Assembly: GCA_963804995.1 (NCBI GenBank)
Contig: CAWDSK010000003.1
Location: 896,001-960,000 of the forward strand
From: an uncultured Acidobacteriota bacterium
GTDB lineage: Bacteria; Acidobacteriota; Terriglobia; UBA7540
DNA: 64,000 nucleotides
Direction: 5' to 3'
Part shown: one piece after another, positions 1 to 64,000 of the stretch
How positions within the stretch are numbered: position 1 is the first letter of the stretch
Layout: every line of letters begins with the position of its first letter
Notes under the pieces: model-generated
Seen by the model: the letters and a program-made list of their open reading frames with translations, nothing else
Database searches by the model: none
What the model was told of the DNA's origin: nothing
Position numbers and translations under genes: made by a program

Positions 1-1757
1 CGCACGGCTGGGGACTCCCCGCCTTGGTGCCCATTGAATTTGACCTGCAGCGATCGCCGCGCGCCAGCATGGCTTCCGAGCGTTGGCTCGATGAGTGTGG
101 CGCGAAAACCCGCGAGTTCTGCCGCGCCCTGGCCGCAACACCCGAGGGCAACGCGCTCTTCTGCATTCAGGTGGCCTCCGGGGTTTACGGCGAATGGCAC
201 TACTACGGGTTCATCGACAACGAACCCGATACGGGTCCGGCAATGACTCGCCATTTTCGCGAGTGGCTGCGCGCGAAGTACGGCACCGACCAGGCGCTTC
301 AGGCGGCGTGGAATGGCCGCGACGCAACTCTCACCACGGCCACAGTCCCTGGCACAGAGGAACGGATGCGTTCGGACGGGTATCTCCGCAATCCCCAGCG
401 CGACCGCAAAGTAATCGACTATCTGCACTGCCAGCACCAGGCCGTCACGGATGCCTTCATCTATTTCTGCCGGACCGTGAAGGAAAGCTGGCCGCGACCC
501 ATTGTGACCGGCGGCTTTCATGGATACTGGTTCACAATGTTCGGGCGCATGGGCATGGGTGGCCACCTGGAAATCCGGCGGGCGCTGGAATCACCCTACG
601 TGGACGTGCTGTGCGCGCCGCAATCGTACAACCACCTGGATTTGGGGAAGCCGGGAATGTCGCGCGGTGTGTCTGATTCCGGACGGCTGCACGGCAAGCT
701 GTGGCTCGACGAAATGGATACTGAGCCGGATATCTGGGATCCGAAAATCGCGGATAAGCAGCAGGCTCGCGCCCAGAGCGTAGCCATTCTCCGCCGCAAC
801 GTCCTGGGCCCTTTCAGCCGCGGAATGGGCCTCTGGTATTACGACCTGGTTTGCGAACGAGAGCCCCAGCCACCTGGCGGAGCGGCCGGCTGGTGGGATT
901 CGCAGGAGATGCAGGCGGAAATTGTGAAGCTCGAAAAGCTCCAGGCCGAACGTTACCGGCGGCCCTTCGCGTCCGGGGCCGATGTCCTGCTGGTCTTTGA
1001 CACGGAGTCGTTCTACTACACCGCCCACAATGGCAAACTCGACCCTGTCTCGACGGAGCTGCTGGACGGTACCACGGCTGACCTGTTCCGCAGCGGCTCG
1101 GCATTCGATATGGTGTACCTGTTTGACCTGGAGAAGGTCGATTTGCGGCCTTACAAAGCCGTGATTTTTGCCAACACTTTCTGCCTCGATCCCCGCCAGC
1201 GGAAATTCATCCAAACCCGAGTGGCCCAAGACGGCAGGCACCTGTTCTGGTCCTGCGCCCCGGGCCTGATCGACGGCGCCACCTCGGACCCTGCAGGAAT
1301 CTCAGGGCTGATTGGAATCACGGTGGTTCCGGTCAAGACCTCTCCGGCGCGCGTGGTGGTTCAAACCGCAGGCGCTCCGGCCTGCACGTTCGGTTTCGAC
1401 CGGGCCATCGAACCGCTGTTCGCGCCCGCTGACTCCGCTGCCACGGTACTGGGGAAACTTGAAGGGAGCGAATACGCTGGCCTGGCGCGGAAGAAGGTGG
1501 CCGGTCACACGGCGTGGTTCGCCAGTGTTCCTTTGCGCGATCCCAACTTGCTGCGATATCTGCTCAGACAAGCCGGCGCGCATATTTACAATGATCAGAA
1601 TGATGTCATCTATGCAGGCAGCGGTCTGCTGATCGTGCACTCGGCTGCGGGCGGATCGCGCACCCTGACCCTGCGCAATGGGCGGCGATTTGAAACCCAA
1701 TCGCCCGCCGCCTGTACTTGGGTATTGGACGCCGAAACAGGCGAGCAATTGCTGTAA
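1..1757 (+). CDS. GH42-like beta-galactosidase family protein, 5' end outside window
   Basis: Frame open from window edge; GEWHYYG, FREWLRAKYG..ALQAAW, WLDEMD motifs, then a GATase-like trimerisation region (FDMVYLFDL..YKAVIF). Confidence 0.65.
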   Translation, partial: HGWGLPALVPIEFDLQRSPRASMASERWLDECGAKTREFCRALAATPEGNALFCIQVASGVYGEWHYYGFIDNEPDTGPAMTRHFREWLRAKYGTDQALQAAWNGRDATLTTATVPGTEERMRSDGYLRNPQRDRKVIDYLHCQHQAVTDAFIYFCRTVKESWPRPIVTGGFHGYWFTMFGRMGMGGHLEIRRALESPYVDVLCAPQSYNHLDLGKPGMSRGVSDSGRLHGKLWLDEMDTEPDIWDPKIADKQQARAQSVAILRRNVLGPFSRGMGLWYYDLVCEREPQPPGGAAGWWDSQEMQAEIVKLEKLQAERYRRPFASGADVLLVFDTESFYYTAHNGKLDPVSTELLDGTTADLFRSGSAFDMVYLFDLEKVDLRPYKAVIFANTFCLDPRQRKFIQTRVAQDGRHLFWSCAPGLIDGATSDPAGISGLIGITVVPVKTSPARVVVQTAGAPACTFGFDRAIEPLFAPADSAATVLGKLEGSEYAGLARKKVAGHTAWFASVPLRDPNLLRYLLRQAGAHIYNDQNDVIYAGSGLLIVHSAAGGSRTLTLRNGRRFETQSPAACTWVLDAETGEQLL

Positions 1758-1762
1758 TTCTA

Positions 1763-3172
1763 TTAGGCAGAAAGGGGCGGGCGCTGATGGTGCCAGGTAG
1801 TTTTTGCCTGGAAGGCGCGGCCCACCTCGATGATCGTAGCTTCCTCGAAAGGCTTGCCCACAATCTGCAGGCCTACGGGCAAGTGGTCGTGTCCAAATCC
1901 ACAGGGAACGGAAAGCGCGGGCAATCCGGCAAGATTCCCCGCCGCCTCGATTTCCCCGCCCCCTTTGAAAACCTCGTCCAGGTTCGCGTCGATTGCCGGC
2001 GCCGCAATCAACACGCTGGGCGCCACCACGACGTTGAGAGTGGCAAACAGCTTTGCGACCTCTTGTTGAAGGAGCGAACGGATGCGCTGCGCTTTCAGGT
2101 AGTCCGCGGCCAGGATGGCGCGTCCCGCATAGAGCCCCACCTTACCTCCACCATCGATCAGTTCGCCGGCGTGACCGGTGCGGACGAAATCCTCGAAAGC
2201 GGCGGCCGCTTCGGCAGACACAATGGTGCTGGCCACAGCGTCGTAAGGAAAATCCGGGAGTTTCACCTCGTCAACCTTCGCGCCGGCCGCTTTGAGATCC
2301 GCAATCGCCTTTCGGTAAGCCTGCTCAACTTCCGGCTCACCAACATTTGCGAAATCCTCGCGGATAAATCCAATGCGCTTACCCGTGATGCTAAGGGGAG
2401 CAGTGCGAACGGGCATATGAAATGACTTGCCGGAGGAGGTCGGGTCAGCAGGATCGTGTCCGGCGATGGTGGCCAGCACGAGCCCGCAGTCTTCCGCCGA
2501 GCGGGCCAGGGGGCCGAGCTTATCCATTGACCACGCGACCGTCATGGCTCCCTGCCGGCTAACCAGGCCATAAGTGGGGCGAAGGCCGCTGACTCCGCAG
2601 AAACCCGCGGGCGTCACAATCGAACCCCAGGTTTCCGATCCCAAGGCAAATCCGACGAGGCCAGCAGCCACGGCGGCGGCCGGACCGCTGGAAGAGCCTC
2701 CCGCCCAGCGCGCGAGGTTCCAGGGATTCAGCCCCGGGCCTGACAACGAAGCGTTCGCGGACCGGTACCCGGCGGCCCCTCCCAACTCCACCATGGCCAG
2801 CTTGGCAACCAGGATCGCACCGGCCTCATGCAAGCGCCGCACCACAGTGGCATCCTCAGTAGGCACCTGCTCCGCGTAGTGGGAGCAGCCCCAGGTGGTC
2901 TTAATACCTTTGGTGGCCAGCAGATCTTTCAGGCCATAGGGAATTCCGTACAGCGGGCCCCGGAATTTTTTCGCCGCCATTTCTTTGGCCGCCTGCTGGG
3001 CCTGCTCGCGGGCCAAGTCAGCCGTGATCGTCACGACCGCGTTCAGCTTGGGGCCGAGGCGATCGAGGCGATCGAGATAAGCATCGGTTAGTTCGACTGG
3101 ATGCAACTTGCCGGTGCGCAGGCCGCGCCCTAATTCCGCTACCGTCGAATAGAGAACGTCTTCACTTAGCAT
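1763..3172 (-). CDS. Amidase signature family protein (GatA-like)
   Basis: GPLYGIPYGLKD, GGSSSGPAAAVAAG, LGSETWGSI..PAGFCG motifs; no gatB/gatC context. Confidence 0.9.
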   Translation of the reverse strand: MLSEDVLYSTVAELGRGLRTGKLHPVELTDAYLDRLDRLGPKLNAVVTITADLAREQAQQAAKEMAAKKFRGPLYGIPYGLKDLLATKGIKTTWGCSHYAEQVPTEDATVVRRLHEAGAILVAKLAMVELGGAAGYRSANASLSGPGLNPWNLARWAGGSSSGPAAAVAAGLVGFALGSETWGSIVTPAGFCGVSGLRPTYGLVSRQGAMTVAWSMDKLGPLARSAEDCGLVLATIAGHDPADPTSSGKSFHMPVRTAPLSITGKRIGFIREDFANVGEPEVEQAYRKAIADLKAAGAKVDEVKLPDFPYDAVASTIVSAEAAAAFEDFVRTGHAGELIDGGGKVGLYAGRAILAADYLKAQRIRSLLQQEVAKLFATLNVVVAPSVLIAAPAIDANLDEVFKGGGEIEAAGNLAGLPALSVPCGFGHDHLPVGLQIVGKPFEEATIIEVGRAFQAKTTWHHQRPPLSA

Positions 3173-3268
3173 CCCGATTGCTCTGATGTGGAGACTGTGG
3201 AATTTGTCCCGATCTTATCGGGACGCAATTTGGCGCGCCAAACTTGCTGCGACACCCCGCGCTCTTGG

Positions 3269-3566
3269 CTATTTCGGACGGAATACCATGGCCGGTTCAA
3301 TCGCAGGATCAACCTGAATCTCCCGGATTTTGGCGACCGCTTTCCGGTCTTCCTGGATGCCGCGTCGCAGCTCCGCCAATTCCGGCGCGCCCAGACGCGC
3401 CGCGTTGCCGTTGGTCGCGAGTCGAACTAAGGCCTCAACGTTTGCGTCCTCAGTTTTCCGGAGGCCTCGCCTGCGGCGAAGCTATGGCCGACGCCGCCAC
3501 ACCCAAACCCAGAAGCTTGGCAAAGTCGCGCCGCGAAGCCCCGCGCCGCCTGTCCCGTGAATTCAT
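3269..3566 (-). CDS. Small Tat-signal protein upstream of amidase, split by a +1 frameshift near 3453
   Basis: MNSRDRRRGASRRDFAKLLGLG... stops at 3450; adjacent frame continues EDANVEALVRLA...IQVDPAIEPAMVFRPK* to 3269; removing one A from an A4 run joins them (~98 aa). Confidence 0.6.
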
Positions 3567-3860
3567 GCTGTCACCTGACCCTAACTCTGCGTCATCATAA
3601 AGAAACCCAGGCCGTTGTGCAAGTCGAGGCGACTTCACGCCGCCATATGGGGAGCCAGTCCAGGGCGGACGCGTTTCACATGCTCACGCTGGCGACATGA
3701 GGTTGCTGCGGGGCTATCGCGCATGAGAAAATCCCACGGTCAGCGCGTGTCGCCCACCATTAAGATCGGCGAATTCGCTTTGAGTTTTGCGCTTTGCATT
3801 TTGCCCTTCTCTTGCAACTCTGCCGCGCCGCGCTCTTTGCATTCCGGCTAAGGGACGCAC

Positions 3861-4799
3861 ATGATGAAGAATGGTCAGCGTAATCGAACACCGTCCACCT
3901 ACCTGCCGGCCAGCCTGATTCTGTGCTCTGCTGTACTCATCATGGCCGCATGTTTATTCGCGGCTGAGAACCGCGAGATTTCCGCTCCCTGGAATTCCTC
4001 GATTCAAATTCGCGGCCCGTGGACTGATTCCGGCGGTTTCACTGAGTACCAGACACTGAGCGAGTATCAGCCGGGATGGCTTCCGGTGCGGATTATCCTT
4101 CCTGCACATCTCGAAACCGGCCACCGGTATCCAATTCTCTATCTCCTCCCTGTTGAAACCGAAGCGACGGAAAAGATGAATTGGGGGAGCGCCCTGTTGG
4201 AGGCGCGCAAACTGGATTTCGCGAACCACTACGGCTTCATCTGTGTGGCGCCGGTCTTCGCCCAGATACCCTGGTATGCCGACCACCCCACGGACCCGTT
4301 GATGCGCCAGGAGAGCTATTTTCTGAAGGTCATTGTTCCCTGGGCGGAGCACTTTCTGCCCGCGCGTAACGATCCCGCCGGCCGCCTGTTGCTAGGATTC
4401 AGCAAATCCGGTAACGGGGCGTTTTCATTGCTGCTTCGCTACCCGGAGCGATTCGGATGCGCGGCCGCTTGGGATGCGCCGCTCGTCCAAGCATCGCCCG
4501 ACCGTTATGGAATGGATAAGGTGTACGCCACACAGGCGAATTATGAAAACTACAGTTTCCTGCCACTCCTGGCGCAACGGGCCGAGGAGTTGCGCCGGAC
4601 GCGCAGCCGGCGGCTTACCGTCCTAGGGTACAACGTCTTTCAAGACCAAATCCAGCAGGCGGGTGATGAGCTGCAAAAGCTGGGAGTGCCGCATTTCTTC
4701 CATAACGATACTCAACGAAAACACGCCTGGGATAGCGGCTGGTTGTCGGAAGCCGTCCAGGATTTGGCATCGTGCAGTTCTGAGTTGGGAGGAAAGTAG
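3861..4799 (+). CDS. Secreted alpha/beta-hydrolase (putative esterase)
   Basis: N-terminal hydrophobic signal; YPILYLLP, GFSKSG nucleophile elbow, C-terminal HAW. Confidence 0.75.
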   Translation: MMKNGQRNRTPSTYLPASLILCSAVLIMAACLFAAENREISAPWNSSIQIRGPWTDSGGFTEYQTLSEYQPGWLPVRIILPAHLETGHRYPILYLLPVETEATEKMNWGSALLEARKLDFANHYGFICVAPVFAQIPWYADHPTDPLMRQESYFLKVIVPWAEHFLPARNDPAGRLLLGFSKSGNGAFSLLLRYPERFGCAAAWDAPLVQASPDRYGMDKVYATQANYENYSFLPLLAQRAEELRRTRSRRLTVLGYNVFQDQIQQAGDELQKLGVPHFFHNDTQRKHAWDSGWLSEAVQDLASCSSELGGK

Positions 4800-5072
4800 A
4801 AGGGCTCGGGGGCTAGGGGCTGGGCAGTACGATTCGGCCCACGGCACAGCGCGGGCTGCGGCCCTCTCGCTTGCTCCGACTCTGTCGGGACTCGCACAAA
4901 GCGCTCGCTGCCCTCTGCTTTCTTCCTTCTGTTTTTCCTGGCGCGCTGACGGGTGACACTCAATATCGTAGTTGCGAACTGGCCGGTGGGGTGTACACTG
5001 CTGATGCCCGGATGGAAATCCTGGGCCCCAGATTTCGCCTCGTATACAACTTCGTTCTTCAAGGGGTCACTG

Positions 5073-5930
5073 ATGCTCAAAATTACCCGCCGTGAATTTC
5101 TCGGTTCTGCCGCAGTCGCCGGATTATGCTCTCAAATGGTCTTCGCCAAGAAAGGGAAACTGCATATTGGGGTGACGGACTGGAATCTAAAGCTGGGCGC
5201 CAACCCAGATGCGGTGCCGCTCGCTGCCAAGCTTGGATTCGAGGGCGTACAGATGTCCTTCGGGCGAAAGCTTGTGGACGGCAAGCTGCCCACCGACAAT
5301 CCGGAAGTGATCGCGCGCTACCTCAGCCTATCCAAACAAAATAAGATTCCCATCGACGGAACCTGCGTCGACATGCTGCACGTCAATGGCTTGAAGAGTG
5401 ACCCGCTGGGCCCGAAGTGGGTACTCAACTCCATTCGACTGACCAAGGACTTGGGCACACAGGTACTTCTGCTGCCCTTCTTCGGCCGCTGGGCGCTGGA
5501 GACTAAAGACGAGATGGACCACGTCGGCGATGCGCTGCGCGACCTCGGAGTGGAAGCCACCAAGGCGGGAGTTATCCTCGCCCTTGAGGACACCATCTCC
5601 GCCGAGGACAACGTCCGCATCATGGAGCGGTCACAATCCCCCAGCGTGCAGGTTTACTACGACGTGGGCAATTCCACGAAGGCCGGGTTCGATCCGGTGA
5701 AGGAGATTCGCTGGCTCGGCAAAGACCGGATTTGCCAATTCCATCTGAAGGATAATCCCCACTACCTCGGGGATGGAGATATTAAGTTTGCGCCCATCAT
5801 GCAAGCCATTCGCGATATTGGCTTCGCGGGGTTCGCGAATCTGGAGACCGATGCGCCTTCGAAGGATATAGAGGCCGACATGCGCAAGAATTTGACTTAC
5901 ATCCGCGGCGTCATGGGGGGAAAGGCGTAG
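5073..5930 (+). CDS. Sugar phosphate isomerase/epimerase (AP endonuclease 2 TIM barrel) with Tat signal
   Basis: TRREFL; LALED, YYDVGN, FHLKD, NLE metal motifs; RBS before ATG 5073. Confidence 0.85.
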   Translation: MLKITRREFLGSAAVAGLCSQMVFAKKGKLHIGVTDWNLKLGANPDAVPLAAKLGFEGVQMSFGRKLVDGKLPTDNPEVIARYLSLSKQNKIPIDGTCVDMLHVNGLKSDPLGPKWVLNSIRLTKDLGTQVLLLPFFGRWALETKDEMDHVGDALRDLGVEATKAGVILALEDTISAEDNVRIMERSQSPSVQVYYDVGNSTKAGFDPVKEIRWLGKDRICQFHLKDNPHYLGDGDIKFAPIMQAIRDIGFAGFANLETDAPSKDIEADMRKNLTYIRGVMGGKA

Positions 5931-5990
5931 GCGGAAAGCGGAAGGCAGTAGGCAGAAAGCAGAAGGCAGTAGGCGGAAGGCAGAAGGCAG
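5927..5990. repeat. Tandem degenerate heptamer repeats (GGCAGAA/GGCAGTA)
   Basis: gtaggcggaaagcggaaggcagtaggcagaaagcagaaggcagtaggcggaaggcagaaggcag. Confidence 0.8.
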
Positions 5991-6027
5991 CGCCCGTTTC
6001 TTGCGAACCCCGGGCGCACAGGAGCAT

Positions 6028-6114
6028 GTAGTGCAGACCCGTTCTTTAGGTCTGCGGTTCTTCCCTCCTATTGACACCGAAAAGCCGCGGACCTACCGAA
6101 CAGGTCCGCGCTAC
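6028..6114. repeat. Inverted pair of GTAG-type REP-like palindromes
   Basis: GTAGtgcagacc..ggtctgcgg ... ccgcggacc..ggtccgcgCTAC between convergent genes. Confidence 0.65.
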
Positions 6115-6118
6115 ACGC

Positions 6119-7369
6119 TTATTCCTTCAATCCCACCAAATGTGGTTCAAGGACTTCTTCCGACCGCATCAACTCCTCCCAGGTGAACTCCGCGAGCTTG
6201 TAGGCGGCGGTGCGGCCGAGTATCGTTGTCAGGTTGCTTCGCACCGAGGGCGCTATGGTTGAGTAATCCAGCCGCCCGGAAGTGACCTGCTCATGGAAGG
6301 TCGCAATATTGCGGACGGCGCCCGTGGTGTACAGCATTCCGTCGCGCCCCCCCGCGTAATTCGCCTTGCCTTTGATTCCGACATCGCCCGCGTAATGCGT
6401 GTCGATGACGCCTTCCGTGCCGAACATCTGGCAGCGGATATCGTCCGCGCCCTCGCCATACTGCTTGGAGTAGAAAGTGACGAGCACATCATCTGCGAAC
6501 CAGAAAGTCACCGAGAAGTGGTCCCACACGTCCCCGAGGGTGCGGGACTTGAGGCCGCCCGTTCCCAGCGCCTTCAACGGATGCTGGTCAAGAACCCAGG
6601 TCATGACGTCGAGCGAGTGGATGTTCTGCTCGGTGATGATGTCGCCGGAAAGCGCCCGGCTCACTCCCCAAGCGCGCAGGCGGAGTTCGGAATCCTGGGG
6701 ATTTGCCTCCAGGTCCTTCACCGGGCGCGTCCAGGGAGAGCCCGCCACGTACGATACCTCGCCGTTGATGATGCGGCCAATGCTGCCTTCGGTCTGCACG
6801 CGCCGGATGGCCTCCTGATAAAAGGGATCGGTGCGCGTTTGGAAATCGATCAGGTAGGCAAGCTTCTTCGCTTCCGCTTTCTTCGCGCTCGCCTCAATGC
6901 TGCGGCAGCCGGGAACGTCCACCGCCATGGGTTTGGCGAGGTACACGTGGGCGCCGGCCTCCACCGCCGCGGCAGCCTGCTCATGATGAAAGTACGGTGG
7001 GCTCTCGATGACGACCGCGTCCACCTTCGCCTCCAGCAATCTTTGGTAACCCTTCAGCCCCGTGAAGCGCCGGGCGGCAGGCAGGTTGAACTTGTCACCA
7101 AAGGCGTTCACCCGGTCCGGGAAATAATCCGCGGCGGCGGTGATTTCGTATCCGCCATGCTTTTGGAAGAGGTTGGCGATCCACGTCCCGCGACCGCCGC
7201 AGCCAATCGAGCCCAGGGAAATTTTGGAACTCACCTCTGACCCGCGAGCCAGTCCCGGCTTCATAATGCTGAATGACATGGCAGCGCCACCCGCCCCCGC
7301 AAAGAATTGGCGGCGATTCAGGCCGCTGCGGTCATCGTCCCGGCTAGGCTTTCCCGATTTATTCCTCAT
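6119..7369 (-). CDS. Gfo/Idh/MocA oxidoreductase with Tat signal
   Basis: NRRQFF; IGCGGRG; HVYLAKPMA; EQNIHSLD. Confidence 0.9.
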   Translation of the reverse strand: MRNKSGKPSRDDDRSGLNRRQFFAGAGGAAMSFSIMKPGLARGSEVSSKISLGSIGCGGRGTWIANLFQKHGGYEITAAADYFPDRVNAFGDKFNLPAARRFTGLKGYQRLLEAKVDAVVIESPPYFHHEQAAAAVEAGAHVYLAKPMAVDVPGCRSIEASAKKAEAKKLAYLIDFQTRTDPFYQEAIRRVQTEGSIGRIINGEVSYVAGSPWTRPVKDLEANPQDSELRLRAWGVSRALSGDIITEQNIHSLDVMTWVLDQHPLKALGTGGLKSRTLGDVWDHFSVTFWFADDVLVTFYSKQYGEGADDIRCQMFGTEGVIDTHYAGDVGIKGKANYAGGRDGMLYTTGAVRNIATFHEQVTSGRLDYSTIAPSVRSNLTTILGRTAAYKLAEFTWEELMRSEEVLEPHLVGLKE

Positions 7370-7511
7370 TTTAAGACCTCCTGGCTATGAAGCGATTTTT
7401 GCGTGGGCAGAGTAACACCGGAGGGAGCCAATGTCTATGAGGAGCGGGTAGCACCGCACGACACGGCCGACTTGGAGTTTCGACTTGCTTTTGCGTATGG
7501 GGCGCACTGTG

Positions 7512-7814
7512 CTACCTGTCACCCCCCGCGATCGCCCCCACCACCAGAAAGGGTTCTACTCCTTTCGCGACGGCGTCAGGCAGTGGCGAGTCCGGGGATT
7601 CGTGCGACAGATCCTCTTCACAAGCAAAGAACCTTATAAACGGCCGGCGCTTTAGCGTCACGTGGTCGCGCATCGTCCCGCACAGCACGGGATAGCGGGC
7701 CTCGAGCGCGTCAAGCACCGAGCGTTGCGAGACTACGCCCTGGACTTCGAGCTTCACTTCGCCCTCAACGCCCGCCAGCGTCCGCAAATGTTGGGGAAGC
7801 ACGACTCGGATCAT
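7512..7814 (-). CDS. MoaD/ThiS family ubiquitin-like protein
   Basis: [15 protein letters not shown]...RPFIRFF...[10 protein letters not shown](DR); ATG overlaps upstream stop (ATGA). Confidence 0.85.
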
Positions 7815-8989
7815 TGCAGCGTCTGAACCTCCACAGAAAGTACCGCGGGAAGATCGCGGACGGCAGGCGCCCAGGTGTCTCCGGCATCCGCCGAAACATA
7901 CACCTGTCCGCCCGTGGTGCCGAAGTACACGCCGCAAGAATCAAGTTGGTCGACGGCCATCGCGTCGCGCAGCACGTCGACGTAGCAATCGCGCTGCGGC
8001 AGACCCTTGGAGAGCGCCTCCCACTCGTTTCCGCCCGTGCGGCTGCGGTAGACGCGCAGTTTGCCCTCCGGCGGATAGTGCTCGGAATCGCTCTTGATGG
8101 GGACCACGTAAATCGTCTCCGGCTCGTGGGCGTGGACGTCGATGACGAAGCCGAAGTCAGTGGGCAGGTTCCCGCTGACCTCCTGCCACAAATCGCCGGC
8201 GTTGTCGCTGCGCAAGACGTCCCAGTGCTTCTGCATGAACAGCACGTTGGGACGCGACGGGTGCAAGGCGATGCGATGCACGCAGTGGCCGACCTCGGCC
8301 TTCGGGTCTGGAATGTATTGGGACCGCAGTCCCTGGTTGATCGGTTTCCAGGTCTTGCCACCGTCGTCGGTGCGGAAGGCGCCCGCGGCCGAGATGGCAA
8401 CGTAAATCCGGTTGGGGTTGCTGGGATCAAGAAGAATGGTGTGCAGGCCCATTCCGCCCGCGCCCGGCTGCCACTTGGGACCGGTGCCGTGGCCGCGCAG
8501 TCCGGAGAGTTCCTGCCACGAATGGGCGCCGTCGGTCGAGCGGAATATGGCGGCGTCTTCCACTCCGGCGTAAACGGTGTCCGGATCGGTCAGCGACGGT
8601 TCAAGGTGCCAGACGCGCTTGAATTCCCAGGGGTGCTGCGTGCCGTCGTACCACTGATGCGTGGTGAGGGGTTTGCCGGTTTCAGGAGTGGTGTCGTAGA
8701 CGAATTTGTTGCTCTCGCCCTGAGGCATTTGGCCGGGCACAACGGTGACCCCGCCTCCGGGCGCCTCCCACGTTTTGCCGCCGTCACTCGAGCGCTGGAT
8801 CACCTGCCCAAACCAGCCGCTGGTTTGCGACGCATACAACCGGTTCGGATCCGCGGGCGAGCCCTTGACGTGATAGATCTCCCATCCCGCAAAGTGTGGA
8901 CCACTGACCTCCCACTGTTGGCGCTTGCCGTCCGATGTCAGGATAAACGCACCTTTGCGTGTGCCAACCAGTACTCGTACACTGCTCAT
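7811..8989 (-). CDS. BNR/Asp-box beta-propeller protein (sialidase-like)
   Basis: Repeated Asp-boxes [40 protein letters not shown]; no signal peptide. Confidence 0.88.
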
Positions 8990-9028
8990 TCCTCTCTCCT
9001 TTCTGGGCTTTGCCCCGATGAAGTCTAG

Positions 9029-9076
9029 GTAGGGGCGAGCGGCGCTCGCCCTGGGCCGAATGCTATTCGGCCCAAC
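9029..9076. repeat. GTAG-type REP-like double hairpin
   Basis: GTAGgggcgagc ggc gctcgccc followed by ggccgaat gct attcggcc. Confidence 0.55.
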
Positions 9077-9138
9077 ACAAGCAGGGTAGCGGACGAAAAG
9101 CCGCAGAGTCTCTGGGATGCGCTACCCCTCTTCCATAA

Positions 9139-9651
9139 TCACGCATGCGAATGAATATGCCAGGGCACGCGTCGGGTTCGTGCCAACTTACGAATAGCGC
9201 CCCTGCTTTCATACTTGGGCAGGAGTGGAGTCGAATCCCGTTCCCGCCACCGCCGCCGCGCTTCGGCCAGAACCTCTTCGCGATGCTTCGCCATTTCCTC
9301 GATGAGAGCGCAAGGCGCCCCCGTCGCTTCGTGCCGCGCCCCCCAAATTAGCAATTCCAGAAGCACCGGCGCCAGGTCAATTCCCTTCTCCGTCAGCCGG
9401 TAGTTCACCCGTCTTCGATCATTCTCTTGTTGCTCGGCGGTAATGATTCCCGAGGCCTCGAGTTTCTTCAGGCGGTCTGCCAGGATGTTCGTGGCAATCC
9501 CTTCGCCCGCCTCCACGAACTGTCGAAATGTCCGTAATCCGCGGACCATCAAATCGCGGATGATCAGCAACGACCAGCGATCTCCCAGCATTTCAAGGGA
9601 GACACTTACCGGACACTCTGAGCGACGTTTTGACTTGGACTGCCCTGGCAC
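9139..9651 (-). CDS. HxlR family winged-helix regulator (start uncertain, 9651 or 9687)
   Basis: RSECPVSVSLEMLGDRWSLLIIRDL; ILADRLKKLE; YRLTEKGIDL. Confidence 0.88.
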   Translation of the reverse strand: MPGQSKSKRRSECPVSVSLEMLGDRWSLLIIRDLMVRGLRTFRQFVEAGEGIATNILADRLKKLEASGIITAEQQENDRRRVNYRLTEKGIDLAPVLLELLIWGARHEATGAPCALIEEMAKHREEVLAEARRRWRERDSTPLLPKYESRGAIRKLARTRRVPWHIHSHA

Positions 9652-9673
9652 TAGCGACAAAATATCCGAACTA

Positions 9674-9688
9674 CTTGCGGAATGCAAG
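9674..9688. promoter_or_regulatory. Putative operator palindrome of the HxlR regulator
   Basis: CTTGC-N5-GCAAG just upstream of the gene; function inferred. Confidence 0.35.
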
Positions 9689-9885
9689 CGATAAAGTAAG
9701 GTATGACTATCCTGTGGTCGGTCCCCTCGGTTCAGGACGAAACGCGGGGATTGCAGTCGAGGTCAGGGTTCCACTGAAGGCCCGAAGTCCTTAAGGGCTA
9801 GGCAGTTAGCCCGGCATTCTCACCCGCAATGGTGGGGGCGTGGTAAGAAGTCCCGCTAGCAGGTTGCTGAAAAATCCTCCCGGTG

Positions 9886-9959
9886 CGACGTAGCGGCGGG
9901 TTTACCCCGCCATATCCGATTTCAACAGGGGATGGCGGGATGAACCCGCCGCTACGTCG
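9886..9959. repeat. Inverted GTAG REP pair (REPIN-like)
   Basis: cgacGTAGcggcgggtttaccccgccat ... atggcgggatgaacccgccgCTACgtcg, inside a looser outer IR (gctgaaaaa / tttttcgtcagc). Confidence 0.75.
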
Positions 9960-9974
9960 TTTTTCGTCAGCCCG

Positions 9975-11204
9975 CTAGGCCGGAATTTCCCGGGTGACGC
10001 CGAGTTGGGGAATGAGCCACTGGACGAAAACAAATCCGATCAGGTAGACAACGGCGCAGACGGCAAAAATCGGGGTAAAGGAGAAGTGCTGCACAATCCA
10101 GCCAATGCTGAGTTGGGTGAGGATACCAAAAAAGCCGCCCGCCGCGCCGCCCAGACCTGATATGGTGCCCACGACCTCGGGCGGAAACACTTCAGAGGGC
10201 AGCGTGACGTTGGCCCACGCCGCGTGACAGTACATCATGCCGGCGAGTAATCCGAGAGCGACGTAGGGCGACCCCACCTGCGTCAACAGCAGGCAGCAGA
10301 CCGGCATCAGGAACGATGTGACCAGCATGTTGGTCTTGCGCGCCCGGTTCACGGTCCAGCCACGACTGGTCAAGTAGCGCGGGATCGCTCCCCCGGCAAG
10401 GTTCCCCACTGCCAGAGCCGCAAAGGGAATCCACCCCAGGCGTCCTAAATCTTTCAGGCTGAAGCCACGCGTTTCCTGAAGGTACTTGGGAATCCAAAAA
10501 ACCAGGAAGTAGGTTACGGGATCGATGAGCGCCCGTGCCAGGATGCAACCCCAGGCTTCCCGCATGCGCAGGAGCCTCTTGAGGCTGGGGGCGGCTTGCC
10601 TGACCGCCTGCGCTGCCGTTACCACCGAACGCGGTGGCCGGTAGGTGAACCCGAAGAGGATAACCCAAAGCAAACTCAGCGAGCCGGTGGTTACGAATGC
10701 CACCCGCCACCCAAAAGCCAGCGAGATGAATGAGACTACCGGTACGGCAACCGCCGCGCCTAGGGCCGTCCCGGAGTTGAAGATGCCCACCGCGAGAGCC
10801 CGCTCTTCCATCGGGAACCATTCGGAAACGGCTTTAACGCTGGCCGGAAAGTTGGCCGCTTCCATCCCACCCAGCAGAAAGCGGAACGCTCCCAGCCCGA
10901 AAGCACTGCGCGCAAAGGCGTGCAGGATGTCGGCGACTGACCATCCCGACACGAAAATCAGAAAGCTGCGGCGCGTGCCCAGGCGGTCCACCAACCTGCC
11001 GCCGATGGCGTACATAATGGTGTAGCTTAAGAGGAAGGATGAAGTGATGTAGGAGTACTGGGTGGTGCTTAGTTTAAGATCTTGCTGGATGGTGTGCGCA
11101 AGGACCGCCAGGTCTTGCCGGTCCAAATAATTGCACAGGGTGGCGAGACATAACAGAATCGCTACATACCAGCGATAGGGATCACCCGACTCGTGATTCT
11201 CCAT
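9975..11204 (-). CDS. MFS transporter, ExuT/ACS-like sugar-acid permease
   Basis: NYLDRQ, GRLVDRLGTR, EAANFP, WFPMEERALA; AAGGAG RBS. Confidence 0.9.
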   Translation of the reverse strand: MENHESGDPYRWYVAILLCLATLCNYLDRQDLAVLAHTIQQDLKLSTTQYSYITSSFLLSYTIMYAIGGRLVDRLGTRRSFLIFVSGWSVADILHAFARSAFGLGAFRFLLGGMEAANFPASVKAVSEWFPMEERALAVGIFNSGTALGAAVAVPVVSFISLAFGWRVAFVTTGSLSLLWVILFGFTYRPPRSVVTAAQAVRQAAPSLKRLLRMREAWGCILARALIDPVTYFLVFWIPKYLQETRGFSLKDLGRLGWIPFAALAVGNLAGGAIPRYLTSRGWTVNRARKTNMLVTSFLMPVCCLLLTQVGSPYVALGLLAGMMYCHAAWANVTLPSEVFPPEVVGTISGLGGAAGGFFGILTQLSIGWIVQHFSFTPIFAVCAVVYLIGFVFVQWLIPQLGVTREIPA

Positions 11205-11526
11205 ACTTACTCCTTGGAAATTCTGTCGCTTCCGCGCCTCCCGGAGGGCCACCTAACGTATCACGCACCGAAGCCAGCGCAAAGGGGATAGACGACAGGG
11301 TGTGGGGCAATTTGAATCCGCAAGCCGGGTGGTTCGTTTGTGACGCATACATACAAGGCAGTGTATGCGCCACCCTTGATTTGCCTTTTGCGACGTATAG
11401 ACAAAAGGGAATTCATGCGCACGGATGGCGCATACATTGCTTTTTACGATGCATATATAGATGGCAATGTATATACACGGGTGGCGCATACATCGCTTTT
11501 TATGTATGCGACCCCCCGCGGTCGGT

Positions 11527-12708
11527 TTATGCGGCGGATGAAAGCCCCAGGCGTTCGTACACCAGCGCGCCGCTTTGGTACGTTCGGAGGATATCAATCG
11601 TAGGTCCTTGGGGATTGTAGCGGAACTCCACGACATCGCCGCGCTGGCCAAGGGCGAGACCTTTGTCACGTCCCTTCAGTTTCCCCGCGCGGGCGGGGTT
11701 GACGGTGGCCATGCTGACGGCTTCCGCAAGATTCAAGCCACCCAGGCGAACCAGGTTGGCAACTTGCTTGTGCATGGGCAGACCCGAGCCGGCAAGCGTT
11801 TTTTCGGCCGCGTTTTTTCCCACCAGCACCACGCGATCGTCCGCTGTCAACTCAACCTCTTTGCCCATCAGATGGTAGCGTCCGGGCGTAGCTCCGGCAG
11901 GCCACACCACATCCGTGACCACGAACCGTCGCGCCGGCCCTTTGGCCCGGAAGGCGGCTTTCATAAACGCCCCCGGCAGGTGCATTCCATCCGCAATGAA
12001 GCAGGCGGTAAGGCGGTCTTCAGCGAGCTGATCCCAGATGTAGTTAGGATGGCGCGGCAACAGCGGGTGAGCGCCATTTCCCAAATGCGTGGAAAGAGTC
12101 GCACCGGCGTCGACTGCGGCGGCAATCTGCTCAGCGTTGGCGTTCATATGACCGATCGAAACGATAATGCCCTCGCGGACCGCGGTTTCGATGTAGTGCG
12201 GAGCTTCGGGCCACTCCGGTGACAGCGTCACCAGGCGGACGAGGCCACCTGCGGCCTCCTGCATGCGGTGCAGCAGATCAACGTCGGGCGGACGAATCCA
12301 TTCCCGCGGGTGAGCGCCCCGCGGTCCGTCCACGGGCGAGAGGTGCGGCCCCTCCACGTGAACCCCCTCAATGGCCACGCCTTCCGGGAGGCGCCGCTTC
12401 GCTTCCGCGATGTTTCGCAGGCAGGCGAGCATGCTCTCAGCAGAGTTCGTAACCAGGGTGGGATAAAAGCGCGTGACACCCGTGGCGTACAAGGCCCGAA
12501 TCGAGCGGGCGATTGCATCGAGCGGCGCGGTGGGCAGGTTATAGTCCACTCCCGCATATCCGTTCACCTGGAGATCGATGAATCCGGGAGCGAGGAATAA
12601 TCCAGGAGGAGCAGAAGCAACGCTCTCTACCGCCTGGATCTCTGTCCCGAATGAAACGGCAACGGGCAGGCCCGTAAGGGAATTAGTGCCGGTGCATTTC
12701 ATGGTCAT
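11527..12708 (-). CDS. nagA: N-acetylglucosamine-6-phosphate deacetylase
   Basis: PGFIDLQVNG, HVEGP, RGAH, GH, THLGNG, IADGMH, LAGS. Confidence 0.85.
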   Translation of the reverse strand: MTMKCTGTNSLTGLPVAVSFGTEIQAVESVASAPPGLFLAPGFIDLQVNGYAGVDYNLPTAPLDAIARSIRALYATGVTRFYPTLVTNSAESMLACLRNIAEAKRRLPEGVAIEGVHVEGPHLSPVDGPRGAHPREWIRPPDVDLLHRMQEAAGGLVRLVTLSPEWPEAPHYIETAVREGIIVSIGHMNANAEQIAAAVDAGATLSTHLGNGAHPLLPRHPNYIWDQLAEDRLTACFIADGMHLPGAFMKAAFRAKGPARRFVVTDVVWPAGATPGRYHLMGKEVELTADDRVVLVGKNAAEKTLAGSGLPMHKQVANLVRLGGLNLAEAVSMATVNPARAGKLKGRDKGLALGQRGDVVEFRYNPQGPTIDILRTYQSGALVYERLGLSSAA

Positions 12709-12725
12709 GGGAATTAACCTCTCAC

Positions 12726-13856
12726 TCAATAACCCGGAACCCCAGCTTTTTGGTAAAACTCTTCGACGCGCTGGTATTCCTCCTGCTCCTCCATCAGGTT
12801 CAGGCTGCGCAGCATGTGGCGGATCGTCATGTGCGGGTCATTTGACCAGAACATCCCGCAATCCTCATCCTCGTAATACCGGTAGCCCACTTTATCGCCA
12901 TAGAGCGCCTTAAGACCTTCCCCGTTTTTCAAGGCCGAACTCCAGGAGAGGATGGCGTAACTTAAGTCCAACTCCTGAACCAGGATATTATCTTCGGGGG
13001 CAACGAGGTTGCCGGCCTCAACCTTCTTTTGCATCACAGGCCATTTTATTTGGGAGACGATTTTGCCCGTCGGTTCAAAGATGGAGGCGTTGTTCCGCCA
13101 GGTACTGGAGACGATGTAGTAGTGGCCCCGCTTGGCACGAGAGGCAGGTTGGGAAGTCTGTGGCGATTGGGTTGGCCAGGCAACGATCTCCGCGCCCTTG
13201 CGGGCCAATTCCTTCCAGCCATAATCAAAATCCATGTCGTAACAGATCTGTATCCCCAGCTTGCCGAAATCACAGTCGAAGACGGGTTCTTCCGTGCCGG
13301 GAGTGGAGCCCTGTTCCATGGAGCCTGTGTCGGTATCAACCACGAGGTGCACCTTGCGATAGATGCCTACGACTTCGCCGCTCCGTCCAAAAAGAATGGC
13401 GGCGTTGGAACATCGCTTCGTAGCTGGATCCTCGAGCAGGAACGTAGGTACAACGACATAGCAATGGCACTTGCGGGCCTCGCGAGCGAAGGTGTCGTTG
13501 ACCGCGCCTTCCAGTGGATACGACCAATCCGCCACGCCTCCTACCGGCCCGCCTTCACCGGTCAGGGCCATCTCCGGAAGTATCGCCAAGTCCAAACCGC
13601 GCCCATACTTCTTTTCCGACTCCGCCTGCAGGCGATCGACGAGCACGGTCAGTTGATCCATGCGTTTCTGCAGGCCCGGATGCGGCCCCCAGAACGGTTG
13701 CATGACCGTCCCGACGATGACTTTTCGAGGCGGTTGATCCGAGGTGCTCTTCAGACTGAGGTCCGCACCCGCGACGGGCAGGGTCAGCAGAAGTCCTGAG
13801 AAGCCTATAACTAGCTTGGCCAGTATGCGTGTATGAATTACGTGTTTTGTAGTCAC
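12726..13856 (-). CDS. Carbon-nitrogen hydrolase family protein, probably secreted
   Basis: E-K-C triad (LPEM, YRKVH, ICYD); hydrophobic N-terminus; GGAGG before GTG 13856. Confidence 0.85.
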   Translation of the reverse strand: MTTKHVIHTRILAKLVIGFSGLLLTLPVAGADLSLKSTSDQPPRKVIVGTVMQPFWGPHPGLQKRMDQLTVLVDRLQAESEKKYGRGLDLAILPEMALTGEGGPVGGVADWSYPLEGAVNDTFAREARKCHCYVVVPTFLLEDPATKRCSNAAILFGRSGEVVGIYRKVHLVVDTDTGSMEQGSTPGTEEPVFDCDFGKLGIQICYDMDFDYGWKELARKGAEIVAWPTQSPQTSQPASRAKRGHYYIVSSTWRNNASIFEPTGKIVSQIKWPVMQKKVEAGNLVAPEDNILVQELDLSYAILSWSSALKNGEGLKALYGDKVGYRYYEDEDCGMFWSNDPHMTIRHMLRSLNLMEEQEEYQRVEEFYQKAGVPGY

Positions 13857-14172
13857 AACAAATCCTCCATTACGGAATGATCGAGGCACAATCAAGGGGA
13901 ACGGCTTTCCCGAAAACTTTAATCTTGAATAGCTCGGGCATCATACCATGGCCAACCTTTCCTCGGCCCGGTGGCTTTCTGTGCAAGGTCCGCGCCATCG
14001 CCAGAGTCGGCCTGCACCCAAAACCTGACTTTGGTCATTTGTATATGGGAGCGGTCAGAGGTATATTGCCACCCGTCCGAAATCCGGGTAATAGGATGAA
14101 TGTGCTGCGCCATAATGCGTAGTTCGGTGACGCTTGGCCCGGTATAAACCGAGGTCGAGAAGAGGGGGAGAC

Positions 14173-15504
14173 ATGGATATCCGTGATGTCGAAAAGAAAA
14201 TCGGTGAGGCCCTAAGAACGGTGAAGGTCATTGATCCGCACTGCCACCTGAACGCCGCGAAGCCTGCGGGCGCTAATCTAGCTGACATCGTGCTCTATCA
14301 CCACGTGTGGATTGAGCTCGTTTCCTCCGGGATGGGGCAGACGGAAGTGACAAAAGCTGGACTCCCCCATGAGCTGGTGGACCCGCAGATGGAGCCCCTG
14401 GAACGCGTGAAGCGCCTGCTCCCCCACCTGCCGAAGATCCGCAATACGACTGTGGGAACTCTACTCGGTTGGCTGCTCCAGGACCTTTATGGCATCAAGG
14501 GCACGCTTGACCAATCCAACCTGGAAAAGTTGGCAGCAGCCGCCGAGAAGACGGGGAGCGATCCCACCTGGCCGGAACGACTCTTCTCGGATATTTGCGG
14601 GATCGAGCAGGCCATCACCGTCGAGGCCTGGAAAGGAAAGCGATTTGAGAGGATCCAGGGCGCCGACGAACGCTTTCGCCTGCTCAACTTCGCCGACGGC
14701 AAGGTGAGCATTCCCGAGCGGCTGGGGCAGATGGCTTCCATCCTGGGGCGAGATGTCAGGACGAGCTCCGACTATCGGGATTTCGTCGCGAAGCTGGTAG
14801 CTGACCCCTCGCGTGGCGCCCCCGTGTTCATCGGCGCCTGGATGCCTGCCTACTTTACTGACGAGCTGGCGGATGACGCAAACATCACGCGTATTATCGA
14901 GAAAGCCCGCGAAGGTAAGCAGCTATCGCGCGTCGAGTACGGGAGCGTTTCCTACTACGGTATGGTTAATGCCCTGGAGGAGTTGCGCAAGACACCCCTT
15001 CGCGTCATCCAGCTTATTGTCGGCGCGGAGGTTCTGCTGCCGCACCGGGCTATCACCGAATGGGATGGGAGCTTCCCTGCGGCAGCGGGGCGTCTGGCTT
15101 GTAAGTTTGAGGATTTCCGCTTCAGCGTCAGCACGGCGTCTGACCAGTACACTCAGGACATCGCGATCATGGCCAAGCACATCCCCAACCTCAGCGTGGT
15201 CGGGTACTGGTGGCACACGCTGTACCCTCACTACATCCGCAAATCGCTGGAGACCAGGCTGGACATGGTGCCCGCGAGCAAGATCATCGCCTTCTTCTCC
15301 GACGCCTACCATTGCGAGTGGTGCTGGCCGAAGCTCCGCATGGTGAAGCAGATCATGGGTGAAATCCTCGTCGAGCGGGTCGCCAAGGGTTGGTACGATC
15401 TGGACACGGCTTTAGCGATTATCCCCACCGTGTTCTACGACGCGCCCAAGGCCATCTACGGGCTTAGCGATTACAAATCCGCCAAATCCACCGTGGCGGC
15501 ATAA
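14173..15504 (+). CDS. Amidohydrolase-fold protein, glucuronate isomerase (UxaC)-like
   Basis: IDPHCH; GYWW; FFSDAY; size and C-terminal pattern of the family. Confidence 0.65.
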   Translation: MDIRDVEKKIGEALRTVKVIDPHCHLNAAKPAGANLADIVLYHHVWIELVSSGMGQTEVTKAGLPHELVDPQMEPLERVKRLLPHLPKIRNTTVGTLLGWLLQDLYGIKGTLDQSNLEKLAAAAEKTGSDPTWPERLFSDICGIEQAITVEAWKGKRFERIQGADERFRLLNFADGKVSIPERLGQMASILGRDVRTSSDYRDFVAKLVADPSRGAPVFIGAWMPAYFTDELADDANITRIIEKAREGKQLSRVEYGSVSYYGMVNALEELRKTPLRVIQLIVGAEVLLPHRAITEWDGSFPAAAGRLACKFEDFRFSVSTASDQYTQDIAIMAKHIPNLSVVGYWWHTLYPHYIRKSLETRLDMVPASKIIAFFSDAYHCEWCWPKLRMVKQIMGEILVERVAKGWYDLDTALAIIPTVFYDAPKAIYGLSDYKSAKSTVAA

Positions 15505-15606
15505 AACCCAATGGCAAGCACTCAACTGTTGAATTCGGTCTGGGCTTGGGATATTTAAGGCCATCCCACCTTCTGAATCGGAAACGGAGTACGGGGAACA
15601 CTGTCT

Positions 15607-17103
15607 ATGCGTGAGACCTTTCTGACGTTTGACCTGGGCACCACGGCGCTCAAGACTGCGCTCGTCTCCGGCGAGGGTAAGATGCTGGCAGTCTTCAGCC
15701 GCGAATACACTCCCCGTGCCCCTCGGCCCGATTGGGCGGAACTCGACGCCGAAGTCTATTGGCAAGCGGTAGTCGAGGGAACCCACGCGGTCTTGGCACA
15801 GTCAGGCGCAGAGCCCGCCAGTGTCGCCGGTATCGGATTCGGCTCGCAGGGTCAGACCTTTCTACCTGTTGATGCCGCCGGGCAGCCCCTATACAACGTC
15901 ATCATCTGGCTGGACACTCGGGCCCAATACATCGCCGACGCCTGGGAAGCGTCATGGCTCACCCGTGATAAATTCCAGCGCGCCAGCGGCTTCCCCTGGC
16001 TGGCTGCGAACCTGACGGTCTTCAAGATTGCCTGGTTCGCCGAACACGCCCCTGCCGCGCACAAAGCCTGGAAGTTCCTCCTCCTGCCAGATTACCTGAT
16101 CTACCGCATGACGGGCGAAACCGCCACCGACTACGTCACCGCGCGCATGAGCGGTCTGTTTGATCTAGAAACCGGCGCCTGGGACCCCGTGCTCATGGGT
16201 GCTGCCGGCGTCACACCTGACCAGTTGCCAGTTGTCCTCGCGCCAGGCTCGGTCGCTGGCAAATTGCATTCGGCGGCAGCAATGGAACTGGGAATTTCCC
16301 CGGGGGTGCCGGTCACCGTAGGTGCGAACGACCAGGTAGTGGGAGCTGTGGGAGCAGGCAATGTCAGTCCCGGTGTGGTGACGGAGATGACCGGCACCGC
16401 GCTCGCCCTTCTGGCCACCACGCCCACCCTGCTCAAAGACCGTAGCGCGATTGTGGGCAAGCATGCCGTGCCGGAGTTCAGCTACGCGATGACGTTAGCT
16501 ATGACTTCCGCCATAGTGCTGAAGTGGTTTCGAGATTTGTGCGCACCGGGGCAGGATTACAAGGAATTCCTGAAGGGCATCGAGGAGATTCCCTGCGGCT
16601 GTGATGGATTGTCAGTGGTCCCGCACTTCATGGGCACCGCGATGCCGCCCTTCAATCCACGCGTCCGCGGGGCGTTCATCGGCCTGTCGCTCGGCCACAC
16701 GCGCGCTCACATGGCACGGGCGATATTGGAATCATGCGCCTGCCTCCTCAAAGAACTGATGCGCCCCATCACGGATCAGGGGCTCACCGTGAACAGCGTG
16801 CGGTCGCTGGGCGGAGCGGCTCGCAACGACCTGTGGATGCAGATGAAGGCTGACCTGTTGGGGATCCCGGTCGAGCGCCCTGCGTGCGCCGACGCTGCGT
16901 CCCTCGGTGCTGCCATGTTCGCAGCCGCGGGCACCGGCCACTTCGCGAATATTGCGGAAGCTTCGCGGGCGTGGTACCGCTCTGAGCGCCTCTATGAGCC
17001 CGACCCCGCTCGGCGGCAAGTGTACACCGAAGTTTACGCCCGTTACATGGACGCCATGCAGCGGCTCTATGGTGATGCAGTTTCTTCAGCGGCAGCGAAG
17101 TGA
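15607..17103 (+). CDS. FGGY carbohydrate kinase (xylulokinase-like)
   Basis: DLGTTALK, IIWLDTR, GANDQ, GGAARNDLWMQMKAD. Confidence 0.9.
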   Translation: MRETFLTFDLGTTALKTALVSGEGKMLAVFSREYTPRAPRPDWAELDAEVYWQAVVEGTHAVLAQSGAEPASVAGIGFGSQGQTFLPVDAAGQPLYNVIIWLDTRAQYIADAWEASWLTRDKFQRASGFPWLAANLTVFKIAWFAEHAPAAHKAWKFLLLPDYLIYRMTGETATDYVTARMSGLFDLETGAWDPVLMGAAGVTPDQLPVVLAPGSVAGKLHSAAAMELGISPGVPVTVGANDQVVGAVGAGNVSPGVVTEMTGTALALLATTPTLLKDRSAIVGKHAVPEFSYAMTLAMTSAIVLKWFRDLCAPGQDYKEFLKGIEEIPCGCDGLSVVPHFMGTAMPPFNPRVRGAFIGLSLGHTRAHMARAILESCACLLKELMRPITDQGLTVNSVRSLGGAARNDLWMQMKADLLGIPVERPACADAASLGAAMFAAAGTGHFANIAEASRAWYRSERLYEPDPARRQVYTEVYARYMDAMQRLYGDAVSSAAAK

Positions 17104-17145
17104 TATCTGCCAGAGCTTGGGAACGAGAATGGTTGTGCCGAAGGG

Positions 17146-17249
17146 ACCTTGGAGTGCGGTAGCAGCAGCTACCGCCTTCCGCTTTTGGTCCACACGGCAA
17201 TAGCGCAGGAGCAAGAAAGGCGGTAGCTGCTGCTACCGCACTCCAAGGT
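17146..17249. repeat. Perfect 33-bp inverted repeat (REP-like doublet)
   Basis: accttggagtgcggtagcagcagctaccgcctt (17146-17178) and exact reverse complement (17217-17249). Confidence 0.9.
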
Positions 17250-17261
17250 GAGGTTCCTCGA

Positions 17262-18038
17262 ATGTCCTTTCTCTATCGCGATCAATCATGGCCACAGATT
17301 CAGGAGTACTTAAAGAAGAAAACGCTGTTGATTCTCCCCGTCGGTACCACCGAGGAGCACGGACTGCATTTACCGGTAGACACCGATGCGCGCATCGCCG
17401 ATGCCTACGGCGCGCGCCTAGCAGAGAGCTTGCTCCCCGAAATGCCCGTACTGGTGATGGATTGCATCCGCTACGGCTATTCCATAAAGGTTATGCAACA
17501 GTGGCCCGGCACGATTGTGGTGCGCAGCCGGGTAGTGATGGACATGGTATTCGACATCTGCAAATCGGTCCTGGATATGGGGTTTGAAAAACTGGCGCTA
17601 CTCGATTGCCACGGCCACCACGGCTCGCTGCTCGGCACCATCATGCGCGAAATTGGCGATGCTTGTAACAAGGCAATCACGGTCATCCAGCCCTCGGCGA
17701 TGTCGCGGGATGAGTTCGCCGCTATCCGCAAATCGGTCCAGGGCGGGGCGATTCACGCAGGCGAGTGGGAAACTTCCCTGCTCCTCCACCTCAGCCCGGA
17801 AGTAGTGGACATGTCCAAAGCCACGGACGTGGACATCATGCGTTATCACTCCGATTTCGTCGCGGGAGACACCTTTGCAGGACGCCAGCGCGTGGGCTGG
17901 TCCACTTGGTTCGTTCAGCCGAGCCAGACGGGCACCTACGGCGACCCCACCGTCGCCAGCGCTGAAACCGGCAAGATCATCATGGACGCCGCGGTCCGAA
18001 ACGGAGCGCGCTTCCTCAAGGAGTACTATAGCCACTGA
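17262..18038 (+). CDS. Creatininase family amidohydrolase
   Basis: PVGTTEEHGLHLPVDTD, CHGH, HAGEWETS, GDPTVAS. Confidence 0.9.
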   Translation: MSFLYRDQSWPQIQEYLKKKTLLILPVGTTEEHGLHLPVDTDARIADAYGARLAESLLPEMPVLVMDCIRYGYSIKVMQQWPGTIVVRSRVVMDMVFDICKSVLDMGFEKLALLDCHGHHGSLLGTIMREIGDACNKAITVIQPSAMSRDEFAAIRKSVQGGAIHAGEWETSLLLHLSPEVVDMSKATDVDIMRYHSDFVAGDTFAGRQRVGWSTWFVQPSQTGTYGDPTVASAETGKIIMDAAVRNGARFLKEYYSH

Positions 18039-18078
18039 CTTCTCAAACACAGTTACGATAGCAAGGGAGGGACTCATC

Positions 18079-19254
18079 ATGGCTGGAAAGATTCGAGTGG
18101 GAATTGTGGGAGTGGGCGTGGCCGCAAGCTTTCACTTCGAGGATTATCGGCGCGTCTTCGATGTGCCGGTCGAGGTGGTGGGCGTCATGTCCAGGACGCT
18201 GGAAACGACCCAGGCCTTTGCGCGCGAGCGCGGCATAAAAGCTTATGCAACCTTCGAAGAGCTGTGCGACGCCGTCGATGTGCTCAACGTCTGCACTCCG
18301 AGCGCGACTCACGAGGCGATGACGCTTGAGGCGTTTGCGCGTGGGAAAGATGTGATCATCGAGAAACCCTTTACGGGCTACTTCGGACCCGCGACAGGGG
18401 ACTTCCGCGGTGATACCTTCAGCAAAGAGGTCATGCTGCGCGAGGCGATGGCAAGTTCTGAAAGAATGCTGGCCGCGGCTCGGAAGGCCGGCAAGCACAT
18501 CTGCTATGCGGAGAACTGGGTATATGCGCCGGCCATTCAGAAGGAGCGGGAGATTCTGACCAAGAGTGGTGGGCAAGTCTTGCGGATTATGGCGGACGAG
18601 TCGCACAGCGGGTCGGCCTCCGTGTATGGTGGGATTTGGAGACATTCCGGTGGCGGAGCGCTGGTAGGGAAAGGTTGTCACCCGCTTTCGGCAGCGCTCT
18701 ACCTGAAGCGGGCGGAGGGCCAGGCACGAGGGTCGGAACCCATTCGACCGGTAAAGGTCTCCGCACACGTCCATGAGATTACCCGCCTCAAGAATTATCG
18801 CGATGAGGGTTTCCTGCGCACCAGTTACGAAGACGTCGAGGATTATTGCCAGACTCACGTTGTATTCGACGATGGCACGATTGCTGACATCTTCTGCTCG
18901 GACCTGGTGCTGGGAGGCGTGCACAGTTGGCTGGAGGTGTTTGCCAACAATCATCGGACACGCTGCAATCTGAATCCAGTTAACTCGCTGGAAACGTACA
19001 ACCCGCGCGAGGATTTCCTGAAGGATGTCTTCGTGACCGCGCGGATTGGCACCAAGCAGGGCTGGACGAATCCCTCGTCCGATTTTGACTGGCAGCAGGG
19101 ATACCCGCAGGAGTTTCAGGATTTCGTGGAAAGTATTGCGCACCATCGCGAGCCGCTTTCAGGGGGCGAACTCGCGCGTGATACGGTGGCGGTGCTGTAC
19201 AGCGCCTATCTCTCTGCAGAGCGGAATGGAGCGGACGTCGAGATTCCCCGCTAG
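18079..19254 (+). CDS. Gfo/Idh/MocA oxidoreductase (cytoplasmic)
   Basis: GIVGVG, IIEKP, GGGALVGKGCH; GGGAGG RBS. Confidence 0.88.
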   Translation: MAGKIRVGIVGVGVAASFHFEDYRRVFDVPVEVVGVMSRTLETTQAFARERGIKAYATFEELCDAVDVLNVCTPSATHEAMTLEAFARGKDVIIEKPFTGYFGPATGDFRGDTFSKEVMLREAMASSERMLAAARKAGKHICYAENWVYAPAIQKEREILTKSGGQVLRIMADESHSGSASVYGGIWRHSGGGALVGKGCHPLSAALYLKRAEGQARGSEPIRPVKVSAHVHEITRLKNYRDEGFLRTSYEDVEDYCQTHVVFDDGTIADIFCSDLVLGGVHSWLEVFANNHRTRCNLNPVNSLETYNPREDFLKDVFVTARIGTKQGWTNPSSDFDWQQGYPQEFQDFVESIAHHREPLSGGELARDTVAVLYSAYLSAERNGADVEIPR

Positions 19255-19262
19255 CGAAAGAA

Positions 19263-19973
19263 TTAGCGCGGGATACTGATTTCACCCTTCGGGGTGGTAA
19301 TCCGTGCACACAGGAGTGGTTTCACGCCTGGCTCAACGGTCACATCAACACCCAGAGTTCGACAGGCGCATGCCAGTTCCTGCGCCGCGGGAGACTCCAG
19401 GTGGAAGCTGCTGAGGTGGCACCCGGCAGGCGCGTCTGCGGAAGGGTGAACCGAATCGGGCGCCCATTCGATAAAGAACGGCAGCAACCCGCCGCGGTCA
19501 TCTTTCAAATGAAATAATTTCCAGCGCAGGACCTTGCCGTCCGGTCGCGTGCGCGCCCCATCTGCGGGCCCGTCGATCGCAAAACCCTCAGCCGCCGCCT
19601 GCTTCGCGAGGGCCGCAAGATCATTCGAGTGCACAGCCCAGGCGATGAGTTTCGGTTCACTTAAGGCGGGCAGTTCGGTGTACCAAGAGAGCGACGTTTG
19701 CCCGGGATCGGGTGCGAGGATTTCGAGGTAACAATGCGGGCCGAGGGAAAGCAAAGCATTCCGAGTGCCTCGGCCCGGATGCACCCCACCGAAAACCGCC
19801 CTCACTCCTGTTTGCTCCTCCAACCAGGCAATACCCCGGTCGAGGTCATTAGTTCCAAGAATAATATGGTCAAGGTTTGTGGGCATAGTGTTCTCCAGGC
19901 AGAAGGCCGGGGGCGCGGCAATTGCAGTTCCGGCAAGGCCGAGAAACGACCTCCGCGAGAGCACAGTTGTCAA
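19263..19973 (-). CDS. VOC/glyoxalase-like domain protein with possible Tat signal
   Basis: LDHII, GGVHPGRGTRN, YLEI, LPFFIEW; SRRSFL leader if TTG 19973 is the start. Confidence 0.82.
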   Translation of the reverse strand: MTTVLSRRSFLGLAGTAIAAPPAFCLENTMPTNLDHIILGTNDLDRGIAWLEEQTGVRAVFGGVHPGRGTRNALLSLGPHCYLEILAPDPGQTSLSWYTELPALSEPKLIAWAVHSNDLAALAKQAAAEGFAIDGPADGARTRPDGKVLRWKLFHLKDDRGGLLPFFIEWAPDSVHPSADAPAGCHLSSFHLESPAAQELACACRTLGVDVTVEPGVKPLLCARITTPKGEISIPR

Positions 19974-20131
19974 GCTTACATCCTTTCCACAATATCGCGG
20001 CTTGTCCCCTTTAACCTAGTGCCGAAGTCCCCAACGGGCTCTAGATTATCACGCCCAGTTCCGAAGGGCTTGAGCCCAGACCCCTTTTAGACCACAATAG
20101 CAGGTTCAACATGATCCTAAAGGAGCCTCCG

Positions 20132-21505
20132 ATGAAACCCTATCGATGGTGCGGGGTGTTGCTCACTGTCATGGTGTTGGCAACGCACCCTGGGCGGGCA
20201 GATGAGCCCAAGCTACCGCGCGTGGAATTCACCGATCAGAAATTGGAAAACGGCCTGCGCGTGATTATTGCAGTCGATCGCACCGCCCCGGTCTTTGGCA
20301 TTTCGGTCACTTACAACGTGGGATCGCGCAACGAGCGGCCGGGCCGTACAGGTTTCGCGCATCTGTTCGAGCACATGATGTTCCAGGGTTCGGAGAACGT
20401 GGGCAAGGGCGAACACTTCATCCTCATCTTCAACAATGGTGGCAACATGAACGGCACCACCAACGAGGATCGCACCAACTATTTCGAGTCGCTGCCAAAG
20501 AATCAGTTGGACCTGGCGCTGTTTCTGGAAAGCGACCGCATGCGCTCCCTAGCCGTCAACCAATCCAATCTCAACAATCAGCGCAACGCGGTGCAGGAAG
20601 AGCGCCGGCTCGGTGAAGACAACCAGCCCTATGGCCACGCCTACCTGGATATCGATAACCTCGCTTACGACAACTTTGCCTACAAGCATTCCACGATCGG
20701 CGAGATGACTGACTTGAACGCGGCATCGGTAGCCGATGTGAAGGATTTCTTCCGCATCTACTACGCGCCGAACAATGCGGTGCTGACGCTGGTGGGCGAT
20801 CTTGACCCCGCCGAAGCTCTGGAAAAGGTGAGGAAGTATTTTGGCACCATCCCTTCCCAGCCTGCACCCCCACCCGTGGACATGACGGAACCACCTCACT
20901 ACGGCGAGCGGACGGAGACCATCATGGACCCGTTGGCCCGTACCCCGCTGGTGCTGATGGCGTATCACATTCCGGCCGGCAACACGCCGGACAACTACGC
21001 CATGCGCGTGCTGGCGAGTGTCCTCGCCCAGGGAGAGAGCTCGCGGCTCTATCAGCATTTGGTGAAGGAGAAGCAATTCGCCACGCGGGTCTTTGTGCAG
21101 GCCGATACCCGGCGCGGCCCGAGCCTGTTGTACCTATACGCCTTCCTGCGGCCGGGCGTGAAGCCGGCAGATTGCGAAAAGGTGTTCCAGGATGAGATCG
21201 CCTCCGTGCAGAAGGACGGCATTACGCCGCAGGAGCTCGAAAAGGCCCGCATCCAATTCCTGCGGCAACAGATTCAGAGCCGCCAGACGGATCTCGGCAC
21301 CGCCATGCAAATTGGGCAGTATACGGTTTACTTCGATGACCCGAACCTGATCAATACCATCGTGGACAAGTTTGATGCCGTAACCGCGGACCAAGTGAAA
21401 GAGGCAGCCCGGAAGTATTTGGTCCCGGAGCAACTCGCGGTGATCACGGATCTGCCAGCGGCGCGACAGGGCCAAGCGGCGCAAAAGCACGAGGAGGGAA
21501 AATAG
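20132..21505 (+). CDS. M16 zinc peptidase, catalytic subunit, secreted
   Basis: HLFEH motif; NGTTNEDRTNY; VQEERR; signal peptide. Confidence 0.92.
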   Translation: MKPYRWCGVLLTVMVLATHPGRADEPKLPRVEFTDQKLENGLRVIIAVDRTAPVFGISVTYNVGSRNERPGRTGFAHLFEHMMFQGSENVGKGEHFILIFNNGGNMNGTTNEDRTNYFESLPKNQLDLALFLESDRMRSLAVNQSNLNNQRNAVQEERRLGEDNQPYGHAYLDIDNLAYDNFAYKHSTIGEMTDLNAASVADVKDFFRIYYAPNNAVLTLVGDLDPAEALEKVRKYFGTIPSQPAPPPVDMTEPPHYGERTETIMDPLARTPLVLMAYHIPAGNTPDNYAMRVLASVLAQGESSRLYQHLVKEKQFATRVFVQADTRRGPSLLYLYAFLRPGVKPADCEKVFQDEIASVQKDGITPQELEKARIQFLRQQIQSRQTDLGTAMQIGQYTVYFDDPNLINTIVDKFDAVTADQVKEAARKYLVPEQLAVITDLPAARQGQAAQKHEEGK

Positions 21506-21507
21506 TC

Positions 21508-22999
21508 ATGACAACCAAGCGTGAATTCTCGCTGTTCCTAACCCTGTTGGCCGCGCTGGCGGTGGCGTTGCCCGCCTTCGCGCAAGAACAGCACGAAGCT
21601 GAACTGTCCAAGGTGGTCCGCCTCAACCGCGCCCCCGTGAGCAACGAAGTCCTCGAGGTGCATCTGCCCCGGCCCGTGGTGACCAAGCTCCCGAACGGGC
21701 TGACGGTTCTGGTGATCGAGCGGCACAAGCTGCCCACGGTCAACTTCATGCTCTGGATTGGAGCTGGCGACATGTCTGATCCCCAGGAGATGCCGGGTCT
21801 CGCCAGCTTCACGGCTGAGATGCTTCGCGAGGGCACTGCGCATCGGACGAGCGCACAACTCTCGGCAGAGATCGACGCCCTCGGCGCTTCGCTCAATGCC
21901 TCTTCCGACTTCGGCTCCACCAATTCCTCCCTGTCGGCATCAGGTCTCGCGCCGAGTGCCGAGCACATTTTGGAATTGATGAGCGACGTCGTGCTGAATC
22001 CCACCTTCCCCGCCGACGAGCTGGAAAAGTACAAGCAGCGCCAGCTATCGGATCTCGAGCAGGTGCGGTCCCGCCCCGCGGAGCTGGCGCAAGAGAGGTT
22101 CCATCAGGCCCTCTACCGTGAGTTCCCTGCTGCGGTTACCTTGCCCACGCCGGAATCCATCAAGGCCGCCACGCCGGAGCGGTTGAAGGAATTCCATGAC
22201 CATTACTACGTTCCTGGCAACGCCATACTGGGCGTCGTCGGTAACGTCAAACAAGAAGAGATCATGGGACTCATCCGCAAGAGTTTCGGCGGTTGGAAAG
22301 GCCAGCCCGTAACCAAACAGGATTGGAGCCATCTGCCGCCGCCCGCTCCCGCCAAAATCTACCTCGTGGACCGGCCCGACTCCGTGCAGACGAACATCGT
22401 CGCTGGAGACTACGGGGCGCGGCGCACCGATCCGGACTACATCGCGCTTTATGTGATGAACCGGGTGCTCGGCGGTGGTCCGCAGGCGCGCCTGTTTCTG
22501 AACCTGCGTGAGGTGCACGGGTACACCTACGGCGCCTATAGCAGTGTGGGAGATGACAAGTACCGGGAAGCCTGGGCGGCCAACACGGAGGTGCGCAACG
22601 CCGTGACGGACGGCTCGCTCGAGCAGTTGATGCTGGAGTTCAAGCGCATCCGTGACGAGAAGGTGCTCGATACTGAACTGGACGAAGCGCGCCATTCGAT
22701 CGTGGCGAACTTCGCACTCTCTCGAGCAGCAACAGCAACTGCTGTCGCGCTGGATGCTGGTCGAGGACTATGGTCTACCCAAGGATTATTGGGACCGCTA
22801 CCCGGTGGAAGTGGCCCACACCACTGCGGACGCTGTGCAGGCCGCGGCCCGTAAGTACGTCGACCTCGAGCATCTGCAAATCGTTTGCGTGGGCGATGCC
22901 AAGCAGCCTGGGAACGATCAGAAGCAGGCCATCCGGGAAGTGCTGAAGAAGTATGGGACCGTGGAAGTTTACGATACGAATGGAAAGAAGGAGGAGTAA
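21508..22999 (+). CDS. M16 peptidase non-catalytic partner, frameshifted at ~22720
   Basis: No HxxEH; RLFLNLREVHGYTYG; adding CT in the ctctctcgag run gives FALSLEQ and joins ORF 22652-22999. Confidence 0.85.
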
Positions 23000-23193
23000 G
23001 GACGGGCCATGGTTTCAGCGCTGCTCACCAGTAAAGCAGAGGGCTCGCGGCGTCCGAGTTGCGTATATACCGCAAACCTGGACAGCCCCGAGCCCTTCCA
23101 GCCACTACGATCCTCTTGAGCAGCTTTACAACTTAGGAAATACTCCCGGCAATATACCCTCATCTGATTCTTGCCGGGAGCGTTAATTCCCCG

Positions 23194-24576
23194 CTAACTA
23201 ACCAGTTCGGCGGAGTACTTCTGAACTTTCACAAAAGCCTCAACGATGTCGTCCATATCCTTACGGGGTCCCGACAATACCCAGTGATTGAAACCCAGGT
23301 TCGTGTCGCAGTATTCGTCGTTGTGGGGGCACTTGTTCTGTTCGCGGTACTTATCCAAACGCTCTTTCGAATAGATCCTTTGGAAACCCCGTGAGTTGAA
23401 ATTGGCTTCCAGGTAGGGTTCGCGATTGATGGCCACCGAGTAATTGCTCGTGTGCACCCCTTCTAACGCCAGGGCGTGCGCAAACTGTTCGCGCGTGGCG
23501 CCACTGAAGTGCTTGGGGTCATAACGGAAGCCATACCACCAGTAGTTCTGGCGGGTGACCTCCGCGTAACGCTTCTGCGGGATAATGCCGGGCACGTTCT
23601 TCGCCAACTGTTCGTTCAGATACAGGGCATTCTTCTCACGCGTGAGGATGTTCTGGTCCAGCCGAGTTAACTGCGCCAACAGCAGGGCCGGAACCAGGTC
23701 GGAAATCCGGAATTTGGTGGCGCGGATATGACAGTTGTTCGGCCGGTGGTCGTTGGGATCCATACCGAAATTGCGATAACTATAGGCTTTGGCGATCAGG
23801 TCCTCGCGGTTGCTGATCATCATTCCGCCCTCACCGCCCGGCATCAGTTTGCTCTGGTTGAAACTGAAGCAGCCCATCACTCCCATGCTGCCGGCTTTCT
23901 TGCCTTTCCACTCCGCCCCGTGGGCCTGGCAAGCATCTTCGATTACCGGAATGTTGTGCTTCTTGCCGATGGCCAGAATCTTGTCCATATGGGAAACACC
24001 ACCAAAGATGTGAACCGGGATGATGGCGCGGGTGTTTTCGGTAATGCGATGCTCGATGTCCTCGGGGTCCATGTAAGCTGAGTCGAGTTCAGTATCCACA
24101 AACACCGGCAGCGCGTAGGTCATGAGCGTGGCGCAGGCGGTGGCCACGGCCGTCATGGGAGAGAGCAGGACTTCGTCGCCCGGGCCAACGCCCAAAAGCT
24201 CCAAAGACATGTTGAGGGTGTGCGTCCCACCCGTCGTCATCACCGCGCCGGTTGTTCCCATGTACTGGGCAAAAGCCTTTTCGAACTTGGGGCCAAATTC
24301 CCCATCGTAGCTGCACCAGTGGTTGCTCCTGACTGCCTTGAGGACATATTCCTCGTCAATAGCCGCCGATTGCGGCCAGGTCGGAAACGGCGTGGTGCGA
24401 ACCGCGGTGCCGCCCTTCAGAGCCAGGGCGTTGGGATTCCCGGTGACAGAGGGAGCACTATTCCTCGCGGGGCTGCCGCTTGCCGATGTAACTTTATGCG
24501 CGGCCACACCAGCGACCGCAAGACCTGCCGTCGTCTTTCCCAAGAACTCCCGTCGGGTCAAATCTTTGTTCTTCAT
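23194..24576 (-). CDS. DegT/DnrJ/EryC1/StrS PLP aminotransferase with Tat signal
   Basis: TRREFL; GPGDEV; IEDACQAHG; FSFNQSK..GEGG; GGAGG RBS. Confidence 0.9.
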   Translation of the reverse strand: MKNKDLTRREFLGKTTAGLAVAGVAAHKVTSASGSPARNSAPSVTGNPNALALKGGTAVRTTPFPTWPQSAAIDEEYVLKAVRSNHWCSYDGEFGPKFEKAFAQYMGTTGAVMTTGGTHTLNMSLELLGVGPGDEVLLSPMTAVATACATLMTYALPVFVDTELDSAYMDPEDIEHRITENTRAIIPVHIFGGVSHMDKILAIGKKHNIPVIEDACQAHGAEWKGKKAGSMGVMGCFSFNQSKLMPGGEGGMMISNREDLIAKAYSYRNFGMDPNDHRPNNCHIRATKFRISDLVPALLLAQLTRLDQNILTREKNALYLNEQLAKNVPGIIPQKRYAEVTRQNYWWYGFRYDPKHFSGATREQFAHALALEGVHTSNYSVAINREPYLEANFNSRGFQRIYSKERLDKYREQNKCPHNDEYCDTNLGFNHWVLSGPRKDMDDIVEAFVKVQKYSAELVS

Positions 24577-25299
24577 CTGAATCTCCTCCATTCGAGCGGC
24601 ACTCTGGGCCGCGGTTCCATGGCTTCATATTGGGGGATCATCCACTCAGGCGGGGCTGGGCTCCAACTATGCAATCCTTGCGTGTAAAGGCCTTGAAATG
24701 CCGCACCCTGGTGCAACGTCGCGAATCGTATTGGACCCTCAGTAGGCAAAAACGGTGAGCCGGCGAAACTTTCTGAATTATGTTGCGAGCAGCCATGTCC
24801 CCGAACAGAGACTGCTCCCTTGCTTTCCCTAAGTGGAATATCCACTACCAATTTTGATTTGGGGCACACCATGTGCCAAACTTTTACTCCAAGCCATCGC
24901 TTAAAACCAAAAGGTGAGAAGCTAGATTGCACGGCTAAGTTGCTTGTTTTCAATGGGAACACCCGTAGCTTACGGAATTCTTGTAAGGGAAGGCCGCAAG
25001 TTGGCAAAATCCTGGACTTAGCGGACCGGTCGCAGTCTGGCCAGTGTGTCGCCTCACGCAGCACCAAGCTTGCCCCGAACATGGAAGCATTTGTCCCCCA
25101 CACTTGGAGGAATCATAGACGAGACTCGCGGGTAGATCAGAAAGAGGACATTTAGTATACTGCGGGAAATGGTCGCATCGTTCCAACTTCTGTGATTAAT
25201 GTTGAAAGTGGGGCATTGCAGGGCTGTAGTATGTTGTAAAGGCTCTACCAACTCAGCCAGCGCGGCCAGGCCCAGGTGGCGCGCCTCCGGGAGGCAAGC

Positions 25300-25662
25300 A
25301 TGGCAACATCCCAGGTAGTGAAAGTACGGTTGAGCATTGGATTCTGGATTATCGCGATTCTTACCGCCCTCGTTACCTGGGGCGTGATGGGTATCTTCTT
25401 CTTTTGGGTGTCCCGCTCCTGGGTGGGATCTCTTGACGACGAGGGCCTGACCTTGCGTAATGGAAAGCGCTTCTTGTGGAAAGACCTGATCAGCGTGCGC
25501 GCGGTTGCGGTGCGCCACACCACCGGCATCCGCCTCACCGGCCGCGTGGAACTCAGTTTCTATACGGGCCCGAAAATACGCATCGTGCCCTTCTCAACCG
25601 GGAACAGCAATGAAGTGCTGGCATTTCTGAGTTCCCAAGTTGGATCCAAAGTAAGCGTCTAG
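25300..25662 (+). CDS. Small membrane protein, possible bacterial PH-like domain
   Basis: GGGAGG RBS; hydrophobic N-terminus then LDDEGLTLR..FLWKDL. Confidence 0.6.
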   Translation: MATSQVVKVRLSIGFWIIAILTALVTWGVMGIFFFWVSRSWVGSLDDEGLTLRNGKRFLWKDLISVRAVAVRHTTGIRLTGRVELSFYTGPKIRIVPFSTGNSNEVLAFLSSQVGSKVSV

Positions 25663-25664
25663 TG

Positions 25665-26385
25665 AGTCGGGAGATCGGGAGATCGGTTGATCCGGCGATC
25701 GGGTGATCGGCCGATTTGTGAATGGTGATTCGTGATTGGCGATTTTCGAAGTCGGCATTTGATTCATCTTCTCACCTGACACCGCCGATAACCGAAGCGG
25801 GGGAGTGTGGGCCGGCGGGGGCTGAGGATCGGGAGATCGGGTGATCTGGAGATCGGGTGATCGGGTCATTTGTGAATGGCGATTGGTGATTGTCGATTTT
25901 CGATGTCCGCATTTGATTCATCTTCTCACCTGAGGCCGCCGATAACCGATTTGGGGGAGTGTGGGGCGGCCGCGTCAGACAATCGGGTGATTTGATCATC
26001 GGTCCATGGCGAAAGTTCATAGCCCTCTCTCGGGGGAGAGGGTGGACCGCCGCCGGCGTACTCACCAGCCGGGGCGGGACGGGCCTACGCCCACCGAAGG
26101 GGCACTTGGAAACTGTAAACAACTTCGGCTCCGGCCCGCAGGCGGGTGAGGGGTCAAGCCGCTTGTCACGGGCCACTGAATTTGCCTCATCCCTGGCGTC
26201 GAACCCGCCGATAACCGAAGCGGGGGAGTGCGGGCTGCCGGGGGCTGAGGATCGGGAGATGCGGTGATCCGGAGATCGGGTGATCGAATGATAGGAGCAG
26301 CAAGTTACTGCCAGGCTCCGGTCGGCCGAATTGAGCTCATGTTCCTGTGCCGTCCATCCGATTACTGATGTGGGGAAGTGCGTCA
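25665..26385. repeat. Complex direct repeats: GATCGGGT/GAGATCGG octamer runs plus CCGATAACCGA-N-GGGGAGTG motif
   Basis: ~154-bp unit duplicated (motif at 25782 and 25936); further motif copies at 26205, 26358 and 27301. Confidence 0.85.
26021..26155. repeat. CCCTCTCCC/GGGTGAGGGG palindromic repeat copy with internal insertion
   Basis: Similar to 33479-33557, 45570-45640 and 45922-45995. Confidence 0.8.
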
Positions 26386-26649
26386 CGGCCGGGCGATTTT
26401 CGGTAGATGGGGTTCGTGGCTCGCCGCGGGGCTTCCGGGCCGTTGCGGTTTTCTGTCCCCGCCGTGACAACCGGTGGCCGAGGTAGGGGGCTGCGGCGGG
26501 TCGGTTGGGGCAGCGGGCCTCACCGCTTTTGACCTCCCGTCCAACGCCTGTCGCGCCTTCCAGCTTCGCTCCGAACATCACGTCACCCGTTCCTTTAAGC
26601 CCTCTTCTCGCCGGAGGGTTACTTCTTTCCTCGTCCCTGTCATCTTCAG

Positions 26650-27029
26650 TAACTCCATATATTTTCATGAACATATTGGCATACCGCCTATAACTAGTTT
26701 CTTTTCATCAACATCTTGGCCTGCCCCAAAACGGTCATTTTTTCTACATGTGTTTTCAACAACATATTGGCAGTTACCTTCATATTTCCCCCCCGCGTTT
26801 TTCGTGACCCTATTTCCACAGAAATCAATTAACTCTTCTTGTTTCAATTAGATGGATTTATGCCAAGTTTCCTCCCTCCATCGTTAAACCCTTTTATTTC
26901 TGTAACATATTGGCCTATTGCCCCGTGTAAGTTCCCGCAGATTCGATTACTCTTCTCTTTTCAATGAGATACATTTTGCAAGGTTTTGCTTCTTTTCCCT
27001 AACCCCTTTCCTTTCCGAGACATATTGGC
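26650..27029 (-). repeat. Array of 7 degenerate AT-rich ~28-bp motifs (minus strand ATGT-N3-TGAAAA-N7-8-GTTA)
   Basis: ACAT/AGAT cores at 26671, 26711, 26762, 26850, 26905, 26967, 27020; most followed by ATTGGC. Confidence 0.8.
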
Positions 27030-27070
27030 ATAGGGTCGTGAACCAACGTGATGCCGACGTGACGGAATCC

Positions 27071-28001
27071 ATCCCGATCCTATCGGGACGCCCACCTTGG
27101 GCGAGGTGAACTCGCCGTTACGCCCTCCATTTGACCACCACCTTCCGCCCGTCTGGGGAGCCTGATCGGGGGCAGGCTGGCGCATAGCGAGCTCAGCTAT
27201 GCGATCCACGTCAATCACCGCAGCCAGCGAATGATTCGTCCGTCTTGAGCATGCTTGATCCACACTAAATCGCAGGGCTGCGCTCGCCCTGCGCCAGCCC
27301 CCGATAACCGATACGGGGAAGTGTTCGGGGAGGGCTCTAAAGGTCGGCGCTGGTTCGCCCCGATTTATGGTGTAATCCGCGTATTTTCGGCCCACAATCC
27401 CGATCGATTGCCCTCCATAGTCGCAAAACTCGGGAATATTCTGCAAAAAGCCTGAACAATAGCCTGACAAATTGTCACCCTCTCCTGTGTTTTCATACAC
27501 ATCCCCGGAGGTTCCTTCATTTTTAACATCTCTACGGGTCAGTGCCTCTTCCCGGACGTTTGTCGGCGTGTTCGTGAAGCATGGCAGACCCCCGATCTTG
27601 GGGTCCGCGGTTCTTCGAGGGCTGCCTGGACACATCAGGGCGCTAATCTTCCTCACCTCTATTGTGCTCTTAGTCGACTGGCCTATGTCAATAGGCAATG
27701 TATGTGTTTGGGCTACCGGTAGCCCAAAAATGCAAGGCGGGCAGCAAATTGTCCGAAAAAAGGTGGCAGGGGCACTCTTGGCTGTGTCGATATGCTCGAA
27801 CATCGAGCCGCATTCACAGGCAGGAGTGCCTGTGCTACCGTGCGGGCTCGGCGCTACTTGTGCTGAGGATAGCCGCTTGTATCTACCCTGTGCTCTTCCA
27901 TGGGTCGAACCAACACGCCGAAAGCTGACGCGTAGTGATTCAATTTGGCGCCGTAGCGGCGAGTTTACCTCGCCATTGGCGGCGTCCCGATAAGGCCGGG
28001 A
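27071..28001. repeat. Two inverted ~51-bp REP-like elements (27071-27122 and 27952-28001)
   Basis: atcccgatcctatcgggacg..ggcgaggtgaactcgccgttacg versus cgtagcggcgagtttacctcgcc..cgtcccgataaggccgggac. Confidence 0.75.
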
Positions 28002-28148
28002 CAGGCTTCGCCGCCTCGATATGAAACTGAATCTCCACACAAATCATCGCTGGACATATTAATAAGTGCTAAGATAAACCCCGTCGAGAAGCTAGACTCT
28101 TGCCAGGCCAGTCAGTCAGCCACACCGCCACCCCGTGAGGAGGTGTGC

Positions 28149-31100
28149 ATGTTTCACACGCCTCGCGACTTCGGCGCCCGCAAGGCCCCTCTTAGCCCAC
28201 AGGCCGCCTGCGTCCTAATCGGATTAATGCTCGGGTTTCTGATATTGGAAACGAACCCGAACCTTCCAGGCAACCAGCCTTCATCACCGTCTGCTGCTTC
28301 CCCCACTCGCCTGGTGGCGAACTACGGAAAACTACCCTTGAGCTTTGAAGTTAACGAAGGGCAAACGGATCGAGCCGTGAAGTTCCTCTCGCGAGGAAGC
28401 GGCTATCGATTGTTTCTCACCGGCGATGAGGCAGTGCTGGCGCTGAACAAGTCGTCAGTTGTCAGTGGTCAGTCGTCAGTAGGAACGAAACTGAAGCCAG
28501 GAATCGGAGTTCGAGAGTCAATCGCCCAGCCTAGGCAGGGGACAACAGACCACCGACCGCGGACCACGACCAGCGTTCTGCGGATGCGCTTGGTGGGCGC
28601 GAATGCAGCCGCAAAGACGGTGGGCCAAGAGGAGCTGCCCGGCAAGGTCAACTATTTTCTCGGCAATGATCCCAAGAAGTGGCGAACGAACGTACCGACC
28701 TACGCGCAGGTGAAGTATCAGGACATTTATCCCAGCATTGACTTGGTTTATTACGGCAACGAGGGCGGACAATTGGAGTACGACTTTGTGGTTGCGCCGG
28801 GCGCAGACCCCGGAGCAATTCGGTTCGCTCTCAGCGGGGGGCTGGAAGTAGGGCAGTCGGCAGTAGGCAGCGGGATACCCGACCAGAAACTCAAAATCCA
28901 AGGTCTAACATCCAAAATCGAATCGACCGGCGACCTGGTGATCGAAACCGCTGGTCGAGACATACGCCTCCATATGCCGTTGGTGTATCAAAGCCCATCG
29001 GTGGGTGGGCAACGGACAACTGACAACGGACTACGGACAGTTGATTGCCATTACGTGCTTACGGCGTCAAACCAAATCCGCTTCGCACTAGGCGCTTACG
29101 ACCGCACCAAACCCCTGGTCATCGACCCTGTGCTTAGTTATTCGACCTACCTGGGCGGCAGCATTTTTGGCTATAGCAACGGCATCGCTGTCGACTCCTC
29201 CGGCAACGCCTACGTGACCGGATTTACCCTGTCGCCCGACTTTCCCACCGTCAACCCGTTACAGGCCACGTACGCTGGGTCCTTGAGCGGAGACAGTTAC
29301 GACGTTGGCGACGTAGTTATAACAAAATTGAACGCAACTGGTTCGGCATTGGTCTACTCCACCTACCTGGGCGGCAGTGGTAACGACACTGGCTACGGTA
29401 TTGCCGTCGATTCCTCCGGCAACGCCTATGTAACAGGCTATACCACGTCGCCCGACTTTCCTACCGTCAACCCCTTGCAGGCTACCTTAATTGAGGGCTC
29501 AGATGCGTTTGTGGCGAAGTTGAATACCACTGGCTCAGCCCTGGTCTACTCCACCTACCTGGGCGGCAGTCCCTTCGACACCGGCTACGGCATCGCCGCC
29601 GATTCCTCTGGCAACGCCTACGTGACGGGCCAGACCTACTCAACCGACTTCCCGACCGTGAACCCGTTGCAAGCGACTTTGCAGGGTAACAGTAACGCGT
29701 TTGTGACCAAGTTGAATGCAGTCGGCTCGGCGGTCTACTCAACCTACCTGGGCGGCGGTGGTGACCGGGGCAACGGCATCGCCGTCGATTCCTTCGGCAA
29801 CGCCTACGTGGTGGGAAGTACTATCTCAAGCGATTTCCCCACCGTTAACCCGCTGCAGGCGACTAACCTGGGGGGTACGGTTACAGTGTTTGTGGCCAAG
29901 TTGAATGCCACCGGCTCGGCCCTGGTGTATTCCACTTACCTGGGCGGCAGCATGCGTGACTATGGCAACGGCATCGCGGTCGACTCCTCCGGCAACGCCT
30001 ATGTGACGGGAGAAACTTTCTCAACCGACTTCCCAACCGTTAACCCAATTCAAGCCACTTGCGGTGCCCCTCACTTAGGCTGCGATGACGCGTTTGTGGC
30101 GAAGTTGAATGCCGCCGGCTCCGCCTTGGTCTACTCCACATTCCTGGGCGGCACTTCGGCTAATGGCGGCGGCAACCCCGGCCTCGGCGGCAACGCCTCC
30201 ATCAATGAGGGGGCCGGCATCGCCGTCGATTCCTCCGGCATTGCCTACGTGACGGGGTCCACTGTTTCGCTCACCTTCCCGATCGCTAGCCCGATCCAAG
30301 CCACGTGCGGTAGCTGCGAGGGCGTGTCGACCGCGTTTGTGGCGAAGTTGAATGCTGCTGGCTCGGCGCTGCTCTACTCCACCTACCTGGGCGGCAGCCT
30401 CAACGATCAGGGATTCGGAATCGCCGCCGACTCCGCTGGCAACGCCTATGTGACAGGTCTGGCCACGTCGACCAACTTCCCGGTTACGCCGGGAGCCTTC
30501 CAGCCCACGCTGCATTCGGGGGACTTGTGCGGAGGCGCTTACATTACCCCCTGTACCAGTGCCTTTGTGGCCAAGCTCTCACCCGCGCCGTATACAAACC
30601 TTTCCGGCAGTAGCTTGAGTTTCGGAAGTGTGCTTGTCGACGCAACGAGCCCCACACAAAGTGTGGTTTTGACCGCTGGCGGCGACGCTCAGTTGAACCT
30701 CACCAGCATTACCGCCAGTGGTGACTTTGCGCTCGTCACTACCGGCACCTCCTGCCCTTATGGGGGCGGGCCTATAGCATTCCAAGCCACGTGCACGATC
30801 GATGTCTCGTTCAAGCCGACGGCGACCGGAAATCGTACTGGCACGGCGACGATCACCGACAATGCCCCTGGTAGTCCCCACTTGATCCAATTGAGTGGTA
30901 CGGGGATTGTAAGTGCGCCCAATATTTCGCCTATGAGTTTGAGCTTTAGCGGCCAGTTGGTTGGAACCTCCAGCGCTTCCCAACCCGTTACCTTCACCAA
31001 CACCGGCCCGGTGGCGCTGAACATCAGCAGTCTGACGATCTCGGGCGGCTGGACGCAAAGCAATAATTGCCTGCCTTCCGTTGCCGCCAACGCGAGTTGC

Positions 31101-32678
31101 ACGATCAATGTCAGCTTCCAACCCACTTCCTCCGGGCCGCTTACTGGCGCGCTGACTCTGACGGATTACACCGCCACCAGCCCGCAAACGGTAACCCTGA
31201 CCGGTACAGGGCTTACACCGGTGGTCAGCCTCTCGGCAACGAGCCTGACATTTGTGGGGCAAGGAGTTTCAACCACCAGCGCCTCGCAGCCTATCACGCT
31301 AACCAACACGGGGACTGGTTCGCTGACTTCCCTCACGATCATGGCCAGCGGTGACTTTGCCCAGACGAACAACTGCACTGCCCCGGTTGCCCCGACCGCC
31401 GGATGCACGATCAATGTCACGTTCACGCCCACGGCCCCCGGGAATCGAGCGGGCGCAGTAACACTTACGGACAGCGCAGCCAACAGCCCCCAAACGGTCA
31501 GCCTGAGCGGCACAGGGCTGGCGCCGGTGGTCAGCCTCTCAGCATCCAGCCTGACGTTTGCCGGACGATTAGTTTCGACCCCCAGCGCCTCGCAACCCAT
31601 CACGTTATCCAACGCCGGCCCAGGTGTGCTGACCTCCCTCACGATCGCTGCCAGCGGTGACTTTGCCCAGACGAATAACTGCACTGCCCCGGTTGCCCCG
31701 ACCGCCGGTTGCACAATCAATGTCACGTTCTCGCCCACCGCTATTGGCAATCGAACGGGTTCGGTGACGCTGACGGACAACGCGACCAACAGCCCCCAAA
31801 CGGTCAGCCTGAGCGGCACAGGGCTGGCGCCGGTGGTCAGCCTCTCAGCATCCAGCCTGACGTTTGCCGGACGATTAGTTTCGACCCCCAGCGCCTCGCA
31901 ACCTATCACGTTATCCAACGCCGGCACAGGCGCGGTGACCTCCCTCACGATCGCGGCCAGCGGTGACTTTGGCCAGACGAACAACTGCACTGCCCCGGTT
32001 GCTCCGACCGCCGGTTGCACGATCAACGTTACATTCACGCCCACGGCGACTGGGAATCGAACGGGCACGCTGACCCTGACGGATAACGCGCCGGGCAGTC
32101 CGCAATCGATTCAGCTTTCCGGCACAGGGATGGACTTTGCGATGTCAAGTTCCGCGATGAGCACTACCGTGGCGGCGGGGCAAACGGCAAATTACAGTAT
32201 CACGGTGACGCCCGAGGGCGGGCTGAACCAAACGGTGAGTCTGACGTGTAGCGGCGCACCCACGCTCGCAACCTGCACGCTCACACCCGCTTCGGTCGCG
32301 CTCAATGGATCGGGCTCCGCGCCGGTGGCGGTGGCCGTCTCAACCATGGCGGGGACGATGGCGCCACCCCTGGGAAAAGTTCCGCCACCGACGTTCCCGG
32401 GATTCAGGGGAATGCTCTGGCTGTACGCTCTATTGCTACTGGCGGGCCTGGCGGCATTGGCCGGGGCCAAGAAGCCTCGAGCCGCCTACGGGCTTGCTTT
32501 GTGCCTGGCAATGGTAATGCTCTGGAGCGCCTGCGAATTAGTGCAGGCGCCCCCAGCCACCCATACCCCCGGTACGCCCGCAGGTACTTTCCAGCTAGTG
32601 GTAAACGCGACGGTGACCTCCGCCGCCTCGTCGACGAAAATCACGCACGCGCTCAACCTCTCCCTGACCGTGCAGTAG
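28149..32678 (+). CDS. Large surface protein: SBBP beta-propeller repeats, five ASH/choice-of-anchor-D Ig-like domains, C-terminal TM-hairpin
   Basis: LPLSFEVNEGQ; NYFLGNDPKKWRTNVPTY; repeated YSTYLGGS..GIAVDSSGNAYVTG; C.I.V.F.P...G.RTG.LT.TDNA..SPQ; GAGGAGG RBS. Confidence 0.9.
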   Translation: MFHTPRDFGARKAPLSPQAACVLIGLMLGFLILETNPNLPGNQPSSPSAASPTRLVANYGKLPLSFEVNEGQTDRAVKFLSRGSGYRLFLTGDEAVLALNKSSVVSGQSSVGTKLKPGIGVRESIAQPRQGTTDHRPRTTTSVLRMRLVGANAAAKTVGQEELPGKVNYFLGNDPKKWRTNVPTYAQVKYQDIYPSIDLVYYGNEGGQLEYDFVVAPGADPGAIRFALSGGLEVGQSAVGSGIPDQKLKIQGLTSKIESTGDLVIETAGRDIRLHMPLVYQSPSVGGQRTTDNGLRTVDCHYVLTASNQIRFALGAYDRTKPLVIDPVLSYSTYLGGSIFGYSNGIAVDSSGNAYVTGFTLSPDFPTVNPLQATYAGSLSGDSYDVGDVVITKLNATGSALVYSTYLGGSGNDTGYGIAVDSSGNAYVTGYTTSPDFPTVNPLQATLIEGSDAFVAKLNTTGSALVYSTYLGGSPFDTGYGIAADSSGNAYVTGQTYSTDFPTVNPLQATLQGNSNAFVTKLNAVGSAVYSTYLGGGGDRGNGIAVDSFGNAYVVGSTISSDFPTVNPLQATNLGGTVTVFVAKLNATGSALVYSTYLGGSMRDYGNGIAVDSSGNAYVTGETFSTDFPTVNPIQATCGAPHLGCDDAFVAKLNAAGSALVYSTFLGGTSANGGGNPGLGGNASINEGAGIAVDSSGIAYVTGSTVSLTFPIASPIQATCGSCEGVSTAFVAKLNAAGSALLYSTYLGGSLNDQGFGIAADSAGNAYVTGLATSTNFPVTPGAFQPTLHSGDLCGGAYITPCTSAFVAKLSPAPYTNLSGSSLSFGSVLVDATSPTQSVVLTAGGDAQLNLTSITASGDFALVTTGTSCPYGGGPIAFQATCTIDVSFKPTATGNRTGTATITDNAPGSPHLIQLSGTGIVSAPNISPMSLSFSGQLVGTSSASQPVTFTNTGPVALNISSLTISGGWTQSNNCLPSVAANASCTINVSFQPTSSGPLTGALTLTDYTATSPQTVTLTGTGLTPVVSLSATSLTFVGQGVSTTSASQPITLTNTGTGSLTSLTIMASGDFAQTNNCTAPVAPTAGCTINVTFTPTAPGNRAGAVTLTDSAANSPQTVSLSGTGLAPVVSLSASSLTFAGRLVSTPSASQPITLSNAGPGVLTSLTIAASGDFAQTNNCTAPVAPTAGCTINVTFSPTAIGNRTGSVTLTDNATNSPQTVSLSGTGLAPVVSLSASSLTFAGRLVSTPSASQPITLSNAGTGAVTSLTIAASGDFGQTNNCTAPVAPTAGCTINVTFTPTATGNRTGTLTLTDNAPGSPQSIQLSGTGMDFAMSSSAMSTTVAAGQTANYSITVTPEGGLNQTVSLTCSGAPTLATCTLTPASVALNGSGSAPVAVAVSTMAGTMAPPLGKVPPPTFPGFRGMLWLYALLLLAGLAALAGAKKPRAAYGLALCLAMVMLWSACELVQAPPATHTPGTPAGTFQLVVNATVTSAASSTKITHALNLSLTVQ
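31185..32125 (+). repeat. Intragenic 306-bp tandem repeat, 3 units
   Basis: caacagcccccaaacggtcagcctgagcggcacagggctggcgccgg... at 31481 and 31787, near-identical DNA. Confidence 0.9.
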
Positions 32679-32735
32679 GGAGCTGGAACACTCGGCGTGC
32701 TGATACAGGGTGTAGGTGTGCGAAGGGTACACCGC

Positions 32736-33422
32736 TCAAACGGCAAACTTGTAGCCTTGGCCGTGGACGGTCACGATGAACTTGGGTTGTTTAGGGTCGA
32801 TTTCGAGCTTCTGGCGTAGCCAGGCAACGTGGACATCCACGGTGCGGGTGGAAGGAGCTGAGCTATAGCCCCAGACTTCCCGCAAAAGTTCATCGCGACT
32901 GAGGGTTCTGCCCCGATGCTCGATGAGGTAGCGCAGGAGTTCAAATTCCTTGAAGGAAAGCTCGGCACGTTTGCCATCGCGCAGAACTTCCGTGCGCTGC
33001 AGGTCCACGCGAATAGGTCCCACGTCGTAGAACTCCACCCCGCCGCCCATTACCTCAGCGCCGCGCCGGAGCAAGGCTTCGACGCGCGCCAGCAATTCCA
33101 CCATTTCAAAGGGCTTGGTAAGGTAATCGTCGGCTCCGATTTTGAGCCCTTTAACCTTGTCACCCATCTGGGTCCGGGCGGTGAGCATCAGAATGGGCGT
33201 CACAATGCCGCGCCGCCGCAGCTCGCGGCACACCTCAAAACCCTCCATGCCGGGCAGCATCAAATCGAGGATGAGGAGATCGAAGCGACTGCGCGTGGCT
33301 AGCTCCAGGGCCTCAGCGCCATCGCCCGAGGCTTCGACCGCATAGCCTTCCTTGCGCAGGCGGTCGCTCAAGGTGACAACCAACCCGGGTTCGTCTTCCA
33401 CTAACAGGATGCGCGCACTCAT
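32736..33422 (-). CDS. OmpR/PhoB family response regulator
   Basis: LLVEDE, DLMLP, GADDYLTKPF, RTVDVHVAWLRQK. Confidence 0.95.
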   Translation of the reverse strand: MSARILLVEDEPGLVVTLSDRLRKEGYAVEASGDGAEALELATRSRFDLLILDLMLPGMEGFEVCRELRRRGIVTPILMLTARTQMGDKVKGLKIGADDYLTKPFEMVELLARVEALLRRGAEVMGGGVEFYDVGPIRVDLQRTEVLRDGKRAELSFKEFELLRYLIEHRGRTLSRDELLREVWGYSSAPSTRTVDVHVAWLRQKLEIDPKQPKFIVTVHGQGYKFAV

Positions 33423-33478
33423 ATCAGCTTAGGAATCTCCTCTTAGGGGTTGCGCAGGTCCGTTGGGATCGGCTAAGT

Positions 33479-33557
33479 GACCCCCTCACCCGGCCCGCCC
33501 CGGCTGATGAAAACGCCGGTTGCGGTCCACCCTCTGTCGCCGCGGCGACCGAGGGTT
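33479..33557. repeat. CCCCTCACCC palindromic repeat
   Basis: accccctcacccggcccgccccggctgatgaaaacgccggttgcggtccaccctct. Confidence 0.8.
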
Positions 33558-33639
33558 ATAAATTCAAACTACCGTCCCCTGAAATTGCATATGCGAACAG
33601 TATTGCCACTTACACATAGCACCCCAGAAAGGCAAAATC

Positions 33640-35476
33640 TCACTCGGCGACGGGAAGGTGCAAGGTAAAAGCACTTCCCTCCCCGAGGCTGCTGGCCACG
33701 GTCAGTTTTCCTCCCATCGCCTCCACCGCTTCCTTGGCGAGACTCAGGCCCAGCCCCGCTCCATGTTTCTGCGAGGCGCGCGCGGCGCTTCCACGATAGA
33801 AGGGTTCAAAGATGTGCGGCAGTTCCTTCGGCTCAATCCCCTGCCCCCGGTCTTGCACGGTAATCAGAACCTCGCCGGCCTCAGGTCCCGAGCCCGGGTG
33901 GGCGCGAATGGCCATCCACTGGCCACCCGCACCATACTTCAAGGCATTGGTCATGAGATTTTGCAGGCAGCGGCCCAGGGCTTTGGGATCAGCCATGACC
34001 AGGGAAGATTTGGCGCAATCTCCTTCTCGACGGTGAAGCCGTTAGCCGTAGTCAAGTGGGCCAGGTCCGCGACGGCGGAATCAATGGTCTCCTCGACGGG
34101 GACGGGTTGCCGCTGGTAGTGCCCGCCCTCCCCGCGCGTGGCGGCAAAGAGCAGAACCTGCTCGATCATGGCGGCCAGGCGCTTGCCCTCGGTGCGAATG
34201 AGTGTGCCGTACTGTTTAACTTGCGGCCCGGAATCCACCACGCCGTCCGCAAGGTTTTCCGCCGCGGAACAAATCACACTCACCGGGGTGCGCAACTCGT
34301 GCGACACGCTGGCCACAAAATCCATCTGGAGCCTGGCAAGCCTCTGAACGCGCTGGCTCCAGACGAGGATTAATACCATGCTGACGGCCAGAACCAGCAA
34401 GGCTCCCAACCCCGTCAGCAGGTTGCGCCTCCAAGTGATGGCCACAGCCTGGCGCAAAGAGCCACTGCGGTGCCGGACCACCAGTTGCCAGTTGGCGGCC
34501 GCGGCGTCTGCAAAGATGGGAACGGGGAAGAAACCGCGCAGGGGCCCACCCAACTCACGCGAGGAGCCACCCGGCTCGCGAGGGGAGCGATTGAAATCTC
34601 CCCGAGGTGTCCGGAAGCGTCCGCGCCGTTCAGTAGGATTCCCTCGCCGGAGACCCTCCGGCCCCGGCTCAAAATCGGGACGGCGACGTGGGCCAAATAG
34701 AAATAGCGTCGCGTCCGCCGAAGCCACAAGATCCGCCGAAGGGTGGGGCTCCGACGCGTAAAGGAAATTAGGCGGGGCCGCGGCGTCTGCGATCGCTACT
34801 TGGTAAAAGAGACCCTCGGTTCCACCAAAGTAACGCTGCGCGAGTTCCGGAATGTAAACCTTCAGGAAGTAATCCCGGTTCAATTCTATGATCGCGAAAC
34901 CAGCCGAGGCGCAATCCGGCGGGCAACTGGCCTGGGGCGAAGCCGTTGTGAGGAGGGGATGGACCATGGCGAGCGACTGGCCCCGCAGTCGCCATCCAAA
35001 ATCAAAGCCCCGCCATGAGGGGACGCCTGCCAGGTCCGACATGTCACAGAGATCCCCGAGCCGAGATGGACATGCTTCCGCTTGAAAGCTGTAGGTCTGG
35101 GGATTGAACTCAGGAACGTATAACTTCCATTCTTTGGCTTTTCCCAGAGATAGAATTTCCCCACCAAGTCCCGGTGCTCGGAGGATCGTCCCCAGTCACC
35201 ACAATGCTGGGTATAGAGCGTCTCAAGATTATCCCCCGAGCCGAATCCTAGGTTCGAAAAGCCTCCACAGACCCCGGCCAGTTCAGCTCTCAAGCTCTCA
35301 CGAAACTCATTCATGCCTGTCTGGAGCGTGGCCTGCTGCCGCTGCCAGTCAGCGTTGCTGAGCTGATGGGTCCACCGGTACTGCAGAACCGCGAGCACGA
35401 CGAGCAGCGTGCCGAGGGCCACGATGAGGCCCAGGGATGCCAGCGACTGTTTGAGTTTGAACCCCATAACTTTCAT
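33640..35476 (-). CDS. Membrane sensor histidine kinase, split by two single-base deletions (~35111, ~34003)
   Basis: N-terminal TM, second TM, SHELRTP H-box, NALKY, DRGQG, EPFYR, GAGLGL spread over three consecutive frames. Confidence 0.85.
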
Positions 35477-36469
35477 AGACGTATCGGTCGCTCAACGCGC
35501 TACATGGGTTTCCGGCCTGACGTCGCACCGCAGGGTCGAAGGAAGAGGACCCGACCCTGAAGTTCACTCCTGCCATTTTACACCCGGCGGCCTGTCCCCA
35601 GGTTATCCGCCGGGAGGCCAGCGGGTACGAAAGACGGGCAGGGCGGGGATTGCCCACAGGCGTACAGGGCTTTCTCCGACACGGCGAAAAGTTCGGCGGG
35701 CTTACTTCTCATGGCAGGTCCTTAGGATATTGGCAGAGAGAATATACTGGCTACCGCCTCTGGTGACGGGCGTTTCAGGCTGGGGTCGATGCCAGTCGAA
35801 CCCGCGCTCCTAGCGGATGCGAGGGGCATGGAGAGGAGGGCTGACCTACCCCGAATTCTTCTGGTTTACCGGTTGGTTAAGCGGTGCGACCTCCCACAAT
35901 CATCCTCCGGTTAGAATCTTCCTTGGCGCGGGTTCACAAACTCTTGTTGTATTTGGTATAATCCTTGCGGTATTGTTCTGTGCGCGGGACTTGGTAAGAG
36001 ATTCACTGCAATCCAAAATCCAGGCTTTCTGGTCAGAGTGACGCAGAGTAGCGCCGCAGGGAAGCGTTAAGATTTTTGAAAAAAATTCACATGCCGCTTC
36101 AAACCCCAACGGGAGCGATACGCATCTGACCTTGCGGTGGTCACTGACCGGACCATCTTACACTGGGGAATTTGAATGAGCCGGCCGCTACTCGCAGCCC
36201 CGGCAGAAGGGGTGGCGCGCAGTTCCGGGTTTCCCTACTGCGCACACCGCGCAAGCCTTATGACCGGAGAACAAGAAGTGTGGTCCGGTGTCAACAAGTT
36301 TGGTTTTCGGCTTTAGAAGGATGCAACGGATCGTCATTCAAGCCACCCGACCAGGATTAGAAGTTGGCGAGGTGAAGGGCGCGCCCGGTTCTGTGATCAG
36401 GAAGCCCGCCTGCCTAGGGTCGGTGACTCCTCTTCAACAAGAAACTCGTTTGGGAAAGGGATACACGAA

Positions 36470-37648
36470 GTGAAGCCAATTTATACGCTCCTCCTCGTCA
36501 CGCTGTTGATGGCACATCCTGGAGCCGCCCAATCAACGCCCGATCAAAAACCCGCCGCGCCGGATACTACGGCCGCACCGGCTGCGCCCCCCGCGCCAGA
36601 TAAGACTGCCGCGCCTGACAAAACCGCCGCGCCGGAAGAAACCGAGAAGACGGGAAAACTCCACAAGCTGAATGTATTCCATAAGCGGAAGAAGACCCCC
36701 AAGGCGGAAAAATCCGCCAAAGCGGAGAAACCTGCCAAGGCGGAGAAACCCGCCAAGGCCGAAAAAGCCAAGGCTGAAAACCCCGATTCCCCCGGACCCA
36801 CTGCCTTTGTGCAGGTCGAAGGTAGCCACTTTAATATGGGCACGGTCCTCACCTACGACTTCAACTTCGGATACAGGTTCAATGAGCATGTCTCCGCCGA
36901 TTTCGGCATTCCGATCTATTCCACTCGCACTCCGTTCTCCGTCATCACCACCAAAGATTGGCGGGATACGACGATCCTTGGGGCGCCGTACATTGACGTA
37001 CGGTACGACACCAAGCGCGGCGACACGAACATCACCTCCATCCTGACGGGATCGGCCGGATTCAATATGGTCAAGACTTATTCCAACGGCCGGATGACAG
37101 TGGACTGGTTTAACCACTTTGATCGCAACTACCAGATCATGAACTACGACGCCAAGTTCACACCCTTTCTGAATTTCGGCTTCGGCACCGGCACGGTAGA
37201 CCGGCAGGTGATGCCCCGGCCGTACGAAGTCGCCCGCCCCTATGAAACCCTGGGCTACATCGGCAATGGTGAAGTCGGCGGGGATTTCACGGTCTGGAAA
37301 CATTACAAGTTGGGAGGGTCCGCCTACGGCCTTACCCCGGTGGGACCGCAGAAGATCTATAGCCGGCTGGTGTCGCCGGATTCGCTTTTGGGGGGCGATG
37401 GGCACCACAACCGTTTTTGGGATGAATTCTTTGAAACAGGCGGCGAGTATGTCAACACCTATGGCGGGGGGCCCTCGCGAATTGCCCGTGACAATGGCTA
37501 CGCCGCATGGCTTGAGGTCACCCGGTACAAAAATCTTAGCATTGAGGTCGCCTATACGAGGAGCGTGCATTACGATTATGGCGCCGCTTTTATCATGGTG
37601 CGCTTTAACTTGACGAACATTTTGCGGAATTTGACGACCGGCGAGTAG
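36470..37648 (+). CDS. Secreted protein with low-complexity linker; putative outer-membrane beta-barrel
   Basis: Signal peptide, PDKTAA and KPAKAE repeats, then alternating aromatic/hydrophobic strands (TYDFNFGYRF, LSIEVAYTRS, FIMVRFNL). Confidence 0.7.
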   Translation: MKPIYTLLLVTLLMAHPGAAQSTPDQKPAAPDTTAAPAAPPAPDKTAAPDKTAAPEETEKTGKLHKLNVFHKRKKTPKAEKSAKAEKPAKAEKPAKAEKAKAENPDSPGPTAFVQVEGSHFNMGTVLTYDFNFGYRFNEHVSADFGIPIYSTRTPFSVITTKDWRDTTILGAPYIDVRYDTKRGDTNITSILTGSAGFNMVKTYSNGRMTVDWFNHFDRNYQIMNYDAKFTPFLNFGFGTGTVDRQVMPRPYEVARPYETLGYIGNGEVGGDFTVWKHYKLGGSAYGLTPVGPQKIYSRLVSPDSLLGGDGHHNRFWDEFFETGGEYVNTYGGGPSRIARDNGYAAWLEVTRYKNLSIEVAYTRSVHYDYGAAFIMVRFNLTNILRNLTTGE

Positions 37649-37760
37649 CGGACACGTCGCCTCAAGACACATAGAAGCAAGAGCATGATTCCGTGGGTCG
37701 CCCGTCGCAAGACTGCTATCCAACCAACCGAGCGACCCCGAAGTAACGACAAGAGGACCT

Positions 37761-40700
37761 TTGAAAACTGAGAGTCGGTTCAGATTATTCCTCCTTCCTT
37801 TCGTGGTTGGAATTTGCCTGGTGCATTCCAGCCCGGGGTGGGCTGGCGACCCCGCCTCCCCCGACAAGATTCTTGCGCCTTCCCCCCTCCGGTCAGCTAG
37901 CTTGCCGCTCGGTTTCGAGGCCAACCAGGGGCAGGTGGATGAACAGGTCAAATACTTAGCCCGGGGACAGGGTTACACACTGTTCCTGACCCCTCGCGCC
38001 GCAGTACTCGGCCTACGCAGCGAGGGCGCCGGAAAGCCCACCGAATGGCTGCGCCTTGCCCTGGAAGGCACTGCCGCCGCACCCGCTATCACCGGGGAAA
38101 ACCCACTCCCTGGCCAGAGCCATTATTTCGTAGGCAACGATCCGGCCCGGTGGCGGACCAATATCCCCACTTTTGCCCGGGTCCGCTACGAGCAAGTATA
38201 TCCAGGGATAGATTTGATCTATTACGGCCGGCAAGGACGCCTGGAAAACGATTTTGAAGTGGCCGCCGGAACCAATCCCAAAAGGATTTCCTGGCGGCTG
38301 GAAGGGGCGAAACAGGTCCGCGTTGACTCGACTGGGGACCTCGTCCTGACCGTGGGCGGAAATGAGGTGCGCCTGCAACAGCCGCGGGCGTATCAACTGG
38401 ACGGAGAGCAAGAGCGGGAAATCCCCATCCGTTACCGGGTTCATGGTCAGAGAGTCAGCTTCGCGCTGGGCAAGTATAATCGGCATCAGAAACTGGTCAT
38501 TGACCCTGTCCTTACTTACTCAACTCTCCTCGGCGGCAGTGGTGGCGACATCGCGTACGGCATGGCCGTCGACTCATTGGGCAACACCTATGTTACGGGC
38601 GTCACGGGCTCCATCAACTTCCCCACCACGGCCACCGCTTTTCAGGCGACGTACGGGGGTGACGGCGACGTTTTTGTGACCAAGTTCAATCCCACTGCCA
38701 CCGGGGTCCTCTTCTCGACTTACCTGGGCGGCGCGGGAGCTGACTCGCCCAGCGGCCTCCTGCTCAACTCATCTGGAAATATCTATATCGTTGGTTCCAC
38801 TTCATCGTTGAACTTCCCCACCACGGCCACCGCTCCCCAGCCAGCTTATGGCGGCGGTGGAAGTGATGCCTTCCTGGTGGCCCTCAAACCTTCTGGCTCA
38901 TCGCTGCTTTACTCCACCTATCTGGGAGGAACCGCGGCGGATTACGGCATGGCACTGGCGCTCGATGCCACCGGGAATGCTTACATCACTGGGTATACGC
39001 TCTCCACCGACTTTCCCACCTTTAATCCTATCCAGCTTGGCAATGATGGCTCCTATGATGCCTTCGTGGCGGAGGTCGACCCCACCGGAACGAAATTGCT
39101 CTATTCCACCTACCTGGGAGGTTCGAGCGCCGATTATGGCACCGGTATCGCGGTCGACGCCTCCGGGAATATTTATGTCGGCGGGTACACATTCTCAACG
39201 AACTTCCCCACCCAAAGCGCTTTTCAAAGTACGCTGGCCGGTGGCTCCGACATCTTCATCACTGAGCTGAATCCGGCCTCCTCGACATTAGTGTTTTCCA
39301 CGTATTTGGGGGGAAGCTCGAATGAAACACTCTCCGCCCTCGTTCTAGATTCACACGGAAGCATCTACCTGACGGGCGACACGCAATCCAACAATTTCCC
39401 TGTGACCGCCAATGCTTACCAGGCCACGAATCACGGTGGGCCAGGAGACGCTTTTATCACCAAGCTCACACCCGGCGCCTCAACTCTGGTTTTCTCGACG
39501 TATTTCGGGGGCAGTGGGGTGGACCACGCGGCTGCGTTTGCGATCGACTCAGCGGGGGATGTTTACCTGACAGGATTCACGCAGTCGACTGACTTTCCTC
39601 TGGTCGATGCATTCCAAAAGATTCTGGGCATCGCCGGCGCAGGCTCCTGCGGGTCAACTTCCCTGATGAATTCGCCCCCCCCGGTGGTTTGTGCTGACGC
39701 CTTTGTCACCAAGTTCAACCCCTCGGGGGTCCCTATCTATTCCAGCTATTTGGGCGGAGAAAATACGGACGCCGGCCAGGCGATTGTGGTTGACTCCTTG
39801 GGCTCGGCCTATGTGGCGGGCGGTACGGAGTCACCCAACTTCCCAGTCACTCCTGGTGCCTACCAGTGGTCCTACTTGGGCGGCGACACGTTTAACAACG
39901 TTTTCGTGGTTAAGATCGGTCCTCAGGACGCCCCCTCCTTGGCGTTAAGCCCTCAGCAGATCAACTTTGGGAATCAGGCGCTCAACACCCCCAGTAATCC
40001 AACTACCGTTACGTTAACGAATGAGGGCAGTGCGGCGTTGGCGATCCAGGGTATCACTGCGGGCCAAGGGTTCTCCCAAACCAACACCTGTGGCACTTCG
40101 CTAGCGGCGGGGGGAAGTACGTGTAGTCTCCAAGTTACCTTCACGCCTACCCAAGCCGGTCCGCAAACCGGTGAAGTCACTATTACTGACAACGCGGCGG
40201 GCAGCCCCCACTTCATTACAGTCTCGGGGAGCGGAATCCTCTCGGCCGGGTCATTGAGCGTGTCGCCGACCACGCTGGCATTCCCGGCACAAGCCGTCAC
40301 CACCACCAGCTCTCCGCAAACGGTACTGATTGTTAATAATGGAACGTTGGCCGTCACCATTACCAACATCGCTGCAGCAGGATTCTTCGAACAAACAAAC
40401 ACCTGTGGGACTCTCCCCCTGGTCCTGAACGTGGGCTCTTCCTGCACGGTCTCCATAACCTTTACACCCACCGGGAGCGGAAACTTTACGGGCAGTCTGA
40501 CCATCACATCCAACGCTGCGAATAGTTCGTCAGTGTCGCTTTCCGGGACCGGCATTCCCATCTTCAATCTTTCTGCCAATACGCGGTCAAGCGTCCTTGT
40601 CATCGGCACCACCTCCACAACGTTCACCGTTTCTGCCTCGGCCCCGAGTTCATTCATCGGAAGCATCTCACTCGCCTGCAGTGCGTCGGGTTCCACATCA

Positions 40701-41420
40701 ACCACCTGCAGTTTCAGTCCGGCCGCGATCACGGGTGGGCAGTCCAGCACGGTCACGGTGAAAGGCCTCTCGGCAAGCACGGCGAGTCCCTTGAATGTCA
40801 CGATCACGGGGACCTATATAAATCAATCCGCCTCCGTTGCCCTCACCATCTTTCTTGCGGATTTCGCACTCTCCGCCACACCCTCGGGGGCTACGGTCAC
40901 GGCCGGTAATAACGCCACTTACACAATTACCGTCACGCCCTCGAATGGGTTTAGTCAGGTCGTGCTCCTGAGTTGTGGCAACCTGCCACAAGATGCTGTC
41001 TGCTATTTTGCGCCGCCTGGTTTAACTCTGAACGGTTCAACCTTTGCCACGAGCGTCCTAACCATAACCACCGTAACGCAGTCGGGAGTGGTGCGCCAAC
41101 CCCCGCGCGGTGGTATTCCACCCGGATTCCGTTGGTGGGCGTTGATGCTGGCGACATTAGTTCTGGTAATCGGGTGGGCGGCAGGCGCCGGCAGGTTGGC
41201 ACGGGGTCTTCGGCCGCGGCTTCGGGTGGTGGTTTTGTTAACTGCAATCATCCTGGTGGCCTTGGGAGTGGCGTGTCAAAATTATTACAACCCGATCAAC
41301 ATCACTCCCGTGGTGAATGGCACCCCTTCAGGGAACTTCACCATCCCGATCATCGGAACTCTGGGAAGTGACAATAGCGTTAGGCGGGCTACAACGGTCA
41401 ACCTCTCAGTTGCACCGTAA
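37761..41420 (+). CDS. Large SBBP/Ig-like surface protein, paralog 2
   Basis: Signal peptide; LPLGFEANQGQ; YSTYLGG repeats; ASH-like domains; C-terminal TM-hairpin ending LGVAC. Confidence 0.9.
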   Translation: MKTESRFRLFLLPFVVGICLVHSSPGWAGDPASPDKILAPSPLRSASLPLGFEANQGQVDEQVKYLARGQGYTLFLTPRAAVLGLRSEGAGKPTEWLRLALEGTAAAPAITGENPLPGQSHYFVGNDPARWRTNIPTFARVRYEQVYPGIDLIYYGRQGRLENDFEVAAGTNPKRISWRLEGAKQVRVDSTGDLVLTVGGNEVRLQQPRAYQLDGEQEREIPIRYRVHGQRVSFALGKYNRHQKLVIDPVLTYSTLLGGSGGDIAYGMAVDSLGNTYVTGVTGSINFPTTATAFQATYGGDGDVFVTKFNPTATGVLFSTYLGGAGADSPSGLLLNSSGNIYIVGSTSSLNFPTTATAPQPAYGGGGSDAFLVALKPSGSSLLYSTYLGGTAADYGMALALDATGNAYITGYTLSTDFPTFNPIQLGNDGSYDAFVAEVDPTGTKLLYSTYLGGSSADYGTGIAVDASGNIYVGGYTFSTNFPTQSAFQSTLAGGSDIFITELNPASSTLVFSTYLGGSSNETLSALVLDSHGSIYLTGDTQSNNFPVTANAYQATNHGGPGDAFITKLTPGASTLVFSTYFGGSGVDHAAAFAIDSAGDVYLTGFTQSTDFPLVDAFQKILGIAGAGSCGSTSLMNSPPPVVCADAFVTKFNPSGVPIYSSYLGGENTDAGQAIVVDSLGSAYVAGGTESPNFPVTPGAYQWSYLGGDTFNNVFVVKIGPQDAPSLALSPQQINFGNQALNTPSNPTTVTLTNEGSAALAIQGITAGQGFSQTNTCGTSLAAGGSTCSLQVTFTPTQAGPQTGEVTITDNAAGSPHFITVSGSGILSAGSLSVSPTTLAFPAQAVTTTSSPQTVLIVNNGTLAVTITNIAAAGFFEQTNTCGTLPLVLNVGSSCTVSITFTPTGSGNFTGSLTITSNAANSSSVSLSGTGIPIFNLSANTRSSVLVIGTTSTTFTVSASAPSSFIGSISLACSASGSTSTTCSFSPAAITGGQSSTVTVKGLSASTASPLNVTITGTYINQSASVALTIFLADFALSATPSGATVTAGNNATYTITVTPSNGFSQVVLLSCGNLPQDAVCYFAPPGLTLNGSTFATSVLTITTVTQSGVVRQPPRGGIPPGFRWWALMLATLVLVIGWAAGAGRLARGLRPRLRVVVLLTAIILVALGVACQNYYNPINITPVVNGTPSGNFTIPIIGTLGSDNSVRRATTVNLSVAP

Positions 41421-41525
41421 GCAGCCGCCCCTTATTACATACGCTCATCGCGCTGATCAACGCCAGGCGAGTGCGAAAAAAAGAGAAAGACTATCCAAGA
41501 TTGATGAATTCCGAGGAGGCCCGTC

Positions 41526-44500
41526 GTGAGTGGAAGTAGCCGTTTTGCCATCTGTTCCCTGGGCGCAGACCAGAGTACGAGTAAAAGACGCGCACGCATC
41601 TCCCGTTGGTTGCTGTTGATGGCAATTTTGCTGGGCGCGGCATTTGTTCAGAAAGATCGAGGCGCTTTCACTCCCCCCACCCAACCTCGTTCTAACGCCC
41701 AATGGGCGCGCCTGTACGCTGCGCTTCCGTTGAGCTTTGAGGCGAACCGGGGGCAGACGGACCCCAGCGTGAAGTTCCTCTCGCGGGGACGCCGCTCCAC
41801 GTTGTTCCTTACCGGGCAGGAAGCTGTGCTGACACTGCGGAATCAGCCGGCAGCAGCCCAAAGTCAGAAGTCACGTGTCAGTCCTCGGCCCCCAGCCACT
41901 CCTGACTCTGTTCTCCGTTTGCGCTTGCTCGGTGCAAACGCCGACGCCGCCGTGGAAGGAAGCGACGAATTACCCGGCAAAGCCAACTACTTCCTCGGCA
42001 ATGATCCCAGCAAGTGGCGCAGGAATGTTCCAACCTACGCCAAGGTCAGGTACCGGAACCTTTATCCCGGGGTCGATCTGGTTTATTACGGCAACCAAGG
42101 CGGGGAACTCGAGTATGACTTTGTGGTAGCCCCCGGCGCTGACCCAAACAGCATCGCACTGGAAGTCGGGGCGCACGGCCACTCCCCCCTCCGGATCGCC
42201 GAGAATGGCGATCTCCAGGTTCGCCTGGAGGGTGGCGAGGTTAGCCTGCACCGGCCGACCATTTACCAGCCGTCCTCCGGTAATCTTCAAATGATTGCGA
42301 AGGACGGACCACGGACACCGGTTGAGGGGCATTACATCCTCACTGCCGCAAACCAAGTTCGCTTTGCCCTAAGCGCCTATGACCACACCAAGCCGCTGGT
42401 CATTGACCCCGTTTTGGCTTACGCCACCTACGTGGGTGGCAGTGGAGGTGACATCGGGTACGCTATCGCCGTCGATTCCTCCTTCGACGCCTACGTGGCG
42501 GGCTTTACGGCCTCTTCGAATTTCCCGACCAGCAGCGGCGCGAATAAAAAGGCGTACGGAGGTAATGGCGATGCCTTCGTCCTGAAAATGAATTCCTCCG
42601 GGACTGCCTTGCTCTATTCCACCTATATCGGTGGCAGCGGTGCAGACAGCGCCACAGCCATTGCGGTCAGCGCCGGCAATGCCTTTATCACCGGCAGCAC
42701 CAACTCCACAGACTTCCCGATCGCCCCCAATACGTCGATCGCGAAGGCCTTCCAGACCACTTACGGAGGCGGCGCGACCAATGCCTTCGTCGTCCAACTC
42801 GATACCACTGGATCAAGCCTCGTCTACTCCTCCTATCTGGGCGGTAACGGTGCAGACGCAGGCCAGGGGATCGCGGTGGATTCCGCCGGCAATGCCTACA
42901 TCACCGGCTCGACGCAATCTTCAAACTTTCCCGTTCTCAATTTCTTCCAACAGTACAGCGGCGGCTCCACGGATGCTTTTGTTACCAAGGTGAATTTCAC
43001 CGGCGAGGCGATTCTTAATTCCACCTATTTGGGAGGTTCCCAAGCGGATGTCGCCCAAGCTATCCAGGTGGACACTTCCAGCCCACCCAATATTTACCTT
43101 GCTGGCTACACCTATTCGCCGAACTTCCCTACGGCCCCTGCCACTCCCCTCCAGGGAACGATCGGGGGCGGAGCGGATGCTTTCGTAGCCGAGCTCAAAG
43201 GTGATTTCTCAGCCCTTATTTTTTCGACTTTCTTGGGTGGCTCAAGCTATGACCAGGCTAATGGCATCGCCTTGGACAGTTCCGGCAACGTCTACGTTGC
43301 GGGCTATACGTCTTCGACTAATTTCCCCACTGTCCTCGGGTCATTCCAGACCGCGCTCGAAGGCTCCCAAAACGCTTTCATTTGCAAATTGAATCCCGCG
43401 GGGTCCTCCCTGCTCTACTCGACGTATCTTGGCGGTAGCGGGACCGATCAAGCGAACGCCATCGCCGTGATACCCAGCGGAGCCTCCGCTGGAGTTGCGT
43501 TCGTTACGGGCTACACGTTATCCAGTAACTTCCCCACACACAATCCAATTCAAAGCGTCCTGGGACTCAGTAATAACACCTTTTGCCAGGGGCTTCCCTG
43601 CGCCGACGCTTTCGTCACCCAGCTCAATGCCGCCGGAAATGCCTTGACCTACTCCACCTACCTGGGTGGCAATGGACCCGACTTCGGCCAATCCATCGCG
43701 GTAGATAGTACCGGCGACCCCTACATCACGGGCAGCACATCTTCCACTAATTTCCCGGCCGTTTCCCCGATCGTTCCGGGAACCAATACCGTTTCGGGAC
43801 CCCCTTATGTGCCCCCCTATAAGTCCACGCTGACCGGTGCGTCGGGCAACGCGTTTGTGGCCAAAATTGACGTCGCCAATACCCCCACGATCTCCATCAC
43901 TCCTGCCAGTTTGACCTTCGGCAACGAAACTTTAAGCGTCACCAGCGCCTTGCAGCAGATAACCATCGTCAACCCGAGTACCACGAACCTGGCGATTACC
44001 TCGATTCAAATTGCACCGATCGGCACGTACAACACCATCTTTACGGAGACGGACAACTGCGTGGGGACCATCCCCGCGGGCGGCGGCTACTGCACGATGA
44101 ACGTGGCCTTTACGCCCGCCTACGCCGGTGCGGTGACCGATCAAATTACCATTACTGACAATGCGGGCGGAACGGCTGGCACCCAGCAAACCATTCCCCT
44201 GAGCGGATCAGGGGTGACGGCCGCAACGGCAGTCACGGTCGCACCCACCAGCCTTTCCTTCTCCAACCAGAATGTGGGGACCGTCAGCCCACCCCAAAGC
44301 GTTACCATTACCAACACAGGTACGGCCACGTTGAACATCACCCAGATTTCAACCAGTAGCCCTGAATTCACGCAGACCAACACCTGCAGCGCCCTGCTCG
44401 ACACCCTGGCCGTCGGGCAAAGTTGCAGCGTCAGCGTGACTTTCTCGCCCATCGCCAGCGGCACACGCAGCGGAACTTTGACTATTGCGGATACCGCCGT

Positions 44501-45407
44501 AGGCAGCCCCCAAACCATCGCTCTTTCCGGAATAGCGCTCGCCGCTTTCTCGCTGACTACCCCCAGCTCATCCATCACGGTGAACCCTGTACTGATTGGC
44601 GCCACCCAGACAACCTTCCTCATCGAGGCGATAGGGTCCACGAGTTTCAACGGCTCCATCACCCTGGCCTGCTCCTCTGGCACCACGTGCGCCTTCAGCA
44701 ATAACCCCATCTTTATTGGCAAAACCAGTACGATGACCGTCAGCAACCTCACGACTTCGATGCCCAACCCCTACAACTTTTCAGTTACCGGGACCAGCGG
44801 TTCACAAAACACCTCGTTTCCAGTAAGTCTTTTGTTTCAAGATTTCACGCTTTCGGCCACCCCGGCGCTCGTCACGATTCAGGCAGGAGCGACTGCGGGT
44901 TACACGATCATCGCCAACCCCCTCAACTTGTTCAACAAGCAAATAACACTAACTTGTAGTACCGGACAGCCGCCCGCTTCCACCTGCGTCTTTTCGAATG
45001 TCTCCCCCACTCTGAACGGCACCAGCGCCACGAACATTTCCCTTTCTCTCCAAACTGTGAAATATGTTGCTCCAACCCATGCCCCGCCTGGCTACCCCTT
45101 CGGCAAACTTCCACCGATGATATTGGGGGTCCTGGGGCTCTTGGCGCTTGCCTCTCTGGCGTTGGGAGTCCGGCGACGCGCCCACGGCGGCCGGCTTGGA
45201 ATGACCTGGCTGGGTGTACGACTGGCCATAATCAGCCTCATTATGGTGCTTGATTTAGCGCTGGGAAGCTGTCGTCCGAACACCCTGCTGCAGTCCGGCA
45301 CAACCACGGGCGGCTACACGATTACCATCAGCGGCACGTTGGTTGCGAATACCGCGGTGGTGCGGACAACGAGGCTGAATCTGGAAGTGACTTCTTCCAT
45401 ACCTTAA
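41526..45407 (+). CDS. Large SBBP/Ig-like surface protein, paralog 3
   Basis: LPLSFEANRGQ; YSTYLGG repeats; ASH-like domains; TM-hairpin ending LALGSC; GAGGAGG RBS. Confidence 0.9.
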   Translation: MSGSSRFAICSLGADQSTSKRRARISRWLLLMAILLGAAFVQKDRGAFTPPTQPRSNAQWARLYAALPLSFEANRGQTDPSVKFLSRGRRSTLFLTGQEAVLTLRNQPAAAQSQKSRVSPRPPATPDSVLRLRLLGANADAAVEGSDELPGKANYFLGNDPSKWRRNVPTYAKVRYRNLYPGVDLVYYGNQGGELEYDFVVAPGADPNSIALEVGAHGHSPLRIAENGDLQVRLEGGEVSLHRPTIYQPSSGNLQMIAKDGPRTPVEGHYILTAANQVRFALSAYDHTKPLVIDPVLAYATYVGGSGGDIGYAIAVDSSFDAYVAGFTASSNFPTSSGANKKAYGGNGDAFVLKMNSSGTALLYSTYIGGSGADSATAIAVSAGNAFITGSTNSTDFPIAPNTSIAKAFQTTYGGGATNAFVVQLDTTGSSLVYSSYLGGNGADAGQGIAVDSAGNAYITGSTQSSNFPVLNFFQQYSGGSTDAFVTKVNFTGEAILNSTYLGGSQADVAQAIQVDTSSPPNIYLAGYTYSPNFPTAPATPLQGTIGGGADAFVAELKGDFSALIFSTFLGGSSYDQANGIALDSSGNVYVAGYTSSTNFPTVLGSFQTALEGSQNAFICKLNPAGSSLLYSTYLGGSGTDQANAIAVIPSGASAGVAFVTGYTLSSNFPTHNPIQSVLGLSNNTFCQGLPCADAFVTQLNAAGNALTYSTYLGGNGPDFGQSIAVDSTGDPYITGSTSSTNFPAVSPIVPGTNTVSGPPYVPPYKSTLTGASGNAFVAKIDVANTPTISITPASLTFGNETLSVTSALQQITIVNPSTTNLAITSIQIAPIGTYNTIFTETDNCVGTIPAGGGYCTMNVAFTPAYAGAVTDQITITDNAGGTAGTQQTIPLSGSGVTAATAVTVAPTSLSFSNQNVGTVSPPQSVTITNTGTATLNITQISTSSPEFTQTNTCSALLDTLAVGQSCSVSVTFSPIASGTRSGTLTIADTAVGSPQTIALSGIALAAFSLTTPSSSITVNPVLIGATQTTFLIEAIGSTSFNGSITLACSSGTTCAFSNNPIFIGKTSTMTVSNLTTSMPNPYNFSVTGTSGSQNTSFPVSLLFQDFTLSATPALVTIQAGATAGYTIIANPLNLFNKQITLTCSTGQPPASTCVFSNVSPTLNGTSATNISLSLQTVKYVAPTHAPPGYPFGKLPPMILGVLGLLALASLALGVRRRAHGGRLGMTWLGVRLAIISLIMVLDLALGSCRPNTLLQSGTTTGGYTITISGTLVANTAVVRTTRLNLEVTSSIP

Positions 45408-45477
45408 ACCCTAGAAGCTTTGCTCGGCGCTGCGCCCCGGACTACTCGTCCGGGGCGCGCTGCCACCGTCGGGAAAA

Positions 45478-46057
45478 GACCCCTCACCCGACCTCGTCCC
45501 TCGGCCACCCTCTCCCCAAGGGAGAGGGAAAGGCTTTCACCGCGCGGTAGCGCCGCCAGAGAAACCCCCGCCCTCTCCCCGGGGAGAGGGTGGACCGCCG
45601 CCGGCGTTTTCATCAGCCGGGGCGGGACGGGTGAGGGGTCTTTTCCCGGCCAACGAACCGTTACTCCAGAAGATGTCAAACTCTTACTGCCTCCCCGGCA
45701 GAGCCGGGGGACCTCCCGACGAATCAGGCAGTGCCCTCCTCTAACCACCCTGATCAACGCTTGATTGTTTTCCCGACCCCGTGGGTAAGTGTTATTGGCA
45801 TCCCGCGAATGTGATAATATTCGTTCTCGCCGTAAGTATTCTGAGGCAGCATCCTGGAGTGAAGACCTGGGTCACTTTGGAAGCTAGCGTGGTGTCCCGT
45901 GTTAGAGTTGACAATGGGTAGAACCCCCTCACCCGTCTGGCCTCGGCTGATGAGAACGCCTCGGCCAGCCACCCTCTCCCCCAAAGGGGCGAGGGCAAGA
46001 GAATTAACTCTCCCCTCGGTCGCCGCGGCGACAGAGGGGCTGGGGGGTGAGGGGGTC
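45478..46057. repeat. Cluster of CCCCTCACCC/GGGTGAGGGG palindromic repeats (4 copies, inverted pairs)
   Basis: 45478-45530, 45570-45640, 45922-45995, 46007-46057. Confidence 0.8.
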
Positions 46058-46214
46058 GGACAGCCTTGTCAAATATTAACCGGGACACCACACTAGCAAT
46101 ATTGATGTAATACGGTAATCTCCGCACGGGGTACCATCACGGATGGGATGCGTGATGTTACCTTTTCGTGGCCGCTTCAAGTTACACCCACTTCACATCC
46201 CCGAGAGGATGACT

Positions 46215-47564
46215 ATGAGAAAACAAACGACACGACGGCAATTCCTGGAGGCTGCGGTGGCGGGCACCGTGGCGTTCAGCGGATCAACCGCGGCAAAATC
46301 ATCTCCGACGGTGCAGTCAAAGCCCACCGATAAGCTCGCGGCGCTGGGGGGTGAACCCGTTCGCCGCAAACCTTTCCCTTCCTGGCCTGTGGTCCAGCAA
46401 AACGACGAGACGCAATGGAAGCAAGTCCTGGACTCAAAGAAGTGGTGCCGGCTGGAGGGCAGCTACGCGAAGAAGTTCGAGGAAACCTGGGCCAAGATGC
46501 TGGGAGCCCGCTACTGCCTGGCCACCATGAATGGCACGAACGCCCTATGGACTTCGCTCAACGCCCTGGGGATCGGGCCTGGTGACGAAGTCATTGTGCC
46601 GCCCTACACGTTCGTGGCGACCGTGGACGTCGTTCTCAACCAGTTTGCGCTTCCGATCTTTGTCGATACCGATCCCGAAACCTTTCAGATCGATGCCCGC
46701 AAGATTGAAGCGGCCATTACTCCCCGCACGAAATGTTTGCTCCCCGTACACCTGGGAGGGGCCCCGGCAGACATGGATAAGATTTTATCGATCGCCCGCG
46801 ACCACAAGATACCCGTCGTGGAGGATGCCTGCCAGTCACACTTGGCCGAATGGCGGCAGCAGAAAGTCAGCACCCTCGGCGACTTGGGTTGTTTCAGCTT
46901 TCAAGCGTCGAAAAATCTGAATTCCGGGGAGGGCGGCGCAATCCTCTCGAACAACGCGGATCTCATCGAGGTCTGTGACAGTTTTCATAACGCCGGCCGG
47001 GGCACGGAACGCAAGGCATTCGGCTACGTTCGCAAGGCCACCAACGCTCGCATGACCGAATTCCAGGCGGCCCTCCTGCTCACGCAACTCGCGCGTCTGG
47101 AGGAGCAGTCTCGCCTCCGGACACAAAACGCGGTGCACCTCACCAAGCTGCTCGCGGAAATTCCTGGCATTACTCCTGCCCGGACCTACGAGGGATGCAC
47201 GCGGAACGCTTACCACCTCTATATGCTGCGCTATAACCCGGCCCACTTTTCCGGATTGCCAAGGTCGGGCTTCCTGAAAGCTCTGGAGGCCGAGGGCATT
47301 CCTGGCTCGGGTGGATACACGCCGCTGAACAAGGAACCCTTTCTCAAGAACACGCTGCACTCACGGTCCTTCCAAGCCACCTATTCACCGGCGGACATCG
47401 CGGCATACGAAGAGCGCAACCACTGTCCCGCGAACGATCAACTCTGTGAAGAAGCTGTCTGGTTTGAGCAGACCCAGCTTTTGGGCTCGAAAGAGGATAT
47501 GGAGCAGATTGCTGAGGCCATTCGGAAGATTCAGAAACACGCTTCCGCCTTACTCAGTTCGTAG
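46215..47564 (+). CDS. DegT/DnrJ/EryC1/StrS PLP aminotransferase with Tat signal, paralog 2
   Basis: [41 protein letters not shown]. Confidence 0.9.
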
Positions 47565-47732
47565 TGCCTTAACAAGAAGGGCCGCAAAGCGGCCGTTCAA
47601 ATCAACCTGAAGAGATACGGCGCGTTGTTACAGGATTCTTGTGAGGGGCTGATTTCGGAATCCCGCGGCAGCGCGCTCTCCAGGTTTCGCCTTGTCGGAC
47701 AACTGGACCTATGTTTTTGACCCTCATCCCCC

Positions 47733-47759
47733 TTGACAAATCTAGATTCGTTGTATAAT
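47733..47759 (+). promoter_or_regulatory. Sigma70-like promoter
   Basis: Exact TTGACA (47733) and TATAAT (47754), but spacer only 15 bp. Confidence 0.5.
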
Positions 47760-47830
47760 AGTCAGATGGTAAACGGAGCTTCTCCATCCCATGGGCTCGA
47801 CGAATTTCAGATGGCGAACGGGTTTGTGAA

Positions 47831-48093
47831 GATGTTATACAAAACAAAGCATGTTAATCGCCGAGGGCCGAGAATTCCTGCTCCCTGCCAAAAAGCTATG
47901 TATTTTAAAAACAAAGACTTATATAATTCTCGCAGGGGCCGGGATGGTGAAATAATTTCAATCAGGATAGTCTAGCGATGTGTATGAAAACAAAGGAAAA
48001 TAAAAGCGACAATTTGGCAAGTCTGACGATGTTGATGAAAATAAGGAAGTTATGGTTGTTTTGTGACGATGTTTATGATAATAAAGGGAGTTA
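47831..48093 (+). repeat. Array of 5 degenerate AT-rich motifs, same family as 26650-27029
   Basis: ATGT cores at 47832, 47898, 47978, 48029, 48069, e.g. gatgttgatgaaaataaggaagtta. Confidence 0.8.
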
Positions 48094-48393
48094 GCTTAAT
48101 TTTTAGGTCATATTTCAAGCATCAACTCCTCGCCCGGCTTCATCATGAAGGGCGTTACACTCATGCCATCGGGGTAGTCATCTTCCAGGACTTCGATGCT
48201 CGGCGTGCCGGACCAGACGTGTCAAGGGAATGGAACCTTTCTCCCACCCCTCAGAGCCTCCTGCACCTCTTCCCCGCCAGATCTCTTTTATGAACTGCCA
48301 AGATTGTGATAGCTTCTATCCCGCCCCAGCGCGAGGACTACACGCTTTCAGCCCTGCGACGGGGCACCCAAACATTTCCTTAGGAGGCCCTCC

Positions 48394-48891
48394 ATGCGTA
48401 ACAAGAAATCTACTCGTCGTTCCTTTCTCGAAGGCTCGCTCGCCGGCACGGTCACGATCGGGACCGCCGCTCTGGCCCTGCCCGCCACGGCTGCAGGCAA
48501 ATCAGGGGTCCAGAAGAAGATCATCACTCGGCCCGGTGAGCCCTTAACGCCAGCCTCTATGTTCAGCCCTGCGACCCAACTGGGCAACTTGCTGTTCCTT
48601 TCCGGTTCCGGTGCACACGATCCCAGCACCCACAAGGTGGTTCCCGGCCCGATCGGAAATCAAGTGAAACAATGCCTGGAAAACTTGAAGACGGTCTTGG
48701 AAGCCGCGGGCTCCTCGATGGACAAGGTACTGAAGTGTACAGTGTTCCTCACGGACATCACCAATTTCCAAGCCATGAACGAGGTCTACCACTCCTATTT
48801 TCCTGCGAACCCGCCCTGCCGGACAACCATCGCGGCAAAAGATTTGCCCGGTGAGTCTCCGGTTGAAATCGAGTGTATCGCTTACGTCTAA
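48394..48891 (+). CDS. RidA/YjgF family protein with Tat signal
   Basis: TRRSFL; VLKCTVFL..FQAMNEVY..F; PCRTT; VEIECIA. Confidence 0.88.
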   Translation: MRNKKSTRRSFLEGSLAGTVTIGTAALALPATAAGKSGVQKKIITRPGEPLTPASMFSPATQLGNLLFLSGSGAHDPSTHKVVPGPIGNQVKQCLENLKTVLEAAGSSMDKVLKCTVFLTDITNFQAMNEVYHSYFPANPPCRTTIAAKDLPGESPVEIECIAYV

Positions 48892-48962
48892 CCGAGGGAG
48901 TTGGCCATGAAAAGTGGAAGGGGCTTGCCCGCTATCTGAAAGCCTGACGCACCGAGCCGCGT

Positions 48963-50279
48963 ATGCCCTCGCTCGCCAGAAAACTTCGCGCCGTTGATTA
49001 CTTCACTCTCGCCTTCGGCACCATCGTCGGAGTGGGGTGGCTGGTCGTTATGGACGACTGGCTCGAGCGCGGCGGGCCACTGGGAGCGATGCTGGCCTTC
49101 GCGGTTGGTAGCCTGGCGCTCGCACCCATCGGATACGCATACGGCCAGCTTGTGATGGCCATTCCGGACGCCGCAAGCGAAGTCGCCTACACACAGAAAG
49201 TCTTTCCGCCTTGGGTCAGCTTTGCCACGGGTTGGATGATGACCCTGGTCTATCTGATCGTCTGCCCATGGGAAGCCGTCGCCATCGGCAAAATCGCCGC
49301 CTACCTTTTTCCCGGCCTGAATTCGTTCGCTGTATACCACGTCGCTGGCCAGCCGGTCTTTTTACCACGCCTCATCCTAGGCTTGGCGCTCGTTGCCCTC
49401 GTCACCTGGCTCAACTATCAGGGCATTCGTCTGAGCGCGAATTTTCAGAACTGGATGACGTTTACTTTGTTAAGTCTGTTCGTTCTCTTCGGCGCTTTTT
49501 GCATTCAGCGTGGCTCTGCGCACAACTTCTTTCCACTTTTCAGTCACGGCCGCATTGTTTCAATACTGCTCATGTTGCAGGTCGTGCCTTACTTCATGAC
49601 CGGATTTGAGGCCGTTCCCAAATGTGCCGAGGAAGCCAGCCCGGAGTTTCGTGCCCGGGGATTTTTTCGCGCCATCCTCCTCTCCCTCGCGACGGGTGCG
49701 CTGTTCTACGTCGCGGTCATCGCCATGGTCACGTTCGTCGCACCCTGGCAGTCTCTCATCCATGCAACTTTCGCCACTGCCGTGGCGTTTGAGCGCGCTT
49801 TCCACTCACGCGTCATCATCAACCTGCTCTTCGCCGCCGCCTTGGCTTCCCTTCTAAAGGCCTGTAACGGGAACTTTCTTGCTGCCAGCCGCCTGCTTTT
49901 CGGCTTGGGACGCGAGGGGTTTGTGAACCCCCGCCTGGGGCAGGTTCATCCTATCAAACGCACACCCTCGAATGCCGTGTTCTGCGCGGGAGCCTTCGGC
50001 GTGGTGGGAGCGCTTCTGGGCGAATCGATCCTTGTTCCTATCACCGAGGTCGGGTCACTGGCGTGCGCAGTCGGATGGCTCGCGACATGCGCCTCCTATC
50101 TGTGTCTGGAGAAAAGGTGGACAAGGCGGTCAATCGCTCTTGTAGGCCTGACCGTTTGCGCCGCCCTGATCCTGATGAAATTCCTTCCCTCGATCCCCGG
50201 GCACTTCACGACCTACGAATACTTGGCCTTGGCCGCATGGATAACGATCGGGCTCGCGGCCAAACGTCGTGGGCGCTAA
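48963..50279 (+). CDS. APC family amino acid permease
   Basis: GTIVGVG, GFEAV..AEE, ASRLLF; multiple TM helices. Confidence 0.88.
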   Translation: MPSLARKLRAVDYFTLAFGTIVGVGWLVVMDDWLERGGPLGAMLAFAVGSLALAPIGYAYGQLVMAIPDAASEVAYTQKVFPPWVSFATGWMMTLVYLIVCPWEAVAIGKIAAYLFPGLNSFAVYHVAGQPVFLPRLILGLALVALVTWLNYQGIRLSANFQNWMTFTLLSLFVLFGAFCIQRGSAHNFFPLFSHGRIVSILLMLQVVPYFMTGFEAVPKCAEEASPEFRARGFFRAILLSLATGALFYVAVIAMVTFVAPWQSLIHATFATAVAFERAFHSRVIINLLFAAALASLLKACNGNFLAASRLLFGLGREGFVNPRLGQVHPIKRTPSNAVFCAGAFGVVGALLGESILVPITEVGSLACAVGWLATCASYLCLEKRWTRRSIALVGLTVCAALILMKFLPSIPGHFTTYEYLALAAWITIGLAAKRRGR

Positions 50280-50305
50280 CTTAAGGGATTCGAGGTCAGC
50301 TAGTT

Positions 50306-52583
50306 TTATTGGTAGTGATGGGCGGCGACAAGCGCTTGGCCTAAACTGATGCCGCCGTCGCCGCAGGGGACTTCGGAGTGGGTGAATACCTGGAAGCCAC
50401 TTGCCTCCAGGTGCTTGCTTGTGTGCTCCAGCAGAAAACTGTTTTGGAAGGACCCGCCACTCAGGCAAACCTGATTGATCCCGTTGCGCCCATGAATCAT
50501 CTTCGCCGTACGTACCAAGGCGTCCACAAGACCCAGGTGAAATCGCCGGCTGATGACACCGCGGGACACTCCCTCCCGAAGATCCCGCACCAGAGCCACG
50601 AACATTGGGTGCGTATCGATTATCCAACCGTCCCTCTCCCCGCGAATCGAGAAGATGTAGCTGGAGTCTTCATCTCCCTCTTCCAAGGCGGCTTCGAGCT
50701 CGATGGCCGCCTGCGCTTCGTAGTTGACCTGCTCGCGAATCCCCGTCAAAGCCGCAACCGCATCAAACAGCCTGCCAGTGCTCGAGGGTCAGAGGGGAAT
50801 TGATTCCGCGCTCCATCAGCCGCAGCAGAGTCTCGGAACGGCGGCGGTCGAGGTCGCGTGTGAAGGGAATATCGAGTTCCCAGAGATCCCGGCCAAAATG
50901 GTGGAACAAGTAGGCGAGTGCCATCCGCCGAGGCTCCAGGATGGCGGCAGAGCCCCCCGGCATCGGGATGTAATCAAGGTGCGCGAGTCGGTCAAAACCA
51001 TGATAATCCGCAACTAGAACTTCCCCGCCCCAGATGTTTCCATCCAGTCCGTAGCCCGTACCGTCCAACGCGAAACCGATGACCGATTCCTCCAGGTGAT
51101 TCTCCGCCATGCAGCTTGCAATGTGCGCATGGTGGTGCTGAACCCCCACGCGCTCGATGCTCTGCTGTGCCAATGCCCAGCGCGTCGAAAAATAGTCGGG
51201 ATGGAGATCATAAGCAAGTAACCCGGGCTCAACCTCCAGGATGCTCTGGAGGCCCGCGACCGTCGATTCGAAAAACTTGTAGCTTTCCAAGTTCTCCAGA
51301 TCACCGATGTGCTGGCTCAGAAAAGCCTCGCGGCCGCGGGTCAGGCAGATGGTATTCTTCAGTTCCCCACCCAATGCCAGCACCGGCCGCAGTTCATCCT
51401 TCAAGAATACCGGTGCGGGAACATAGCCGCGAGAGCGGCGGATCTGCCGTGGCCTCTGCCCTTCAACGCGCAGCACCGAATCGTCGCAGCGCAGAAGAAT
51501 TTCACGATTGTGGACGAGGAAGTAATCGGCGATGCCACGCAATCGCTCAACGGCTTCCGCGTTATCGATGGCGATAGGTTCTTCCGAGATATTTCCGCTC
51601 GTCATCACCAGCGCGTCGAAGCGCTTCTCAGCAAACAGCAGGTGGTGCAGGGGTGTGTAAGGCAGGAAGACTCCCAGGTCGCGGTTGAACGGCGCGACGG
51701 AAGCGGCCAGGCGTTGTGGCTGCTTCTTCGGCAAAAGCACAATGGGGTGCGCAGGAGTCTTGAGAAGTCTTCGCGAGACATCATCCAAACGGCAGAACTC
51801 CTCGAGGCACGCGAGGGTCGGCGCCATGATCGCAAAGGGCTTTTCCACCCGCCGCTTTCTTCCCCGCAAGCGTGCGACGGCGGCCTCGTTCAGGGCATCC
51901 ACAGCAAGGTGAAATCCGCCCAGGCCTTTAACCGCTACGATTTCACCCGCAGCCAGGAGTTCGACCGCTTTCGCGACGGGATCGGAGCCATAGAGTTGCC
52001 GCCCTTCGCCATCCCATAGTTCCACGTGCGGGCCACAGTTCCAACAAGCGTTGGGTTGGGCATGAAAGCGGCGGTTTAAGGGATCTTCGTATTCGCGTTG
52101 GCAGTCCGGACACATGGGAAAGACTGCCATCGAGGTGTTGGCACGGTCGTAAGGGATGTCGCGCACGATCGTGTAACGTGGGCCGCAATTGGTACAATTG
52201 ATGAAGGGGTAGCGGAATCGCCGGTCGGCCGGATTCAAGAGCTCACGCTGGCAGTCGTCACAAATCGCCACGTCGGGAGAGATCAAGACTCGGCGCTCTT
52301 CACCGGCGCGACTCGGCAGAATGAGAAATGCCTGGTCGTGGTTGGAGGGACGATCGGTAACCGAAAGATTGGTAATGCGCGCGAGCCGAGGAACTTCCTT
52401 CGGCAGTCTCGAAAGAAAAGCTTCGATAGCCTCAGCAGTACCTTCCACTTCGATGGAAACCCCGGCTTCCGTGTTGGTAATAAAACCTGCGAGATTATTT
52501 TCGCATGCAAGCCGGTAGATGTAAGGGCGAAAACCCACGCCCTGGACGATACCCGCAATTTCGATGGCTTTGCGCACGCTCAT
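50306..52583 (-). CDS. hypF: Carbamoyltransferase HypF, +1 frameshift at ~50787
   Basis: GIVQGVGFRP, CTNCGPRY, KGLGGFHL, QHHHAH, DGTGYG; removing one C gives LTSSTGRLFDAV and joins ..DGGISLGQ. Confidence 0.92.
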
Positions 52584-53269
52584 CAGCCACCCAGGGTTGG
52601 CAGCTTGGCAGACTCGGCAATCTCCCCGCGCTTCTGGAGCCATTGGATCCACTGGTCCAGGCCTTGGCCCGATGTGCAGGAAACCTCCAGAATTTCCATA
52701 TCCGGATGGATGCTTCGGGCATTCTTTCGCGCCTGTGCCATGTCAAAGGAAACGTAGGGGAGCAGATCGATTTTATTGAGGACGAGAAGTTCGGACTTCA
52801 GGAAAATGGAGGGGTACTTCAGCGGTTTGTCTTCGCCTTCCGTAACACTCAGGAGCACAATTTTCGCCGCCTCCCCGAGATCGTAGCTGGAGGGGCAAAC
52901 CAGGTTCCCAACATTCTCGATGATGACCAGATCGAGTTCCTCCAGCTTCCATTCTGCAAGCGCGCGTTCCACCATGCGGGCGTCCAGGTGGCACGCGCCC
53001 CCAGTCGTGATCTGCTTAGCGGGAAAACCGAAGCGCGCCAAGCGGCGGGCATCGTTGTCAGTCTGAATATCTCCCGTCAGCACCACGACGCGTGCATCCT
53101 TGGGAAGCCGGTCGAGGGTGCGCTCGAGAAGAGAGGTCTTCCCTGACCCGGGTGAGCTGATCAAGTTTACGCACAGAATCCCGCACTCGTGGAAGAGGTC
53201 GCGGAGGCGCGCCGCCACTCGATCATTCTCACTCAGGACTTTCTTTTCGAGCGGAATCCGATCCATCAT
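52583..53269 (-). CDS. hypB: Hydrogenase nickel incorporation GTPase
   Basis: SSPGSGKT, ACHLDA, ENVGNLVCP, EGEDKPLKYP. Confidence 0.95.
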   Translation of the reverse strand: MMDRIPLEKKVLSENDRVAARLRDLFHECGILCVNLISSPGSGKTSLLERTLDRLPKDARVVVLTGDIQTDNDARRLARFGFPAKQITTGGACHLDARMVERALAEWKLEELDLVIIENVGNLVCPSSYDLGEAAKIVLLSVTEGEDKPLKYPSIFLKSELLVLNKIDLLPYVSFDMAQARKNARSIHPDMEILEVSCTSGQGLDQWIQWLQKRGEIAESAKLPTLGG

Positions 53270-53609
53270 CCCTCCACTTCCATAAAAGCAAGATCCAGTT
53301 CATCGCCGCCTGCCAGGAGCGTCTCTGGCTTCGCACACCGTGGGCACGCCAGGCCATCATCTTTCACATCAAAAGTCAGATCGCACGCGGGACATCGCTG
53401 GCGGCGTGGAACCGATTCAATCTCAGCGCCAGAGGATCTAAATCAGTTCCCTGCACTAAGGCGCCGAAACCAAAGCTGAGTGCCTCAGGCTCCACTCCCG
53501 ACAAGGCCCCGATGCGCACGCCTACCTTACTCACGTGGACGCCGGGGCGCTTTTCCGCCTCTTTGCGCACGGCATCGAGAATCGCACTGGCAATGCTCAG
53601 TTCATGCAT
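53266..53609 (-). CDS. hypA: Hydrogenase nickel chaperone, single-base deletion at ~53424
   Basis: MHELSIA; shifted frame continues EIESVP..RCPAC..CPRC..GGDELDLAFMEVEG*. Confidence 0.9.
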
Positions 53610-53741
53610 AGCTTAAAGGACGGTGACAAGTGACGAGTGAAAAGCCGGCACGGGCCGGAACTCGCAAATCGCGGCCCGTTTCGAATTTCGAGCTTCGATT
53701 TTCGTCTTTCGGCTGCTCATTCCTTGTCACTCGTCTCTGCT

Positions 53742-54803
53742 CTAACAAATCCTTGGTAGCTGGTCACCGGAGAGCATATCCACGATGCGGCTGGTGCCCA
53801 GCAGAGTCCGCAGGGTAACCAGGCCGGGATGAGCCTCCGTCACTCGCCCGATGATCTGCGCCTGCTTCCCCAGAGGATGCGCACGCATGGCCTTGAGGAT
53901 GCGCTCCGCATACCCCGCGTCCACGATGGCCACGAGCTTGCCTTCGTTTGCCACGTAGAGTGGGTCGAGCCCCAGCAGTTCACACGCGCCTCTGACCGCT
54001 TCCTGAATGGGGATGACGGATTCTTCGAGTGCCATGCCCACTCGCGACTGGGCGGCAATTTCATTCAGCGCGCTGGAAAGGCCACCGCGCGTCGGGTCGC
54101 GCATGCAGCGGATGGCCGGACTCGCCTCCAGCATTGCGGTTACGAGCGTGTGCAGCGGGGCACAATCGCTGATGATCGGGCTCTCAAATTCCAAGCCCTC
54201 ACGTTGGGAAAGTATTGTGATGCCGTGCTCGCCGATCGATCCGCTCAAGATAATGCAATCGCCGGGACGCGCCTGGTCGGCCGAAAGATTGATACCGGGA
54301 GGCACGCGGCCAATCCCTGAAGTGTTGATGAACAGGCCGTCGCCCTTGCCTCTTTCCACAACCTTGGTGTCGCCGGTAACGACCTCAACTCCCGCCTCCT
54401 GTGCGGCGCGGCTGAGGGACGCAACTACCCGCTGGAGCGTCTCGAGTGGTAGTCCCTCTTCAAGAATAAACGCCGCACTGAGGAACATCGGCTCAGCGCC
54501 ACCCACCGCCAGGTCGTTGATCGTCCCATTCACAGCCAACGAACCGATGTCTCCTCCCGGGAAGAAAAGGGGCTTGACCACAAACGAATCGGTCGTAAAA
54601 GCCAACCGGATTCCGTTGACGCCGACCAAGGCTTGATCGTTCAGGCTGTTTAGGGCAGGGTTCCCGAAAGCGGGCAAAAAAACTGTTTGGAGCAACTCAG
54701 CACTCAGCCGCCCGCCGCTACCGTGCCCGAGCAGCACCTTGTCCCACACGGGTAGAGGTACTGGGCACGCGAATCCTTCCAGTGGATGTTTGTCGTCACT
54801 CAT
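53742..54803 (-). CDS. hypE: Carbamoyl dehydratase HypE
   Basis: HGSGG, TTDSFVV, DPTRGG, C-terminal PRIC. Confidence 0.95.
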
Positions 54804-55912
54804 CTGGCATCTCGCAATGGAGCGGCAGTGTGCCGACGATATTGGTAATACGCTGCGCAAGCACCTTCCGTCGAAACCATGGGGGCACCCAGCGGATTCG
54901 CCGGAGTACAGCGTTCGCCAAAAGCCGGGCAATCCAGAGGTTTCTTCAACCCTTGCAACACCAGCGCACTGATGCACTCCGCGGGCTCATCTACGTTGTG
55001 CTCCGCGATATCAAAAACCTTTTCGGCATCAAAGGCAGCGAACTCCGCACGCAGCTTCAAACCGCTGCGCGGAATCATCCCGATGCCTCTCCACTTCCGG
55101 TCCGAGACCTCGAAGACCTTTCCCAATATATCCTGCGCCGGACGATTCCCTTCCCGAACAACGGAGCGGGCATATTGGTTTTCGACTTCGGCGCGGCCTT
55201 CCTCGAGTTGCGCAACCAGCATGGAAATGGCTTCCAGCAAATCCACAGGCTCAAATCCACCCACCACGATGGGAACGTGAAAAGTCCGCGCCAAGTTCAC
55301 GTACTCCTCATAGCCCATCACCGTGCAGACGTGGCCGGGAGCAATGAGCCCTTGCACGCGATGCTGGGGAGACTCGAGCAGCATCTGGATGGCCGGGGGT
55401 ACGAGGACCTGGGATGCCAGCAGGGAGAAATTCTTCAACCCTTCGCGCGCCGCTTGCCAGACCGCCATGGCGTTGGCAGGGGCAGTCGTCTCAAAGCCGA
55501 TTCCCAGGAAGACAACCTGGCGCTGGGGATTCAAGCGCGCAATCTTCAAGGCTTCCATCGGCGAATAAGCAACGCGCACGTCGCCACCGTTGGCTTTGAC
55601 TTGAAAGAGATCCAAGTGCGAGCCTGGGACACGCAGCATATCCCCGTAGGAAACCATAATTACATTCGGCAAGGAGGCAATCGCGATGGCCTTGTCGATG
55701 ACTTCGAGAGGGGTCACGCAAACCGGGCAGCCGGGGCCGTGCACGAGCTCGATTTGAGCAGGAAGAAGTTCGTCGATGCCATACCGCATCAGGGTGTGAG
55801 TCTGCCCGCCGCAGATTTCCATCAGCACCCACGGCCTAGTAACGCGCCGGGCAATCTCCACCAGGAGCGCCTTCGCGATGCTCGCGTCACGGTATTCGTC
55901 GAGGTACTTCAT
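54800..55912 (-). CDS. hypD: Hydrogenase formation protein HypD
   Basis: [31 protein letters not shown]. Confidence 0.95.
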
Positions 55913-55921
55913 CGCAGTAGC

Positions 55922-56197
55922 TCACTCCTGATGCGGGTCGCTCACGGCAGGCGCGTCCAAGCCTTCCTCTGCCAGCGCGCCCATTTCCTTGAGTAACTGA
56001 AGGGTGCGTTCAGCTTCCTCCGCGTCGAGCCGGCTGAGGGCGAAACCCACGTGGACAATAACATAATCGCCCACCTCGGCTTCGGGGACAAAGTCCAATT
56101 GGACCTCGCGCGTGACGCCGCCAAAGTCCACGCGACCCATCAGCGCCCCATCACGATCTTCTTTCTGAAGAACCTTCCCTGGAATCGCCAGACACAT
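55922..56197 (-). CDS. hypC: HypC chaperone
   Basis: MCLAIPG; VIVHVGFA. Confidence 0.95.
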   Translation of the reverse strand: MCLAIPGKVLQKEDRDGALMGRVDFGGVTREVQLDFVPEAEVGDYVIVHVGFALSRLDAEEAERTLQLLKEMGALAEEGLDAPAVSDPHQE

Positions 56198-56258
56198 AGG
56201 GTGCTCATCTTAAGGTAGAGGAGTTTAAGTTTGGAAAAGCTTGGGGGGAGCCAAATTC

Positions 56259-56816
56259 CTAGATGACTTCGAGCCGCTGTGCTCCACAACGTGCCGAGAC
56301 ATTCGCAATAGCACGTTGCAAGTCCCGCGCGGCATTCCGGTCGTGTGGAGCGCCTGCGGGCTCGCCGCAATGCGTCAATTCATCGACCATGTCAGCCACA
56401 ATCTCTACGGCCGATTTCACCGCAGGATTCATCTCGCCACCCAGGGTTATACAGTCCGCCGCCTCCACTGCCAGAATGATGACCTCCTCTGGGACAGGAA
56501 GGAGCAATTTCTTAGCCAACTGGAGAGTTTCAAAAAGTCCGACGTAGTGGGGTGAGGGGCAAAAATGGGACTTAATGTCAGAACTTTGTGATACGAAAAG
56601 GGTTCCAGGAGGGGCGTTCCCGGTCTGGATGCTATCCACAACTACCAAGAGTTGGACATCGGACAAATAGTCGATGAGATGGAAGCCCGCGTCCGTGGTG
56701 AAAACCACTTCCATCTGAGGGAATCGACGCCGGAGGCCTTCCGCAGCGACCAAACCGAAGGCGTCGTCGGCGAGCAACTCGTTACCCAGACAGAGGATGC
56801 GAATGGACGGATTCAT
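56259..56816 (-). CDS. Hydrogenase maturation endopeptidase (start uncertain)
   Basis: LGNELLADDAFG, VVDSI, SPH. Confidence 0.88.
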   Translation of the reverse strand: MNPSIRILCLGNELLADDAFGLVAAEGLRRRFPQMEVVFTTDAGFHLIDYLSDVQLLVVVDSIQTGNAPPGTLFVSQSSDIKSHFCPSPHYVGLFETLQLAKKLLLPVPEEVIILAVEAADCITLGGEMNPAVKSAVEIVADMVDELTHCGEPAGAPHDRNAARDLQRAIANVSARCGAQRLEVI

Positions 56817-56849
56817 CGAAGTCATCAACTTGGGCCAACCTGCGGCGGC

Positions 56850-58361
56850 CTAATCGCGGCAGATTTTGCCATCCCAATCCCGGCGGAGGGTCGCCTGCAC
56901 ATTGCCTGCCCGGTCGTGGACGCGCACGAGCAGGGGCATGCTTCCGGGCAACGAATGCGTCGCGCAACCGTGGCACGGGTCATAGGCGCGGAAAGCCATC
57001 TCCACCATATTCAGGATGCCGTCCGAGACGTTTCCATTGGAAATCAACCCCTTGGCCGCCTTTTCCACGCTCATGGCCATACGCGCCGCATTGTTTTGGG
57101 TGGCCACAATCATGTTGGCCTTTTGGATGATTCCTTTCTCATCCGTCTGATAATGGTGGATCAAAGTTCCGCGGGGGGCCTCCACGACTCCGATTCCCTC
57201 TCGGGGCGTTTCAGTCGGCAAGGTCCGGATCTCGGAATCAATAATCTCAGGATCGTCAGCCAGTTCTTTCAGGCGCTCGGCCGCATAAAGGAGTTCGATC
57301 ACGCGTGCCCAATGGTTGGCCAGAGTGTGATGAACAGGCTTGCCGCCCAGGGCTGCCATATACTGCTGGTACGCTTCCTGTGAAATCGGTGTCGCCATGC
57401 CATCCGCGGCATTCAATCGAGCCAAGGGCGCCACGCAGTACACACTGCTCTCGGGTCCCTCACTGAACCCTTTCCAGCCCAACGGCTTGAGATAAGCGAA
57501 CTTCACATAGCTCCAAGGCTCCACGTGCTCGGCCACGTAGTCCAGGTACTTATCCGCCGCGAACTTATTCCACTCCTTCCCATCCGGAGTGACCACACGG
57601 AGCGCGCCATCGTAGAAATTCACACGATTGGCCGAGTCGACCGTCCCCATGTAGTAGGTGCGATGGGTAAATGCGTCGGAGCGGATCAGGTCAACATACT
57701 CACTGTTCTGGAGCACGAGCTTGTTGAAGGTCTCGAGCGTAAAGCTGGCGAAGTCGACGGCCTCCTGAGCAGTCTGCTTGATCTTCGCCTGTTCTGCGAC
57801 GCTGATACGTTTCGCCACTCCCCCGGGCAATCCCAGCACCGGGTGGACGGGCTTGCCGCCGATGGCCGTCATCATTTCGCGCAGCTTGCGTCGCATTCCT
57901 ATTACCTGCTTGCCGACTTCCACCCCCACTTTGGCGATCACGCCCAGGACGTTCCGCTCCGCGGCCGGGGCCTTGGGTCCCACAATGAAATCGGGGCCCC
58001 CCAGGAAGTAAATGTGCAGAGCATGGTCTTCGGTAACGAATGCGGAATAAAACAGCTCACGAATCTTTTTGGCAGCCGGCGGCGGCACGACCCGGTAGAG
58101 CGCATCCAGGGCTTTGGTGGACGCCATATGATGGGCAGTGGGACACACCCCGCAAATCCGCGAAGTAATCTGCGGCATCTCCTCCGCGGGGCGACCCTGC
58201 ACAAACTTCTCAAACCCGCGCAACTCCGGGACCTGGAAAAAGGCCCGCTCCACACTCCCTTGATCATCGAGAAAGATCTCGATCTTTCCATGGCCTTCGA
58301 GGCGCGTGATGGGATCAATCGTGATTTGCCGTTCCACCTTCTTGGTTTCGCCGTCAGGCAT
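56850..58361 (-). CDS. mvhA: [NiFe]-hydrogenase large subunit, group 3c by context
   Basis: TRLEGHG, RGFEKF, RICGVC (L1), APRG, DPCHGCATH (L2) plus cleavable tail. Confidence 0.9.
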   Translation of the reverse strand: MPDGETKKVERQITIDPITRLEGHGKIEIFLDDQGSVERAFFQVPELRGFEKFVQGRPAEEMPQITSRICGVCPTAHHMASTKALDALYRVVPPPAAKKIRELFYSAFVTEDHALHIYFLGGPDFIVGPKAPAAERNVLGVIAKVGVEVGKQVIGMRRKLREMMTAIGGKPVHPVLGLPGGVAKRISVAEQAKIKQTAQEAVDFASFTLETFNKLVLQNSEYVDLIRSDAFTHRTYYMGTVDSANRVNFYDGALRVVTPDGKEWNKFAADKYLDYVAEHVEPWSYVKFAYLKPLGWKGFSEGPESSVYCVAPLARLNAADGMATPISQEAYQQYMAALGGKPVHHTLANHWARVIELLYAAERLKELADDPEIIDSEIRTLPTETPREGIGVVEAPRGTLIHHYQTDEKGIIQKANMIVATQNNAARMAMSVEKAAKGLISNGNVSDGILNMVEMAFRAYDPCHGCATHSLPGSMPLLVRVHDRAGNVQATLRRDWDGKICRD

Positions 58362-58409
58362 TGCGATTCACCTCTGCTTCTTTCTAGAGCGTCGTCCGAA
58401 AGTGTTTCC

Positions 58410-59423
58410 CTAAGACTTCGTCCCCGCTACCGGCGCGAGTATCTTCCGCCTCAGCAGCGAGGTCGGCAGGCTATAGCGATAGAACGTTCCGACCGGGTCC
58501 GGCACCGTCTGCACAATCTTCTCGATTTCCGCTTCGTCATTGCTGTCGATGATGGAGGAGATGGCGGACAGAGCCTTCGCCCCGTAATCACGGACCCGAC
58601 TGGTGGGTCCGAAGCACCCCGTGCAGGGCATATTGCCTTGTGGGCAGAGAGCTTCGCAGCCGCTGCGCGTCGCCGGCCCCAGGCACACCACGCCTTGCGC
58701 CAGCATGCACTTCTCCTCATCGATCATCAAATCCTGCGGCCGATTGAACTCTTTCAAGATAAGTTTCTCAGGACGCGTGTCCTTGCGCGGGCATTCCTCA
58801 CAAAGCGCGCGGTCAGGAGCCAGCACCGTCCCTTTAGGCGGCAACTCCCCACTGAGCAGCACATGGACAGCATCCCACAGGATCTTGGGCGTAGGGGGGC
58901 ACCCCGGCAGGTAGTAATCGACATCAACGACCTGGTCCAAGGAACGGACGGTTTCGAAGAGTCCCGGCAAGGTCACCGAGAATCCATTCTCCTTATGAAG
59001 GGTCTGGGGAAATACCTTCCCGGGATTCACCGTCGAGGGTGATTCGCAATAAGCTGCGGCAAGGATGCTTTCCCGCGAGGAGAGATTGGCCAATCCTGGA
59101 ATCCCGCCGAGCTGCGCACACGAGCCCAGAGCCACCAGCACCTTGGCCTTCTTGCGGAGAAGATGCGCCATCTCTTCCTGCTCGGTGGTGCGGACGGCGC
59201 CATTAACGAAGGCAGCCAGAATCGAGCCATCCGGCATGGCTTCCACGTCGTGACGTTTGAAGTCCAGGGCCACGGGCCAAAAGACGATGTCCACCGCGGC
59301 GACCACGTCGAGGACGCTCTCGTCCAAATCCAGCACCGTCTCCTCGCATCCCCCACACGAGGCGCACCAATAGAAGGCGACCTTGGGTTTTTCATTCTGG
59401 GGGACTGATGCAGGTTCCGTCAT
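58410..59423 (-). CDS. mvhG: [NiFe]-hydrogenase small subunit
   Basis: CGGCE, GSCA, PGCPP, CEECP, CLGP..GC..CP...PCTGC. Confidence 0.88.
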   Translation of the reverse strand: MTEPASVPQNEKPKVAFYWCASCGGCEETVLDLDESVLDVVAAVDIVFWPVALDFKRHDVEAMPDGSILAAFVNGAVRTTEQEEMAHLLRKKAKVLVALGSCAQLGGIPGLANLSSRESILAAAYCESPSTVNPGKVFPQTLHKENGFSVTLPGLFETVRSLDQVVDVDYYLPGCPPTPKILWDAVHVLLSGELPPKGTVLAPDRALCEECPRKDTRPEKLILKEFNRPQDLMIDEEKCMLAQGVVCLGPATRSGCEALCPQGNMPCTGCFGPTSRVRDYGAKALSAISSIIDSNDEAEIEKIVQTVPDPVGTFYRYSLPTSLLRRKILAPVAGTKS

Positions 59424-59902
59424 CACGCCGCCACCTCCTCGGGAAAGTGCTCGGCCTTGACCTCCAACCGCAAGGGGCCCAGGGCGCGGACTTTCTCCAC
59501 CATGTCATTCACCACCACTTTCAGCCGTTCGGCTTCGGAAGCGGAAATCCACTCCAGGCGAAAACGCTCTTCTTCAATTCCCATTTCATTCAAAACGCGC
59601 CGCAGCATGTGTACGCGCCGCAGGGTTTTGTAATTGCCTTCCTGATAATGGCAGTCACCCGGGTGGCAGCCGCCGATCAAGACGCCATCCGCGCCCTTAG
59701 CGAAAGCATCGAGCACAAATTGCGGATCCAAGCGGCCGGAGCACATGGTGCGGATGACCAGGATGTTGGGCGCGTACTTAAGGCGCGAGGTCCCTGCCAG
59801 GTCGGCCGCCAGGTAAGTGCACCAATTACAAAAAAAAGCCACGATTTTCGGTTCAAAGGTGTTCTGAATCGCCACAAGCGATTCTGGTTTCTTCTCAGGC
59901 AT
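59423..59902 (-). CDS. mvhD: [2Fe-2S] subunit MvhD
   Basis: FCNWC, MCSGR, GCHPGDCHY, WISASE. Confidence 0.92.
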   Translation of the reverse strand: MPEKKPESLVAIQNTFEPKIVAFFCNWCTYLAADLAGTSRLKYAPNILVIRTMCSGRLDPQFVLDAFAKGADGVLIGGCHPGDCHYQEGNYKTLRRVHMLRRVLNEMGIEEERFRLEWISASEAERLKVVVNDMVEKVRALGPLRLEVKAEHFPEEVAA

Positions 59903-61889
59903 TGGCCAACACCCCCTGGATTTCTGCGAAAATCTCTTCGTCTTCAAAGAGGTTCTGCTTAATGGAACCCGACGGGCAAGCCGCTACACATGTCCCGCAG
60001 CCCTTGCAGATCACTTCGTTGATTTGCGCGACCTTCTTGTCGGCGAGGAAAGTGATGGCCGAGTACGGGCAAAGAGGAAGGCAGGTTTTGCAGCCCGAAC
60101 ACTCCTCCTCCGTGATGTACGCGGTATTGGGCTCCATCTCAACGTATCCGGTATCGATCAGGACCATCGCCTCAGCGGCGGCGGAGCCGGCTTGGCCCAC
60201 CGCGTCCGGAATGTCTTTGGGAGCCTGGCAGGCGCCGGCGATAAAAATGCCGTCCGTAAAGGTGTTTACCGGAGCGAGCTTGGGATGGCGCTCCAGGAAC
60301 CAGCCCTCCGAGGAACAACTGATGTTAAAGAGACGGCGCACGTCTTTGGCGTCTGCCTGGGGAACCAGTCCGACCGAGAGCACCACCATATCCACCGGCA
60401 CGCGGCGCACGAAAGCACTGAGCGTGTCTTCGGCGCGCATCACCAATTTCCCTTCCTCCTCAGGAGTCATGGCCCAATCCGTGACCTCTGCCACGCGCCC
60501 GCGGATCATGTGGACGCCTTCTTCCAGGAGCTTGTGATAGAACTCCTCGTAGGCTTTACCCGGCGCCCGCATATCGATGTAAAAGTTGTAGACTTCCGCC
60601 CCCGTGCGTTCCTTGAGCAAGTGAGCCAGCTTCAGGCTATACATACAGCAGACGCGGGAGCACCACTTGTTGGTGTTTTCGTCGCGTGAACCCACGCAGT
60701 GGATGATTCCAATACTCTCCGGCTTGCGCCCGTCGCGCAGGATCACTTCCCCGCCCGTGGGCCCGGAGGCGTTGATCAGCCGTTCCACCTCTGGGGCCGT
60801 GTATACGTTGGGGTAGACGCCATAGCGGTAATCCGGCACCTTGCGGGCATCAAAGGTTTGGTACCCCGTGGCCAGGATGATGGCCCCCACCTTGATGTTC
60901 TCGAGCTTGGGCTGCTGCTTCAGGTCCACCGCGTGGCGGTCGCCACAGGCTTCAATGCAGGTCTTCTTGCAGCGGCCAGTCTTGAAGTCGATACAGCTCT
61001 CTGGATCGATGACCGGAATCTGCGGCACGGCCTGCGGGAAGGAGATGTAAATGGGCTTCCGCTTTCCCAGCCCGAGGTTGAACTCATCGGAGACTTTCGC
61101 CTGCTTGTAGATGCAGCCCTCGATGCACTCCAGGCACCCAACGCACAGATCCTCGTTGATATAGCGGGGGTGGCGGGTGATGGATACCTCGAAATTCCCC
61201 ACATATCCTTGCACCTGCGTCACCTCGGAAAGCGTCCAGAGAGTGATATTGGGATGTTTTTTGACGGCCGTCATTTTTGGCGTAAGGATGCAAGCGGCAC
61301 AGTCAAGCGTGGGAAATGTCTTGTCAAACTTCGCCATGTTCCCGCCGATGGTCGGTTCGCGTTCGACCAGGTAAACTTTCTTGCCGGCATTGGCCAGGGT
61401 CAAAGCTGCGTGGATTCCCGCGATGCCTCCACCCACAATCAGCACGGCGGGGTGAATGGGCACGCGCTTTTTTACCAGCGGCTTATGCAGCGCCACTCGC
61501 CGGATGGCCGCACGCACCAGAGCTATCGCTTTGGCAGTGGCGCGCTCTCGATCTTTGTGCACCCAGGAATCGTGCTCACGGATATTGACCATCTGGAAGC
61601 AGAAGGGATTCAGGCCCCCCTTCGCCACCGCCCCTCGGAAGGTTTCCTCGTGCAGCAGGGGCGAACACGAGGCCACCACCACGCGGTTCAGTTTGTGCTC
61701 AGCGATGTCCTGGAGGATCAGCTCCTGGCCGGGGTCTGAGCACATGTACTTGTACTCACGCGCCACCACTACCCCCGGCAATGCAGCGGCGTACTCCGCC
61801 ACCGCCTTGACATCCACCGTAGCCGCGATATTCGATCCGCAATGGCAGACGTAAACTCCTATGCGCAAATGACCATTCCCGGATTCCAT
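59895..61889 (-). CDS. hdrA: Heterodisulfide reductase subunit A (FAD, FeS)
   Basis: CHCG, GGGIAG, DKTFPTLDC, CSRVCC, ferredoxin motifs. Confidence 0.95.
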   Translation of the reverse strand: MESGNGHLRIGVYVCHCGSNIAATVDVKAVAEYAAALPGVVVAREYKYMCSDPGQELILQDIAEHKLNRVVVASCSPLLHEETFRGAVAKGGLNPFCFQMVNIREHDSWVHKDRERATAKAIALVRAAIRRVALHKPLVKKRVPIHPAVLIVGGGIAGIHAALTLANAGKKVYLVEREPTIGGNMAKFDKTFPTLDCAACILTPKMTAVKKHPNITLWTLSEVTQVQGYVGNFEVSITRHPRYINEDLCVGCLECIEGCIYKQAKVSDEFNLGLGKRKPIYISFPQAVPQIPVIDPESCIDFKTGRCKKTCIEACGDRHAVDLKQQPKLENIKVGAIILATGYQTFDARKVPDYRYGVYPNVYTAPEVERLINASGPTGGEVILRDGRKPESIGIIHCVGSRDENTNKWCSRVCCMYSLKLAHLLKERTGAEVYNFYIDMRAPGKAYEEFYHKLLEEGVHMIRGRVAEVTDWAMTPEEEGKLVMRAEDTLSAFVRRVPVDMVVLSVGLVPQADAKDVRRLFNISCSSEGWFLERHPKLAPVNTFTDGIFIAGACQAPKDIPDAVGQAGSAAAEAMVLIDTGYVEMEPNTAYITEEECSGCKTCLPLCPYSAITFLADKKVAQINEVICKGCGTCVAACPSGSIKQNLFEDEEIFAEIQGVLANA

Positions 61890-61948
61890 CTGTATCACCT
61901 CAACGTGGATCCTGAGTTTCTAAGCCTAGCCATACTTCATCCCTTAAA

Positions 61949-62827
61949 TCAGGCCGCCACCGGCTCGAACTTTGCCAACAGCTTCTTGGCAGGCACGATA
62001 TTGCGCTGCAGCCCGAGTTCTTTAGCTGAAAAGCCGAGTGCCAGTCCGAGGAGTTGCGTGAAATACACAACCGGCATGGAAATATCGCCATACTTCTTGC
62101 CGGCTTCCTCCTGGAACGCATCCAGGTTGAACTGGCAGAGGGGGCAGATTGTGGAAACCACTTGTGCCCCGCGCCGTGCCGCTTCTTTGAGCAGAATATG
62201 AATGAGAGAAAGGCCAACCTCCGGCAGGGTACCTTTCTGGCTTCCCCCACAACAGCGGGTCTTCAGGGGGTAGTCCGCGACCTCGGCGCCTGCGGCTTCC
62301 AACAGCTTGTCCATGGAAACCGGGTAGTACATCAGATCGAAGGTGGCGTAAGGGCGAACAATCTGGCAGCCGTAATAGGGAGCCACTTTCAGACCCGTGA
62401 GCGGCGTTTTGATGCGCGCTTTGATATAGTCCAATCCGACATCATGAATCAGCACATCGAGAGGATGCCGAACCTTGACGGTCCCCTTGTAACTCAGCCC
62501 GGCGGCCTTGAAGCCGTGCTCCAGAACCTTCGCGACCTTCGGATACTCCACAATGTACCGTTGCGCTTTGTTGAGAACCAGGTAACAAGCGCTACAGGGC
62601 GCCAGCAAATCCATGTTGCTTTGCTCTGCGATTGCCAGGTTGCGCCCCGCCAAGGCAAAGGCGTTCGTTTCATCCATGGACATATAAGCCGTCGCGCCGC
62701 AACAATTCCAGTCTTCCAGTTCCACGAGTTCAACATCCAGCGCCTTGAAGACGGCCAGCAACGATTCTTCGTAGGCCTTTCCTGTCCCTCGCAGCGAGCA
62801 GCCCGGGTAATAGAGGTATTGCTTCAT
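61949..62827 (-). CDS. hdrB: Heterodisulfide reductase subunit B
   Basis: YPGC, NCCG, CSAC, YYGC, RCCG, CPLCQFNL. Confidence 0.92.
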   Translation of the reverse strand: MKQYLYYPGCSLRGTGKAYEESLLAVFKALDVELVELEDWNCCGATAYMSMDETNAFALAGRNLAIAEQSNMDLLAPCSACYLVLNKAQRYIVEYPKVAKVLEHGFKAAGLSYKGTVKVRHPLDVLIHDVGLDYIKARIKTPLTGLKVAPYYGCQIVRPYATFDLMYYPVSMDKLLEAAGAEVADYPLKTRCCGGSQKGTLPEVGLSLIHILLKEAARRGAQVVSTICPLCQFNLDAFQEEAGKKYGDISMPVVYFTQLLGLALGFSAKELGLQRNIVPAKKLLAKFEPVAA

Positions 62828-63414
62828 GCCGCCACCTCCTTCTTCTCCGCCTCAACGGTATCCAGCAATTTCTGAAGTTGTTTGCGGTTGTGGATGGATT
62901 CGGGGATGATCCCCATCCGTCCGGTAAGGAAGAGCTTGGTCCCCAGCTTGGACATGCCCAGCAATCTCAGGATCGCCGTCTTCAGAAACACCCTGAAAAC
63001 AAGCCACGTTTCCGTGATGCGACCTTTACTTCGAATCATGGCTCCAAACTCACTGGCCAAGACAGGAATGGGAAATCGTTTGGGATAAACCCCGTCCTCG
63101 ATGGCGCGCCGCTTCAGCGCATACATGATGTCGGTCACTCGGATCTTTCGCGGGCACTCAACCGTGCAGGAGTAACAACTCGTGCAGAGCCAGATGGTGA
63201 AACTCTCCAGCACGTCGCGTTTGAAGCCCTCCCGCGCCATGTGGATTAATCGCCGCGGGGTAAAGTCCATGTACGGAGAAAGCGGACAGCTCGCGCTGCA
63301 AGTTCCGCATTGGATGCAATTGCGGATACGCTCTCCTCCCATGACCCCGGTGACCCATTGCGCGAACTCGCGGTCCCGTTCGACCTCGTACTTGATTAAA
63401 CTCTTCACCGCCAT
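62824..63414 (-). CDS. hdrC: Heterodisulfide reductase subunit C
   Basis: CIQCGTCSASCP, CTSCYSCTVECP. Confidence 0.92.
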   Translation of the reverse strand: MAVKSLIKYEVERDREFAQWVTGVMGGERIRNCIQCGTCSASCPLSPYMDFTPRRLIHMAREGFKRDVLESFTIWLCTSCYSCTVECPRKIRVTDIMYALKRRAIEDGVYPKRFPIPVLASEFGAMIRSKGRITETWLVFRVFLKTAILRLLGMSKLGTKLFLTGRMGIIPESIHNRKQLQKLLDTVEAEKKEVAA

Positions 63415-64000
63415 GAGGATTTCCTCCCCCGGTTTATGGCAAAAGACTGACTGGATGCTTCGAAGATTGGTTGTGAGCTAAGTAATGAGTGCTGGCTAGC
63501 GAGGCGCACGGAATAGACGTGTGTCTGAAGTCGACGCAAACGCTTACCCCCCGTCAAGGTAGGCAATAGATAAATAATCCTGCAAGGTACGGGCCAACGG
63601 TGAGCAGTTGACAAGGGCTTAGAATCCCTTAATTCCTGCACAAAGCTATGCAGACCGTGTGTAAGAATTGTCAGCGCCTTGTATGATCGGGCAGGGACAA
63701 ATCTGCGGTGGGATGTTGAATTACTCTACTTACATGCGCAACGGGCCCCCATCCTGTCCGAGTTTCTGAAAGAGGCCGGGAAATGCGGTGCTAACCCTTC
63801 TCGGACATTTCAGCTTGAATTTGTCATCTTGGCGAGCAAACTTTGCCGACTGGGCAGGTTTAGCCACCACGCTTTTGCGTTAAATCACGCCAAATGCCGG
63901 GTTTAAAGACAATTTGCCTTCGAATAGGAACGCAGTTTGGACTAACGACCGGCTTCTATTTACCACAGCGTTTCTGGTTGCGGGTTGTGGCCCTAACGGC

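What the first reader, a model, noticed from the sequence alone, without database searches (positions are those of the whole stretch)
32130..45407. Shared C-terminal sorting architecture: split Ig domain with TM-hairpin and internal lipobox-like Cys
Seen in all three paralogs: the last Ig-like domain (DF..S....T..AG.TA.Y.I..P......V.L.C...P....C....LNG) stops early, then a Pro-rich linker, TM1, a basic loop and TM2 ending in Cys (LWSA-C 32532, LGVA-C 41274, ALGS-C 45270), then a ~45-aa tail with GTPAGTF/GTPSGNF/GTTTGGY and two beta-strands (..LNLSLTVQ, ..VNLSVAP, ..LNLEVT). In paralogs 2 and 3 the preceding uninterrupted domain ends in equivalent strands (LNVTITGT..VALTI; YNFSVTGT..VSLLF). Established: basic region + hydrophobic helix + small-small-Cys is the Lgt/LspA substrate pattern, normally N-terminal. 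Inference: the tail becomes a small lipopeptide that completes the Ig fold and tethers the large protein by strand complementation after cleavage. I know no characterised system like this. The lipoboxes are imperfect.
Basis: partly seen in the sequence, partly recalled or inferred. Interest (0 to 1): 0.8.

Follow-up and report, generated by a model that had tools for sequence, protein, structure and literature searches.

The report
Lipo-invert anchors in a barrel operon
Three large proteins of an acidobacterium end in an Ig-like domain interrupted by two membrane helices and a lipoprotein-type cysteine, a tail that NCBI catalogues as a putative anchor but that no paper we found has tested; the cysteine is likely lipidated and cut, the short tail is predicted to hold the big protein by completing its fold, and two of the three genes sit in a conserved operon with a predicted outer-membrane barrel.

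Summary
NCBIfam NF058595 'invert_tail' (lipo-invert putative C-terminal anchoring domain) covers it: P2 44.8 bits and P1 53.1 against a cut-off of 37; P3 falls below. This scan also reported it in other genomes. I found no paper on it.

With a profile blind to helices and cysteine, 55 of 55 hairpin-split domains in four genomes end in [GAS]-Cys, against a 5% background. Among 1,469 repeats, all 20 hairpins found lie in the last repeat. AlphaFold places the tail in the Ig sandwich. The element is near-universal in three Terriglobia families.

New here: the 392-aa predicted barrel gene, P2 and P3 form a conserved operon. Their tethers after the cysteine are ortholog-specific. Canonical GspD passes its cut-off in 2 of 26 tail-bearing genomes and 16 of 20 tail-less ones.

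Lipidation, cleavage, release from the hairpin and final location are all untested.

The parts
28143..32678 (+). P1, 1511 aa: N-terminal hydrophobic segment, DUF7948, SBBP propeller, five choice-of-anchor D/ASH Ig repeats, split Ig domain with invert tail. Not part of the conserved barrel operon.
32133..32675 (+). P1 split Ig domain: strands A-E, Pro-rich linker, TM1 (about 32400-32471), basic loop, TM2 (about 32484-32531), Cys codon 32532, 47-residue tail with the last two strands
   Evidence: coordinates by arithmetic from residue numbers; NF058595 53.1 bits, no hit in the whole-protein scan
36470..37648 (+). 392-aa protein with a signal-peptide-like N-terminus, predicted outer-membrane beta-barrel (FapF/COG4313-like, weak evidence); first gene of the conserved three-gene unit
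37761..41420 (+). P2, 1219 aa: signal peptide with an apparent SPase I site, DUF7948, SBBP propeller, two ASH repeats, one intact and one split Ig domain
40860..41069 (+). P2 split Ig domain, N-terminal part (strands A-E)
   Evidence: AlphaFold model residues 3-72, pLDDT 96-98 over residues 1-70
41121..41267 (+). P2 membrane hairpin: TM1 (41121-41186), Arg-rich loop, TM2 = internal signal peptide II h-region (41211-41267)
41274..41417 (+). P2 Cys (codon 41274), ortholog-conserved tether, strand F (41331-41363) and strand G (41370-41414)
41526..45407 (+). P3, 1293 aa: N-terminal hydrophobic segment without a clear SPase I site, DUF7948, SBBP propeller, two ASH repeats, one intact and one split Ig domain
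44841..45404 (+). P3 split Ig domain: TM1 (about 45099-45176), long basic loop, TM2 with an Asp (about 45222-45269), Cys codon 45270 followed by a conserved Arg, 44-residue tail
   Evidence: NF058595 20.7 and 27 bits, below the cut-off

Best explanation
Each protein ends in an Ig-like domain interrupted by two hydrophobic helices and a conserved cysteine, and this likely works as an inverted lipoprotein anchor: the second helix likely acts as an internal signal peptide II that Lgt lipidates and LspA cuts, and the resulting 45-48-residue lipopeptide is predicted to stay bound to the large protein by supplying the domain's last two strands. Step by step. (1) Shown in sequence: N-terminal hydrophobic signal, large soluble body, strands A-E, Pro-rich linker, TM1, basic loop, TM2, Cys, tether, strands F-G. 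(2) Inferred topology: Sec exports the body, TM1 stops transfer, the basic loop stays inside, and TM2 re-exports the tail, so both Ig halves fold together outside. (3) Inferred, about 0.85: Lgt lipidates the Cys. (4) Inferred, about 0.75: LspA cuts before it. (5) Predicted by structure: the tail stays in the sandwich. (6) Weakest step, about 0.5: a second, unidentified cut at or before TM1 frees the body from the hairpin, so a C-terminally lipid-anchored two-chain protein can move to the outer membrane. In P2 and P3 the conserved tethers likely contact each other or the co-encoded barrel (speculative).
For: Cys invariant in 71 of 71 aligned domains at 21% mean column identity (chosen with a Cys-containing model, so biased). 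The -1 residue is G/A/S in 71 of 71; h-region 12-22 residues, median 17. With a profile of strands A-E only: 6 of 6 hairpins among 18 domains in this genome, 49 of 49 among 68 domains in three other genomes, and 82 of 82 among 370 domains in the homologs end in [GAS]-Cys; background 48 of 961. The loop carries 3-9 basic residues in 118 of 120 and no acidic residue in 106 of 120. All 20 hairpins found among 1,469 repeats in 150 proteins are in the last repeat. The AlphaFold model aligns to a continuous 99-residue sialidase Ig domain over 98 residues spanning model 2-187 (Z 13.0, rmsd 1.8), although the N-terminal part has only 72 residues. Whole extra Ig domains can be inserted after the Cys; in the two fully seen cases the two strands still end the protein (G000 C3:1106293, G304 C9:610817). 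Lgt, LspA and LolA-family genes are present.
Against: No experiment was found. None of the three window lipoboxes is strict-consensus, and only 34 of 71 family members are (61 by a relaxed pattern). I found no report of Lgt or LspA acting on a helix about 1,200 residues from the N-terminus. There is no signature motif before TM1 to name a releasing protease, and rhomboid counts do not track the tail. P1 and P3 lack a clear SPase I site at the N-terminus by eye, so they may stay on the inner membrane anyway. P3 and most of its orthologs carry Asp, Glu or Asn inside TM2 (13 of 16). The model is a single chain, so binding after cleavage was not tested. Lnt is in two ORFs in this assembly.
Confidence: 0.6

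Rival explanations
1. The Cys is lipidated (and perhaps cut), but the body is never released from the hairpin. The proteins are inner-membrane-anchored, periplasm-facing scaffolds, and the lipid pins or orients the last domain.
For: No conserved cleavage motif before TM1; no candidate dedicated protease. P1 and P3 N-termini look like possible uncleaved anchors. Canonical GspD passes its cut-off in only 2 of 26 tail-bearing genomes. P2 orthologs have Glu/Asp/Asn at +2 in 17 of 17, which resembles the E. coli Asp+2 inner-membrane retention rule (recalled).
Against: A lipid would be redundant beside two helices, yet it appears invariant. TM1 contains Pro in 75 of 120 against 26 of 120 for TM2, as in intramembrane protease substrates (recalled). 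Most family members have Gly (62%) or Ser (15%) at +2. A divergent type II-like secretin is present in 25 of 26 tail-bearing genomes.
Confidence: 0.25
2. A dedicated sortase-like intramembrane protease (CPBP, rhomboid or exosortase type) processes the element, as for MYXO-CTERM or GlyGly-CTERM, and the Cys is modified without Lgt or LspA.
For: TM1 plus the basic cluster has the layout of the hydrophobic and basic parts of C-terminal sorting signals. It occurs in many copies per genome with a nearly all-or-none lineage pattern. This genome has five rhomboids and one exosortase-family gene.
Against: In those signals the Cys motif precedes the helix and the basic cluster ends the protein; here the Cys follows a second helix and obeys the SPase II -1 rule. 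Single true copies occur in genomes of mostly tail-less families (G257, G278, G319), though two of these are fragmented assemblies that may be contaminated. CPBP proteases were not profiled.
Confidence: 0.08
3. The hairpin is only a membrane anchor inserted in an Ig loop; the Cys is an unmodified relic of an old fusion with a lipoprotein gene.
For: The topology works without any processing. The lipoboxes are loose.
Against: Cys and the small -1 residue are kept without exception while neighbouring columns drift. The tether is usually Gly/Ser-rich, as in true lipoproteins.
Confidence: 0.07

Closest known systems
NCBIfam NF058595 invert_tail (lipo-invert putative C-terminal anchoring domain), release 20.0
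   Same: The model spans strand E to the C-terminus; all 71 aligned domains match it at E <= 0.01. P1 and P2 pass the cut-off.
   Different: P3 is below the cut-off. The model starts at strand E (P2 model residue 65), so it leaves out strands A-D of the split domain. P2 and P3 have conserved non-Gly/Ser tethers and lie in an operon with a barrel gene. I saw only the model's name and description line, not its curator comment.
Canonical bacterial lipoproteins (Lgt, LspA, Lnt, Lol)
   Same: Basic n-region, h-region and [GAS]-Cys followed by a tether (definition read as passages in PMC8689077 and PMC9360617).
   Different: The signal is internal, near the C-terminus, and preceded by a stop-transfer helix. 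The predicted product is a two-strand fragment of another chain's domain.
Tripartite C-terminal sorting signals (MYXO-CTERM, JDVT-CTERM, GlyGly-CTERM, PEP-CTERM)
   Same: C-terminal, multi-copy, lineage-wide, attached to varied large exported proteins; a helix followed by an Arg cluster; some have an invariant Cys (passages of bioRxiv 10.1101/2023.06.07.544157).
   Different: No signature motif before TM1; the basic cluster is not terminal; the Cys follows a second helix; canonical GspD is mostly not found in tail-bearing genomes.
Donor-strand complementation (chaperone-usher pili; type V pili such as Mfa4, PMC4789730 seen as search listing only)
   Same: An incomplete beta-sandwich is completed by strands from what becomes another chain; type V pilins start as lipoproteins (recalled).
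   Different: Here two strands come from the same gene, the domain can fold before any cut, and nothing suggests polymerisation.
FapF / COG4313 (PF13557) 12-stranded outer-membrane channels
   Same: Best Foldseek rows (E 8.6e-5) and an Atlas feature hit (0.93) for the 392-aa neighbour.
   Different: The model is low-confidence (pLDDT 43.7, TM-score about 0.4), there is no Pfam hit, and FapF passes unfolded peptides (passages of PMC5557850), not 120-kDa folded proteins.

Membership tests
NCBIfam NF058595 invert_tail | Score at or above the curated cut-off of 37 bits (P1, P2) | tested here: met
   P2 44.8, 49.8 and 51.1; P1 53.1, but no hit in the whole-protein scan
NCBIfam NF058595 invert_tail | Score at or above 37 bits (P3) | tested here: not met
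   20.7 and 27; the architecture is the same, so P3 is a divergent form
NCBIfam NF058595 invert_tail | Position at the C-terminus of a large exported protein | tested here: met
   matches end within 5 residues of the C-terminus in P2 and P3 and at the stop codon in P1
Lgt/LspA lipoprotein | Basic n-region, hydrophobic h-region, G/A/S at -1, Cys at +1 | tested here: met
Lgt/LspA lipoprotein | Strict lipobox [LV][ASTVI][GAS]C | tested here: not met
   0 of 3 window proteins; 34 of 71 in the family allowing Ile at -3. The 58 N-terminal lipoprotein candidates of this genome are also loose at -3 (Leu 34%, Val 21%)
Lgt/LspA lipoprotein | Signal peptide at the N-terminus | tested here: not met
   Cys at residues 1464, 1172 and 1249
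Lgt/LspA lipoprotein | Diacylglyceryl modification and SPase II cleavage | not testable with these tools
   needs lipid labelling, globomycin and mass spectrometry
Tripartite CTERM sorting signal | Signature motif before the helix | tested here: not met
   no position above 48% identity in the 26 residues before the basic cluster, 120 sequences
Tripartite CTERM sorting signal | Basic cluster at or near the C-terminus | tested here: not met
   a second helix and a 34-55-residue tail follow it
Tripartite CTERM sorting signal | Cognate co-occurring sorting protease | tested here: inconclusive
   rhomboids in 47 of 47 genomes, 2-6 copies, no contrast by count; subfamilies, CPBP and exosortase were not profiled
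FapF/COG4313 barrel (392-aa neighbour) | 12-stranded barrel with a plug | tested here: inconclusive
   low-confidence model with about 14 predicted strands; FapF ranks first; no Pfam hit

The most novel reading that the evidence does not exclude
Terriglobia use an undescribed third route to lipid anchoring. The ordinary Lgt/LspA machinery acts on an internal signal to cut a lipopeptide out of the protein's own C-terminus. The lipopeptide grips its parent by fold completion after the helix hairpin is discarded, giving surface proteins of up to several thousand residues a lipid at the C-terminal end. In this operon the P2 (acidic/amide) and P3 (Arg) lipopeptide tethers dock on or thread through a dedicated FapF-like outer-membrane barrel, forming a three-part surface complex.
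Probability: 0.3. Interest if true: 0.85.

Novelty: new variant of a known kind. Interest (0 to 1): 0.55.

Why it matters
If right, it overturns the rule that Lgt and LspA act only on N-terminal signals. It would explain how a dominant group of soil bacteria anchors up to about 20 large exported proteins per genome, and it would give engineers a portable module of about 190 residues for C-terminal lipid anchoring. The test is cheap: one reporter fusion, globomycin and a Cys mutant. Interest is capped because NCBI curators already model the tail and this scan has reported it in at least eight other windows. The barrel-P2-P3 operon and the GspD contrast are the additions from this window.

Tried and rejected
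1. Two-chain complex prediction (body plus free tail) was not available, so binding after cleavage is untested.

2. Natural split genes, with the tail as its own gene: 7 short-ORF matches were fetched. They look like frameshifts, contig ends or decayed remnants, one beside an IS-like gene; none is a clean stand-alone lipoprotein.

3. The barrel as a general translocon for all tails: rejected. It is found in 17 of 29, 7 of 31 and 5 of 32 genomes of the three tail-rich families and in 7 of 26 of a tail-poor one; 0 of 11 distant homologs neighbour a P2/P3-like gene.

4. A dedicated Lgt or LspA: one LspA and one clear Lgt, plus one weak Lgt-family hit, in ordinary-looking contexts.

5. A dedicated rhomboid: counts are uninformative.

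6. Canonical type II secretion: it is anti-correlated with the tail (lineage-confounded). The divergent TPR-secretin is class-wide, 25 of 26 versus 18 of 20. The one tail-rich genome that missed it has secretin hits in pieces, so it proves nothing.

7. A cleavage motif before TM1: none found.

8. The barrel structure model is poor; a broader barrel alignment was not obtained.

9. No direct pairwise alignment of intact versus split domain was computed; their equivalence rests on profile hits, reading the sequences and the fold match.

10. Pfam has no family for the split domain: P2's gave no hit, and the best family matched 6 of 71 members weakly.

11. Paper searches returned 0, 1, 0 and 0 papers; searches listed none whose title or opening abstract concerns this element.
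Full report
OBSERVATION. The window is G000:C3:896001-960000; named homologs are Terriglobia. It encodes P1 (28143-32678), P2 (37761-41420) and P3 (41526-45407), each built of DUF7948, an SBBP propeller and ASH/choice-of-anchor D repeats. Each ends in two hydrophobic segments around a basic loop, a Cys at 32532, 41274 or 45270, and a 44-47-residue tail.

IT IS CATALOGUED. NCBIfam NF058595 'invert_tail', 'lipo-invert putative C-terminal anchoring domain', hits P2 at 44.8 bits (cut-off 37) and P3 at 20.7; it misses P1 in the whole-protein scan but scores it 53.1 in the genome search. I saw only its name line. A full-text search for the name or accession found 0 papers. Searches on internal lipoboxes, Acidobacteria sorting signals, SBBP proteins and lipoprotein strand complementation listed nothing on it, judged from titles and opening abstracts. 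The library lacks most subscription papers, and I read no supplements. This scan's own notes list eight earlier reports of the same element in other genomes, read after I had recorded the same view. None was returned for the neighbouring barrel gene or for this place.

DISTRIBUTION. In 200 class genomes the model matched 29 of 29, 31 of 31 and 32 of 32 genomes in three families (1-21 copies), 1 of 1 and 1 of 3 in two small ones, and 8 of 104 in the other eight. In a phylum sample 17 of 151 matched; the five outside the class were weak, mostly partial matches. Of five exceptional genomes re-examined, four hold true split tails and one only intact domains. Kin are not independent.

IS THE CYSTEINE MORE THAN CHANCE? 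I aligned 68 of the 70 fetched loci (one gave no hit, one was dropped for a long insertion) with the three window domains. The Cys was the only invariant column at 21% mean identity. The -1 residue was G/A/S in 71 of 71, the h-region 12-22 residues and the tail 34-55; 34 fit the strict lipobox and 61 a relaxed one. Because these were chosen with a Cys-containing model, I repeated the test with a profile of strands A-E only. This genome: 18 domains, 6 followed by a hairpin, all 6 with [GAS]-Cys (5 by pattern, P3 by eye). Homolog proteins: 370 domains, 87 flagged, 5 dropped as intact domains flagged by marginal hydropathy, 82 of 82 with [GAS]-Cys (81 by pattern; mostly P2 orthologs). Three other genomes, picked for having many tails: 68 domains, 49 hairpins, 49 with [GAS]-Cys, counted by eye. 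In 150 multi-repeat proteins, 20 hairpins were detected among 1,469 repeats, all in the last repeat and all with [GAS]-Cys (19 by pattern); the detector may miss some. Background: 48 of 961.

DOES THE TAIL COMPLETE THE FOLD? AlphaFold2 on the 71-row alignment gave mean pLDDT 86, with 96-98 over the first 70 residues, two helices (90-111, 120-138) and tail strands 160-170 and 173-187 at 91-98. The best structural match is the Ig-like domain of sialidase 1EUT: 98 residues aligned to chain 404-502 over model 2-187, Z 13.0, rmsd 1.8. That requires about 26 tail residues to be in the sandwich. Intact copies of the same repeat carry these two strands directly after strand E. In three proteins whole extra ASH domains sit after the Cys; in the two seen to their end, the two strands still close the protein. 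This is a single-chain prediction; binding after cleavage was not tested.

MECHANISM. By the positive-inside rule (established knowledge), TM1 is a stop-transfer helix and TM2 a re-export signal: the loop has a median of 4-5 basic residues and no acidic one in 106 of 120. Basic region, h-region and small-residue-Cys are the Lgt/LspA substrate pattern (passages of PMC8689077 and PMC9360617). The genome has one LspA, one clear Lgt, two LolA-family genes and an Lnt in two ORFs. After LspA the body would still hang on the hairpin, so the lipid matters most if the hairpin is removed. TM1 contains Pro in 75 of 120 sequences against 26 for TM2, but no motif precedes it, and rhomboids occur in all 47 panel genomes. 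The releasing step is therefore inferred only. Export across the outer membrane is also open. Canonical GspD passes its cut-off in 2 of 26 tail-bearing and 16 of 20 tail-less genomes, unlike MYXO- and GlyGly-CTERM proteins, which need type II secretion (passages of bioRxiv 10.1101/2023.06.07.544157). A divergent type II-like cluster is class-wide.

WHAT THIS WINDOW ADDS. The 392-aa gene at 36470-37648, P2 and P3 form a conserved unit. In 14 related loci P2 follows in 12 and P3 in 10, every miss being a contig or locus end. Among 20 further loci, the 9 close orthologs (39-72% identity) are followed by P2 in 9 and by P3 in the 7 that reach that far; the 11 distant ones (26-32%) have neither. P1 is not part of the unit. 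The protein has a signal-peptide-like N-terminus, an Atlas feature hit to PF13557 (0.93) and FapF as best fold match from a poor model (pLDDT 43.7). It is probably an outer-membrane barrel, but its family is unsettled. It does not track the tail across the class, so it is a partner of P2/P3, not a general machine. The tethers differ from the family norm (Gly 62%, Ser 15% at +2). P2 orthologs have Glu/Asp/Asn at +2 in 17 of 17 (one mis-parsed row dropped) and Tyr at +4 in 13. P3 orthologs have Arg at +2 in 16 of 16 and Asp/Glu/Asn in TM2 in 13. These orthologs are related, so conservation may partly reflect descent; a specific contact with each other or with the barrel is a hypothesis. Against surface export, P3 orthologs mostly lack an obvious SPase I site (by eye).

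VERDICT. A real feature, and a member of a catalogued but untested anchor family; P3 is a divergent member, and the barrel operon is a variant I did not find noted. The mechanism is probably lipidation, cleavage and fold completion (0.6), with retention on the inner membrane as the main rival (0.25). Interest 0.55.

Noticed in passing
window 33640-35476 (-): A sensor histidine kinase appears as three overlapping ORFs beside an intact response regulator (32736-33422). L145 has a single 656-aa ortholog upstream of the barrel gene, and L157 and L158 have the regulator there, so the two-component pair is partly syntenic with the operon. The breaks may be assembly errors.
   Followed up: partly
G000 C3:1106293-1110363; G304 C9:610817 and C9:615997; P0314: Invert-tail proteins with one or more whole extra domains or segments inserted after the Cys.
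   Followed up: partly
G000 C3:1486438-1488003: A 521-aa protein with three hydrophobic segments, the last a basic-led helix ending in Ala-Cys and followed by 182 residues: a possible second, unrelated internal lipobox. Family not tested.
   Followed up: no
47-genome panel: Canonical GspD and the invert tail are nearly mutually exclusive within the class (2 of 26 versus 16 of 20). Lineage-confounded, but it could mean the tail replaces a type II-dependent anchoring route.
   Followed up: partly
G000 C3:466000-479000 (L190): Divergent type II secretion-like cluster with a TPR-bearing secretin, present in 44 of 47 class genomes; substrate unknown.
   Followed up: partly
G000 C6:65474-66702 (L191): lnt lies in two adjacent ORFs; frameshift or assembly error not resolved.
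   Followed up: no
G000 C3:1290856-1291584 (L137): A weak second Lgt-family gene (32.7 bits) directly downstream of an ORF that looks like a phosphatidylserine decarboxylase (label recalled, not scanned).
   Followed up: no
window 25700-28100 and 45420-46130: Intergenic stretches share similar translated fragments, suggesting a dispersed repeat; not examined.
   Followed up: no
G000 C2:97604 and C6:929909; P0241: The intact form of the same Ig repeat occurs in tandem arrays, often ending the protein, and has no clear Pfam family; 42,517 cluster representatives match the profile at E <= 0.001, split and intact forms together.
   Followed up: partly
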